From Podarcis melisellensis (taxonomy: Eukaryota), in assembly GCA_964234715.1 (NCBI GenBank), contig OZ174278.1: a stretch of 64,000 nt of DNA; one strand, 5' to 3'. Every line of letters begins with the position of its first letter. Position 1 is the stretch's first letter. Positions 1 to 64,000 of the stretch are shown piece by piece. The notes beneath the pieces are model-generated. The model made no database searches. It saw only the letters and a list, made by a program, of their open reading frames with translations, and was not told the DNA's origin. Position numbers and translations under genes: made by a program.

Positions 1-2179
1 GTGGGTGGATTGGGGCACCAACTGCATCAGAGAGAGCTCCCAAAAGAGCTGGAGAGGAGAGGAGAGGTGGAATTGTTCCATCCAGTGAGCAATGGTGAAT
101 CACACCTACTGAAATACTTGAAACATTGGAAGGCACTAAGAATCACTATGTGATTTGATGGAGTGCAGTGACTCAAAGCAATTGATTCTAATACGGTAAA
201 TTTAAATCTCAATTTAAAGCCTCACTTAGAAGGCAAGGCTGGAAACTTTTGGCCAATGTGCTGAAGTGCCTCCTGTCTAATTATTACTTTAACTCAAGTC
301 TTTTGTTGGCTTTTGCTGTTTTTCTTGAGACTGAGCTTTGCCAAGCTACAGGTAGGATGTTCATTCACCCGGCTGGACATTCTCTTTTTGCTGCACTAAC
401 AAAACTACTTCCCATTCTCAGACCTGGGGGTGGGGGCAGCTATTGTTTCCCTCCTTTGCTTTCAGCTTCGTATGCCTGTCCTTCCGCAGGCTGCATTCGA
501 AACTCCAGCAAGTGGCTGTCTGCGAGGAGTCCTGCCTTGTGAGACACAATGAGGTTTCGGTGCCTTGCTGCCATCAACTCCATCTAAAGAGTTCAGAGCT
601 GGGCTGTGTTCATGCTGCTGTGTGAAGAACAAAGGAAGTGCCAAACAGGCCTTGCATCGCATGCCCACCCATCCCCCAAGGCAGAGATGATTTCCTCTTT
701 GCAAAGGAGCAGCAAAAGTTATCTGCTATCCACGGAGGTTGACCACATAGAATGATGTGTGTGTGTTCGTTCATTCATGGGACAAAGATCCTCTTGCCAT
801 TCCCCTTCTGGGTCTGAGAGACAAAAACAGCTGAAAGTGTATTTCTTCCGCTGGTTATGTGTCCCTACAGGCTGCATCTCACTGACAGTAATGGGGAGAT
901 GCCCATCTGTAGTCTGAGCTGTAAAAGGTCAGTGTGGTAGCAGCAGCGTGTGCAGAAATGGATCGGGAGCTTAATGAGCCATCTCGAAGCCTTTGGAGAC
1001 ATATTTTCCATGATGCCTGCAATAGCAGGGGGCAAAAATAACACAGCCCTTCCCACCTCGTTTCGTGCATATGCTAACAAAGGCAGCTTGCTAGCATCTT
1101 TCACTGAAGTTCAAGACAAAACGCTTCCATCTGTGGTCATTCCAGTCTTTCCGTGCTTATTTGAAAGCTGTACCAAAAGACGGCTGATGAATTTTATAGT
1201 TTAGTTCCAGCTACAAAATAAGCTCTTTATGGGTTTGTTGTAGTGACATAGTTCCCACCTTAAGGATGTAACTAGCTTGTTGCTTTTTAAAGAGAAGACC
1301 AGTATGTTACCCCAAGGTCTGGATCCAGCCCCCAATTAAAACCATCTGATCCTCAGGTGGCACTATCAAATTTTACAGCAATTTTACAGATCTAACAGAC
1401 TAAAGTACAAAAGAAAGACTATAAAATAAGCCAAACCTCAGATATAAAATATAATGAAAGGCAATAATCTTTCTGTGTCCTCTTCTTTCAGGACACATCC
1501 TCTTTTTCGGGGATAAAATTTGAGACAATTTGCATTTATTTGCTTTGAATGGCCATCATAGCATCCTCTTTTTTACTCTTCAGAATATGGCAACCCTATC
1601 TTAAACCATGTTCTTAACATCTGCCATTGAAAGTTATAATCTGCTTTTAGGTCACAATCCATCAGAGCACTAAATATGCTGAACACCATTAGTTTCATGG
1701 GCTTAGCTTTGTGTTAGGGGCACATACATAACTCTGTGCGATATGGTGCCTGTGTGCAAAATGCTATAGTATATATTTTGTGTTGCACCTCAGTACAGCC
1801 CAGCAGTCATTCTAATTGGATTGCCAGTTGTCCATGGTCATATTATGCAAAGTATTCCAGCCCATGCCTCCCAGCCAAGGTTCTGTTCACAGGGCTACAT
1901 TGGCTTTCAAATGAAGTCCTTAGAAGACAGCCCAAATTTATGAAAGCTGCAACATGCCCTTTATATGTTGCAGCACTAGACTTCAGAAAGAGTGGAAAAA
2001 TCATATCAGCTCTACACACAGCAATGCCCTCTGCTTTCCTGCTCTTGGCCAGAAATCACATGCTACAAAATATTTCCAGACAGGTTTCTTGGTGCTCTTG
2101 GGAACAGGAGATCAGCGGGGCCTTTGGCCCAATCCCTTTCTGCTTCTGTCTTGGCCTCACCAATTGTTACATATTAAGT

Positions 2180-2525
2180 GGACAGGGTGGCGCTGTGGTC
2201 TAAATCATAGAGCCTAGGGCTTGCCGATCAGAAGGTCGGTAGTTCGAATCCCTGTGACGGGGTGAGCTCCCTTTGCTCGGTTCTAGCTTCTGGCCACGTA
2301 GCCGTTTGAAAGCACATCAAAGTGCAAGTAGATAAATAGGTACCACTCCGGCAGGAATGTAAACGGTGTTTCCATGCGCTGCTCTGGTTCACCGGAAGCG
2401 GCTTAGTCCTGCTACCCACATGACCCAGAAGCTGTACGCCGGTTCCCTCGGCCAATAAAGCGAGATGTGTGTGCAACCCCAGAGTTGTCCGCAACTGGAC
2501 CTAATGGTCAGGGGTCTCTTTACCT
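2180..2525 (+). mobile_element. Sauria-type SINE (tRNA-derived head, ACCTTT-type tail)
   Basis: Head GGACAGGGTGGCGCTGTGG (A box) and GTTCGAATCC (B box); body shared with copies at 48367, 50196, 54887 and 59967; ends in CTTTACCT. Confidence 0.9.
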
Positions 2526-3879
2526 AAGTGCATATTAAGCTCATAATCACCAACTGTGTTTTTTTGATCTCACTGGTGTTCAACTCATACCTTTTAATTT
2601 TCTCCTTTATATACTTGCAAACTCTGAGTGTGCACACCTGGCACAATGGCCTTGAAGCCATATAAACTTCTGCCATAACATTATTTTTGTTTTAAATCTT
2701 TAATGTGCCACTGTTGATTTTACCTAGAACTAAAAACGCTGGAGCCAGGAATTTATTTTGAGTACTGGGACTGAATGGCGTTCATAGTCCTTCTCAGTAG
2801 CATTGTTTGCTGGTGCCCAGAGCGGGCTGGTGTGTGCCGAGGGGCATGGTGCGGCAGTGAATGGAGCCCTGCCCTCACTACGGATAATGCTGGAGCAACA
2901 CCAGCCCTGAGCCACTTTGCCAGACTCACAAAGTGGCGCCTGGCTGGCAGGGCAGCGTAAGCAGTGCCCCCCCCCCCAAAAATGCACCCAGGGCCATCAC
3001 CCTGGCAGGCCCCCTCCACACACACACTATGCTCCTGGCCTGCAAGAATCCACTCCAATTCAAAGCGTTCTCCTGGCAGCACTGCACACAGGACCCTGGT
3101 AGAGAGGAGGGCAGTGGTTGAGCGGGAGCTGTGCAGCTGGCTGCTCCTGGGCTGGGCCAGTGCCCCCGCCCCAATCCTCAGCCCTGTTCCCAGCTGGAGA
3201 GAGTTAGGCTGGAGCTAGACACATCAAAGAACTGATTCAGTTAAACATATTGTAAACTCATGCAGGGAAATCCGGTAGGGAAAGACGGGACTCCACAGAG
3301 CCATCTGGTGTCACAGTGTTATGTCGCATATACAGTGCATATAAAACGCTTTTTCCTTGTCAATCTAGCTGAGTCCCTACTTTAAGCCAGGGCGAGCTCA
3401 TTGTGGTCAGGTGGAACTGGAGCAGCTCAGCTGCACAGAAGTCTGCCCAGAAGCCTGGATCTCTGCTGGAACTAGAAGCCACCAGTGATGGAACCAGGAA
3501 GAAGCAGAGCCTCCAGCACCCTTTGCACTGAGTTATTCTGACCGTGGACAGGGTCCAGAGTCAGTAGTTTAATCCAAAGTCTTTGGAGGTTGATGTCAAA
3601 GTTAGGTTGCTAGAGAAGGTGGAGAGAGCAGCAGCAATGAAGAACTCTGCAGATGGAGTGGGAAAACACACAGCAGCCAGAACGTCTCTTGTTGCCTCAG
3701 GAGAAGTGTTGCAGAATTGTCAACCGAAAGGCTGAGGAATTCAACCCTTGTGTACCCTTTCATCAGGGGCTAGGCAAAACTTGAGCAAGTACTCAGTGAA
3801 ACTATGTAGCCATAACCAGTATTAAGCCAACTATACCGGCTTGCAGTGAGTTTCCAGGCCAAGTTGTTATTATTGTTTG

Positions 3880-4190
3880 TTTGCTTGTTTATTTGCTTGT
3901 TTGTTTATACCAAGCCTTCTTCCCTGACAGGAGCTCAAAGTGGCATGCAGAAAAATTAAGAACAGGTAAAAACATGGGGGGGGGGCATCAAAAACCAATT
4001 GAGCTTTAATAGAAATAAAACTGAGATGATCTATGAAAAACATACAGATAATTACAGTAAAAACAGCACCACCACTTTCGTTAAAGCTACCAGTTTCCCT
4101 AAACCTGTTGGAACGGTAAGATCTTCGCCTGCCAGCGGAAGGAGAACAAGGAGGGAGCCAGTCTAGCTTCTCTAGGGAGGGAGCTCTAGG
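3880..4190 (-). mobile_element. L2-type LINE 3' end fragment
   Basis: Resembles 28950-29305 (TCTTCGCCTGCCAGCGGAAGG vs TCTTCACCTGCCAGTGAAAGG); (TTTG)n-like tail at the left end. Confidence 0.55.
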
Positions 4191-5077
4191 GTGAAATTAA
4201 ATGGCTGGTTTTAAGCTTCAAATCCCTAAATCGTTTGGGCCAGAGTTATCCAATGGGCCACCTGCACCCATGCCATTCTGCTTGCTCACTGGGATCTCAG
4301 TCGCAGGCCCTCTTGGCGCGAGGCGGGAGACCGCAATGAATAGGTCCTTTACTGAGGTGGCCCCACACCTTTGGAATTCTCTCCCGGGGGAGATGCAACG
4401 GGGGGGGGGGGCTAGGCTTTTGGGAAGGCCTCGAGGACTCACTTGTTTTGGCTGGTCTTCCCTGGGTAATTTTTTGTCCTGCTCACCAGATTAAGGCTCA
4501 CATATTTTTTACAGTACTGGAGTTCTGAGTTGTTTGCTTTTTTGTGACCCTGCTTGATTCTTGGAGACAAAAAGGGGGAGAGAGATGTTTTTATTATTTG
4601 GATGGGCATTGTCCAGAAAAGTAGCATTTCAGTATTTTAAAACAAAAAGAAATATGATGACTTCAAAGCCCAATGATTTTCTAGGGATGGAGTTGGATTC
4701 CCTGTGGGTCCTTGCAACCCCCTTCCTCGGTCAATGACTTATGCTGGTCCTGGTGGGCAGGGCTGGGTCAAAACAAGGCCACCCAGTTCACCTGCCCCTA
4801 AGTCGGGGCAGCACTGCTGTCCATGAATATTGTACTGACCTGGCATTCAACAGCAGCATAGCCAAGGCCACGGTGGTAGAGAACGAGAGGAAGGGCCCTT
4901 TAGAAATACTGCACAGAGATGCACAGGGCTGGACTCCGGTAATGTGGTGCCCTCAGTGAGGACAAAATGTGGCAGCCCCCCCCCCAATTTCTTTCTTTTC
5001 ACCATGATTCCTTTTGGAGCAGTTGCTTTTTTAATGGATCTTCTCAGTAGGTACCCATATAAATACAGGGTTTTAAA

Positions 5078-5116
<39 letters not shown>
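5078..5116. repeat. (TTA)n microsatellite
   Basis: Perfect ATT run; produces the spurious poly-N and poly-L ORFs. Confidence 0.95.
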
Positions 5117-5118
<2 letters not shown>

Positions 5119-6811
5119 CCCCCTTGGCTCAGTTCCCTGTGCAGAGGAACTGCTTGCACCACCCTAAATGCGTCTCTGGCTCCCATGTCTTCAGAGCCTT
5201 GCCACCCCATTCCCAACTCACCTGCCCTTCCCAATAACCCCTGGTATCAGTGGTCACTTGAACCTCCAAGACCACATGCAAACAATGACAACAATGTTGC
5301 ATAAAACCATTACATAGAAAAGACATAGACAAATCTCTCCCGTTAAGTAGATTACATTGTTCAATGGTACTGAAATGCCTTTGTAAAGATGAAATGCCTA
5401 GCATCAGACAATTATAGCCGATAACTTTTTCTTGGGGCTTTGACCTGGTGAAAAAAAATGCATTTTAGAGAAAAGGATTTAATAACATGCATTTCACAAG
5501 TTTTTTCAATAGTTATTTAGCAGTAGATTACTAACTATTAATAAGCCTTTATCTTTGGCACCAAGACAAGCTTCTTAGGCTCACTGAGGCTGTGATTTGC
5601 CCCCGACTTCTGCACCAGCAGCCAGACGACAGAAAGCAGCTCACAGCCTTAAATGCATTGAAGCTGCCTCTGCCTGCGGAAGCTGGCAATTTCTTCTCAT
5701 ACATCCGCATGCAGGCCAGCAGGCATTAGGCAAACCCATAATATCAGTCCCAGCGTGCGTTGTAATGCTATTTTGCCACTGCCTGTCTGGCGACTTCATT
5801 TCATTTCTTTCTTTCTCTTGAACCTAATTTCTAAATCTTCCTCAAAGTAGCACACTTCTCCAAAACAGAGGAATATAAACTGAAGAAACCATTAGATCAC
5901 AGACATTTGTGAACATTTCACCAACCGCATCATGTGGAGGAACATCCATCCCTGACACTGATGATTCATGGCTAAAGAGAGCCACAATATTGCACTAATG
6001 GACTTACACAGCAATCCTAAGTGAACTAGCTTTTTTTCCACACAAAAATTACCGCCCTATTCTTGCCCATTAAGCTTATAAGAGCAATTGTCACCAAATT
6101 GGTAAGTCTTAATAGCTCTAAAAGCCCATTATAGTCCTCATTTTGGGTTTACATCGAGCTGAAGAGAATGGGGTCAGAGATGGCACACGCCGGTTGGAAA
6201 ATGGAACTTTGTGTTCACTATACCTTTTGCAGACACAGTGAAATGCCAAGAACATGTTAGGTCAGTATAAACTGAGGAAGGATAGAGAAATTGTGAGTGG
6301 GGAGGACAACAGACTAGACAGAGGTGGGTGAAGAACATCTGAGATAAACTCTCATCATGTCTGAAGAGCTTTTCTGGATGCATGCCAGCTTGAATGTGGG
6401 ATCAAGGATGTAAAGCGGAGACAGCTTTGCTGATAAGAGGAGATTATTTTAGTCTGAGGTGCTGCTCACGTCACCCTCAGGCTTGGATGTCATCCAAATC
6501 TTGGCCAACAAGGCAAACATGAATCAGGGAGAAACCACCAGAGACAGAAGATGAAGGATGATGTTCCATGCAAAGTGTCCTACAACTTTCTGCGGATGGC
6601 ATTGTGACTCCCACCCTTCATCCTAAGGTCCCAGGGAGAGTTCCAGCAATAAAACACAACATTGAAAATAATTTTTAAAAATTTACAATTATTAAAAATA
6701 AACTGGGTCCTAAAATATTGTTTCATTTAACCTACCCTATTTATCTAAAATAGAGGGTCAAATCTTGTATGCAGGACAAAAATCTGTAGACAATATTCAA
6801 TAATGTTCAGA

Positions 6812-7923
6812 CCCCTGGACTCTCACTTGTGAGGTGCCTTAGGGTTTTATCCTCTCCCCTATGCTTTTTAACATCTACATGAAGCCGCTGGGAGAGATCA
6901 TCAAGGGGTTTGGGCTGGGTGTCCATCAATATGCAGATGATACCCAGCTCTACCTCACCTTTAAATCAGAACCAGTGAAGGCAGCGAAGGTCCTGTGTGA
7001 GTGTCTGGAGGCAGTTGGAGGGTGGATGGCAGCTAACAGATTGAGGTTGAATCCTGACAAGACAGAAATACTGTTCTTGGGGGACAGGGGGTGGGCTGGT
7101 GTGGAGGACTCCTGAATGGGGTAACTGTCCCCTCAAGGACCAGGTGCTCAGCCTGGGAGTCATTTTGGACTCACAGCTGTCCATGGAGGTCAGATTAATT
7201 CTGTGTCCAGGGCAGCTGTCTACCAGCTTTATCTGGCACATAGCTGTCAACATTTTCCTTTTTTTAAAGGAAATTCCCTTATTCCAAATAGGATTCCTCG
7301 CGAGAAAAGGGAAAAGTTGACAGCTATGATCTGGCACGCAGGCTGAGACCCTACCTGCCCACAGACTGTCTCACTAGAGTGCCTCATGCTCTGGTAATCT
7401 CCCGCTTGACTACTGCAATGCACTCTACGTGGGGCTACCTTTGAAGGTGACCCGGAAACTGCATTTAATGAGGCAGCTAGACTGGTGACTGGGGGCGGCC
7501 GCCGAGACCACATAACACCGGTCCTGAAAGATCTTCATTGGCTCCCAGTATGCTTCCAAGCACAAATCAAAGTGTTGGTGCTGACCTTTAAAGCCCTAAA
7601 CGGTCCGGTATAGCAGAAGAAACGTCTCCACCCCCATCGTCCAGCCCAGACACTGAGGTCCAGTGCCGAGAGCCTTCTGGCGGTTCCCTTGCTGCAAGAA
7701 ATGAGGTTACAGGGAACCAGGCAGAGGGCCTTCTCGGTAGTGGCACCCGCCCTGTGGAATGCCCTTCCAGCAGAGGTCAAGGCAATAAGCAACTATTTTA
7801 CTTTAAAAAGACAACTGAAGGTGGCCCTGTTTAGGGAAGTTTTTAATGTTTGATGCTGTATTGTCTATAATATTTGGTTAGAAGCCGCCCAGAGTGGCTG
7901 GCGAAACCCAGCCAGATGGGCGG
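6812..7923 (+). mobile_element. L2-clade LINE, 5'-truncated (RT C-terminal half and 3' UTR); tail resumes at 8360-8390
   Basis: ORF 6861-7115 reads LFNIYMKPL...HQYADDTQLY...WMAANRLRLNPDKTE; downstream frames give SRLDYCNALY, HITPVL and RAFSVVAP; 3' UTR GAAGCCGCCCAGAGTGGCTG followed by an (ATT)n tail. Confidence 0.92.
7239..7328. mobile_element. 90-bp hAT-type MITE nested in L2
   Basis: Perfect 13-bp TIRs CATAGCTGTCAAC / GTTGACAGCTATG; perfect 8-bp TSD ATCTGGCA at 7231-7238 and 7329-7336. Confidence 0.92.
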
Positions 7924-8359
7924 TGTAATGGTTATAGGGGTTGCTCGTGCTTAAGTTGCCGCCACTCCTGGCTAGGTTACCTGGTTAAACCTTTTATGTC
8001 TGGACAGCCCTTCACTTCGTGGCTGTTTCAGTCGCTAGCAGAATCCATCAGTGGGCGTTTCTTGAACCTCTTCCAGCAAAGAAGTTCTTTGATGCCAAGT
8101 CTCTGCCTACTCTCCCTGCGCGGAAGTCTTCTGCGCAGGGTGGGTGTGGGCAGCAGAGGACCTGTGCTCTCCCCGCTGGTCTCCGGTGAAGAGTCCTGGA
8201 GCCCCCTCTCCGATTCCCCCATCCGCCCCCCCTTTATCCCTGGTGTTACGCTGATTTTCTTCCCCAGCCGATGAGCTGCCTCTTTCCCTGCTGGGCCCTT
8301 CTCCAGCATTGCTTGGGAGCCTTGCCTCCGCCTCTGGCTCTGATGGCAGTTCCCTGACA
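7924..8359 (-). mobile_element. Solo LTR (Gypsy/ERV-like) inserted in the L2 3' UTR
   Basis: TGT...ACA termini; 5-bp TSD GGCGG at 7919-7923 and 8360-8364; the L2 tail continues after it. Strand is tentative. Confidence 0.8.
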
Positions 8360-8529
8360 GGCGGGGTAAAATAATAAATTATTATTATTATAGTAACTGA
8401 AAAAAACACTTGAAAGACAAATTTCCAAGAAATTAGAACAAAACAAAATTTGAACAATCAACCATATGTCAGGAGTGCTCTGATGGTGTTTCCTGCTTGG
8501 CAGGGGGTTGGACTCGATGTCCCAGCAGA

Positions 8530-8800
8530 TTCATGTAGATGTTAAACAGCATGGAAGATAACCGGCAACCTGAGGTACTGCTAATGCCATTGTCCATGTG
8601 GCAGAACTGTAGTCCCTTAGCACAACCTTCTGGGCCATCCTGCCAGAAAGGACTGTGACCATCACCACACCTCCAAGTCTTGATGAAGCCAGTTGGACTA
8701 GAAGAACACCACAGGTGATGGCATTGAAAACTGCTGAGAAGTACAGGAGAATGAAGAGGGTTGCCCTCCCCCGGCCCATTTCCCAGTCGAAAAGTCATCA
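8530..8800 (-). mobile_element. Degenerate L2 RT fragment
   Basis: Minus frames give LLYFSAVFNAITCGVLL (cf. LLDLSAAFDTIDHGILL) and LSSMLFNIYM. Confidence 0.7.
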
Positions 8801-9266
8801 ACCAGGGCAAACAAACTCAAGCCATTCCCTAGATCATCTCAATAACACAACATCAGGCCTATAAAATAGATTGGGATTATTATGCCCATTTTGCAGATGG
8901 GGATTGACTGTGAGTTGGAGGTTTGTGTGGAAAGATGGGGAAAGAAAATGGCGGAGGAGACTGGGAGCCACAGTTGCCCACTCCCATCTCATCCACAAGG
9001 GGAGTATGATGGGATGGGAATAGCTACCTGCCACTGCATCCTCCTTATCCCTCACTCACATGTGGACACCACGTGTGGGCCAGAAAGGGGGGGGCAGTTG
9101 ATTGGGAAGGAGGGCGAAGAAGGTGGGAGACTGAAATGGGCAGATTTGCCCAAAAGGTACAGGGATTGGGGGCGGGGAGAACCCTTAAAATGACAGAACT
9201 GAAGAGTATTTTGAGAGGCAGAAGTCTGAGCAGGAAGCTAAGCCCAGTAGCAAGCAAGCAAGCAAC

Positions 9267-9267
<1 letters not shown>

Positions 9268-9304
<37 letters not shown>
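9268..9304. repeat. (TG)n microsatellite
   Basis: Perfect dinucleotide run. Confidence 0.95.
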
Positions 9305-9309
<5 letters not shown>

Positions 9310-12300
9310 TCTACTGAACCTGAGGAGCCTGAAAAATCAACCTGCTCCTTTGAGATCTGGAGTTCAGTCAGATGTATCCAAATAAAAGAGAACATGTTTT
9401 GGTGTTTGGAGGCCTTCTTGGCGTGAACTTACAACATTTTGCCAGAGGCAAAGTCATGAGGTTTCCCCCCATCAAATCAGCATCCTGCCAAGGCTCTGGT
9501 TTTACCAGTAATTCCCACCTCAAACATCTGCACTGCTCATCCACCACATATCCCATAACAGCAGAACTAATGTTTAGAACAAGGAGGGCCATATTTAAAT
9601 TTAATAAATAATAATCATTATTCTTTGGTTCAAGAAGCTGATCCTAATACAGGGATTGGTAGTAGACCCTGTGCTGGGGTGAGACTAGGCTTTATTTCAC
9701 TCGGGTGAAAGACCCAATTTGGCACCCCCACCCCCTGTGTGCATTTGTGTACACACACACACACAGAGGCTGGGGAGCTGGGCTGCCCCTCTGGAAACGT
9801 CACCTGGGGCAAAAAAAACCAGCTAAGCCCCCCCCCACCCCCGTAGCTATGGTACTGCCCTGTGTGGTGGTGTTTTTAAACTTAGTTGTACTTTAATATG
9901 GTCCAAAGGTGCTATGGGTAATCCAGAAGGACTGGGAGCTATTTGGCAGGAAAAGGTAAACCATGGACATTTTAACCACAATATAAATATTAATCCTAAT
10001 CACCAGCCCATGTTGGAGATATCCTTTGGCATAATGTGCCCAAATATGCAATAATTATGTGAAAATGGAAGCTATTATAAACAGTAATTAATACCAGCCG
10101 TCTTGAGGCAGTTTGCTCAGCATCCCCTTTTGAAGACAACTTCAAAAACAGCAGCAAAATGTGCGCCAGATCCAGCAAAGCACATCAGCAGCCCTAGGGT
10201 AGCTTTTCCAGTGGCGAGTTGTATTACCACCCCCAACATGTGTTGCAAACATCTCAGGTTTTACTTCTGTTGGAATCTCACTAGCTTTTTTTTTTTAAGC
10301 CAACAACAATATAATTGCTGATTTACCACCGCTGTTCAATCTAATTTACTTCTTAATGGTCCATTTGCATAGTGGAATTTGCATTTTATTTCACAGAGGA
10401 TGTTACAGCTCCACCTGCCCTATTTCACACTAGACACCAGCAACTGGAGACAAAAATGATGATGTGGGGGGGGGGGAAGGAGAGAGAGAAAATGGGGAGG
10501 GGGAACACACCTAGGAGAGTTCCTCTTGCCAAAACTGCTTGACTGTGAAGGTGAGGTCCTCTCTTATAAGAGGGGAGGAGGTTGAGTCGGTGGAGAAATT
10601 GCAAGCCAGTAACCAAAAAGAATATTTCATAACGTCTTTTGGGTGTAGCACAGCTCAAGAGAATTAATTTTTAGGTGTGATGCTATCACTTGCCTCTCTC
10701 CTGGTAAAACCTCATTCATTCTATGCAATGTGACAGGAAACTGCAATGATATAAGCTGACACTCTGCACCTTATCAAAAAGTAGCATCGCTCTGGCATCA
10801 CTATCTTCTTATTGACTTGGGCCTAGCCCAAATGCTAGTGATCACAGATAATGTTACAAGATATTATTCTCTACCTTGAGGAAAGCAATCAAAATAGCAC
10901 AAAATTAGAAGCTGACTTTGGGTTTGTGTCGGGAGGGTTTACACTCTTCCTACATGGTACATAATTTATTATATATTTTAGCTCAGCTTCAAGGCTTTGT
11001 TCCTGGGGTAACAGCTGTCATTTTAAAGGTGACTCATTACAGTCATTTTCAGAGCCCCCAGCAGATGGATGGGTCTTTATTTCCCAGGGAAAACTGACAG
11101 GTTATGGTTTTCAGCAGCTTTTAATCATTTGAATCAAACTTTTACACATCTGTCAATTACTTTGTTTTGTAATATTAATAATACTGCAATTGGAAGATGA
11201 CAAAGAACATTTTCCCCTTGTTATAAAGTAAAAAACAAAACAAAAAATAAGTAAAGATCCACCTAAGTAATGAATGAAGGTACCAGTATTTTTAATAATA
11301 GTGGTATACCCTAGTTCAATATTATCTTGTGAGGGCATTTGTGGTCTCTGCCAAGCAACAATGAAAATGTACAATGGTTAAAACATGGCAAAAAAGAAAG
11401 AAACCCCAACCCCATATATATTTAAAACTGAAGTCAAAAAGCAACCTTTGTCCAGGCAAAGAAAAATGACACCACGTAAGTGGTATTTCAATATGGTTTA
11501 TATGGAACTCATGTCTCAAAAGACAAGAATGGGTATAAATGCTGCTTTTAAACTAGGAAATGCACAGGTGATTCTCAATAACCTAAGCTGTATAGCACGC
11601 TCCAGGTGTTGAATGCATCCCTACTAACCCTGTGTCCCATCAAGCTTAATGCATTCACCCAGTTGTGCATTGGGATGCACAAGGTGGTGACTGACCCCTA
11701 GTTTTGCATACACCCATCAGGAAAACAGGTCAGGAATTTGAGCCTGTATTCCTAAATACAACTCCTAGGGAATAAGCCCCATGCAACAGGCTGTGACCTC
11801 TGAGCAAACATTTATGGGCTTGTACTGTGAGCCCCTGGTGACTTGTGTTCAGCTTGGTAAGTCCGGGTTGGGCAGCTCTGACATACATTATTTAAACTAA
11901 TCTTCACAACTATTCTTATGGTCAGCCATTGTTGCTACAGCTGTATCAGACCAAGTCGTCTTAATTCACCTTCATTAGGATTGTATTTTTTACTGGCAGC
12001 AGCTTGCCAAGATCTCAGGCCAGAGCCTTGCCCTGCAATCTGAGACCCTCTAACCATCCCCAGCAATTGAAATCAGGACCATCTGCATGCTCTAATACCA
12101 AGCAGCAGACACTTCCAGAAGCAGTGAGTTTACATCTTGCCCTATTCCATCTTTCCTATTGCAGATATCTTTCTGGCTAAGGGAGTGGCAAAGATCTTGA
12201 ACGAGTATGCGATACTTGTGTTTCCCTTTTTAAAGAAAATTTCCCCAAACTATTTGTAAAGAGAAATAGTTATGACAAGCTTATTAGAGTAGTTTTGGTT

Positions 12301-14961
12301 GTAGTTAGGACATGCCTGCCTTTCAAAAACTGGGCAGCATGTTTTCCAAGCTGCCTGAAATTTGGCAGATCTGATTTATTTATTTAAAGGCTGCTATAGC
12401 AGAATGCCATTTGGAAGGAAAACAAAAAAGTTCCAGCAGAAGAGCACCTATGGGTGCAATGGAAAACAACAATGAAAAAGCGCAAGGAAGCAATCGAAAT
12501 GCTTGTGAATTAATGAAATGGATGTGAATTAATGACCAACACATGTTTCTGTTGTAGGCCCCAACCCCCACAATGATACACACGATACACAAAATGTTTT
12601 GAATGCCAAAGGGAGAAGAGCTGCTGTTGTGTGGTGTGCATGTGTATGTGTGGAATGTAGGGAAAGAGTTAAGCACCCCTCCTTCCCACCATTTCTCTAC
12701 TCACCTCCTGTAAAATGGCACTGCGGCTTCGTTATATCCAAGAAGTGCTTACCAGTGGAGTGTCTCCGTCAGCAGAGCAGAGCCCAGCACTTCTGCCTCA
12801 TCCAGCACAGCAAATCTGGGATTGGGTTGCTCTGTACCCATTAGGAGCGTTTTGAGACTGAGCCTTGAAGGCAGAGGGCAGCACTGGAAAGAAATGTTGT
12901 GAGTATGGCAGGAACTAAGGGCGGCGATCTAGGACATGCCTTCAGCACCTGCATCAAGGAGGCCGTGCTCACTGCTTGGCTAGGACCATTGCAACGTGCT
13001 GTGGCAGCAAGCAATTGCCAATGAGAACAAAACACCACTTTATCCAGGAAAGGGTCTGTTCCCAGGGTTTCCCTAGGGAGATCAGAACAGAGCTTTTCAC
13101 CAGGCAATGGAGGATCAGCCATATACCACACAACTGGGCATGTCCTGGTACTGAACAGCACTTTCAGTATTCCTTCCTCTCTTGTATGCCAGAGATGAGA
13201 GAATTTTCAGCATGTGATACAGTATACTGTACATAGGGAATTTTGTGTCATTACAAGTTTGTATCCTCTGAAATAATGAGCATTACAGGTTTCTGGGGTG
13301 ACAAAACTTGTGAATGCCCTGGCGACTTATCTTGGTTCCATACTTGATGCCATTAAATCAAACACACATCAATGGAGTCACAATAATCACTGATAATTAG
13401 CAGAGCAGCTCAATATTTATGCATTTGCAGTACTGTGTCCAAGCCTGCAGCCTCTCTGGAGAGAGTGATTTGATTTACTTATTGAGTATTTGTTTTTATA
13501 TCCTGCCTTTCCTCCAATCAGGAGCGCCAAGCACATAACTACTTAAATAAAATACAACCTAGCATCCCATAATATTTTTTTCAAAAATATCATAACATTC
13601 ATTAATCTGAGATGGTCCCTGGTCCAAATCCTGGCCTATCATTTTGCTTTAGCTAAGTTACTGGTTTCCATGCTGCCTTTCCCGTGTGACATATAGGAAT
13701 GCCGAATATAGGAACGTCTATCTGAACTGACTGCTCTATGACCCTGGGAGGAAGAACTGGCTCTCCTTCTCAAGGCTGTGGGCCAACACATCTGAGCCCA
13801 TGCCAGCCATCTGCTAAGGTTTCCTCACATAGCTCTGACATTGGAGCCTCTGCCAGTCAGATAGACCATACTGGGCAAGAGGGAGCAATGCCTCGAGTCA
13901 GTAGAAAAGTAGCCTTCTCCTCAGTTTCTTTCCTGAAACCTAGAAATCCCTCAACGTGTCCTTATATAAGCTGTGGTCAAATATAATTCTGTACAGAAAA
14001 AAACAAGAAGCAGCTGGCACCATACAGTTAAGTTATAATGAAAACATGAGGTGGCTGCCATTACAGAGTCCTGCACTAATGAGAACAGTGGGAGTCTAGC
14101 ATTGCAATAGTCTAATGAAAACAGGAAATGGCTGGCATTACATTGGTATAATGAAAACAGGAGGAGGCTGGCAATATTCTGAGACAATGGGAGGGGGGGA
14201 ATGAAGATTTCTGGCCCTAGTAGATTTAATCTATGTTATATATGACCCCAATGTGCCTGTGATGGAGACTGAAAGCTGGGTCAAAGCATGCTGCTATTTT
14301 AATTTTACTCAAACCGTATGTTTTGGTCAGTGAAATGGAAATGTGCTGTTTGAAATAGACGACTTACGATTTGATTGTATTGTACCATTCCTGATTAACC
14401 TCAAGAAGACCAAAGGTAGAGAGATGCTCAGGAAAAATGAAATTCAGTAAATACATAGGCTTCCCCATTGTGGTAAATCTCTTAGTTGAATACACAGACA
14501 CACACACATTAAAAGAGATGATAATATTATATAAACCAGTGTCAAAATGATTAATAAACCAAATGATAGACAATAATGACTGTTACATTTCTTGGTTTTT
14601 ATCTCTGTGAGATATAGGAATCCAATGGTTTCTGAGGACTCACAACTATTGTGTGTGGCTGTATCCAGACGGTACTTTATCCCTGATATTTGCATTTTAT
14701 GTGACATAAATGCTAGTTCTGGAAACCTAACAGAGGAAGCTTGGTGCTCATTTCCATGTTAATTGCTCCCAGGAAAAAAAATCTGAGCCCAACCTTCTTA
14801 ACCCAGAAAGTCATGGGATGAAATTTGGGTGGTATCCCAGCACCTGCCACTTTTTTTTGGGGGGGGGGGAGAAGCCCACGAGCAGCTAAGAGGTGGAGGG
14901 TAGTGGCATGTCTCATGGCATCTGCTGTTGTGTCACAGCATTATTTCAATGAAAAGCCATA

Positions 14962-15219
14962 CAGTGGTACTTCTGGTTACGAACTTAATTCATTCTGGAG
15001 GTCTGTTCTTAACTTGAAAACTTGAAACCGTTCTTAACCTGAGGTACCACTTTAGCTAATGGGGCCTCCTGCTGCCGCCACTGCACAATTTCTGTTCTCA
15101 TCCTGAGGTAAAGTTCTTAACCTGAGGTACTACTTCCAGGTTAGCAGAGTCTGTAACCCAAAGTATTTGTAACCCAAAGTGTTTGTAACCCGAGGTGTTT
15201 GTTACCTGAGGTACCATGG
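14962..15219. mobile_element. Tc1/mariner-pogo-type MITE
   Basis: TA|CAGTGGTAC...GAGGTACCATGG|TA; TA at both ends; subterminal repeats TTTGTAACCC and GTTCTTAACCTGAGGTA. Confidence 0.85.
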
Positions 15220-16414
15220 TATAATGCCACAGTTAATGCTTTGTAATAATTTTTATTAAATTTTTCCTTTTACAAATTTGCCATCTCAAACAATTTTCAC
15301 AAATTTCAACTTTTTGGACTTCCACCAGCTTCTCCACCAATCATATATTATGTTTGAAGAATACCAAATGACCATTGTAGAAATTATTATGAACAAAGAA
15401 ACTAAATAAAATCAAATATAAGGATATGTGCACATACAGGTTTTCTCAGGGAATGGCTATTATACTGTAAAAGTTAAAACCATGGGCATTCTGTCTAACT
15501 CTCCACTCTGCCGCACGTCCCTTCATAACTTTCAACGCATTTGAGGTGTCCATTTCACTTGATCCTCTCTACATGCATACAGAATAAAATGATACCACAC
15601 TACAAAAAATGAGTCTGGATCTGCACATCCCTGAATTCGACCAGTCTGTTTTTCTGCTAAACCTGCGTTGTCCAGTTGAAATGCCCTCAAATGTACACCA
15701 GCATCTTGCTATGTCTAGTTATGCTGCAATCCAGAGCAATAACAGAAATTCATAGCAAATCTTAATTTTGAAGACCTGCCTGTCTGCCAGATTATTAAGC
15801 GTGGGGAGCTCAAGAAGAGGGGGGGTCGATGAAAGCAACATGGCAGGGATGGAGTCTCTGGACCCCTAGTAGTTGTTCATAGAGCATCCTCCCTCCTGGC
15901 TGAAGAAGTCGTAGAACGTATAGAAGAGAAAACTAGGTGAAAATAAATGCTTAGGGAGGAGGGATGAAGTCTTTGGAAAATTAATCATTCAAGTAATGAT
16001 CCTTCTTCTTAGAACAAAAACGTCAGGGTTTTCTTTTCATTTCCATTTCCTGCTTTTCAGGCTGACCTCTGTAGTTAGGTAGTGTTTTTTTAAAAAAAAT
16101 TATTGCCACAGGAGAGGGTCTTCTTTGCAGCTCCCAGACAGTAAATATACAGCTGTCTTCTGTTTTATTGTGACTGTTAAAGACATCAGAATCTGATTGA
16201 TTGTGATTTCCCTCATCTCGCCGGATGAAATGCGCATCGTTCAAGGCTACAGTAAATTAAGAGGTTGCATCAATCCATGTGCATGCAAACTCTTAGTTCC
16301 TTGGCATCCCATCCTTCCACCTTTTCTCATCCTTAAGATCAACTTCATCTTTGTGGAGATCTTCCAAAGCAACCCATCAAGAAAACCAGGAAGGGAATGC
16401 AACAGAGACGGGAG

Positions 16415-16418
<4 letters not shown>

Positions 16419-16450
<32 letters not shown>
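16419..16450. repeat. (AATC)n microsatellite
   Basis: Tetranucleotide run. Confidence 0.9.
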
Positions 16451-17669
16451 TAATTAAACCAATAGCATGCCAGAAAGTTCCAGCGTGAAAAATGGTGGGA
16501 AGCTTCTTTTTTCTCAAGTTTTTTTCTCAAGCTTCCTGCTTGAGCTGCCAAGAAAATATTCCAGTCAGGTACAACCGACTGAACCAGCACTGTGATGCAA
16601 ATAAGCCAGAGATAATCAAATCACACTTTCTAATCGAGTTCTGCTAGGCCAGCACACTTTATTTCTCTCTAGCTGGCAGTTTCCACATTGTTTTACAATG
16701 CTGCAGAATTAGCTTAAATAATAAATACTTGTGAGTTTATGATTTTTTTAATGCCCAATGTATATTTGAGGAGGGGAAAATGTGAGTAGAGATCGAAAAA
16801 CTATCTTGCTGTGCTGTTTTTAAAGCAGTGTTTAGTCTCTGACTCAAATTTTGTTCCTGCTAGGAAACATTGGCCTCCATTTGGTGGAAGGAAAAGGAAT
16901 AAAATGGGAGGAAATGTCTCCATTAAGTATAAGCTTTTATAACTCCTTCCAAATGGTTAAAAGCAATTATCTTGTCAAGGAAACATTTGTTAGGGTTCAC
17001 GGGATCTCCTCTACATGGCCCTGGCATCAGTAAAATCAGCGCCTGTGCTTGTGTGAGCCTCAAACATGCCCTAATTGTGATACGAGGTGCCACACGCCAT
17101 GCATCCAAGATTAGACGCTGGCCCTTCGCCACGGATGCTGGCATCACAGGAACCAGCTTGGTCACCTGCCAAACTTCTGTTGGGATTTGGATTCACTGAT
17201 TCAGGCTTTCATCTTTCCCCCTGCTCTCAACTTCCTGACTGTCCAAATTGGTATTTTGTTTTATTTTTCATTTTCAATGCCTGGGTAACATCCAGGCAGC
17301 ACAAGAAAGCAAAGAGTTGAAGGAACATTTTCCCCACATTTCATATAATGCTCCACACCTCTATGTGCCTGTCCACTTTTTTGCGGTGAACTGTTTGTTG
17401 CTGGTGGTGCTGAGGATGTGACTATAAACTGGGAAGAAGGAGAAGAGCAGAAAGTAACTGTGTACACATGAGGAATCTTCAACATTTCACGTGGGAAGCC
17501 CCCAGGGGAATGGGGCTGTTTCCTCCAATGAAAAGACTGCTCTGTGTGCAGGCCAGCACCATCGGGTAGCAGCATGAAGCAGTTGCTGCAAGCGCCATCA
17601 TGAAGTGCAGGAATGTATCTGCATGGGGTAAGAAGACTTTTTAAAGTGCTGGCACTAGCACGGTTTATT

Positions 17670-17670
<1 letters not shown>

Positions 17671-17729
<59 letters not shown>
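17671..17729. repeat. (ATT)n microsatellite
   Basis: About 19 perfect units. Confidence 0.95.
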
Positions 17730-17732
<3 letters not shown>

Positions 17733-19318
17733 CATGCTTGTAGTTTATTGACCTAAGAGAACTTTGTTGTTGGGTGGTATTTTTTAATTGACATAAATAA
17801 AACAAATGACAATGGGAGGCCTTGAAGCAGTTTTGAGAGTGAATCCACTCCAGGCATTGAAGGATTTGCAACACCCAACACAGTCACCATGTGTGAACTA
17901 CACTGAGGAGAATGCAGAAATTGAGGAAGCAGAAGAAGAGGCAAGGATCCCGAGGGTTGGTAAGAGAGATACGAAAACGGGGGAAACAGGCATAAAGGTG
18001 TAAATGAAGCCTGCTGAGAATGAAGCCAAGGATGGCACCCACCCACTAATATACAGCCCATCTCTATGGGAAACTTCTCTGTACAGCAGGGCCACTGTCT
18101 AGATGAATATAAATTCTTTTTCACCAAATCTAGTGCCAGAGTAGTTTCAGAGGGCACTTGGTGTTTCAGACCCACTTTCTAAAAATCAGATATTTGCAAC
18201 CTGCAGGACTGGGAAGAAAGCTGCCCAGGAAGGATGGGGTGGTGCATTTCCCAAGTTTTATTCCATTAATCTTCAATGGACTGGCAGTTCTCCATGTTCT
18301 GTTCCACCATTCAGATTTTCTTTGAGAATTCTACCATTAATGTCAAAATTTGTTCTTGTGCTGTTTCTTCTATTTGCATGAGTAATCGTGTGTATTAAAA
18401 CACATCTTGTTTAGTTAATGGAAAGCACAGGAGTTACATTTAAGCTTCTTTATCATCCTTGCAAATCCCCTGCTGAGAAATGCACAGAGAAGAGAAACAA
18501 ATCGCCTGGACAGCAGGTTAATTAATGCCTGAAAAGGCCAGTCTGGTTTCATATTTTCAGCCTCATCCAGATAAGGAGATCTGTGTCCAAGGCAGCTATA
18601 GAAAGCTGACCATGCAACTCTAGCAAACCCCACTTACAAGGCCATCTCAGTGTAATTTTCACAATTGTAAAAACAAATAGCCCCAAAGCACTTGGGTTGG
18701 ACGACACAGTGCGTGTGAAAAAGACATTTCCAAGCAGTTTTTCGTTTAATCATGTGATAATGTCTGCAGTTGCATCAACATTTCATTAGTTCTACGCTTC
18801 AATTATCTTCAGTTAAACAAATCTGCCAATAACTCTATGTAGAAATTCAAATCAAAAGAATTTGTGTGGTTAGATCACCAAAACCATCTAGAAATAAATT
18901 CACACGACTCAAATTTTAGTTTGAGGTTTGGCATAATTTTGGCCACAACTTTATTGATTACAGGCTGTGATTGGTTTGCTTAGGCATTAGTTTAGACTAT
19001 CTGAACCTGTCCCAGACTATCCAGGACAGGAAAAGAACTGACAACTGCCAGTTGCAGATGTCAGTCAAGCACCCTGGTAGATCAATTGGGATGGGTGCAG
19101 ATCCCTAAGATCACACACTGAAAGCTCCCAGGGGCTCTTGCACAGCCCTATCCCCCTTTCAGGGGTCGGACAAATGCATGGCGAACCCCTGGATTCCTTT
19201 CATGGAATACCTACACAGCAACCATTGGAGGGACAGGTCACAGCTACGCTTTGTCCCCTCCACACACATTAACCAATGCCTAACCGCCACACAAGCACCT
19301 GCTCTCGCCGCCAAACCA

Positions 19319-19879
19319 TCACACCTGTAACCAGTCCCTTAACCCTGCTGACACCTTGGTCAGCCAAACATCATTTCCAGCCTTGGAAAGATGCACTCCA
19401 TCAGATCTGTACAAGTCCGTGTCACTGAAGGTAATGCCTGAGTAACGGATAACTGCCCCTCCCAGAGCCAGAACCTTCTTGGCCACTGCGCTATCCAGGT
19501 GCCTTCTGGCCCACGTGCTGGTAGCTGGGCAGTGGCTTCCACGCCACACATGTCGCTGAAGCAATTGCGACCAGAAAATTTTGAGTCCAGAAAGAGCCGT
19601 TGCCATCTCAACCAAGTTCTCCTGTATGCGGGTACGCATACTCCTGCCGGGGGAAGACGGCAGATCATTTTCGCCCAGCTGCACCACCATGGCTGCGGGA
19701 GGTGCCTCGCAGGACAGCCTCCACCGCACCATCGGGAGGAACTCCTCCCATCACATTCCCCATCTGGACATCCAGGACACTTACATATTGCCAGGAAGGC
19801 CAAGTCAACGTCCAAGCCCAGACTCTGCTGCCCGTTGCTCAGCCCAGTACACAATGCTGTGGCCGACAATTCAAATGTG
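19319..19879 (-). pseudogene. SGNH/GDSL-type hydrolase ORF of the YR retrotransposon (four in-frame stops in the N-terminal part)
   Basis: One frame reads HI*IVGHSIVYWA (block I Ser)...SWMSRWGM*W (block II)...VVQLGENDL (block III)...LYRSDGVHLS (block V Asp-x-x-His). ORF 19319-19732 is its open C-terminal part. Confidence 0.88.
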
Positions 19880-19883
19880 CAAC

Positions 19884-20770
19884 ATATCCTTTGTTTGTAA
19901 GCGTCAGACTTCCAGCTTCTCATATCCTTATTCTTTTCCACGGACAAGCCCCAGTGGGCAGCTATAATGGCAGCGCCAATGCGAAAGGAATGAGGTGCAA
20001 ACCCATCGGGCTGGACACCACAAGCTGCAATACCTTTTTGCATCACTCGGTTAAATTGATGCCTCGCCAAAGGGGTTCCGTTTTCATGAACTAGGAATGC
20101 ACCTGCCCTGGGGGGCCACAACGTCAGGTACTTCCTGGCATCCCTAACCAGGCAAGGGCCTTCCCTGCCGGTAGCTGGAAGTCGCAGCAGGGCACCACTG
20201 CCCAATTGGTCAGTTTTAGATTGCCTTATAGCAAGGACCAGCTCAGCTTCAGATAATTCCGCATCCCAAAGCAACAAGCCTCGGGGCTCTCGGCCCTGGA
20301 CGGCTTCAAGCACGACCTCTCCAACCCTCAAGGCACCAAAAAGGGTGACTGAAAAAGCCACCGCTCATACCTGGACCAGCAGACAAGTCTTAACTTGCTG
20401 TGTGTCCTACCCAGTAGGTCAAAAGTGACCGGCTTCCTGGCCATGGACCTTGAGGGCTGAAGTTTACCCCAGCCCTCCAAAGCCTTGCACATACAAGCTT
20501 GACGCAAAGATCTCTGGCAAAAAGAGATTTGCTGAAAAAGGAACTAGTAGCTGATTGAATCCGAAGGGTCTTATTGGCCCTACCGAGCTGAAATAGGTGA
20601 GCCAAGTATTGCAATACTTGCTCAGGAGATGGAGGCACCCAAATTTCCACTGCTCTGGACTGAAAGCGAAAGGTTAAGAATTCAGTCCAGGCCCTTTTGT
20701 ATGAACGAAAAGTGGAAGGGGAAACTGAAGCTACTACTCCCTGTAATACTAAATGCTGCCAAGGCTCCAA
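19884..20770 (-). pseudogene. Tyrosine recombinase (DIRS/Ngaro type), frameshifted
   Basis: N-terminal SPSTFRSYKRAW...VLQYLAHL; after a frameshift KALEGW...RKPVTFDLL; catalytic motifs FGALRVGE, RQSKTDQ, HSFRIGAA and WKSDAYK; removing one 4-nt repeat unit restores YKGYV with the catalytic Tyr. Confidence 0.92.
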
Positions 20771-21002
20771 AGGTGCTCTGGAAAAGAATCCAGCAATTGA
20801 TGGAAGTCCGGGGCCTGAAGCCTGAAGCGCTCCATCTGAAAATGGGATAAAGCGTCGGTGATTTCATTAGAGGCCCAGGAATTAAACGGGCTGAAAACAC
20901 TATATTAAATTTCAAGCAGCACAGCGCAAAGGCCCACAAAAGTGTCGTTACTCTACTGGGGTGCGAAGACTGTTTCATCCATATGCTCACCACTGCCTGG
21001 TC
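20757..21002 (-). pseudogene. C-terminal portion of a DIRS-type RNase H
   Basis: QAVVSIWMKQSS...CLKFNIVFSARLIPG, then a frameshift to NEITDALSHFQMERFR...PEHLWSLG; matches DNQAVV...HIPG..N..ADALSR; overlaps the recombinase start. Confidence 0.82.
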
Positions 21003-21660
21003 CTCAGCATTTGAGCTAGAAGAAGATGCACCCGTGGAAGATGTGGTGTCAGCATCACAACTCCGCCTGGCACGCTTCTTTGAATGCTTTTTCCGGCAAC
21101 GCTGACTGGCAGTAGAGGGCCTCTTAGGGACTGGCAGGCTGTCCTCTTTGGATGAAGCCACAGCAGGGGCCTGATCTTGAGGTTCTGCAGTCATCTGGAA
21201 CAAACTTCGAGAGCGTGAGGTACTGGCCTGACCCACACCCTGCCCAGATACAGAAGCAACAATCCCTGGCTCGGACCGAGACCGAGGTGAAAGCAGTGGT
21301 AGGCAGGACCCCGGCTTTTACTGGTGCGTTGCAGAGAAGCATCTAAGCTACCATGGCGCCCACATGATGAGGCCGGTACCAGGATGCAAGATAACTGGGA
21401 ATCGCTAAATAAGACCCCCAGACCGAGGAAAAGCCTCCCCATCATCGCTAGAGTCAGAAGGGCCATGGGGCTCAATGACTGTTGAAGAAGAATGCCCGGG
21501 GGTCCTGAGTCAACCCTGACATGACTGCCTCCAAGTGTCCTGCAGCTTGGGTCGGTGGCAAGGATGAAGGCTCAGTCCTAAGCAACTGGGAAGGCCAGCA
21601 GATTATTCTTTTGGAAGGAAGGGCCGTCTCCGCAGAAGCTGGGACCCTCTAAGGAGGCAT
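21003..21660 (-). pseudogene. gag-like ORF1 N-terminal remnant of the YR retrotransposon
   Basis: Starts ATG CCT CCT TAG AGG (MPP*R, probably MPPKR originally); Pro/Ala/Ser-rich with a basic stretch RKKHSKKRARR and a poly-Ser; lies upstream of RNase H and the recombinase. Confidence 0.6.
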
Positions 21661-21704
21661 AGTGACCAAGCTTAATGAGGGAGAAGGAGAGAAAATTCAT
21701 AATC

Positions 21705-23577
21705 GGGACTTCCGGGTTGACGCGATCGGCTAATGGCGGATTCCCTCCGAGCTCCGGAGGGAATCGGCTCCGCTGAGGACGGGTCTCACCGCGCCGGCGA
21801 CGCGGGGACCCTCAGAAACCACAGGCGCGGATGCCTGTGGACTTGGTGACTCGGTGGGCACCTTAAGCGCCCTCCTCGACAGTCGAAGAGCCTTTTTAAA
21901 GGCTGCGGAGAAGGTACGAGGAGCGGCGTGGTGCTGAGAGTAGACCGCTACCTCAGCGGAGCGAAGCCGCAAACCATTGCCGGAGAGCGTCAACTTTCTT
22001 CCCGACATTTGGACTGGAAACAAATACCCCGTGAGTAGAACGAAATTTGGATTTTAGAAGAAATTTATCCTTCATCTGGAACGAACGGGGGGGGGGGGTT
22101 GTGCTAAAGGGAAGTCCGCACCCCCCCTTCTGTGCAGACAATTTGAAGCAAGGAACGGAAACCTAAGATCGGATTAAAAAATCTTTTTGTGCCTTTTGGG
22201 ACTGACAAGAGATTCCATTAATTTGTGAGAATAAGTTTCTATCTTTTTATTTAAAGCTGTGCTGGAGGGAAGAGGCGTTTTTTGAAAGTTTTTATGAATC
22301 CCCCCCCCCTCCGGGACCCTGGAGTGTCCTGTATCAACTTAGCGCCAAAAAACGGGAGTTTGACAGCTGTCAATTGAGCTGTCAAACGGCTGGACCAAGA
22401 TAAGAACTGTATCCTTATATCTCTCTGACTTAAAGGTGTTACATTGAACTAGAAGTGATTTGAAACAAAGTAACAACAAGTAACCATAAAGTAAAGGACT
22501 GTTGGTGGGGAACTTTGAAAAATGGCAATCCCCCTAGGGGAAACCAGTGATATTACAATGGCGGCAGAAGGAAAACTACTGGCAGAAATAGAAAGAGCTC
22601 TTTTTCTCGTGGGAACTTTACAAGAGCAAGAGATGGTTATGGAAAAGCAGCTTATGACCTTGATTTCTAAAACAAGCAACCCTGCTGGTGGAAATGAGGA
22701 TCTGATCTTGGAAGATTCTACAGCTGAACCAGAAAAAACATCCTTGGAGCTGGTGGAAAAGGAGTCTGGAGGGAAAAAAGTGCAGGAACATGAATTTGTG
22801 CAGCCAGGGAACAGAGAACCCTCTTGGATTACAAGTTATGAGAGGAGAAAAGTAAAGGAGGAAGTCCATGGACACTATGGAGTTAAAGTTAAAGGAATAA
22901 AGAAACACAACTGGGGCTTCCTCCTCTTTTCTGGCCTTGCTGACTGTGATCTGGGGGAACCTTTGGCAGAACCCTGGCAGCAAACTCGATTGGAATTCGA
23001 CTGGAGAGAAAGCGAGGAGATTGTGTTAGACATCCCTCGAGACTTGGAGACCTACAAGAAGGACTACCAACATAACAGGCAAAGAGAGACTCAAAGGGAC
23101 TTAAAAGCCTCTGATGTGAGAAATCCAGGCTAAGAGTTTTACAAGAGGACAGTGATCTGGGAAGGGACAGATACCAGGGCAGGGAGGAAGGGGGAAAAAA
23201 ATTTCACTTCATCTTATGACTTTTGGATTTTACAATTCTAATCTATATTTCAATATGAAAAAATGGGAATTTATGGTATAAGAACCTGGATCGATCTTAG
23301 AAAATGGATTTAATGTATATAAGAGAAGTAGACAAACAAATTGGACTTAACAAAGGGAATTAACTTTAAGTATAACAAGAATAGGTTTAAGGAGTGAAAC
23401 AAGAACTTGCTGAATTATACAGGAGAATTGGGATGCATGGGGGGGTGGGGGGAAGTCAGGGAAAGAGGGTTATGAAAAAATCTATTTGTGTTTTTCTTTT
23501 TTTTTCTTTTTTGTTTTTTCTTTGTTTTGTGTTGTTTTAAAAATGTGAAAACCTAATAAAAAGATTTATATAAAAAA
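21705..23577 (+). mobile_element. Full-length 1.87 kb non-autonomous L1-type (HAL1-like) retroposon with a single ORF
   Basis: Perfect 15-bp TSD AGAAAATTCATAATC at 21690-21704 and 23578-23592; begins GGGACTTCCGG; CpG-rich 5' UTR; AATAAA at 23555 then an A-rich tail; GGGAAGTC 3' motif shared with the L1 ends near 24240 and 30750. Confidence 0.85.
22522..23133 (+). CDS. 203-aa ORF of the non-autonomous retroposon; predicted N-terminal coiled coil, function unknown
   Basis: Uninterrupted ATG-to-TAA frame with AAAATGG Kozak context; heptad-like LLAEIERALFLVGTLQEQEMVMEKQLMTLISK; Glu/Lys-rich; no RT or endonuclease motifs. Confidence 0.65.
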   Translation: MAIPLGETSDITMAAEGKLLAEIERALFLVGTLQEQEMVMEKQLMTLISKTSNPAGGNEDLILEDSTAEPEKTSLELVEKESGGKKVQEHEFVQPGNREPSWITSYERRKVKEEVHGHYGVKVKGIKKHNWGFLLFSGLADCDLGEPLAEPWQQTRLEFDWRESEEIVLDIPRDLETYKKDYQHNRQRETQRDLKASDVRNPG

Positions 23578-23849
23578 AGAAAATTCATAATCAGCCCTTT
23601 GCAAAATCAGCAGGCTCCTCAATAGGCCTCAACCAGCACAAAATAAAGAAAAAAAGGCAACCCAACAGATTTAGGTTCCTAAAATGGCCGTCACCCCCCC
23701 CCCCACTCGAGGAGGATCCAAGATGGCGCTCCTGCCAAAAGCAGAGTGCATAAAATGGCATCCAAACTTCGCTTAGTCACAGGAGTGACATTCGCGCCAA
23801 AAAATACTCACAAAATGGCCGCTGTGTGCACTAAAGAAAATGGCACTCG

Positions 23850-24335
23850 TGGGAATGAGATAAATAAGAAAGAAAGGAAGCTATTTTTATATGCAGTGAC
23901 TGCAGCAAGAATACTGATGGCTCAGAAATGGAAGCAAGAGGAGCTTCCTACATTAGAAGAATGAAGATTGAAGATGACGGACTTTGCAGAACTTGATAGA
24001 CTGATGGGAAGGATCCGAAATCGACGAGATCAGAGATTTATAGAAGACTGGGAAAAGTTTACAGAGTATATGCATAAATTAAGTGATAATCAAATAACGC
24101 TTGTAAGCTTCAATGAAATTCTGTAAAAAGAAATGTTAGAATATGAGTAAAATAAGATTTAATTTATAAAAAATAATAGAAGTAAGGTTTTAGAAATGTG
24201 TAAGAAATCAAGAAGGGAAGGAGTATCAGTCAAGTTGAGGGAAGTCAAAAAAGAGAATGGATATAAAAAAGATGTATGAACTGTATAAATTTTATATTGG
24301 AAAAAATTGAATAAAAATTATTTTAAAAAAGAAAA
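23850..24335 (+). mobile_element. 5'-truncated L1 (ORF2 C-terminus, 3' UTR, polyA)
   Basis: Encodes LFLYAVTAARILMAQKWKQEELPTLEE*...EDWEKFTEY; AATAAA at about 24310; perfect 13-bp TSD AAAATGGCACTCG at 23837-23849 and 24336-24348. Confidence 0.9.
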
Positions 24336-25581
24336 AAAATGGCACTCGCACCCCCTCTAATCACTACCAATAGCCTCCAGTCCTCCCGGGCCTGCCAATG
24401 GTATTCCTGCCAAGTTTGGGGGCACTTGCAATGGCGTACGCCCCTCTTCCACAGCATTAACGCCCCACCCTGGCTTGCTCTCAGCTAAGGACTGGTGTCC
24501 CCCCCCCAAAAAAAAACCTGGGCACCCAGGATGATGCATCCGCAAAAGAGGCTCAACCGAGTCACAAGCACCATTGGGGGGTTAAAATAATAGGGAATTC
24601 CCCACCAAGCAAGATATGAAACTGCACTCTCAGCTGGCCAGAGACCCTGTTACCCAAACGCTTCCAGCGGACCACTGCAGAGAGGCGCTTGAAGCACGGA
24701 TAAAGGGGATAGATCCCACAGGAAAAAGAAAAAACTGCAAGGGAAGGGGAAAGGGGAGGGGGGAGTTAAGGAAGGACTGGGAAGAGAATTAAATGCAATG
24801 GAAAAACTCCTAGGCTATTCCTTAAATTAGAAGGAAAATAAAGGCAAACTTTCCGGCAGGTTTCCAGAGTCTTTTCCGCTGAGCTCCATCTCCAGTGTGA
24901 TCCGGTGGACAAAGCGAAACAGAAGAATCTCAAAGCAACATGCAGATATATCTATCCCTCGGAAGGGATTTCTGCAACCCCATTGGCCGGAACAGGTCCC
25001 ATGCTTCCGAGGGACCTATCGGGTAGCTGTGGCAATCCAAACTTACCCACCCAAGAGAGAGTCAGTTGTGGTGATGTCTCTGGGAGGAGAACCTGATTTC
25101 CAGAAGAAGATCCAGGTATTTTGGAACCCCCAAATATGAGACATCCAGATGGAGGGAATGCTGAAAGCATCTGTATGGATGTGAGTGTTCCTAATCTCCA
25201 ATGCACTCCATTATTCCTGCCATCTTCTTCACTGGAGTTCACTTCCCATCCACTGATGGGAAGAGAAAGGCCCGTGGACTGTCAATCCCAGTGGTACTTA
25301 CCTTTTGCAATGTAATACAAGCCCTGCTTTCCAAGGAATAATTGGGTGTATATTTTAAGACTCCCAATTGCTCCTTTGCTGCTGTGTCTTTGCCACACCT
25401 GACATCAGGTGAGGGCCAGGTTTGGGGGAAGCAGCTTTGTGGGCCCAATCAGGACCCCTGCAAGGCCTGAATAGGCCCTCATGGTAGAGGTGAAGGCAAA
25501 ATGATAAACAGGCCCATAAAGGTCTCCCTCCAGAAAGAAGATGACAAGTTTGGAATTACTTGAGCAATTCAGAATCTGTAA

Positions 25582-25685
25582 GGATGACCAAACTGCAGGA
25601 GGCAGTGGAAGACAGGAGTGCCTGGCGTGCTCTGGTCCATGGGGTCACAAGAGTCGGACACAACTAAACGACTAAACAACAACAA
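25582..25685 (+). mobile_element. BovB (RTE) LINE 3' end
   Basis: AAACTGCAGGAGGCAGTGGAAGACAGGAGTGCCTGGCGTGCTCTGGTCCATGGGGTCAC...GAGTCGGACAC followed by a (CAA)n tail. Confidence 0.9.
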
Positions 25686-27175
25686 GGATAAACAGTTGTG
25701 ACTGACCATATGGTGCACAGGAGGGGAAACAAGTGTTGTACCCTCCAAACGTTGTTGAACTCCAGTTCCCATCACTCCCAGCCACCATTACCAGAAAGTG
25801 CCCAGATTTTAAAACTATGGAAGGATGTTTATAGCTGCTCTAACCTCTTCTCCAAAACCATTTGAGGGGCAAAAAAGTTTTCCAATAGCATGATTGTTGA
25901 AAAGCTGATAACTGTCAACTGATAACAGTGAACTGTAACTAAACCACCACAATGAGCTCCAATGGGCAGATTTAGAGGCTGTTGGCTGAAGTCCAAACAA
26001 TCCTGACAGTGAATCTCCAGATTTTGATCAAAGTGAGCTGCTTATAGCCTCTCTCAGCCTTCTGTTTCAGATCCCACTGAAATCCCTGAGTGTATGTTAC
26101 ATGTTGAATGTATAGCACTGGTAACTTGGCAGACCGCCCCTATCTGTAAACAATATTTTTCCTTTGCCAGCTTTAGAGGTAAAATGGCCTATTCTCAGAT
26201 AACAAATTTAGTCAGAGATGACATCTTTATTACATTATTAAACACATCAGTCAATAACACCTGGTGTAATTGCATCTTCCTATGTGACTGGGGTAGTTAT
26301 TTAAATGATAGATCCCCCCCCACCGAAAGTCAAACTATTGTTGCTGAAAGAATATTGTTCTAATAGGATTTTACAAAAGGCATAGTGGATCATGACGACT
26401 ACTTGTCTGGATCGCAGATAAGGAAATGACCTGTGCTCAGATTACTCTCAAAATTATTTGAAATTGTGTTGTAAAGAAAGAGCTCTTGATTATACCTGAT
26501 GCTTGTCTTGTGCTACATATCAAAACTAGCACCTGACAGTTATAGGAGAATGTGAATGAGTGTAACGGTGCAATTATTTTGGAGAAGATGGAGGAACTCC
26601 GTCAAATTTTTTTTTAAAAAAGTATTTAATAGGCATATATCCTCCCCTCTCACTTTCAAGGTCTAGGCAAAGATGAAAAGTGATATTGTTGCAAAAGTAC
26701 ATTGAATGTTCTTGAGTGAGTTGAATATTAAATAGGAGCTGGGGAATCGAAGCCTGTAAGGGCAGAGGAAACTGTGGCAAGGATTGAAGAGGGAACTGCC
26801 ATTCAGACAGGTGATCTTCTGATTCAGACGTCAAATATATTACTTTGAAAATAAGATACAATGCTGGGGTTTTTTTGTTTTTGTTTTTTTGTTTAAATAA
26901 ACAAAATGTGGAAAGGGTAAACTGATGGTTGCATCAACAGAAGACAAAAATGGTGCTTCATCTGTGCAGCAGGAAGGGTTAATGCAATTTGGCAACAGCC
27001 TCTACCACCCTAGTCTCATTTGGCATCACCCCAGAAACGCATCAGTAAGCAAGTTCATATTTGCAGCAAGAAAAGTGGCCAGGTAGGGAGCACCTGCATA
27101 ACCTTTCATGGTGGTTGTAGGAAGGATTGCATGGCACCAAGCTCAGAAGGAACATATTTCTATGTGTGCAATATG

Positions 27176-27430
27176 CAGTGGGCACTCAGGTTGGGCATCC
27201 CACACGGATCACGTTCGCAACCCACAACATCCGCAACCCGCAGCGGCGCGTCTGCACATGCGCGGGTTGCAATTCGGTGCTTCTGCGCATGCACAAAGTG
27301 TGACTTAGCGCTTCTGCGCAGGCGTGACCGTTAAAACCCGGAAGTAACCCATTCTGGTACTTCCAAGTTTCGGCGGTCCGCAACCTGAAAAAAATGCAAC
27401 TTGAAGCATCTGTAACCCGAGGTCTGACTG
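27176..27430. mobile_element. Tc1/mariner-pogo-type MITE
   Basis: CAGTGG...CCCGAGGTCTGACTG|TA; internal TGCGCATGC motifs; related to the copy at 62058-62309. Confidence 0.8.
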
Positions 27431-27439
27431 TACAGGGTT

Positions 27440-28130
27440 TATCAAAACGCTGCATAAGTGAAGAGGAGCTCATCCTTCCCCCCCCCCCCCTGCAGTCCTC
27501 TGTGTCCTCAAGAAGCTTCTCTGGGAAAGGGCTCCTCCTCAACAGTTCACTACATGAAACTGCAGTCTAAGTGGGGGATCTTGCGCAGAGAGGAAATCCC
27601 CTGGAGAGAGATCTAGGGCTATTCCCTTCCCTCTGCACTGCAGTTCTGAGGAACAAAAGCCACTTCCATACCCTCCACCATTCCTCAGAGGAAATAGGGA
27701 CATTTTTATCAGAGGGATGTTGGAAGGTGTCCTTCCCCTTGGGTGCCTGTGTTTCTGCCGGCCACAGGAATTCTCACTCCCCCCACAACTGGCCCTCACT
27801 GACCCCCACTTTTTGACCCCACCCCTTATTCAGTGTTTCCTACCAGAAGAAGGGTAAGTGCCAGGTACGTCTGGGAGGGGGGCCCCTTCTACCCTCCCAG
27901 GGTGGGACCATGTGACAAACGTGGTTATCTGAGTCTCTGTGTGTGTCCATTTCTCTTCTGCTTGGCAGCTGCCCCAGCAGCATCTGGGTTTCTGCCCCCC
28001 CCCAGTTCTCACTCCCCCCAAGTGACCCTTCTCAACCCCTATCAAAGAAGGCCAAGTGCCACCACCCCCACACCTATCAGACAAAGGACAAGCACCACCC
28101 ACCATCCTGAGGAAACCCCTGAATCCTGAT
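27440..28130 (-). mobile_element. Probable degraded LTR-like element
   Basis: Minus strand starts TCAGGATTCAGGGG and is purine-rich, like the solo LTR at 7924-8359; no TSD found. Confidence 0.35.
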
Positions 28131-28617
28131 TTTATTTTATTTTATTCTTTGGTAGATTTACAAAAATCAAACCACACACCAATGCTGTAGGTAGATAAAG
28201 GGATGAAGAAACTCCCTTGAGGACAGACTGAGTGACTCCGGCTGCACAGCAAGTGCTTACGGCAATCACTAGTATCCATGTGGAAAACAGGCACATAAAG
28301 ACAGTATGCAATAATTAATAATAACAGGAATAAATATTGATAAATTGAAAAACAATATTTGGCACACATACAGAGCAATAGTAATTAATAATAAAGGGCT
28401 AGGGGAATACATAATTGAAATAAAATCACTCAAGACTGATTAAAAAAGACTACAGGCAGGCACAGGCAAAGTCTGCAGAAGCAGAAGGAGAAGGGGCCTC
28501 ACACATCTGAGGTGGCGGGACATCAAATAAAATTAAAACAGAACGAAGGATTTCTAATATTAATAAATTGAATGGAAATAAATTTAAATGGTGGGTAATC
28601 AAAATAGGGTGAAAAGA

Positions 28618-28763
28618 CTTGGGCAGCTCAGTCAGCACAGCAGAAGACTCTTAATCTCAGGGCAGGGGTTCAGGCCCCACATTGGACAAAAGATCCCTGC
28701 ATTGCAGGGGGCTGGGCTAGATGACCCTCAGGGTCCCTTCCAACTCTGCAAGTCTATGATTCT
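28618..28763 (+). mobile_element. tRNA-Lys-derived SINE with a CR1 3' tail
   Basis: AGCTCAGTC...AGACTCTTAATCTCAGGG...GGGTTCAGGCCCCACATTGG resembles tRNA-Lys(CTT); the following GCATTGCAGGGG...CTAGATGACCCTCAGGGTCCCTTCCAACTCT...TATGATTCT matches the CR1 ends at 49504 and 54645. Confidence 0.8.
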
Positions 28764-28949
28764 AGGACTATCCAGATATTAAGCATTTGTGGATTGTGTT
28801 TTGAGTTGGGCTATTAAGGCTCTGGCAGATAGAGACCAGTAGTGGGTCCAGCGGTCAAGAAGGTGGTTTCTGCATGTGCTGTAGAGGGAGGCGAGGGGCA
28901 GATGAGACTCGTCCACTAGGAGAAGGAAAACTCTGATCCTAAACCCTCA

Positions 28950-29305
28950 CTGATAGGGACTCAAGCAGCTTACAGATTAAACAGGAACAGCTATAAACAG
29001 GATAGAACAGTTATAGAACAGTTATAGAACAGCTATAGAACAGCTATAAACAATCTTTAACCAGGAATTAACTGTTTATTGAATTAAAACTATATATAAA
29101 TATAAAATATCCATTTTAAACATACAGGTGATTACAATAAAAACAGCATGGCACCAGCCCTTTCATTAAAAGCAGTCAGTTCCTCAAAGCCTGTTGAAAT
29201 AAGGTCTTCACCTGCCAGTGAAAGGAAAGCAAGGAAAGACCAAGAATAACTTATCCAGGGAAGGAGTTTCAAAGTCTGGGAGCAGCCTCCAAAAAGGCCT
29301 TCCTA
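28950..29305 (-). mobile_element. L2-type LINE 3' end with internal (AGAACAG[CT]TAT)n repeats
   Basis: Minus strand reads AGGCCTTTTTGGAGGCTGCTCCCAGACTTTGAAACTCC (RAF..AAP.LWNSLP-like); similar to 3880-4190. Confidence 0.65.
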
Positions 29306-29311
29306 ACAAGT

Positions 29312-30329
29312 TAGAAGACATCAAGAAGAGGTGGCAAGAATACACAGAAGAACTATACCAGAAAGATAGGGATGTCTCGTACACCCCAGGTAGTGTGGTT
29401 GCTGACCTTGAGCCAGACATCCTGAGAGTGAAGTCAAATGGGCCTTAGAAAGCACTGCAAATAACAAGGCCAGTGGAAGTGATGGTATTCCAGCTGAACT
29501 ATTTAAAGTTTTAAAAGATGATGCTGTTAAGGTTGCCAGCAAGTTTGGAAGACTCAGCAGTGGCCAGAGGATTGGAGAAGATCAGTCTACATCCCAATCC
29601 CAAAGAAGGGAAGTGCCAAAGAATGCTCCAACTACCGCACAATTGCACTCATCTCACACGCTAGCAAGGTTATGCTTAAAATTCTACAAGGCAGGCTTAA
29701 GCAGTATGTGGACCGAGAACTCCCAGAAATACAAGCTGGATTTCGAAGGGGCAGAGGAACCAGAGAACAAATTGCAAACAGGCACTGGATTATAGAGAAA
29801 GCTAGAGAGTTCCAGAAAAATATTTACTTCTGCTGCATTTACACAAAAGACTGCGTGGACCACAGCAAACTATGGAGGGTTCTTAAAGAAATGGGAGTGC
29901 CTGACCACCTTATCCTGAGAAATCTCTATATCAGACAAGAAGCAACAATTAGAATTGGATATGGAACAATTGATTGGTTCAAAATTGGGAAAGGAGTACG
30001 ACAAGGCTGTATATTGTCTCTCTGCTTATTTAACTTATATGGAGAATTCATCATGCAAAAAGGCTGGGCTGGATGTATCCCAAGCCGGAATTAAGATTGC
30101 CAGAAGAAATATCAACAATCTCAGATATGCAGATGACACAACCTTGATGGCAGAAAGTGAGGAGGAATTAAAGAACCTTTTAATGAGGGTGAAAGAGGAG
30201 AGCACAAAATATGGTCTGAAGCTCAACATCAAAAAAAGGAAGATCATGGCCACTGGTCCCATCACTGGAAGGACAGATCCTGAAGCTGAGGCTCCAATAC
30301 TTTGGCCACCTCCTGAGAAGAGAAGACTA
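29312..30329 (+). mobile_element. BovB (RTE) LINE RT fragment, frameshifted and internally deleted
   Basis: DIKKRWQEYTEELY, MLKILQGRLKQYVDRELPEIQAGFRRGRGTREQIAN, KGVRQGCILS and NNLRYADDTTLMAESEEELK. Confidence 0.95.
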
Positions 30330-30850
30330 CAATAGAAGAGTGGCAGTACAAGGTTATGGAGTATGCAGAAAAAGCCAAACTAACTGCAAAAATTTGACAT
30401 CAGGGTGATGAAACATATCAGAAAGAATGGGGGAAATTTATGTTATATATAGAGAAGATGATGTGAAATAGAGAAACCAGTAGAACTAAAATATACCTCA
30501 TAACGGGAAAACACAAGAAATTTATTGGATAATAATATCAAAATGAATTAAAAATGTATATTAGGACTATTGTTGAACAATATTTGTAAATGAATATAGA
30601 CAGACAACAAGAATTGTATATATAGAAAGATTTATTTGTTTACAGGCATTTTATGGGAAAAAATTAAGAAGAAGAATTATATATAAAATGGACAAAGACA
30701 ATGCGAAAAGTTAAAGATGACATAAAAAAGCTGGAAGAAGGAAGGAGGGAAGTCAGCTCGGGAGGGCAAGAACAAATGTGAAATATAATGTATGTGTGTG
30801 TATAGTATTTAACTAAAAATTCAATAAAGATCATCTGGAAAGGGGAAAAA
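30330..30850 (+). mobile_element. L1 3' fragment
   Basis: TIEEWQYKVMEYAEKAKLTAKI...KEWGKF (ORF2 C-terminus); AT-rich 3' UTR with GAGGGAAGTC and AATAAA at about 30823. Confidence 0.8.
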
Positions 30851-31399
30851 GAGCTTGCTTGAGCCTACATTTCACAAGCTTGATTTGAAACTTTTAAGAT
30901 TAAAACCAGCACCTCCAATTGTGTTGAGAAACTGACTGGAAGCCAACTACTGTAACTGCTTTCAGAATTGGGGAGAAATGCTATGTGCAAGTCAGCATCC
31001 AATGACAACTGGATGGCTGCACTCTGTACCAGATAGGATTCCTGAGCATCTCTGAAGACATGCCCACCTAGATGGCATCACAGTAGAGAACGTTATTGGA
31101 ACACGGATGTCAGCAGTCAAGTCCTGCTGAATTTCAGATAAGGGAAAATTTGTTTTCAATAGGTAAGGTTGGGAATGAGCAATCTGGCCTTAGTTTTTGC
31201 CTTCAGTTTTCTAGGGGAAAGCTTGGAAAACTCTGAGTTTCTGTGGGAATTCTCCAAGAGAGCTCTGAAAACTGAACTCATTATGATGCAGACCACTTGA
31301 AAAGTCAGGAGGAGGAAATCCTTATCCTGCCACTTTGTTGTGGTTGTTTTTTAAAACAAAACCAGGAATGCTATTTCTCCTGCACTCCAGAATGAAAAG

Positions 31400-31419
31400 G
31401 TGTGTGTGTTTGTGTGTTT

Positions 31420-31453
<34 letters not shown>
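31400..31453. repeat. Imperfect (TG)n microsatellite
   Basis: TG run with TTTG interruptions. Confidence 0.9.
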
Positions 31454-31454
<1 letters not shown>

Positions 31455-32266
31455 GAGACTGGGAATCAGCACCATCTCTGAACTTTCATGTGGCCTCCTT
31501 TGGCATATTTCCTAACAAGAGCCTACGATGAGCTCCTGAAGAGCCTCCCTCTTACCTTGATGAGCACTTAAAATGTAATTTACTGCTGCTTTCAATTACT
31601 ACAGATTCCACAAGTGTTTACTATTTTTTGGCATACTGCAAGCTCAGAACCAAATGATGATGAATGAACCTGAAGACTTCATTCCTGGTGGTTGTTTTTT
31701 AAATTAAACCCACCACCACCAGGAATCTGGCGTTAAGGCAAAATAAGATATTTAGACTAATCTGCATGACTTCTATGTGAAACTTTAATAAACTGTCAAG
31801 AAAATGTGCTAACACTCTGGTGAAAGCAATGCGCCATGCTGACAGTTTTTTCATGGGAATAAGTTATTTCTTTCAGAAATGAAAGGGGCAGTGGCATATT
31901 TCATTTCACAAATATCTTATCTTTATTCATTATGCAGAAAGGGCTGCTTTCACTGTGAAAATAAGCTCCTATCGGGCATCCAGACTCTAGGTTCAACTAC
32001 TTCAGAAAGATGTCATCCCTTCCCTCACTCACGTCTCATCACTTTTTCCTCTAGGCATAAAATAGAAAGCACTCCAGCAACACCAGCTTTCAAATGTGCT
32101 GCCAGCTCTTTTCTTCCTCTCTGTTTTGCTCTTGAAAAACAAAAAAGGCCTTTATTTATTGAAGGACCAAGAAGTCCACAATTGCTAGGAGCGCGTACAC
32201 ACACATACATGCCTGAGAGACGATCCAGTAAACATGGTTGAGGAGGGGGGGGCGTATATCACTCAC

Positions 32267-32345
32267 CTGTAAGGATGTGAGGTGGAGTTTTAAGTGTGCC
32301 TCCGTTCATTGTTTGGGTTCAGGTCTGTTGCACTCATACCTACAG
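32267..32345 (-). other. Candidate exon of a minus-strand host gene (possible start MNGGTLKTPPHILT, phase 1)
   Basis: Acceptor TCTGTGCTTCCATTTTAG, with an alternative TAG 6 nt downstream; consensus donor CAG|GTGAGT; ATG at 32309 with A at -3. Gene not recognised. Confidence 0.4.
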
Positions 32346-33330
32346 CTAAAATGGAAGCACAGACTAGGGGAAATAACACTATTTTTGTCTTCTCTTCTCT
32401 AATTTATTTATTTATATTGGGGGGGGGCACATTCTCCACGCTAGTGTACTTGTGCAGGAAGGGGGAGAAAAACCTAAGAAGACATTTGAAGGGTGAAAAT
32501 GTGTGACAAGTAAAGTGTGAGAGTACATGCAAAAATTTCATTATTATTCTGAAATTCTCTTTTCTTGCCAGAAGACGACCAGAGTGGAAGCCAAGGCATA
32601 ATAATATGGAACTGTGGAATAATAATGAAGCAGAACTCAATAAATGGTCTCCTAACTACTGTGTTCCCTTGCAGTGACTGGTTTGCATGAGGCTGCTGGA
32701 TTGCATTTCAGAAATCTAGCAAGTGGATTCCACAAGCCAAAGGACTCCAAAATCACTATTAATTTTGGATTGTGCATAGCTTCACTATAGTAGTTAATGA
32801 AGCTGCCACTCTGCATGTAAATTACTATTTTTTGTTACAGGAAGTGCCTTCCCCCACATCAAATTCTGAAAACGAAGGCAAAAGTAACTTCAAGAGCCCC
32901 AAATTCTATTTCATGGACAAATTGGCTCTCGCTGTGCTAGAAATTACAGGTTTCAATTCTGAATTTTGGCCATTAGATATGAAAATGGGAGGTCCAAAAG
33001 TATTGTAAGCATTTTAAAGGCAGCTTCGTGTTCATAGCTTCTAGAGAGAGACTCAGAAATGTCCCCCTTTTAGACTTCTCATGTAATTTGTGCACCTTGG
33101 GAATCTCAGACCGTGGTCCTGCTCTCCCTTTCCTTTCTGTGGGCTCCTTGCATCTGTGAAGGGGGCCTGGTGTGAATCGTAAGGGTGGAAGGCGCCGTGT
33201 GAGGGAAGAGAGGGGCCTAGATGGCAGCCCTGCAGTGTAACTCTCCCAGAATACGGCAGGTCTCCGGGGGGGGGGTCCTCGATTGCTGGAATCTTTTCCT
33301 CTCTTCCAATCCCAGCTCGTGCTGGGATTC

Positions 33331-33564
33331 TGTTATGTACCAAGCTTGGATCCTAGAACAATAGGCAAGTAGGATCCTAGAATGCAACAACTGATTGGCC
33401 TGCAGGAAAAGACCAATCAGGCTCTAGGAGGGAAGCAGAATCTGCCAATCAGACGGGACTCTGATTGTGTAAATAATGTATATAAAAGCCTGAGGTTTGG
33501 GGGGCAATTCAATCACTGTTTTACAAGCTGCAATAAATCACTACAGGACTCGGAATATATTTCA
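33331..33564 (+). mobile_element. Solo LTR, 234 bp
   Basis: TG...CA ends; 5-bp TSD GATTC at 33326-33330 and 33565-33569; three CCAAT/ATTGG boxes, TATATAAAA at about 33479 and AATAAA at 33532, in U3-R order. Confidence 0.9.
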
Positions 33565-33828
33565 GATTCTCTCCTGGCTGGAGAGAGGGGGAGATGGGGG
33601 GGCCTCAGTGGGGCCCCCTTGATCCCGTGGTCCACGGCCCACCTGCTGCTGCTACATTGTGCTAGTCAGTACCTCTGGAGGCCAAATTGCATTGGTGGGG
33701 GGGGGGTAAATTGCATTTCCTGGGCACTGAAATGTCCAAAGTGGAGCCGGATCCCTTCTGGATTACCTGCTTCCCAGGCTTCTGTGTGCTTTCTATGCTG
33801 CCCATGGAGAGGTGGCTTTCTCACTCAC

Positions 33829-33876
33829 CTCACAGCTGAGTGTAGCAGAATTAATGGTGGAGAAAGTGACCCCCAT
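33829..33876 (-). other. Candidate first-exon coding segment MGVTFSTINSATLSCE (phase 0)
   Basis: GGGGGCATGG Kozak context; open frame to donor GAG|GTGAGT; G/C-run-rich region upstream at 33950-34630. Confidence 0.3.
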
Positions 33877-36800
33877 GCCCCCCGCAGCTGTGTTTCTGGT
33901 TTCCTGAGCTGCTCACTGTTGAGTCCAGAGCAGGAGAGACTCGCTGTGTGTCCTCTTCCCTGCTTTGTGTCTGACCCCCCCCCCAGCCTCTCCTCTCTGT
34001 CTTGACCCCTCCCTGAGAAGGATCCCACGGGGGGGGGGGGGTTCTGCCAGCTAAAAACTCTGGAGCCATCCTGGAATAGCAGGTGGGAGGAGCTGATTTG
34101 GGGGTGGGTGGGATGTGTGTCTCCCCTCCCATTGCAAATGTTGTGTCATTGAAGGGTTCTCTTCCACTAGCACTTACACCACCAGGTTCTGCTGCTTTCC
34201 CATTGTGACACCCCCTCCCCCAAAAGAAAAAAAACCTTCTGTGCTGCCTGCCCCAAAATGTGGATTTTGTAAATTATGAAGTGTGTTGCAGAACATTATG
34301 TGCAAGCCAAGAAATTTTAACCATAACTAAGGGAAACAAACAACAACTGAGAAGCTGGTGGCCAAATAGGGTTCATGCTTAACCTTTGGCAGGGGCACCC
34401 TACAGCCCAATTTCTCCCTGAAAACCCCCCTCCTTTTATATAATTCTCCCAATTCCCAAAGACTGGAGACTCGGTGACCTCGCCCCCCCCCCCCCCCGTC
34501 CTACAGGTTGGATCAGGTTTTCTACCACTTCTCCAGACGCCCCCCCTGACCCACATGAGGGCCACCTGCCCTTAGGCAGAAATTCCACAGGTAATGGCAG
34601 CCCCTTCTGCACAACTCGGGGGGGGGGGGGAACGACCAAAGTTTCATCCATTGAATTTCTGCCTTCTAAGCACATACAGTTTGCGCCAAGGGAAAGGAAA
34701 ATGCGAAGCCTAATGTGGAGAGCAGGAATTGCTGCTTCAGTGATGCTCTTGGAACCCACTTTCCCAAAATGCATACTGTTTCCTTCATGTCAGTGGGGGA
34801 TATTCCTACAGTAATTTGTGGTGCTCCCCTTTTCTAATTTGGGGACAGGGGATTGAAAGGCTTTGAACAAGGTTGGTTCATCATCACATCATGACTGTTT
34901 GTGCTGCTCCCACAAATGCCACCACACCTTTAAGTCAAGGGATTACTATTCCTCTTATCCGACATGCTTTGTGCCTTTGTGATTGCTTTGTTTTACTGGG
35001 AAAAGCCTGACATGTAAACATGTATTTTATGATGGTGTGAAGATATTTCAAAATCCACATTTCTAGGGGGCACTGGGTGGGAGAATTTAATGTTGGAGGG
35101 TTTGCTACCGGGAGCTATTGCAGGCCAGAGATGGGGCTGAGGCTGATTTGGATTCCCAGTCAAAAATTTCCTCATGGCTCTCAGGTTGTAGCAAAGGTCT
35201 CATGTTCCACTGGCAGACTGGGTGCACTCTTAAATGTTCAGAAACTAAAAACAATAAATTTTGTATATTGAATAAGGTCCAAGGTAGAACAGGGATTCCT
35301 TCTTATCTGCTAGCTTTGGGGTTTTTTACAGCATCCTCGGCAATAGACTCACTGAAACATAGTCACACCTTAAAAACCCAGGAACATTTTGTTATGGGAT
35401 CCCATTTATTCCTCCTGATGCCGAACTCCAGTGCCACCTGTGGTTTAATAGGGTCACCCTTGGGCAAGGTAAGGGCCTCTGCTTACGTGTGGTTCTATGG
35501 GTATGCATGCAAATGTTCAACTTAAAGAAAAGTGGGAGGGTGGGAGGAAGAGTATCAGGAGAGGAGTTGCACTCAAGCCCCTGACAGCATGTATCCAGGG
35601 GGCGATTAAGGTGAGGGGATGTTTCAGGAAGGAAGGGAGAAAAGAGGACAAAGTGTATGTTTTGCTCACTCTTCTTCATTTTGCAATCTAATGCTCCATC
35701 TGCTGATGTATCATACTTGAGCAACACTCGTGGTGAACATGCAGCACGAAAAGAACCATTGGTCTAATTCCCATGGTCCTGTATTCAAATATGCAGGAAT
35801 TTAGAGTAACTCCCGCCCCCCCCCCGAAGTGACTGTATTTCTGACAGAAAATCCAAATGAAATTCCATTTAATCTCTTCATTAGTATTCCTTCACTTTAT
35901 GTGCATACATAACAGAAATCCTTAGGGGATTCTTTTTGCATTTAGTATGCCTTTATTCCCCCCCCCCCCACAAGATTTGATTTAGTCGTTTGGACTATGC
36001 AAAGTTGTCCAAAGAGCAGGTGAAGTTCCTTCTCATATTTCAGGCTGCCCCCTGGTTTGTACATCATTTTAAACCACAATTAATCTTAACTATGTTTTAA
36101 AGATGGATGCTCAGTTTGCTGATATGTGGGGACAAAATTGCAGTCATTTTTCTCCTTCACCTGCCTTAGCATTAAGTCCAAACTCAACAAATTCTGATTT
36201 ATAAACTGTGGTAAACTCATGGTTTGTTTCAGGGTAACAAACCACAAGCCTGGGTTGAGACATCTGACATACTTCTAAGCCAACCATGGATTAACTCCCA
36301 GCAGAATGGTGGCAGCAGAGGAGAGGAGCAAAGTAGTTGCAATTTTCTCCCAATGCGTTGGCATGCTGCATGTTAATAGTGGCACCATGGTTGAAAGAGG
36401 AGTGTCCCTTATCTCTAGTCAGGTTGCTTGTCTTCTAATTGTCTGCAATATCACCCCAGCTCTTGTATATGGCCCTCATGTATTGTTCTGTTTTGCCATA
36501 CTTGGTCTAAAGGAACATGGTTGATTTTGTTTCTCATGACTGTCACCAGGTAATGGATCCTGCAGTGGTTGCCACTGGCAGAGTAGCTGCTGAGAAGGCA
36601 GGGACTTGGCCTTTGGATTGGCACCACACAGCAACACTGGAGGCAGCGCAGTTCAGGGGTGCAGCTATGGACTCGCCGTGTGAGTGTTGGCTGCTGACAC
36701 CAGTGACTCATGCTGAGCGCAGCCAGCTAAAGTTCAGCCACTTCTCTGCATGATGAGCTAGTAAGAGACAAGCCTCTCCTCAGTTGCTATGTACTTAGTG

Positions 36801-39800
36801 GCAGTAGTTCTGGACAGCACCTACTTCAACAGTCATTTGTTCTTCCCCACTGAAATCTGAAATGGCAATTCTAGTGGTGGGGGGTGGGGGATAATTCAAA
36901 ATGGTTCTTGATAATAGTGATAGTATTCAAGAAATCTAATTAATCAGGTGTCAATTATAATGTTCCATGCATATAAATATAAATATAAATTTGATGACAA
37001 TAGATTTGATTCTTTGCTGGATTTGAGTTATCAGCTGTTCAGGTCACAATTTCTCTTTGTACTTCAGGAACAATAATGTCAAAAATATTTAAACTTCATC
37101 CTGATTAAACAATATTTAGGGCTTTATAGAGACACCTGGATCTATATAATTGAGTCTATCTATCATCTAGCTATCTCATCTCTGCAGTTACTATTAGAAC
37201 ATTAAGGTGTTCATATGCTAAAGTGAAACAAAAAGTATTGGAAATTCATAATGGGAAAGTCTTGACTGTTTACTGCAAGGGTGAGCCAGCTTTTCTGGAA
37301 TGGGCACCACATTCCCTTTGGGGCAGCATATCAGTGGTAGGCCAAAGACAACTGCATGGAGATGTCCCTTTTCCTCCTCTTTTTTACTGCCTCCCACTCA
37401 TTCACCCCCTGTCCATTTGTTCTCCACTTTATCTGCTGCCAAGAGAGGATGGAAGAGGCCTCGGGAGTCAGTCTTAGATTATGGGGAGACTAAGGGCACG
37501 TCATCCATGTTTCCGCTTGCCCCAAGCCTAGAAGAGCAGGGGGCTGAGAGGTTTCCCGCTTGTCCCATGCTTTCTAGGTACAGCTGCAAGTGGCTTTTCA
37601 TTTGTGTCACCACTTTCCCCAGAAAACCCAGTTTAGCACTGAATCAGAACAAACGTCAATCTGCAGAAAAACGTCTTATCTGCAGAACTCCCCCCCCCCC
37701 CCGGAAAACAGTGGCTCTTCCCAGGGGGAAGCAGCAGGAAAAGCAGAAGTGAGGACAAGCCCTAAAGACATATTCCCATGCTGCTCTGGTAAGGTAACGC
37801 CTACCAAATCATTTGCAAAAGGCCAATGTGGTTGCTTCCCTTGCCAATGGGAAGTAACTGCAATGTCAACCTTCCATTCTCCACAGGAATTCGGGAACCG
37901 TACATGGCTGAAGTAAAGAAACCCCCTGACTACTCACGCAAACAGTATTGTAGCTGTTCCATGCAACTGTCAGCATCCTGACTACCAGTCACATATTCAG
38001 GACTGTGTATGGATTGGCTTCCTACATGTCCCTGCAAGAGCTCAAAAATGCAGTTGCATGCGGGAAGAAAGGTTCTGCTTGTACAGTCATCACTCAGTCA
38101 ATTTCCTCAGCCCTGTGGCACACCATGGGGGCTGTGCAACCCAGCCTGGATTTGTCTTGGCAGCTGCCAGCCTTTGCTCTTCCTTGGAGAACCTGCTTCC
38201 TATTCAGGAAGTGTGGAGAGAACATTGCAAGGTGAAAGCTATTCTGTGCCTAGCAATTTCAAATGCCTGGCATTCAAAAACAACAGGGGGTGGGAACCTC
38301 CATCAGATCTTCTGTTAATGCCCATGATTTGCATGCAAAATTGCGGTCCTGGCTATTTACGTCAGGAGGCTGAGAGAAATAGCACAAAATTATGTGCAGT
38401 CTACAAACAATCCGTGTCAGAAAGCCTCATGGACCAGTCCAATCTTTTAATTATGTTTTGCTTCCATATGTGATGGCAGAATGAACAGCTGAGAGAGACA
38501 CCAGATTGCACTGCTGAATAGAAAAGTCTGGGCAGATCCCTTGTCTCCAGCATATGTGCTCGCTAACACCTGACTAGAGAAATGGAAATCAGGTACCACC
38601 ACATGCCCTGCCAGAACAAGGCTGATACTGTTCTCCATACAGTTTTATACCTGTTCCCAGTTCTGAAGCTAAACCTGAAATCCTGTGTATGATTGCCGGG
38701 GAACAAGCCCCATTGCATTTTAAGTCATTGTTGCTGCTTCATTGCTGGTATTAATCAGGGCCAAATTATAAGATGGTGCTGGAAACAAAAGCCATTCATT
38801 TAGCAACCGCTCCCTCTCTGAAATATCGAATACAATTTACCTTGTGTCATAATAATTCTGGATTTTACCACCTCTTTTCCACATCTGTGATGGTAGGAAG
38901 ATGGCAAAGAGCCTTTCAGCATCACAATATCACAACCATACTTTGTGTGTGGGGGGGAGGGGGGTGCTGCTGTTTTTGGCAGAGCAGCTGCATGTTTAGT
39001 GTTATAGCTGGAGTGTTATATCTTGCCTTTTCACACGAGGTTCCTCAAAGTGACAAACAGCATTTCAGAATTACATATGAATATCACAGTCTCAATAGCA
39101 ATAAACCATTAGCACATAATAACCACTTAAATAACCAAGAGATAAAATAGCTGAAGTAACAGAATAGCGTGGACAGTAAAAAACACCCACAAGGCACTTC
39201 CCATGTAGCTAAAAAAAGATATTCCGCCTTCAGCATTACTCACATATCTAGTAATGTTTTGGAAGGTTTCTTTTTTAAATAAAAAAACCAAGATTAGAGG
39301 AGGCAAGGTGAGCGGGAACAAGTTCTGTAATATATGGCAAAAGTTCTGCACCAGGGATGGGGAATCTGTAGCCCTTGCAATAATGTCAGGACACAAGTCC
39401 AATCATCCTTGACTATAGGTGCCAACTCTGTGGGGCTGAGGAAATATATTGGGATGGAGCGGACTCCCCCCAATCTTGAGGGGCCGAGACCCATCGGGCC
39501 TCACTGCAGTGGGCCATGTCAGGCCTCCCTGCAACTGTGGCAGGCCCTGTCACATGTGTGTGTCATACAGGTGACGTCACACACATGCAATTCCCCCCCC
39601 AAAAAAGTTGGGTGGAACCTGGTGCCTATGTCCTTGACCATTGGTCATAGTGACTGTGGTTGATGGGAGGTGTAGTCCAACAATATCTGTGGAGGATTTT
39701 TGCACTGACAACATTTTTGCAAAGCTGGAAGGTCACACATACTTTTAAAAAACAAACAAAAATTTGGCTAGAACTCAAAATTCTTTCTTGTATGTTCATG

Positions 39801-40533
39801 AAGGAATATATTTTTAAAAAACCACAACCATTTAATCTAGGGTAGGTTTTATCTAATACTCTTCTTGGCTCCAATCTTTTACACCAAGAACTAAAAAGCT
39901 CTTCATTCTGTAGTTCAGTACACTCTGGAGATTTAAGACCTTGACTGTGATATTCAGAGATGGAGGAGAAATCGGATTCAGTTTACATTTAAAAGCAAAT
40001 TTGCCCAGTTCATGTGTCCTGAATCAAAATGTGAACTGAATCAGTCATCCTTTGAAATCTGCACTTTTCCCAAATTTGTGATACAGTTCTCCAGAAAAGC
40101 ATTGTGTACAAAATGTATATCCTGGAGTAAAGGGTCCATACAAATGTGTGCATTATTGAAAATAACATACCCAAATGCATTGCATTGGGGGAAAATAACT
40201 TTGCAGAAATATGTTTGCTAGGCAAAATTGCATACAAAAATGTGTATATTAGAAGAAATTTAGATTAAAATGCAGATGAATTTTATGAGGATTTCTAAAT
40301 TGCCAACTGATGTGAATATGTGGAGAACTGACCTGAAGTTTTTATCCTTGTGAAAAATTAATATAACTTAATTAATGTAATATGAATCTGCAGCCGTACA
40401 TTTGGATGCTTTGTTTGTCTGATGGTTTAAGGTTTTTAATGCATGTATTGAAGACATGACAATACCACCCATCAGCCTAACAACTCTTGAGGTGGATTAC
40501 AATGATCCTGAATCCAGTCCTTAGATACCTTCT

Positions 40534-40788
40534 GAAGAAGAAGAAGAAGAGTTTGGATTTGATATCCCGCTTTATCACTACCCGAAGGAGTCTCAAAGCG
40601 GCTAACATTCTCCTTTCCCTTCCTCCCCCACAACAAACACTCTGTGAGGTGAGTGGGGCTAAGAGACTTCAGAGAAGTGTGACTGGCCCAAGGTCACCCA
40701 GCAGCTGCATGTGGAGGAGCGGAGACTCGAACCTGGTTCCCCAGATTACGAGTCCACTGCTCTTAACCACTACACCACACTGGCTCTC
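40534..40788 (-). mobile_element. MIR/Ther1-related tRNA SINE (Squam3-like) with a (TTC)n tail
   Basis: Minus strand GAGAGCCAGTGTGGTGTAGTGGTTAAGAGC...GGTTCGAGTC...GGGTGACCTTGGGCCAGTCAC (CORE-like), ending in a TTC repeat. Confidence 0.85.
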
Positions 40789-40854
40789 TCTGCTTTCTGC
40801 TCCTCTGCTTTCTTCTTTTCCTGAACAATGGCCTTTTTTGCCAATAGGTTAAGG

Positions 40855-42310
40855 TCTATTGCAAGGTTCTGACCTGGGCCCATTGTTGTTCAACATTTTT
40901 ATAAATGACTTGGATGAAGGTATGGGACATTATTGAGTCAAACCCACAATTCTTGTTTTGCTAGATAGACACATGAAGGGGCCGAGGCTCACAGAGCTTA
41001 CTAGAGAGATATGCTACTTCCTTCCCGTCTGGGCAGCCTCCTCTTTCTTCAGGCTTCCAAGCTGACCACATGTGCATGTCTGAGCTCTGCATTTCTGAAC
41101 TTACACTTTGTACTTTGGGGTCACAAAGAGTCGGACACGACTAAACAACTAAACAACAACAACAACTTAGATAGTATTTATTAACCTGCCTTCAATTTGC
41201 TACTGAAATTGCTGTAGATGTGTCTACTTTTATTTCTTCACCAAACTCTCTCTCTCTGTGTATGTGTGTGTGTGATGTTTTTAAGGGGGGGGAGGGCTAA
41301 TATCACAAAAATCTGGTCTGCCTTAAAGTATCCTGGATTATTGTTTCTAGAAGGTTAAAACAACTTTGTTTTAGCTTCCAAGTTTTAGCTTCCAAGTTTA
41401 AAGCTGCAAAGGATGGTACTCTGCTGTCCTCCCTCACATGTGTAAGGAAGGCTAATAACTAAATAATATATCCTTTCGCAGTGCGTCAATCCATTTCTAC
41501 ATTGAGGGGATGCACATCACTTTTGCAGATTGCACCAAACTGGGAGGGATAACCAATGTTGCTGAACACAGAATCAGGGTTCAAAATGACCTTAACAGAC
41601 TGGAGAAGTGGGCCCAAACTAACAAAATGAATTTCAATAGGGACAAATGTAAGGTTCTAAACTTAGACAGGAATAACCAGCTGCACAGATATTAGATGGG
41701 GTACACCTGGCTTCCCAGTAGTACATGTGAAAAGGATCTAGGGGTATTAAGAGATCACAAACTGAACATTAGTCCACAGTGCAACGCAGCAGCAAAAAAG
41801 CTAATGCAATTCTAGGCAAGTTATAGTACCTCTTTATTCTGCCTTGGTCAGACCACATCTGGAGTCTTGTGTCCAGTTTTGGGCACTACAATTTAAGAAA
41901 GATATTGACAAGCTGGAATATGTGCAGAGGAGGGTGACCAAGATGATAAAGAGTCCTAAAACCAAGCTTTAGGAGGAACGATTGAGGGAGTTGGGTATGT
42001 TTAGCCTGGTAAAGAGGCGACTGAGAAGAGAAATTATTGCTATGTTCAAATATCTAAAGGGTTGTCACATGGAGGATGGAGAAAGCTTGTTCTGTCCTGC
42101 TTTGGAGAACAGAACCCAAACCAATGAATTCAAGAAAGGAGATTCCATCTAAACATCAGGAAGAACTTTTAGATGGTAAGGACTGTTTAACAGTGGAACA
42201 GACTCCCTTGGAAGGTGGTGGACTCTCCTTCTTTTGACGCTTTTAAGCAGAGGCTGGATGGCCTCTGAATTACAGAGGGTTGAACTATATGACTCTCAGG
42301 ATCTCTTCTC
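40855..42310 (+). mobile_element. CR1 LINE 3' half, interrupted at 40921-41501
   Basis: QGSDLGPLLFNIFINDLDEG, then after the insertion FADCTKLGG...QNDLNRLEKWA...[24 protein letters not shown] and a CR1 3' UTR. Confidence 0.9.
40921..41501 (+). mobile_element. Probable solo LTR inserted in CR1, itself carrying a BovB 3' tail at 41117-41166
   Basis: Splits a contiguous CR1 coding stretch; ends ...TTCTACA; nested GGGGTCACAAAGAGTCGGACACGACTAAAC(AAC)n. TSD not clear. Confidence 0.5.
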
Positions 42311-42672
42311 CAATCCCTATATAGATTTGCCCCGGTTGTAAGTTCTCATTAGTTTTTCCTTTGTTCACCATCCCTGCTTTGACCTACTTCCATTAGCTTT
42401 TTATTGGTCTCCTAAGCACTTTTCTCATTTCTTCCCTTAAGTACTCTGAGGCTTCTTCATATCTGCCTAGTAAGCCTCATCTCTCCTCAGTTCCCTGCAT
42501 CTGCTGTCCTTTCCATGAAGCCTCATTCTCCATATACTCTTTCTTTAGGTTGTTCTGTCTCAGGCCACCACCTTCTGTGCACCCACCCTTTAATTTCTTT
42601 GACTCTGGGCTCCTGTTTCATATCTTTCCTACAACTAGGATAGCTCTCCAGTTTTCAGTTGACTCCATGTGA

Positions 42673-42675
<3 letters not shown>

Positions 42676-42709
<34 letters not shown>

Positions 42710-43250
42710 TTTTTTTGTTTATATGCCGCCCATCTGCCTGGGTTCCCTCAGCCACTCGGTGGCTTCCAACAAATGGAAACATGAAACATTAAAAACTTCC
42801 CTATACAGAGCTGCCTTCAGATATCTTCCTTGACATCTGATGGGAGGGCGTTCCACAGGGCAGGTGCCATTACTGGGAAGGCCCTCTGCCTGGTTCCCTG
42901 TAACTTGGCTTCTCGCAGCAAGAGAACCTCCAGAAGGCCCTCAGAGCTGGACCTCAATGTCTGAGCTGAACGATGGGGGTGGAGATGCTCCTTCAGGTAT
43001 ACTGGGCCGAGACCATTTAGGGCTTTAAAGGTCAGCACTTACACTTTGAATTGTAAACAGAACAGACTGTCAGAAACATACTGACAGTCAGCAAAGATCT
43101 CTTAGGACTGGTGTTATATGGTCCTGGTGGCTGCTCCCAGTCACTAGTCTGGTAGCTGCACTCTGGATTAGTAATAGTTTCCGAGTCACATTCAAAAGTA
43201 GCCCCATGTAGAGCGCATTGCAGTAGTCTAAGCAGGAAATAACCAGACAA
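42676..43250 (-). mobile_element. L2 LINE 3' end with a (TTA)n tail
   Basis: ISCLDYCNALYMGL, AATRLVTG, HITPVLRDL, LTFKALNGLGP and RAFPVMAPALWNALP; same family as 6812-7923. Confidence 0.9.
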
Positions 43251-44474
43251 ACTGGAGATAATATTTCCCTCACAGAACCTGCACTAGAAATTTAGTCTTT
43301 CCTGTGCAACTGAAAATTCTGAGCCAGGCAATGTCATAGGCTTCATTGCCACAAGAGCAATACAATATAGATGCTAGAAAGCCATAAACCGTAATGACAG
43401 ATTCTCATATCTAATTTAGGAGCTTTGGTATTTTCTGTCTATTTTCTGTGAAGTTAAAAATGGCACGTAGGATGCTTCAAAGCATCCCACATGCGCACAT
43501 AGTATCTGTTTCGTAGATATAGCTTCTTTAAAAAATGTTGTCCTTTTCCCGTCAATACTTACATCTGTTACTTTACATACTATATATGGCACAATTGGGT
43601 TTTTTTAAAATGCAAACCCCTATGTGCAATCTCCAGAGAAGCTAGTAAATTTCACCAAACGGGCATCCCTAAATTACATGCCATCTGCAGCTAGTGATGA
43701 AAGGACAAAACCCACTCAGCTGTGATCCTAACACCAGCACACTTCTCGTATTGATTGGCTCCGGGGAAATCAGCCGCTTTTGGCTTTGAACTTTTCTAGC
43801 CCCAAAACAATTCATTAAGGGCTGGGTGAGTTGCACCAATGAATGCAAATCCTGTTGGGCTGGCTTTTCAGTTGCTCTTGCTGTTGAGCTTTCTGCCATC
43901 GCTGCCATCACTGCCCCTGACTGCTTCACTCCGTCCCCACAAAATTACAAAGAAATGACAGGGAAGAAGAAATATGTGTAACCAGAGCCTGACCTTTGGG
44001 GCAATGTGCAGCCTTGGATGAATTTTTATTCAAAAGGGCGGTGTATAAAAGTTATACCTACATAAATACATACATGCATACACCTAGACAGGTATGTCTT
44101 TGGGCACCATACCCTGGGCTCCAGTGTGCCTGGAGTCAGGCCGTGGCACACCTTTTTCGCACTCAACAAATCTTGGGCTTTCCATAAGCGCCTGGCTGGC
44201 CAGTGTGGGAACAGAACAGCAAACATTTTGATCTGATGTAGCAGTAATGCTGAGGAGATAATCCTATGTGGTGGCATTACTACTTCAACACTTACCTTGT
44301 GAGCCACACCTCAGTGTCTGCAAGTCAACTGCTGCTGAGTAATTTTACTTTCAAATAAGTACCCAAAGTACCCAACATTAGTAAGTCAGTGGTGGTGGCG
44401 TTTGCTACCCCACCTGCCCACACAAATCTATGGTAGTCACTTCCTTAACTGGACTCCTTTGGGAGGAAGGGTAG

Positions 44475-44478
<4 letters not shown>

Positions 44479-44540
<62 letters not shown>
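44479..44540. repeat. Compound (TC)n(AC)n microsatellite
   Basis: Adjacent perfect runs. Confidence 0.95.
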
Positions 44541-44544
<4 letters not shown>

Positions 44545-45755
44545 TCACCCTCCCCAAACACCTTATAGCAGTCCTCACACAACAAAGGCAAGTGGGCTGC
44601 CACTAGGTGTCTATTTACTGGCAAGTGGCTACTTGTGAAACTGATTTATACTGTTACCATGTCTTTTGAATATTCAAAGATAACAGGGTCTGTGTCTTTG
44701 GAACAGATGGGGATAGTAACTTAAATAAATAATTACCTTCTTCTATGAAATACAGTAAGATGGAAGCCGTGCTAATGGAGATCCCAATTTTCAGAGAATT
44801 GATGTTATTTCACTGCTGTCCAGCACTATTCCATTCAGGGGATTGTTCAAGTATCCTCAGAAGAAAATATTTTGCAAAAAGTGATGACTGCATAATTGTG
44901 TATTGTCTATGAAACTAGACATTACCCAACTGTTGTGAAAGGTTTTTGGATTTCTTGGAATGCAGCAGGTTCACATCCCCAAAGCACATATTGCCGCATT
45001 ATTGTGAGCAAGGCGTGTGTGGGAGAGGAAAGGAAAACCTAAGAGAATATAACGCAGATGTTCAGGGAGGAAATAGATTTCCTTTGCTTTCCACAGAAAG
45101 ACTCCAACACACACAACTAAAACATCTACCAAATGCACATGTGTGACAGTGTTCCAGCCAGCAAATCTTTGCAAGCCCTGTTTGGGCATCCTTTTTGCTC
45201 ACATGCACGTGAACATGGAGAGGTGATTTGGGGTGCATTGCCAAGGCCCTCTAGTGCATCAGGGTTCGCCAGTTTGCAGCCCTGCACAAGTTTGAGGGTA
45301 AAGGTCTGGAGCACAAGACCTCCTCTGCTCATGGATGTGTGATTTACAGCCCTGCACAATTGCACAGAGAGCAGTGAAGAGGCTACCCACTTCAGACCTC
45401 TGCCTTTCATACTCCCCCTCCCATGTTTACTTCCCTGCAAACGAGAAGAGTGTCCAAAATTAAACTGGATGATGCCAGTTCCAGAAGAGCAAAGCCACAC
45501 CGAAATGGGAGCATGTTACATATTTGTTAGATTTGTCCTGGGATACAAAGATTTGGTGAATGGCTGAAAAGTGAAATGGACAGCATCATTGGTTCTCCCT
45601 TAGTTCCAATGATAAGGCTGCCAGTGGCTACTAACCCTGATGGCTATGTTTGAGGCCCGCAGCTGGAGGCAGTATGCTTGCGAATACCAGTTCCTGGAAA
45701 CTGCAGGAGGGAGAGTGCTGCTGCACAGAGGTCCTGCATATAGGATTCTCATAGG

Positions 45756-45878
45756 CAGGAGGAACTCACAGGAAATCAGCTCTGCCGCCTCTCAGGTGGG
45801 CACCATTGCCATTCTAAGAAAATGAGAGAGGTATTCATGTTGAGTTCCAGCACCTGTTTTTCTAGAAAAAAAGCACTG
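45756..45878. mobile_element. hAT-type MITE nested in an older CR1-like 3' end (about 45610-45955)
   Basis: Perfect 8-bp TSD CTCATAGG at 45748-45755 and 45879-45886; same family as 49270-49404; left TIR partly deleted. Confidence 0.8.
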
Positions 45879-46479
45879 CTCATAGGCATCTGGTTGGGCA
45901 CTGTGAGAACAGGATGGGCTACTGGTCTGATCCATCAGGGCTCTTCTTATATTCAAGCAGTTTGTTGCTTTATTCGACACCCAGGAATGCTGCATTAACT
46001 TGGCAGAGTGCTGTACACAGGCCCAGGAACAGTCCCACGTGAGTTAATGCTACACATGTAGGTTTAGGGAGCTCATTTGAGTATGACAATGACCAGGCAG
46101 CACTCCATAGAGATGCAAAACAAAATGGTCTCACATTTATACTAGGCTTACTGCACTGCTGTGAGGCAAAGCGCTCTGAGCCTTTGGAAATGTGCCACAT
46201 GAATGCCAAGGGGGTATGTGTGTCCATCCACCCATCCACCCATCCATCCGTGCATCATGTTTTTCCTTTCTGCAATAAGCCAAGTAAAAAAAAAATAGCA
46301 GAACAATATTAAGGCTCAGGCTAAAATTGTGCCCCAAATCCTACTGTGACTTTGTGGGTGTAGTGCTCTTGCCACACCAATCTGAGCGCTGTGAGATTCC
46401 AGGGCTTTCAGGCATTTACCCAGGATTTGGTTTCATCAGAATGAGGGGCAGCAGAGATTGTGGTGTCTTTAGGATATAT

Positions 46480-46763
46480 CAGGGATGTCCAACCGGTAGA
46501 TCTCTGGCTGATCCTGGTAGATCGCGGGATCATGTACAAAAAAATTACAGGGAAAAAGTTTTTTAAAAACTATGTGCAATCCTCCCCCCAAAAAGCTCTA
46601 CAACTCTGGGCACTGCCCTCCTAAAAAAAGCTCAGCAACTCTGGGCAATCCACCCCACCCCAGACGCTCCTCCTCCCTCCAATGACAATGGGTAGATCAC
46701 TACCAGTTTTTTTAAAAAAAAACTGGGAGTAGATCACAGTCTCATGGGAGTTGGACATGCCTG
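46480..46763. mobile_element. hAT-type MITE
   Basis: TIRs CAGGGATGTCCAAC / GTTGGACATGCCTG (13 of 14 match); perfect 8-bp TSD GGATATAT at 46472-46479 and 46764-46771; subterminal GGTAGATC repeats. Confidence 0.9.
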
Positions 46764-48366
46764 GGATATATGGTTTATTTGCCCATATACGCAATGTAGG
46801 GCTTCACAGCATTAACACTCCAAAAGGGTCTTGCTTCTCCCAGAGCTGCAGCCTTGGATTCAAACAAATCAGTCCTGGCTCTTCTCTCTCTCCAGCTTGC
46901 TGCTTTTACCTCTAGCTCACATCACTGCTACTCTCTGCCCTCAGCTCTGCCTTGTCTGTTCAGAGAGGGGGGCCACCCATTTGCCATCTCACACTGAGCC
47001 CTTCAGTCCCTATCACCTGACCAGAAAGCCAGCTTGGCTGTTTCCAGGAATTAGAAAGCTTGATTAGATTTTAACACTTGCTGGATCCAGGGATCAGTGG
47101 GGTCTAGCATACTGCTTAACATCCAAACCCATGACTGTACTGTCTGCATAAGTGTTTTCATTTGTTTTTTTTCAAAACTGGGAAAACATACAAGGAAGTA
47201 AGTGAACTGCAGTGAACAGAAATGAGAGATGTTTCCAGGCAGCAGCAGCATTGCTGTCTGTGGTTTTATGGATGGTCTGTTTTTCCCAAATCTACTTACC
47301 TTGCTAAAAATATATGAAGTGATGGCAGACTGGCCCTTTTGGCCTGTGGACTCCAGCGAGTGTCTCCTGCAAGTGCTTAAAACTGGCTTAGTAAACAAAC
47401 AAAGAAGGCTTTTAGATTCTGCAAGTGGAAAATTGCTGCAAATGAAGATTCTCCCCCTCTCACACTTGCAAGTGCCAAGGAGCTGTCTTTATGACTATTC
47501 CAAACTACATAAACCCTGACCCCCCCCCCCCACAAAAGCACTGAAGCACTTAGGAGCGTGAAGTGTGCCAAGACTTGGATATTGATTTTTTGGGAGACAC
47601 TTTTTTGTCTTGTGAGCATTCCTCTACTGTTAGGGCCCTTGCACAGTTTTACACAACTGCTTTTATTTGTTACAGTTAGTCAGAAATGGTTTCTATGGAT
47701 TACATGATTCTGATTAGCTGCTGAACTCCAATACATATTGACATTTGTGCACCACTGACAACAAAGCCCACAGATCTGTTTTCAGAGAAGAGTAATGAGG
47801 ATATCTGATATCCTCCCACAGACCACAATTAGTTTTTATTTAAAAGAAGGATAGGAACTGCAGAAACTTTTACCTCCATCCACAGCATAAATATGAACTA
47901 CATGGATTAGTCACACATAATCTACAGACAGAATCCTTTCTGGCAGGCGAAGAACAAAATCAACGTTCAGTGGGAAGGTCAAAGGCATAAAATAGATTTG
48001 TATGTTGTAAAATAATAAAAAGAAGGAACCCCCCAGGTTTCCTGATCATGTGGAGATTCTAAATGCAAAAATTATTCCCCCGTTAGACCTTCTGCTCAAT
48101 GCGGCTACAGCAGGCAGAGACAAGTGGGATGGATAGGTTTAGCATGCCCAGTTCAGCTTTCATTCTCTTGCCACACATTCTGAGAATGCATGGAGATGAA
48201 CACATGAACAGCTTTATCAAATGCAGCAAAGGAACCTGCAATTACTGCTAGCATCAAAGATTATATCACCACTAGTAAAAACATTATTAATGGGTCTATG
48301 ATCTTGAATGTCATGTAGTGTTACTGGCAGCTAGGGCTCTCAAAGCTACACATAAGCTTGCACAAA

Positions 48367-48729
48367 GACTCGGGTGGTTCTGTGGTCTAAACCACTGAGC
48401 CTCTTGGACTTATCAATCAGAAGGTTGGCAGTTTGAATCAGCGCAATGGGGTGAGCTCCCGTTGCTCAGCTCCTGCCAAGCTAGCAGTTCGAAAGCACAC
48501 CAATGCAAGGTACTGCTGCAGCGGGAAGGTAAACGGTGTTTCCGTGCACTCTGGTTTCTGTCATGGTGCTCCATTGCACCAGAAGCGGTTTAGTCCTGCT
48601 GGCCACATGACCCGGAAAGCTGTCTGTGGACAAACACCGGCTCCCTCAGCCTGAAGTGAGAGGAGGGCTGCAGCCCCACAGTCGCCTTTGACTGGACTTA
48701 ACCGTCCAGAGGTCCTTTACCTTTACCTT
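48367..48729 (+). mobile_element. Sauria-type SINE
   Basis: Same head and body as 2180-2525; CCTTTACCTTTACCTT tail. Confidence 0.9.
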
Positions 48730-49269
48730 GCATAAGTTTGCTTGGATTGAACCTCCTCTGCTCCTCTGCATTATGCCTTTTCAAGTGCTGGTACAACTGT
48801 CCAAGTGGATGGCTGAGTGCAGGATCTCTGAGCTTCCATTTGATGGCACCTCTACAAATTTATGATTTAGAGTACCTATTCTTCCTGCTTGTTTTGGAGG
48901 TTGTAATATGGGAACCAAATGGAATTATCTTACTGTTTATAATATGTATTTGTAGTTCACCCTTCAGCAAGTGCTCCCAGGGCAGATTCAATTTTTCTTC
49001 CAAAAAATAAAATACAAAATTGACAATTTTCATAGCACTAATATTTAAACAAATCTGCAAGTGGTTTGCACTGTAGATCAAAGCATCTTAAATAAATAGC
49101 AAATAAAAAAAGATGCCAGAGAATGTCTACATTCTGCAAAACAATTAGAAACCAAATAGAGAACTGGTCTTCAGCTGGTGGATAACAACAGGAAAGGAGC
49201 GTCACCACTATCCAAATATGTGGTAAAATTTTAAGAAATGGGTCCTGCAATGCATGTTTGGGTTAAAAG

Positions 49270-49404
49270 CAGGGCTTTTTTTCAAGGGAAACTCACCAGA
49301 ACTCAGTTCCAGCACCTCTCAGGTGGGTGTCCTTGCCATTCTAAGAGGGAGGTGTTCATGGTGAGTTCCGGCAGTTCTTTTTCTTTTTCTAAAAAAAGGC
49401 ACTG
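49270..49404. mobile_element. hAT-type MITE
   Basis: CAGGGCTTTTTTT...AAAAAAAGGCACTG ends; 8-bp TSD GTTAAAAG / GTTCAAAG with one mismatch. Confidence 0.8.
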
Positions 49405-49503
49405 GTTCAAAGTGAATGTAAGGATGCCCTTTGCTGGATCAGTCTGCCCCCAGGAGCATTCTAACTTGTAACAGGACATAATGACGACAGTGGTATAGTA
49501 TAA

Positions 49504-50095
49504 TCACAGAGTTGGAAGGTGCCCCAGGTGTCATCTAGTCCAACCTCCTGCAATGCAGGAATCTCAGCTAAACCTGAGATAACAGATCCAGCCTCTGCTT
49601 AAAAATCTCCAAGGAATGAGAGTCCATAACCAAGGGAGACCTTTCCATTGTCAAACAGCTCTTACTGTCAGAAAGTTCTTCCTGATGTTGAGTCAGAATC
49701 TCCTTTCCTGTAACTTGAATCCATTGATTCAGGTCCTACCCTTCAAAGCAGGGGGAAACAAGCTTGTTTCCTCTTCCATGTGGCAGCCCTTGAGATATTT
49801 GAAAATGGCTATCCTATCTCCTCTTGGTCTCCTCTTTTCCTAACTAACATTCACAGCTCCTTCAAGCACTCCGCATAGGGCTTGGTTTCCAGAACCTTGA
49901 TAATCTTGGTCACCTCCTCTGCACATGTTCCAGCTTGTCATCATCCTTTTAAAATTGTGATGCCCAGAACTGGACACAGTATTCCAGATGTGGTCTGACC
50001 AAGGCAGAATAAAGTGGTACTATTACTTTCCTTGATCTGGACACTAGACTTCTGTTGATGCAGCCTAGAAGACCATGAGCTATTTTTGCTGCTGT
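49504..50095 (-). mobile_element. CR1 LINE 3' fragment
   Basis: [36 protein letters not shown] and a CR1 3' UTR. Confidence 0.92.
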
Positions 50096-50195
50096 CTCAA
50101 CATGGATGTAAAAGTAAAAACAAACCCTACTAAATCCCCTTTCATTTCCCCTCACTTGCCTAACTCTCATTTTGCTCCCATAGCTCCTTCAGCAT

Positions 50196-50550
50196 GGTAA
50201 AGGTAAAGGGACCCCTGCCCATGAGGTCCAGTTGTGGCCAACTCTGGGGTTGTGGCGCTCATCTCACTTTATTGGCCAAGGGAGCCGGCGTACAGCTTCT
50301 GAGCCAGCATGTGGCCAGCATGACTAAGGTGCTTCTGGCGAACCAAAGCAGCACAAGGAAACACCTTTTACCTTCCCGCCAGAGCAGTACCTATTTATCT
50401 AATTGCACTTTGACGTGCTTTCAAACTGCTAGGCTGGCAGGAGCAGGGACCAAGCAACGGGAGCTCACTCCGTCACAGGGATTCAAACCACTGACCTTCT
50501 GATTGGCAAGCCCTAGGCTCAGTGGTTTAACCCACAGCGCCACCCATGTC
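50196..50550 (-). mobile_element. Sauria-type SINE
   Basis: Reverse complement of the family; GGTAAAGGTAAAGG tail; flanked by a short direct repeat (TC)AGCATG. Confidence 0.9.
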
Positions 50551-51084
50551 AGCATGATATCTTTCACTATATTAATCATTTAGTTGATGTAGCTTTAAAT
50601 ATTGTGAGGGGTCCTTTATCAAGATTTTGTTTCTGTTCAGCACCCATATGGTTGGGATGTGAATTTACCTTTGTTCCTGAATTATTGCCTAATGAAACCT
50701 CAGGTGGCTTTCTTTCACTTAAATCTTATATATACTGTACAAGCTCACACATATTTTTATAAAGGAGATACTATGGAGACATGGTAGGTATCTCTTGATC
50801 ATTACTCTCTTACAGAATGGAAAAAAGACTTTAAAAGAGAGAGAAAGAGAAATGAAGATCTTAAAGCACATTACCTTCCTTCTTCCCCCTCCCAAATACG
50901 AAGGGACAGATTGCACAAGAAAAGATAGGAAATATCAAAAGAGAAAATAAATATCAAATGCATAAGACTTTCTTCTTCTTTGTTTACTTGGTTAAAGCAA
51001 GGGGGCACATCAGCAGACGTCACATCTGTAAACTCTGGTGTGTACAGGCATAAAAAATGCATGCACAACCTGTAGTTGTCTCAC

Positions 51085-51141
51085 CTCCTGTGACACACTC
51101 TGCCAGAGTTGGTCCTTTGAGAGATGCAAAAGCTGCACCAT
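51085..51141 (-). other. Candidate first-exon coding segment MVQLLHLSKDQLWQSVSQE (phase 0)
   Basis: GGGGCATGG Kozak context; 19 open codons to donor GAG|GTGAGA; lies in a repeat-free block at about 50600-52400. Confidence 0.3.
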
Positions 51142-52483
51142 GCCCCAAAGCCAGTGTCAAAAAAGAAACAGAGGGGGAGGAAGCAAGTCATTATGCAGTG
51201 CTCTTAAACAAGTTTTCTAAAGTGTAATACTTGCCGAGGTGCTAAACCCGAGTTTGGGCTTTGCAGATGGGGCTCATATAACTGAATACAAAAATAAAAT
51301 AAAAAACCCTGCACATAGAAAAATAGCATATAAGAGAGAGAAGGCTAGGCTCGATTTCCGTACAACATGCTTGTTTTCTACATGCACAAATTAAAAGTGA
51401 AATGGGGAAAAACCCATGACACAGGACTCTAGGATACTTGGCATGAAATTGGAATTGTTCTTAGTCCTCTAGCGTTCTTCTTCTTTGCCTAATGTGTTTG
51501 AAGTAAATACAGAGTTGCTGTCTGGTGTGTGAATGGTGTGGCATATCACCCGGTCGAAATTGGTTCCCAGGTTCTCTGCGTGGGGGCTTGAACTGGTGTG
51601 GTGTGTGTTGTTGTTTTAAACTTTTTGGGTTCAGAAACCTGGCTTTATTCCATTAACCAGGCATAGATTCGTGCATTGAGATATTTCCTCAGGAAATATA
51701 AAGAAATGTATTTTAAAATTTAGAACTATCCATTCAAATTAATAATTTTCTCATAGACCACACACCATATGTCCCCATTCCAGAAGTAGATAAATGCATT
51801 TTGGAACAGATTTAGAATTCTGATAATAAATGGAAAAACCTGGTGTTTGGTCTGGGATATACTAGTCTTGTAGTGGTGTTAATTATGTTTTGCTTTATAT
51901 ATCTTGTTGCGTAGTTCAAAGGAAATAATTAGCTCTGTACTGTTCTATAATGGGTAGCTATGATTACATACTTCCTGATTTTTCTGATCTGCCTGGATTA
52001 CATTTTATTGTAAGTCATGCTTCAATGCCTCTTCTGCAATAGGGACACTTTATCTGACCTGAGCTGCAAGCTCCTGGAGGCAGTAGCCATATGTGGATCC
52101 TGGCCAGGTCTCAGCATCGTGAGGTGGAGCTTCCCTCCTTTCAAGGGACCTTGCATGCCCTCCAAGTTTCCTAATTTTTCAGGGCTGCTCCTGGAATTAG
52201 ACATATATCTCTGCACAAGAAAGTGGGAGATGAAGGCATTCCTTCAAAAGCACAGACACCGAGTAATCTGAGTTATAGGCGACTCACCCACCTTCTTCTA
52301 TGATGCATGCAGTGCCAGATGAACAGTTGGTGGCCATGGGGAAATGGTCCCACGATTGCTGGAAACACCCATAGAATGATGGCGATTAGCAAGTGTAAGA
52401 AACTGGCAGTGGCAAAGATCAATATACAAACTGAAACACAGTTATTCTTCAAAATTTGCACTTCTCCAAATTAACAACATGAT

Positions 52484-52954
52484 TGTCACAAACTTCCTCA
52501 CCACACCCTTCAGAAAAATGGGTATAACTGTTCAGTTTCTGTTAATTGATTCTCATGGGAAACTTGCAGATTCTGGCTTCAAACAATTAACTCAAGGCAG
52601 TGTCAATTTACTCTTGGCAGAAAGCCCAGGTCAGCTTGACCTAGAAACTGCTTACTCTGATTGGTTAACGACCAGCATTCAACTCTTAACTAGGGATTGC
52701 TAGCTCAGTTTGATGTGAGGTGTGTTAGGAGTAGAAGTGCTGTGTATGGTTTTGAGAGAGAGAGAAAGAGAGGATTTATTTTGCTTTTATTTGTATGCAG
52801 AAACTCTGCTGGTTTTATTTTCTCCTTTTTAATAAATCCTGTAAATAGTTATTCCGAGTCTAGCTGACTAGTCATTACTGCCGCAACTAGCTTCTTCGCT
52901 GTGCAGGAAAACTCTGCTACGTTTGGGCTAAAGCCAATAGGGCTATGCCTGACA
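52484..52954 (+). mobile_element. Probable solo LTR
   Basis: TGTCA...TGACA inverted ends; ATTGG at about 52660; AATAAA at about 52831; no matching TSD. Confidence 0.5.
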
Positions 52955-53599
52955 CTTCAAAGTTCCAAGAATAACAACACTAGACTACTTTGTAGGGCTG
53001 ACATAACCCACACTCAGTCATAGTCAGTCCCCCTGCAATATGAGTATATAATTATGAAACTATTCAGACTGAATTATTCAGGTGGGTAGTTTATTTTAAC
53101 CTTTATGATGGTGAGGTGATTGATTGTTCTAAGTTGCTTGCAAGATGCTGTACGACAAATTAGCTTAATCAGCCATTTTATCTACAATTGCTGAAGTAAG
53201 GAGAAAAAGGAAGGGTGTCAAGAGGTTTGCTAAGTCCAGATATGCATGGCCAGCATGTAGGCCAAGGGTTGCTTTTCCAAAAAGAAAAAAAGGAAGTACA
53301 AGGCTCACATGGGGCAATTTATTTTCAAGTCAGAAAAGCAGTGAAGGCTGTTCTGGTAGAGCTGCTAGGGCACAACCATCCAATGAGAACAGCAAGCAAT
53401 TCTTTTAAAGCCCCCAGCCACCCAAAAGTAATCAAACCCACACAATCGTTTCTGTCCCATACATATTTTATGCTCCTTGCAGAAGCTTGTGGAGGCATTT
53501 CTGCAGATCACCTGCTCTCTGACCAATCAAGTCTCTGCACCCCTTAACCACCCCTAACCCAAAAGTATAGCTATTGCAAAGAGATCCCTCCTGTGGGTG

Positions 53600-54260
53600 T
53601 CTGGGCACCTGTGGAATAAGAGTGTTAGGACTGTCAGCTTTTCAGCCCCTGTTGTGAAGGTCCTTTCTCCCTCTTGTTATGGCTCCTCCAGTATGAACAA
53701 TTATCACCTACTGTTAAATACTTCTGTTTTGGACAAGATGTGTAGCATTTCTAGGGATTTCTGGATGAAACTGACTATCTAGATCCTTTTCAGTCTGACT
53801 TCCTAACTGGTTTTGGGAAATAAAACTGGTTGGCCATTCTGCTGATTTGTGATGGGAGATGGATGGACCAGAGAGTGTGACCCTGTTGGTTTTCCTGGAC
53901 CTCTCAGCGACCATGGTATCCTTCTGGACCACCTTGTAGGGACAAGCTCTGTGTACACTCTCTTCTTTCCTTCATTCCTGGGAGGCTGGACCCAGATGGT
54001 GGTGCTGAGAGGCTACTGCCCTTCCCTTGGGCCTGTGGCCTATGGGGCTCCTTGGGGTTCCATCTTGTCTCCCACACTGTTCAACACCTGCATGAAACTG
54101 CTTGGTGAAGTCATCTGGATATCTGTGCTGCGCAGTCACCCATGGGCTCTCTCGCTCATTTACATCTGACTCTAGGACAGCAGTGGAAGTCGTCAGCGGG
54201 GACCCAGGGGCTGGATATTTAACCTGTTTGGAATTGGGGTGCACTCTCCCCAACCAGGCA
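53600..54260 (+). mobile_element. Degenerate L2 RT fragment
   Basis: LDPFQSDF, LLVFLDLS..DHGILLD and GAPWGSILSPTLFNTCMKLLGEVI. Confidence 0.8.
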
Positions 54261-54544
54261 TTTTTGTTGAGGTGCCCAGGTGGCACCAGTGGCGTGGGGT
54301 GCTTTTCTCCAGCTTCAGGTGATACACCAACCACTACCCTTCCTGATGAGAGAGGACCTTGTCAAGGCTGTTTATTAACTTATAAAACATATATCAGCCT
54401 TATACCAGTGGGCTACAACAGTAAATATAAAACAATCAACATTTTCACCAGGAAGAATCCCTCTAAAACAAGCAGAAGGTGAGCCCTACGCTGTGTTCAC
54501 TCTTCGCTTCAACATCCCAGTAAACCAGAAACCATATAGACAAC

Positions 54545-54702
54545 AGAACAGACTCCCACAAGAGGTGGTGGACTCTCCTTCTTTGGAGGTTTTTAGGCAG
54601 AGGTTGGGTGACCATCTGCCAGGTATGATCTGGTTGAGAATCTAGCATTGCAGGGGGTTGGACTAGATGACCTTTGGGACCACTTCAGACTCTACCATTC
54701 TA
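54545..54702 (+). mobile_element. CR1 3' end fragment
   Basis: GAGGTGGTGGACTCTCCTTCTTTGGAGGTTTTTAGGCAGAGGTTGG...GGACTAGATGACC. Confidence 0.8.
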
Positions 54703-54886
54703 GGATACTAGGATCATATCAATCAACCGGCTCATCTCCACATTCCAGAGTCTCATTGAGGCACTGGCAGAATTCTAAAGGCAGACTACTGAAGTCAGTT
54801 TGCAAACTTTTGTTAAAGGGGACCCAGCCCCCATAATTTATCTTACTGCAAGGCTGGTTCTCAATCTCAACCCTATGTGTTGCTGC

Positions 54887-55201
54887 AACCACAGAGCCTA
54901 GGGCTAACCGATAGAAAGGCCAGCAGTTTGAATCCCCATGACGCCCATTGTTCGGTCCCAGCTCCTGCCAACCTAGCAGTTCGAAAGCACATCAAGTGTG
55001 AGTAGATAAATAAGTACTGCTCTGGCGGGAAGGTAAACGGCGTTTCCATGCGCTGCTCTGGTTTGCCAGAAGTGGCTTAGTCATGCTGGCCACATGACCG
55101 GAAGCTGTACGCCAGCTCCCTTGGCCAATAAAGCGAGATGAGCACTGCAATCCCAGAGTCGCCCACGACTGGACCTAACGATCAGGTGTCCCTTTACCTT
55201 T
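54887..55201 (+). mobile_element. Sauria-type SINE, 5'-truncated
   Basis: Body matches the other copies; CCCTTTACCTTT tail. Confidence 0.88.
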
Positions 55202-56199
55202 GCCTTTATTTATACCTGCAAAGCTTTGTCAATCTATGAGAATGACCAGGCCCACCATCTGGGAATAGTTCCTCATCTTGGTACCCCTCTGCATTCCTCA
55301 AAGGCTTCCAAATCTTTCTGGAATTGTTTTCCCTGCCATTTGTAGCCTTTTCTTTGTGAATTCTTGAGAGGATCCACATATCCCCCCCGCCCAGCTCTGA
55401 AGCTCTGCTAGTTTTCAGATGTTCTAATTTTTTGATCACCTGTTCTAGCATGAATCTATCTGCCTTGGATATTTTTTACTGGCTCTCCTGGGAAATTTAT
55501 GTCTGTTGCTGACATCTGTCCCCCAGTCTTCTGTGTGAACACAGAGAAAAAGAATTCATTTGATTGCATTTTAGCAATGTCTGCCTCTTCGGTTAGTAAA
55601 TTATCCAGGCTATCTCTTTGAAATCCCACTGTCTCCTTCAATGACCTCTCATTTCTTGTGTACTTGAAAATACGGTTTATTATTTATCTTAACCTCTGCT
55701 GCAATTTTCATTTCATTTCACATTTACTGTTTTAACTGATTGCTACACTTGGCACTGCATTCTGTAATCTTTCTAAGCTTTCTTGGTTTCCGCCCCCCCC
55801 CTGAAACACATACTATATGTCTATACTTTGACTTTCAGTCTGAGTGTTCTGCTTTCCTATGAAGTTATTACTGGTTATTACAGATGATGCATGGATTATC
55901 CAATAATGTAACACCTCCTCTGTTGCCTTGTTTTTATACAATCATTAATCTGCATTATATTAGACTCCAAGAACCTGTGAACCATTGCCCCAGAATTGCT
56001 TCTTTTTGGAAAGAAGTTTCTCAAACTTTGATTCCCAGACTTTTTGAACTTGTTTCACTTTCTAAACTCCATGCCAACAATAGGACTATCTCCAAGAGAC
56101 ATCAGTCCAACACACCAAACAGGGCAGACGTTTGCTGATGTCTTTTCTCACAAGTGATGTGAGGGGTGTTTTGAAGGTGGGCATTGGAATTGGAGTGAG

Positions 56200-56760
56200 T
56201 GCACCATATTGTCATGGTCTGCCCACCATTTGGTGATGTTGGGATTGTTTGAGATAATACCCACCCCCATCCCCTGGCAAGGCAGCTGGATTATTTGGAT
56301 GGGTCTGCCACCAGAGACTAATGAAATCTGACAGATTCTGGATTGCTCTGGGGAATTTTCCAGTGGAGAAAGTCAACAATGCTGTTGAAGCCCCAGTCAG
56401 TGAGATGAGGTGGGTGGTTGACAATATCACTCCAAATATGCTCATGAACTTATGGGCTATGAAGCAAGCCATACAGACTGGAGCAAAAGCACAAGTCTCA
56501 CTCTGAAGCAGACAAAACACAGGTTGGTGCATAGGATTGTGTCTACTGTGTGGCAGTGCAGGCAATGAAGACAGTGAACTTCATAGCTTGCATTTCATTC
56601 TCAAGCAACTGCCTGATGGAGCTTTTTCTGGTGGGTCCAGAGGTTGATGATCCAACAGAGGAGAAATACGGTAATCTCTGGAGCCCTCAAAGACCTGCTT
56701 TGACCAACCAGCTGCACATTTCAAGGATAAAGTCATTCAACTTTGAAGAGACATCGATTC
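56200..56760 (+). mobile_element. Highly degenerate L2 ORF2 fragment (between endonuclease and RT)
   Basis: VDNITP..., LWAMKQ and QAMKTVNFIACISFSSNCLMELF resemble the L2 linker region. Confidence 0.5.
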
Positions 56761-59700
56761 CATATTTGTTGCACTCCCTACCAAAATGCGTTGGTGGACC
56801 ACTCAGTTTATGCAGCCTGATGATGTGGACAAGGGTCCTGTGGTTCTATGTCCAACCAAGCACACTCTTTACCCCTGTCCCTCTTGGCTTATTAAATCTA
56901 GCAGAGGGGCGTTGATTGGCCTGGTTAATGCTTCCTTATGAAACAGGGGAGGGTCTCTACTGCCTTGAAAGAGGCAAGGGTTTGCTCATTCCTAAAGAAG
57001 ATGGCGCTGGAGTTATTGGTCTAGACTGCTGACTAGTTGCAAACAACTCCACCTTTAGAATAGATGTGTGTGGCAGGTGTAGGCATTCTTGGACAATATG
57101 GATTATCAAGACTGGAACCTTGGTCTTACACATGTAGCAGGTCCTAGCTGCTATGTTGATCACACACATGTTTTACTGACTCTTGCTACTGCTTCCTGGT
57201 ACTAGGACACTGCAAGGTTTCCTCATACATTGAGTACCCTTCCCAACCCATGGGATGCCACCGTGTGACCTTCTGCATGGATGAGCATGCATCCGAATGG
57301 CTAGTGTACTTCTCTTTGGAAACATGCTTCAGAGGTGAAACAAGAAGGTGGCCAGAGCTTTGCTGACAGGGGTTGTGTGGTGGCAGGGGTGGGTGGGGAG
57401 CCCATGAGATCCCACAACCCAAGGCAGCGGCTTCCGTCTGCCTCACAGGGGTGGGCCATCTCTGGAGACAGCAAACCTTTGCTTCCCAGATGCTGGGGAC
57501 AAGCCACAAAGAATGACCACCAACTTCCTGCTTTACTAGTCTGGCCAGCTACTGCTGGGGGCAGAGCGAAATAGGGCCTAATGTTGCCCTGGCATTACTA
57601 TTGGGGCCCTCTATTCATTTCCAGGTCATGTCTTGATACTTTGTTTATGTAAGGAGCTGTCAGGTACAAACACAAACTATCATGTGTTTGTTGCGACACT
57701 CTAGCTTTCAATAGCAGAAGCATCTCTGAAACAGGTAATCAGTTTTTCCTTTCAGTGCTAATGAAGATATGCATGTACTTCAGTTATATGAGGAACAATG
57801 GGAACATTTCTAGTGACACCAAGAGATTTATACTGTACAGCTGTGGAGAAAAACAAAAGTAGAGGTTACCTTTGGAAGATACACAGATTTCTTTTCCTGC
57901 CCAGGTGTGAAAAAGTAATTTCTGTGTGTCATTTCCTCATACCCCATGAAATTCCTACATGTCGTTGCCTTATACAGTGTGAGAACATAGGCAGTTGTGT
58001 GAAACAATTCTGCAAATTCTTACTAATTACCTTACATTTGTTAAATAAATATTTGCCAATTAATGCTGTGATCTTTGAGCAATGCAATTCTAAGGCATTT
58101 TGAATATTTTAAAAAAATTCATTGGCAGCTCTACAGTAGGCAGCTTTGGGCATTTTATACCTTCCTCTAGAATTCTCACTAGTTCCTTAGCCCAATTATT
58201 GCACCTTGGTTGAGATGTTGACCTTTCCTAACAGAAGTTTGGATGGCATTTCAAATCCAGCCTCATTTTGAGGTACAGTTCTCACCACATTCACAGGTGC
58301 TTTGCCAAGAAATTTTGCTTAGAGAGTATTTTGGACATGGCATTGGGGAAGCCTTGGGCTTCCTGTTTGCCAGCATACCATCTAACGAGGGGAAGCTGGT
58401 CCATGGCTGGTACGGGGTACAGTTCTGCCAATGAGTATTCTTGTTAAATCCCTTCCCACATTCTCAAAGCCACAAACGCTTTCCTGTCCCATTCATATTT
58501 TACACTTGAACAAGTGTGAAGGTTTGAGTAAAGCAGGGATGGAATATACTGAGAAGGAAATGGTAGTTTTAAACAACAGCAGAGGTTGAGTAAAGTTGGG
58601 ATAGAGGCACACTGAGTTTATTTAATACAATCAAACCAGTTTTAACAAGAGAAATAACAGAGATGGGTGCAGCACAGAGGCAAACACAAAAAGATAAGGT
58701 AGAGCCTTTCGAAACTCCCTCCTCAGTGTCATCACCTGCTCATTCTGCTCAAACTTCTGCCATGCTTTGAAATCACCATTTTTCTCTCCTTCTGTTTTTA
58801 GGTTGGTCTTTTTTCATGATTCCTAACCTGACCCTTCCTCTATTCAAAACCAGAGACTGGTAGGCTGGAGTAGATGTTGTATTATTATCATCCTTTATTT
58901 ATTATTATTGAGTTTGTATCCTCCAAGGAGCTCAAGGTGGAAATCCTTGGTCTTCTTTCCCCCATGCCATCGTCACAACAACCCTGTGAGGGAGCTGACA
59001 CTGAGAGGCATTGAGCAGCTCAAGCTCACGCAGTGAATTTCATGACTGGGTGGTGATCTTAACCCTCATCTCTCTGGCCCCAGTCCATTTATATCCTTCT
59101 ACCTTATTCCACATTCTGGAAATAAGACATAGACGTGCATACATTGAGGGGAGGGAAACCTGGAAATTTATGGGGACCCTTGTTAACAGTCCTGTGTGAG
59201 ACCTTAAAGACTCACCCATTCAGGCTACAATCCTGGACATAGATATAAGGGAACAATTTGCATGGAGTTCAGTGAGGCTTGCGTCTGCATAATGTATGGT
59301 TTCTCGGTATGAACTTTTAAAAGGAAAATACCCAAATTGTTGAGATTTTTCCATCGCATTGCCATACATCCTGGTTTTCCCCGACTTTTTGCCAATTTGA
59401 CATAATTCCCCCCTGACACCATTTTTACACCCGAAAACCAGGACATGTCAGGATTTTTCCTGACGTATGCCAAGCATGCTTAGGTGTGAAGTATTAGTAA
59501 AACAGCAATTATTTAAGTGTCAGCTGTTTCATTGCAAAGGAAGAGGGTAGGGAGAGAATAGGAACAGGTGGCCACTCTGTTTTTCTTCCAGTAGAGGAGC
59601 AACTCTGACAGCAGGGATCCCTTCGGAACCACCTTCAGAAGAGTGGCCTAAGAATTGCAATTGTCTGGCTCAGCATCAATGGAAAGGTTGCAGTTATGGT

Positions 59701-59966
59701 GGAGCCCAGGGAGACAACATTGTCTACTGCCTCTAGCATGTGTTCAGCACTCCTGATGCGTGGAGTGCTGGCAATGCTCTTTAACTTTCACTAAAGCACA
59801 ACATTTATTAATATACGAAGCCTCTCCCAACATTGGTGCACCCTTCTGGGCAGGCACCTCCCCCACTGATTCTGACCTACGGAGTTGCAACCCATTTAAG
59901 TGACAGGCCTCCTTGTAACTTCACGCAGCATTTAGAATTTGTTTGAAAAGAGCTCATCTTCTCAAG

Positions 59967-60328
59967 ATAGGGACACAGGTGGCGCTGTGGGTTAAAGCCT
60001 CAGCGCCTAGGACTTGCTGATCGAAAGGTCGGCGGTTTGAATCCCTGCTGTGGGGTGCGCTCCCGCTGCTCGGTCCCAGCGCCTGCCAACCTAGCAGTTC
60101 GAAAGCACCTCCGGGTGCAAGTAGATAAATAGGGACCGCTTACCAGCGGGAAGGTAAACGGCGTTTCCGTGTGCAGCTCTGGCTCGCCAGAGCAGCGATG
60201 TCACACTGGCCATGTGACCCGGAAGTGTCTCCGGACAACGCTGGCCCCTGGCCTCTTAAGTGAGATGGGCGCACAACCCCAGAGTCTGTCAAGACTGGCC
60301 CGTACGGGCAGGGGTACCTTTACCTTTA
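59967..60328 (+). mobile_element. Sauria-type SINE, full length with TSD
   Basis: GGGACACAGGTGGCGCTGTGG head; ACCTTTACCTTTA tail; perfect 12-bp TSD CATCTTCTCAAG at 59955-59966 and 60329-60340. Confidence 0.95.
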
Positions 60329-60808
60329 CATCTTCTCAAGGGAGGAGTGAAGCTTCTGAGTGAGCTGGAGAAGAAAGGGGCCGGTCCCAGTACATTGAAG
60401 GCGGGGAATGATGAATACATTTTTATAAAAACCTGACATAGTGTCTATGATGCCTTTGGGATATAATTAATATTTACTGGGCAGCTGAAACGGCAGGATA
60501 AAAAGGGCACCGACAGGTGACAGGCTTCAGAAACAGGCAGCTGGTGAGGACACCTGGAAAGCATTATTAGCCTGACATGAATATAATCAGAAATCCTGCA
60601 CCATTGTGGTTCCCAACTGTGTGAAAGCTCCCGTGTGTATTCCGCTTTGTGTACTCAGGGTGCTCTTTCATGCATATAACTGAATGTGTAGATGTTGGGA
60701 AGCCCAGCCAGAGAGCAGCACACCACTGTGAACATGGTGCATGTGTTCTCTAAACATGTGATGGCTTGGCAGGGAAGGGCTTAAGCAGCTCCCATAAAGG
60801 CCCTGGGG

Positions 60809-60862
60809 ACCATTGCCCATTACTGGTTGTTTGCAACCATTGCCCATTACTGGTTGTTTGCA
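60809..60862. repeat. Perfect 27-bp tandem duplication
   Basis: ACCATTGCCCATTACTGGTTGTTTGCA twice. Confidence 0.9.
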
Positions 60863-62057
60863 ATGTTTAATGTTATTCTTTATTTTTTAAAAGTCATATA
60901 AAAAAAACTCTTTTAGAAGCCTTCTTGGGCTTGGTGGTTGTGGGTGATGGTGTACCTCCACTTTCTACTTCCAGTCCAGACCGCATTCCTCTTAGCCACA
61001 CTTTGGGCAGCTCTACTGGCACAAGGGACTTCTGTTCTCTGTGTGGAGTGGCACTGCCTCTTCTGTCTCCTCCAGGCCTCTGTGTGCCTTCAAAATCAGC
61101 TCCAGGGTGAGGGGAGCTAACTTTGGGTGGGTTACAGGGGAAGAAGAGGAAACTGAAGCCCTGTTGCACCAGCAGAACACCACCCTTAGGAAACGAACCT
61201 ATGCACAAGAAGTCCGCACAAAGGAGGACAGTGTAAGGTGAGCTGGCATAAAGCTGCAGCACATCCAAACTCCCTTCAGCAGTGGGGCTACTGCTGCCTC
61301 AGCTGGCCTAAGCCTTTAATGTAGTGTTTGAGTTATGCCACCCTTCTTGCCAGTTTCATTTGGCCAGGTGGCTTAATATATAACCTAAGCCATCCTGCCC
61401 CGCCCTTCCCCTGCCATGCCTCTGCCACACCATTTTCTTTCAGGACTTGCACCAGCTTGGCTCAGCCCACTGAGCCAGAGGAGATATACTGAGCCAAGGA
61501 GGAGGGAGTTAACCTGCTGGATCCTGACCTATGGAGCCTGCTGCTATGACTGCTGCTTAAGTCTCTCATTTTGGAGTCTCTGCTCACCTCTGCCTCTCTC
61601 ATCAGTGTTTATTTTGCAGAGGAATGCACATCCAGACCACAAAACTTCAAGAGGCACAAATGATGGGATATTTGTTTCAAGTGTATGTAAGGGGAAGTCA
61701 GATTGGATATTTCATTCTGCTGTGACGCCCAGAATAATTTGGATCAGATTGTGCCTCTGGGTGTCCTTGTTCTGTTATATTTTTTTCCTTTCTTTTTGTT
61801 TCTCTTCAGCTGTCTTCCTCTTGTACCTTTGCATGTCGTTTTCCTCCAGGTGCCTTTCTGTTTGGTCTTGAAGTTCTTTAAATCATAGGACACGCATCCT
61901 TTTTTTTCTTGGAAGATATTTGCTACATTTCCTGTCCTTTTGTGTCATCAGGAAACGAACACTTCCCTCCTTTAAATCAGCAGCAGCAGCATCAATCCCA
62001 CTGTTTCAGACATCAAGAAGCAAGATATTCCAAACTGGTAAAGATGCATTACTATTA

Positions 62058-62309
62058 CAGTGGTACCTTGGGATGTGAACGGAATCCGTTCAGGAGCCCC
62101 GTTCGCATCCCAAACAGAATGTAAGACGTAACAGCGCATCTGCGGGTCGTGTTTCGCTGCTTCAGCGCATGCATGTGACATCATTTTGAGTGTCTGCGCA
62201 TGCGCAAGCGGTGAAACCCAAAAGTAACGCACTCCGTTACTTCCGGGTCACCGTGGAGCGCAACCCAAAAGCGCTCAACCTGAAGCGTATTTATTCCAAG
62301 GTACGACTG
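62058..62309. mobile_element. Tc1/mariner-pogo-type MITE
   Basis: TA|CAGTGGTACCTTGG...CCAAGGTACGACTG|TA; TIRs match at 13 of 14 positions. Confidence 0.9.
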
Positions 62310-62439
62310 TATTGGATGTGTTGCTTATACCATGTGAGGCAGGAACTTGTAGTCCTCCACATACTGTTGACTTTCAGTCAATAATTATTATTCAATAATG
62401 TTGAATAATATATATGGGCCAAATGTAGATTCCCCAGAT

Positions 62440-63110
62440 ACGTTCTATCAGTGTTTTAGTCATCTGAGTCATCTGAGTCAAAGTACATATGATAAACTTA
62501 TAATGGGAGGTGATTTCAATGAAATAATTGATCCTAACCTTGATAGAAACACACCACCACGAAAAAAAGATTAGTTAGAGAAACTCTCAAAAAGTACATG
62601 CAAGAGGTGAATCTGGTTGACCCTTGGTGCTTAAGACATCCTACCGAAAGTTTTTGTTCTATAATCAAGTGCATAAAAATTGTTTTAGGTTGGATTTTTT
62701 TCTTAATAACAGCATCCTTGTACCATCAAATTCAAACTGTGATATTGATGTATGTTATGTTTCTGATCACATTGCAATTTTTTTGAATTGGGAGTATTAT
62801 AACACAGGTAAGCTATCAAGAAACTATCAACAGAACTGTACAGCATAAACTTACATTTACGGTGCAAAATATCCTTTTGAATTATATACCCAGCACATGG
62901 AACTTTATAAAAGGAATGGAGTCTCCAAGCCCTAACCAAGGCAAAAAGACTTGGTGCTGATGAATTGGAAAAATAAAAATGTGGCAGCTCCCTTCTACGA
63001 TTGGATTGAAGACCTATACAAACTCACATATGAACAACTTTCATATAAACACAGACTTGCCATGGGCAAATTCAATGGTATTTGGAATCCATTCTTACAA
63101 ATATTGTAAT
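62440..63110 (+). mobile_element. Degenerate, internally deleted L1/Tx1-type LINE
   Basis: APE endonuclease motifs LIMGGDFNE, NLVDPW, RLDFFL and VSDH at 62480-62790, followed within about 150 bp by ORF2 C-terminal-like AKRL...NWK...WIED...WNPF. Confidence 0.7.
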
Positions 63111-63260
63111 AGGTTAGGATCTGGTGAATTACAATAACAACTTTGTAAAGTATGCAATTTTGGTTTTCTCCTCCTCCCCCCTTTACTTTGTCTTCTACAT
63201 GGGTGCTGTTTCTCTTTTTCTTTTTCTCTTTTATTTACATCTCACCATGCTTAGTGCACA

Positions 63261-63568
63261 TTGTTGTTGTTGTTTAGTTGTTTAGTCGTGTCCGCCTCTT
63301 TGTGACCCCCTGGACCAGAGCACGCCAGGCACTCCTGTCCTCCACTGCCTCCTGCAGTTTGGTCAGACTCGTGTTTGTAGCTTCGAGAACACTGTCCAAC
63401 CATCTTGTCCTCTGTCGTCCCCTTCTTCTTGTGCCCTCAATCTTCCCCAACATCAGAGTCTTTTCCAGGGAGTCTTCTCTTTTCATGAGGTGGCCAAAGT
63501 ATTAGAGCCTCAGCTTCATGATCTGTCCTTCCAGTGAGCACTCAGGGCTGATTTCCTTAAGAATGGAT
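63261..63568 (-). mobile_element. BovB (RTE) LINE 3' end
   Basis: YFGHLMKREDSLEKTLMLGKIEGTRRRGRQRTRWLD...WRALVQGVTKRRTRLNN followed by a (CAA)n tail. Confidence 0.95.
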
Positions 63569-64000
63569 ATAATTATGTATTTTTGCATCCTTCAATTGAA
63601 AAAAAAAAAGGCGATGTGCAAGATTTTAAACTGTGAAGCCAGTCACTTACCCAGTTAAGCCTGTGTAAAGCAACCTGGTCCGAGAGTGGGAAAAACTGCA
63701 AACCCTTCCTTGTTTTGGAAGGACAGAATCAATCTGCTCCACTTGTAAATCTTGTGCATATTTCTTACACCCAGCATTTTTATCTTTTATGTTTTAGAGA
63801 GGGGAAGCATGCTGAAAATATTTTTTTAGAAGAAGTTTTAACTTTGGGGAATAGCAGACTCTCTCTGTTCCATTTCCAACACTGATGCTTTTAGGAATAC
63901 ATTTGCACTAGCTTTAAGAACTATTTGTTGACGCGTCTTGTAAATGAGTCTATTATTGTCGCATCGGTGCTGACTGTTTGATGTGCAACATATTTCTCGC

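Follow-up and report, generated by a model that had tools for sequence, protein, structure and literature searches.

A full-length lizard retroposon with a single selected ORF and the insertion hallmarks of L1

Anatomy of the insertion

In the window, that is the 64-kb stretch of Podarcis melisellensis DNA analysed here, positions 21705-23577 on the plus strand are occupied by a 1,873-bp unit which has both its ends and is bracketed by perfect 15-bp TSDs, with AGAAAATTCATAATC at 21690-21704 on the left and the same letters at 23578-23592 on the right. Starting at 21705 with GGGACTTCCGG, the unit runs through a 5' UTR of 817 nt, a single uninterrupted ORF of 203 aa, stop included (22522-23133, plus strand), and a 3' UTR with an AATAAA signal (23555-23560, plus strand) to a short A tail (23572-23577, plus strand). 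As no further plus strand ORF of at least 50 aa is present in the unit and a Pfam search with the 203-aa ORF gave no match at E <= 10, the unit has neither a reverse transcriptase (RT) nor an endonuclease. The preliminary description of this DNA had read a complete unit with a perfect 15-bp TSD, a 5' UTR of about 800 bp with a CpG-rich first half (the first 286 nt as measured), one intact 203-aa ORF without RT or endonuclease, and a 3' motif common to true L1 ends followed by AATAAA and an A tail. The measurements, the ORF scan and the Pfam search bear out this reading throughout, with the 3' motif located in both of the two L1 3' ends of the window.

The empty target before the insertion reads ...GGAG|AGAAAATTC..., so that the primer end on the bottom strand is T-rich (TTTTCT/C). 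The adjoining L1 fragment, which has a 13-bp TSD, is inserted at a target of the same kind (TTTT/C). The hallmarks of L1-type TPRT displayed by the unit are its 15-bp TSD, within the span of about 7-20 bp expected for such insertions, the AATAAA signal with the A tail and the T-rich nick site. The window holds no second copy of the unit. In the best-matching sequencing run, a contig of 2,478 nt spans the left junction with 0 differences over 19800-21735; this contig is not independent support, as the run may derive from the source individual.

With respect to the 3' end, a G-rich tract at 23440-23470 (plus strand) carries the GGGAAGTCA box at 23450 and fits the G-quadruplex pattern G7-T-G6-AAGTCA-G3-AAAGA-G3. 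The same 9-mer recurs at 24239 and 30747, where it precedes the A tail of each of the two L1 3' ends by 83-99 nt; altogether the window has four matches to it against 0.67 expected, a number reached in 0/100 shuffles, and the box is retained in the relatives L002 and L003 and in the distant L007/L012 group. Further downstream, a T-rich, microsatellite-like tract (23480-23540, plus strand) was read from the sequence and flagged as a skipped repeat in the read-depth mapping, and a T- or CT-rich tract lies at the equivalent place in L002, L003, L009, L011 and L012. Relative L002 terminates in AATAAAAATTATATT followed by A18, while L009 terminates in AATAAAAATTTTTAAA and then continues into unrelated flank, which makes it a genomic copy elsewhere. 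That the entire 3' UTR had been taken from L1 was considered and rejected, because Smith-Waterman alignment of the 3' end of the unit with the two L1 3' ends (z = 1.4 and 0.9) was not above dinucleotide shuffles and the short box alone is shared.

The structured 5' head

The first 286 nt of the 5' UTR (21705-21990, plus strand) form a head that is set apart by its CpG content, folding, conservation and read depth. With a GC content of 0.64 and 32 CpG, its CpG o/e amounts to 1.09, compared with 0.56 in the remainder of the 5' UTR and 0.1-0.2 in the CDS and the 3' UTR. The predicted fold has an MFE of -150 kcal/mol (z = -5.8). The head is 72-74.5% identical to those of distant subfamilies while the respective proteins are only about 27-32% identical, and its conservation exceeds that of the ORF DNA. 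The RNA of the head is structured and conserved, with compensatory double changes in 11 of the 72 predicted pairs when three sequences are compared. An ETS-like ACTTCCGG (21708-21715, plus strand) and a YY1-like AATGGCGG (21732-21739, plus strand) are situated within the head, where an internal Pol II promoter is probably located.

Over 21500-23800, no Rfam match was obtained at E <= 1, so that the heads typical of SINEs (tRNA, 7SL, 5S, snRNA) are unmatched. The 97-aa antisense pseudo-ORF of the head, compared with the protein collection in search of other head carriers, gave 0 matches, and the 64-kb window contains no L1 5' end.

The encoded protein

The ORF encodes a protein of about 23 kDa with a pI of 5.0. 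Its N-terminal part is predicted to be helical, the middle is acidic and predicted to be disordered, and at the C-terminal end a motif, RDL..YKKDYQHNRQRETQRDLKASDVRNPG, is conserved; conservation of the C-terminus (...RDLKASDVRNPG) is strong. Acidity prevails among the members of the family, with a pI of 4.5-6.4 in nine of the ten relatives for which it was computed. L1 ORF1p is a basic protein, and the acidic charge argues against an ORF1p-like RNA chaperone. In the AF2 model (mean pLDDT 48), residues 9-51 form a helix with a pLDDT of 65-86 and most of the remainder stays below 50, which predicts one confident N-terminal helix in an otherwise disordered protein. Prediction of a homotrimer of residues 1-62 scored 0.02, a value which counts neither for nor against self-association.

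None of the 14 family members matches Transposase_22 or any other Pfam family at E <= 10. An exhaustive HMMER profile search of 1.84 billion representative proteins, run with no length limit, recovered neither a protein of ORF1p length nor a known family, the sole long match being a 1,336-aa fibronectin-type repeat protein; a profile search of the PDB did not recover L1 ORF1p, and a feature search of the ESM Atlas with the protein gave no usable match. The regular expression for the RRM signature of ORF1p matched nothing in all six frames of the 64-kb window, and consequently the window offers no L1 ORF1 for comparison; Pfam searches with its other large ORFs equally returned nothing. The RRM motif that the preliminary description did not see in the protein is absent from it by the signature search as well, and the AF2 model has a single helix and no RRM; the ORF1p-like heptad segment which that description noted at the N-terminus is in agreement with this helix. 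Judged by its sequence, the 203-aa protein resembles no known protein, L1 ORF1p included.

Two resemblances were discarded. Neuroguidin, which appeared in the PDB profile search at E = 0.47, is taken as a chance match. The C-terminal ...DVRNPG-stop recalls the ribosome-skipping 2A peptide (D[V/I]ExNPG|P), with which some non-LTR ORF1s begin and in which an invariant NPG is followed by P and translation continues; in 14 of 14 members, the reading frame ends after the final PG, and the residue before it varies (N, D or S).

Copy number, relatives and selection

Copy number was estimated from the read depth of contigs or unitigs over the unit relative to the single-copy flank, summed depth not being a true copy number. 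On this scale the ORF part amounts to about 40-190x and the whole unit to 40-870x the single-copy flank, and the first 270-450 nt lie about 10x above the ORF part. For example, in run X1 the flank contig has a depth of 61.6 and single unitigs within the ORF reach 430-770 (7-12x), with summed depths of 2,500-11,600 for the body and 39,000-53,000 for the head; run X5 has the same pattern. The element is, on the basis of read depth, multi-copy in the source genome, and the tenfold excess of the head shows that it is common to some more abundant repeat. In two RNA-seq runs of a related organism, reads fell on the head only and left the ORF almost bare (0-1.4), and these runs thus gave no evidence of expression.

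Thirteen real relatives of 129-215 aa were recovered, none of them named, from Logan assemblies only and from at least 19 other runs, on contigs of 0.9-1.9 kb; no protein source searched contained an annotated or named homologue. Two divergent lineages co-occur in one sequencing run, and members of a group with a 171-aa ORF are 99-100% identical over about 10 samples. The unit is colinear with L001-L003 from other samples at about 79% identity (UTRs about 76-85%, CDS 80-82%), and architecture and ORF recur together in many other samples, with DNA identities that go from about 79% through about 60% to still lower values.

Against relatives from other samples, dN/dS is 0.31-0.39 overall, and it falls to 0.09-0.19 at both protein ends in the comparison with the approximately 70% identical L001 and L002. 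These ratios indicate that the ORF is held by purifying selection across lineages. The young, non-autonomous coding family suggested by the preliminary description agrees with the read depth, the colinear relatives and these ratios; the recurrence in other samples together with the high depth excludes one of the counterarguments named there, a single copy resulting from a one-off L1 deletion.

Discussion

To our knowledge, parasites of L1 are of two kinds, either without a protein, such as SINEs, SVA and processed pseudogenes, or retaining ORF1p, such as HAL1, described for mammals. The 1,873-bp unit is best explained, with a probability of roughly 0.8 for the explanation as a whole, as a full-length insertion of fairly recent date, from a family of polyadenylated, non-autonomous lizard retroposons that is present in many copies. 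Having no copying enzyme of its own, the element probably borrows that of L1. Indirectly, the insertion hallmarks (TSD, A tail and T-rich nick site) and the short 3' box common with L1 point to L1 ORF2p as the driver.

According to PMC5753468 (citing Smit 1999, Bao & Jurka 2010), the HAL1 elements of mammals are non-autonomous L1 derivatives which encode ORF1p only. The lizard element shares with HAL1 a size of about 2 kb, one ORF kept by selection, the lack of ORF2, the poly(A), the TSDs, the multi-copy state and the presumed mobilisation in trans by L1 ORF2p. It differs in its host, in a conserved structured RNA head common to a more abundant repeat, and in a much shorter, mostly acidic and, by prediction, largely disordered protein for which Pfam, the PDB and the HMMER profile search detect no relation to ORF1p (Transposase_22). 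The element is thus HAL1-like in its logic, but its protein is not an ORF1 protein. HeT-A of the Drosophila telomeres, a Gag-only non-LTR element dependent on the RT of TART/TAHRE (PMC5537684), likewise combines a single structural-type ORF with the reverse transcriptase of another element; HeT-A, however, has a recognisable Gag and targets telomeres, whereas insertions of the lizard element are dispersed and flanked by TSDs, and its protein contains no known domain.

SVA, SINEs and processed pseudogenes, the non-coding or passive passengers of L1 (PMC3747384), display the same insertion hallmarks and L1 dependence, and SINEs in addition a modular composition of a 'head' and a LINE-like 'tail' box. 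None of these has a selected ORF of its own, whereas the lizard family keeps an ORF of 170-215 aa at a dN/dS of 0.3-0.4. The 3' UTR of human L1 carries G-rich, quadruplex-forming tracts (PMC4407331), to which the lizard tract with its quadruplex pattern, preceding the poly(A) site by about 100-130 nt, may correspond; the published work concerns human L1 and the link to the lizard element is one of sequence pattern only. The literature search, with Dfam and Repbase outside its scope, found no paper on a coding, ORF2-less L1 dependant in squamates.

The element is composed of four modules: a conserved, CpG-rich, highly structured 5' head with a probable internal Pol II promoter, common to a repeat about 10x more abundant; a long 5' UTR with conserved boxes; a single gene for a small, mostly acidic protein, in which a disordered middle lies between the amphipathic helix of the N-terminus and the conserved motif of the C-terminus; and a 3' UTR consisting of the G-rich GGGAAGTCA box, the T-rich tract, AATAAA and poly(A). 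In the mechanism proposed, a resident L1 would supply the ORF2 protein that copies the mRNA of the element in trans. The protein of the element itself would act in cis on the encoding RNA or the translating polysome so that this RNA enters the reverse-transcription complex of L1, and would thereby replace the role that ORF1p has in HAL1-type elements. In our opinion, as the protein is acidic, it is likelier to be a protein-protein adaptor, contacting its partners by the N-terminal helix and the C-terminal motif, than to coat RNA. More specifically, the element may represent an undescribed class of lizard L1 parasite, in which a structured RNA head, common to several non-autonomous families and perhaps also to L1, is combined with a gene for a new acidic adaptor unrelated to ORF1p that tethers its own mRNA co-translationally to the L1 ORF1p/ORF2p complex; this we put forward as a tentative proposal, somewhat less probable than not. 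If true, it would be a protein-based hijacking of L1, distinct from the RNA mimicry of Alu and other SINEs and from the retained ORF1p of HAL1.

Alternatively, the unit could be a true half-L1 of the HAL1 type, with both UTRs derived from L1 and the 203-aa ORF being a shortened, fast-evolving descendant of lizard L1 ORF1, from which the RRM and the CTD had disappeared while the coiled coil remained. The HAL1-like layout of one ORF and no ORF2, the L1-type insertion hallmarks, the N-terminal helix, in a position corresponding to the coiled coil of ORF1p, and the 3' box common with L1 all accord with this origin. Nevertheless, no member matches Transposase_22 even at the relaxed threshold, the search of 1.84 billion proteins yielded nothing of ORF1p length, the 1,336-aa repeat protein being its sole long match, the PDB search did not lead to L1 ORF1p, the RRM signature is absent from protein and window alike, and the protein is acidic where ORF1p is basic, which makes this origin rather unlikely, if worth serious consideration. 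The protein might also be dispensable for the mobility of the element, which would move as a passive poly(A) RNA, and instead have its target in L1 or in the host, perhaps as a regulator or by dominant-negative pairing with L1 ORF1p. Acidity, a single helix and a short conserved motif at the C-terminus would suit the binding of another protein, and L1 can mobilise poly(A) RNAs that lack a protein of their own, as processed pseudogenes demonstrate (PMC3747384). On the other hand, purifying selection over a deep divergence is most simply understood if a copy needs an intact ORF in order to propagate, and selection on the ORF of a selfish non-autonomous element would then signify a benefit in cis; dispensability is accordingly judged distinctly unlikely.

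Processed retrocopies of an unannotated, highly expressed host gene, mobilised by L1 and with the present copy intact by chance, would share the mRNA-like layout, from a CpG-island-like start with an ETS motif through a long 5' UTR and the ORF to AATAAA and poly(A), and would be in line with purifying selection on the ORF and with the near-identity of the 171-aa group in about 10 samples. A host gene is very improbable in view of the ORF depth of 40-190x the flank with a head far higher still, and the excess of the head over the 3' part is the reverse of what 5'-truncated retrocopies would leave. In addition, no source holds an annotated or named homologue, all relatives being Logan contigs with lengths of 0.9-1.9 kb; the relatives fall into several divergent lineages, of which one sample holds two; conservation of the UTRs is close to that of the CDS, with a head that is a structured RNA with covariation; and a splice-donor-like site is still present. 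The one-off internal deletion of an autonomous L1, for which the L1-like 3' box and nothing more speaks, is refuted by the recurrence of architecture and ORF in many samples and the high depth in the source genome.

With the L1-dependent family of retroposons as the preferred reading, a selected small protein of a different kind, together with the lack of a reverse transcriptase, suggests that a parasite can supply its own factor for access to L1. With its 1.9 kb, a 23-kDa protein and a conserved structured head, the element offers a tractable system for the minimal needs of an RNA chosen by ORF2p. It also bears on the annotation of squamate genomes, as the ORF is currently nameless in every protein source searched.

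Downstream of the head, the 5' UTR contains several candidate elements. A splice-donor-like CCCGTGAGTAG (22027-22037, plus strand) has nine positions (C-CGTGAGTA) invariant in five of the five aligned 5' UTRs. In a block of a G-run, AAAGGGAAGTCCGC and a C-run (22090-22127, plus strand), the 5' UTR alignment shows no variation in the core GGAAGTCC or in the C-run, and GGAAGTCC, as read off the sequence, equals nt 2-9 of the 5' terminus, GGGACTTCC, when these are reverse-complemented. A palindromic TTGACAGCTGTCAA together with GCTGTCAAA (22360-22386, plus strand) has patches that are 92-93% conserved in L005 and L006, and this palindromic element is also the point at which the contigs L001, L010, L016 and L017 start.

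The retroposon at 21705-23577 is bracketed by a target site duplication (TSD), AGAAAATTCATAATC, the two copies of which (21690-21704 and 23578-23592) agree at 15 of 15 positions. The enclosed unit of 1,873 bp begins with GGGACTTCCGG and comprises, on the plus strand, a 5' UTR of 817 nt, an uninterrupted ORF of 203 aa (22522-23133) and a 3' UTR of 444 nt, which contains a T-rich tract and a G-rich tract with the match GGGAAGTCA (23450-23458); AATAAA (23555-23560) precedes a short A tail. The first 286 nt of the 5' UTR have a GC content of 0.64 and a CpG observed/expected ratio of 1.09, which falls to 0.56 in the remaining 5' UTR and to 0.1-0.2 in the coding sequence and 3' UTR. As no further ORF of at least 50 aa is present on the plus strand of the unit and Pfam yields nothing for the 203-aa ORF at E <= 10, the unit possesses neither reverse transcriptase nor endonuclease. 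The preliminary description of the element, from its TSD, ends and UTRs to the ORF, AATAAA, A tail and lack of these enzymes, was right in every point that could be checked. A second copy of the unit was not detected within the window by blastn.

A word-based protein search identified four full-length relatives, three with 68-71% and one with 38% identity, and a profile built from those, used in a HMMER search against 1.84 billion representatives, added eight further proteins of 129-215 aa and no other real relatives; the sole long match is a 1,336-aa protein with fibronectin-type repeats. With P0014, a 214-aa variant within the cluster of the relative P0001, the total is 13 real relatives. 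The family proteins come from Logan assemblies only (contigs of 0.9-1.9 kb from at least 19 runs), and none carries a name or an annotated-genome accession. Run ERR14654793 contains both the 201-aa P0008 and the 171-aa P0018, which belong to divergent lineages.

That the unit is a one-off internal deletion of an autonomous L1 is excluded by the architecture of these relatives. Contigs L001-L003 align colinearly to the unit, starting at its position 264 and ending at the poly(A); the UTRs are 76-85% and the coding sequence is 80-82% identical. L002 ends with AATAAA and subsequently A18, and L009 reads AATAAAAATTTTTAAA and then continues into unrelated sequence, and thus represents an inserted genomic copy rather than a transcript. 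Even distant lineages share the ends, as the heads (the CpG-rich 5' part) of L005, L006 and L008 are 72-74.5% identical to the unit over 260-480 nt, though the proteins are only ~27-32% identical, and the box GGGGAAGTCA.GAAAAGA is retained in the 3' UTR of L007 and L012. Within the 171-aa subfamily (L006, L007, L010-L017), contigs from ~10 runs are mutually 99-100% identical, the protein is basic (pI 10.3) in contrast to the acidic rest of the family, and L014 begins with Illumina adapter sequence.

Judged from the aligned coding sequences, the ORF is a real gene kept by purifying selection. The dN/dS ratio (Nei-Gojobori) of the window copy versus L001, L002 and L004 is 0.31-0.39, rather than near 1, and instead of frequent stops the frame is open in all 14 members (the window protein and its 13 relatives). 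Against L001/L002, constraint is strongest at the termini, with 0.09-0.19 in the first 50 codons and 0.12-0.19 in the last 40 (dS 0.8-0.9), compared with 0.5-0.8 in the middle of the ORF. The N-terminal consensus is MAA.GKL.AEIER.FFLVG.LQ, upstream of which the window's clade has 12 extra residues (MAIPLGETSDIT) before the common start of the family, and the C-terminal consensus is RDL..N.KDYQQNR.RGTERDLRASDVRNPG with the stop immediately thereafter. All 14 proteins terminate with ASD[VL][RI][NDS]PG (window 23113-23133), which is a mere look-alike of a 2A peptide, as the following proline is absent and the N varies (N/D/S) among the members.

AlphaFold2, based on the 14-sequence alignment, predicts a single helix with confidence, spanning residues 9-51 (pLDDT 65-86), and, weakly, a second, short one at 180-190; the remainder is mostly below 50, and the mean of the whole model is 48. 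The predicted helix 9-51 shows hydrophobic 3-4 spacing, and a homotrimer prediction for residues 1-62 (score 0.02) speaks neither for nor against self-association. The claim that the protein has no recognisable ORF1p RRM motif held, with no match to Transposase_22 or another known family in Pfam, a PDB profile search and the ESM Atlas. These sequence searches do not support a reading of the ORF as a shortened, derived ORF1, although the window contains no L1 ORF1p of this genome as a reference. The window protein is acidic (pI 5.0), as are nine of ten relatives (pI 4.5-6.4), with the 171-aa group as the exception.

To assess abundance, two DNA sequencing runs and two RNA-seq runs were placed on 19800-25700. 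In run X1, a 2,478-nt contig with a depth of 61.6 spans the left junction with 0 differences to 19800-21735, which identifies X1 as the source or a near-identical individual with a single-copy level of ~60-150. Individual X1 unitigs inside the ORF have a depth of 430-770, and the summed contig depth, which does not equal copy number, is 2,500-11,600 over 22164-23542, 10,300 over 21967-22163 and 39,000-53,000 over the first ~270 nt of the unit. Run X5, from a second organism, has a similar profile (flank 7-11, body 130-740, head 8,000-17,000). The contrast with the flanks means that the ORF part is present in tens to a couple of hundred copy-equivalents, not to be read as a true copy number.

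The depth of the head (21705-22163) exceeds that of the ORF and 3' part ~10-fold (X1) to ~50-fold (X5), the reverse of a 5'-truncation pattern. In two RNA-seq runs of organism B (~12% of each run sampled), 5-21 reads/base cover 21573-22163 and display the family-majority letters and not those of the window copy, while the ORF is covered by only 0-1.4 reads/base. The head must therefore be a module common to another, far more abundant, transcribed repeat; head-bearing repeats are transcribed, and the reads from those samples give no indication that the ORF-bearing family is expressed.

The head is also predicted to be structured, with -150 kcal/mol for 21705-21990 versus -117.5 +/- 5.6 for shuffled sequences (z = -5.8). 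Of the 72 pairs that RNAalifold predicts from the three head-covering sequences, 11 stay paired although both partners have changed. Several of them belong to the long-range closing helix, and the hairpin CACAGGC/GCCTGTG is replaced by CACGGGC/GCCCGTG; this covariation, from only three sequences, is the pattern that would be expected of a functional fold. An Rfam family was not matched in the head. Candidate motifs on the plus strand are an ETS-like ACTTCCGG at +4 of the unit, where the first 17 nt are covered by the unit alone, and a YY1-like AATGGCGG at +28 within a block identical in the unit and L005. Elsewhere in the 5' UTR, also on the plus strand, a splice-donor-like C-CGTGAGTA is invariant in the alignment, and a G-run/GGAAGTCC/C-run block and a palindrome TTGACAGCTGTCAA...GCTGTCAAA are conserved. 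The 5' terminus GGGACTTCC (21705-21713) is the reverse complement of the GGAAGTCC/GGGAAGTCA-type boxes at 22109-22117 and 23450-23458, which may reflect end-to-end (5'-3') RNA pairing or simply ETS-type sites in both orientations.

The 15-bp TSD, the A tail and the T-rich bottom-strand nick site (TTTTCT/C) are hallmarks of the L1-type target-primed reverse transcription proposed previously. Immediately downstream lies a 5'-truncated L1 (23851-24338; ORF2 C-terminus and 3' UTR) with a 13-bp TSD, AAAATGGCACTCG, at TTTT/C. Against an expectation of 0.67, the window contains four occurrences of the 9-mer GGGAAGTCA; three of them precede a retroposon A tail by 83-127 nt, one in the unit and one in each of the two L1 3' ends. 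As these two L1 ends are barely alignable to each other (z = 3.1) yet both possess the box, it looks like a conserved L1 3' UTR element carried by the unit's family too. In the unit and L002, the box lies inside a G-tract fitting the quadruplex pattern, of a kind known from human L1 3' UTRs (PMC4407331). Against either L1 end, the 3' end of the unit as a whole aligns no better than shuffles (z = 1.4 and 0.9), so that a tail derived from L1 holds true for the short box only. From these features we infer L1 as the driver of the unit.

In X5, a contig joins 23836 to 24336 and skips the 5'-truncated L1 (23838-24351 with its TSD), which is thus missing there and lineage-specific or polymorphic. The second L1 3' end (~30330-30835, in a region of ~30100-30835), with its GGAGGGAAGTCAG box 83 nt before the tail, directly follows a Bov-B/RTE-type reverse transcriptase remnant, a frame with YADDTTLMAESEEELKNLL at ~30100-30330.

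Established for the unit are its complete, TSD-flanked, polyadenylated and enzyme-free nature, its multiple copies, an architecture conserved across lineages, an ORF under purifying selection and a structured, conserved head. In the mechanism proposed, an internal promoter in the head would drive transcription, the ORF2p of L1 would reverse transcribe the RNA in trans and the protein would act in cis by bringing its own RNA into the L1 complex, more likely, given its acidic charge, by binding other proteins as an adaptor than by coating the RNA. The lizard family is a counterpart in logic to mammalian HAL1 ('half-L1') (PMC5753468); in contrast to the defining test for HAL1, the ORF is not a detectable ORF1p. 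In the literature searched, no published description of the family was found.

Among the neighbouring repeats, the left flank (18890-21660) holds an element previously described as DIRS/Ngaro-type, the 333-aa and 184-aa ORFs of which have no Pfam match at E <= 0.01. The right flank (23593-23850), in which AAAATGGC(C/G) recurs several times and a YY1-like CCAAGATGGCG stands beside a C-run, may represent the 5' portion of a further retroposon into which the unit as well as the L1 fragment inserted. Further downstream, 25585-25685 reaches a summed contig depth of 6.8 million (X1) and 1.4 million (X5) with ~500 RNA reads/base per strand, is flanked by hundreds of different loose ends and is probably a SINE core.
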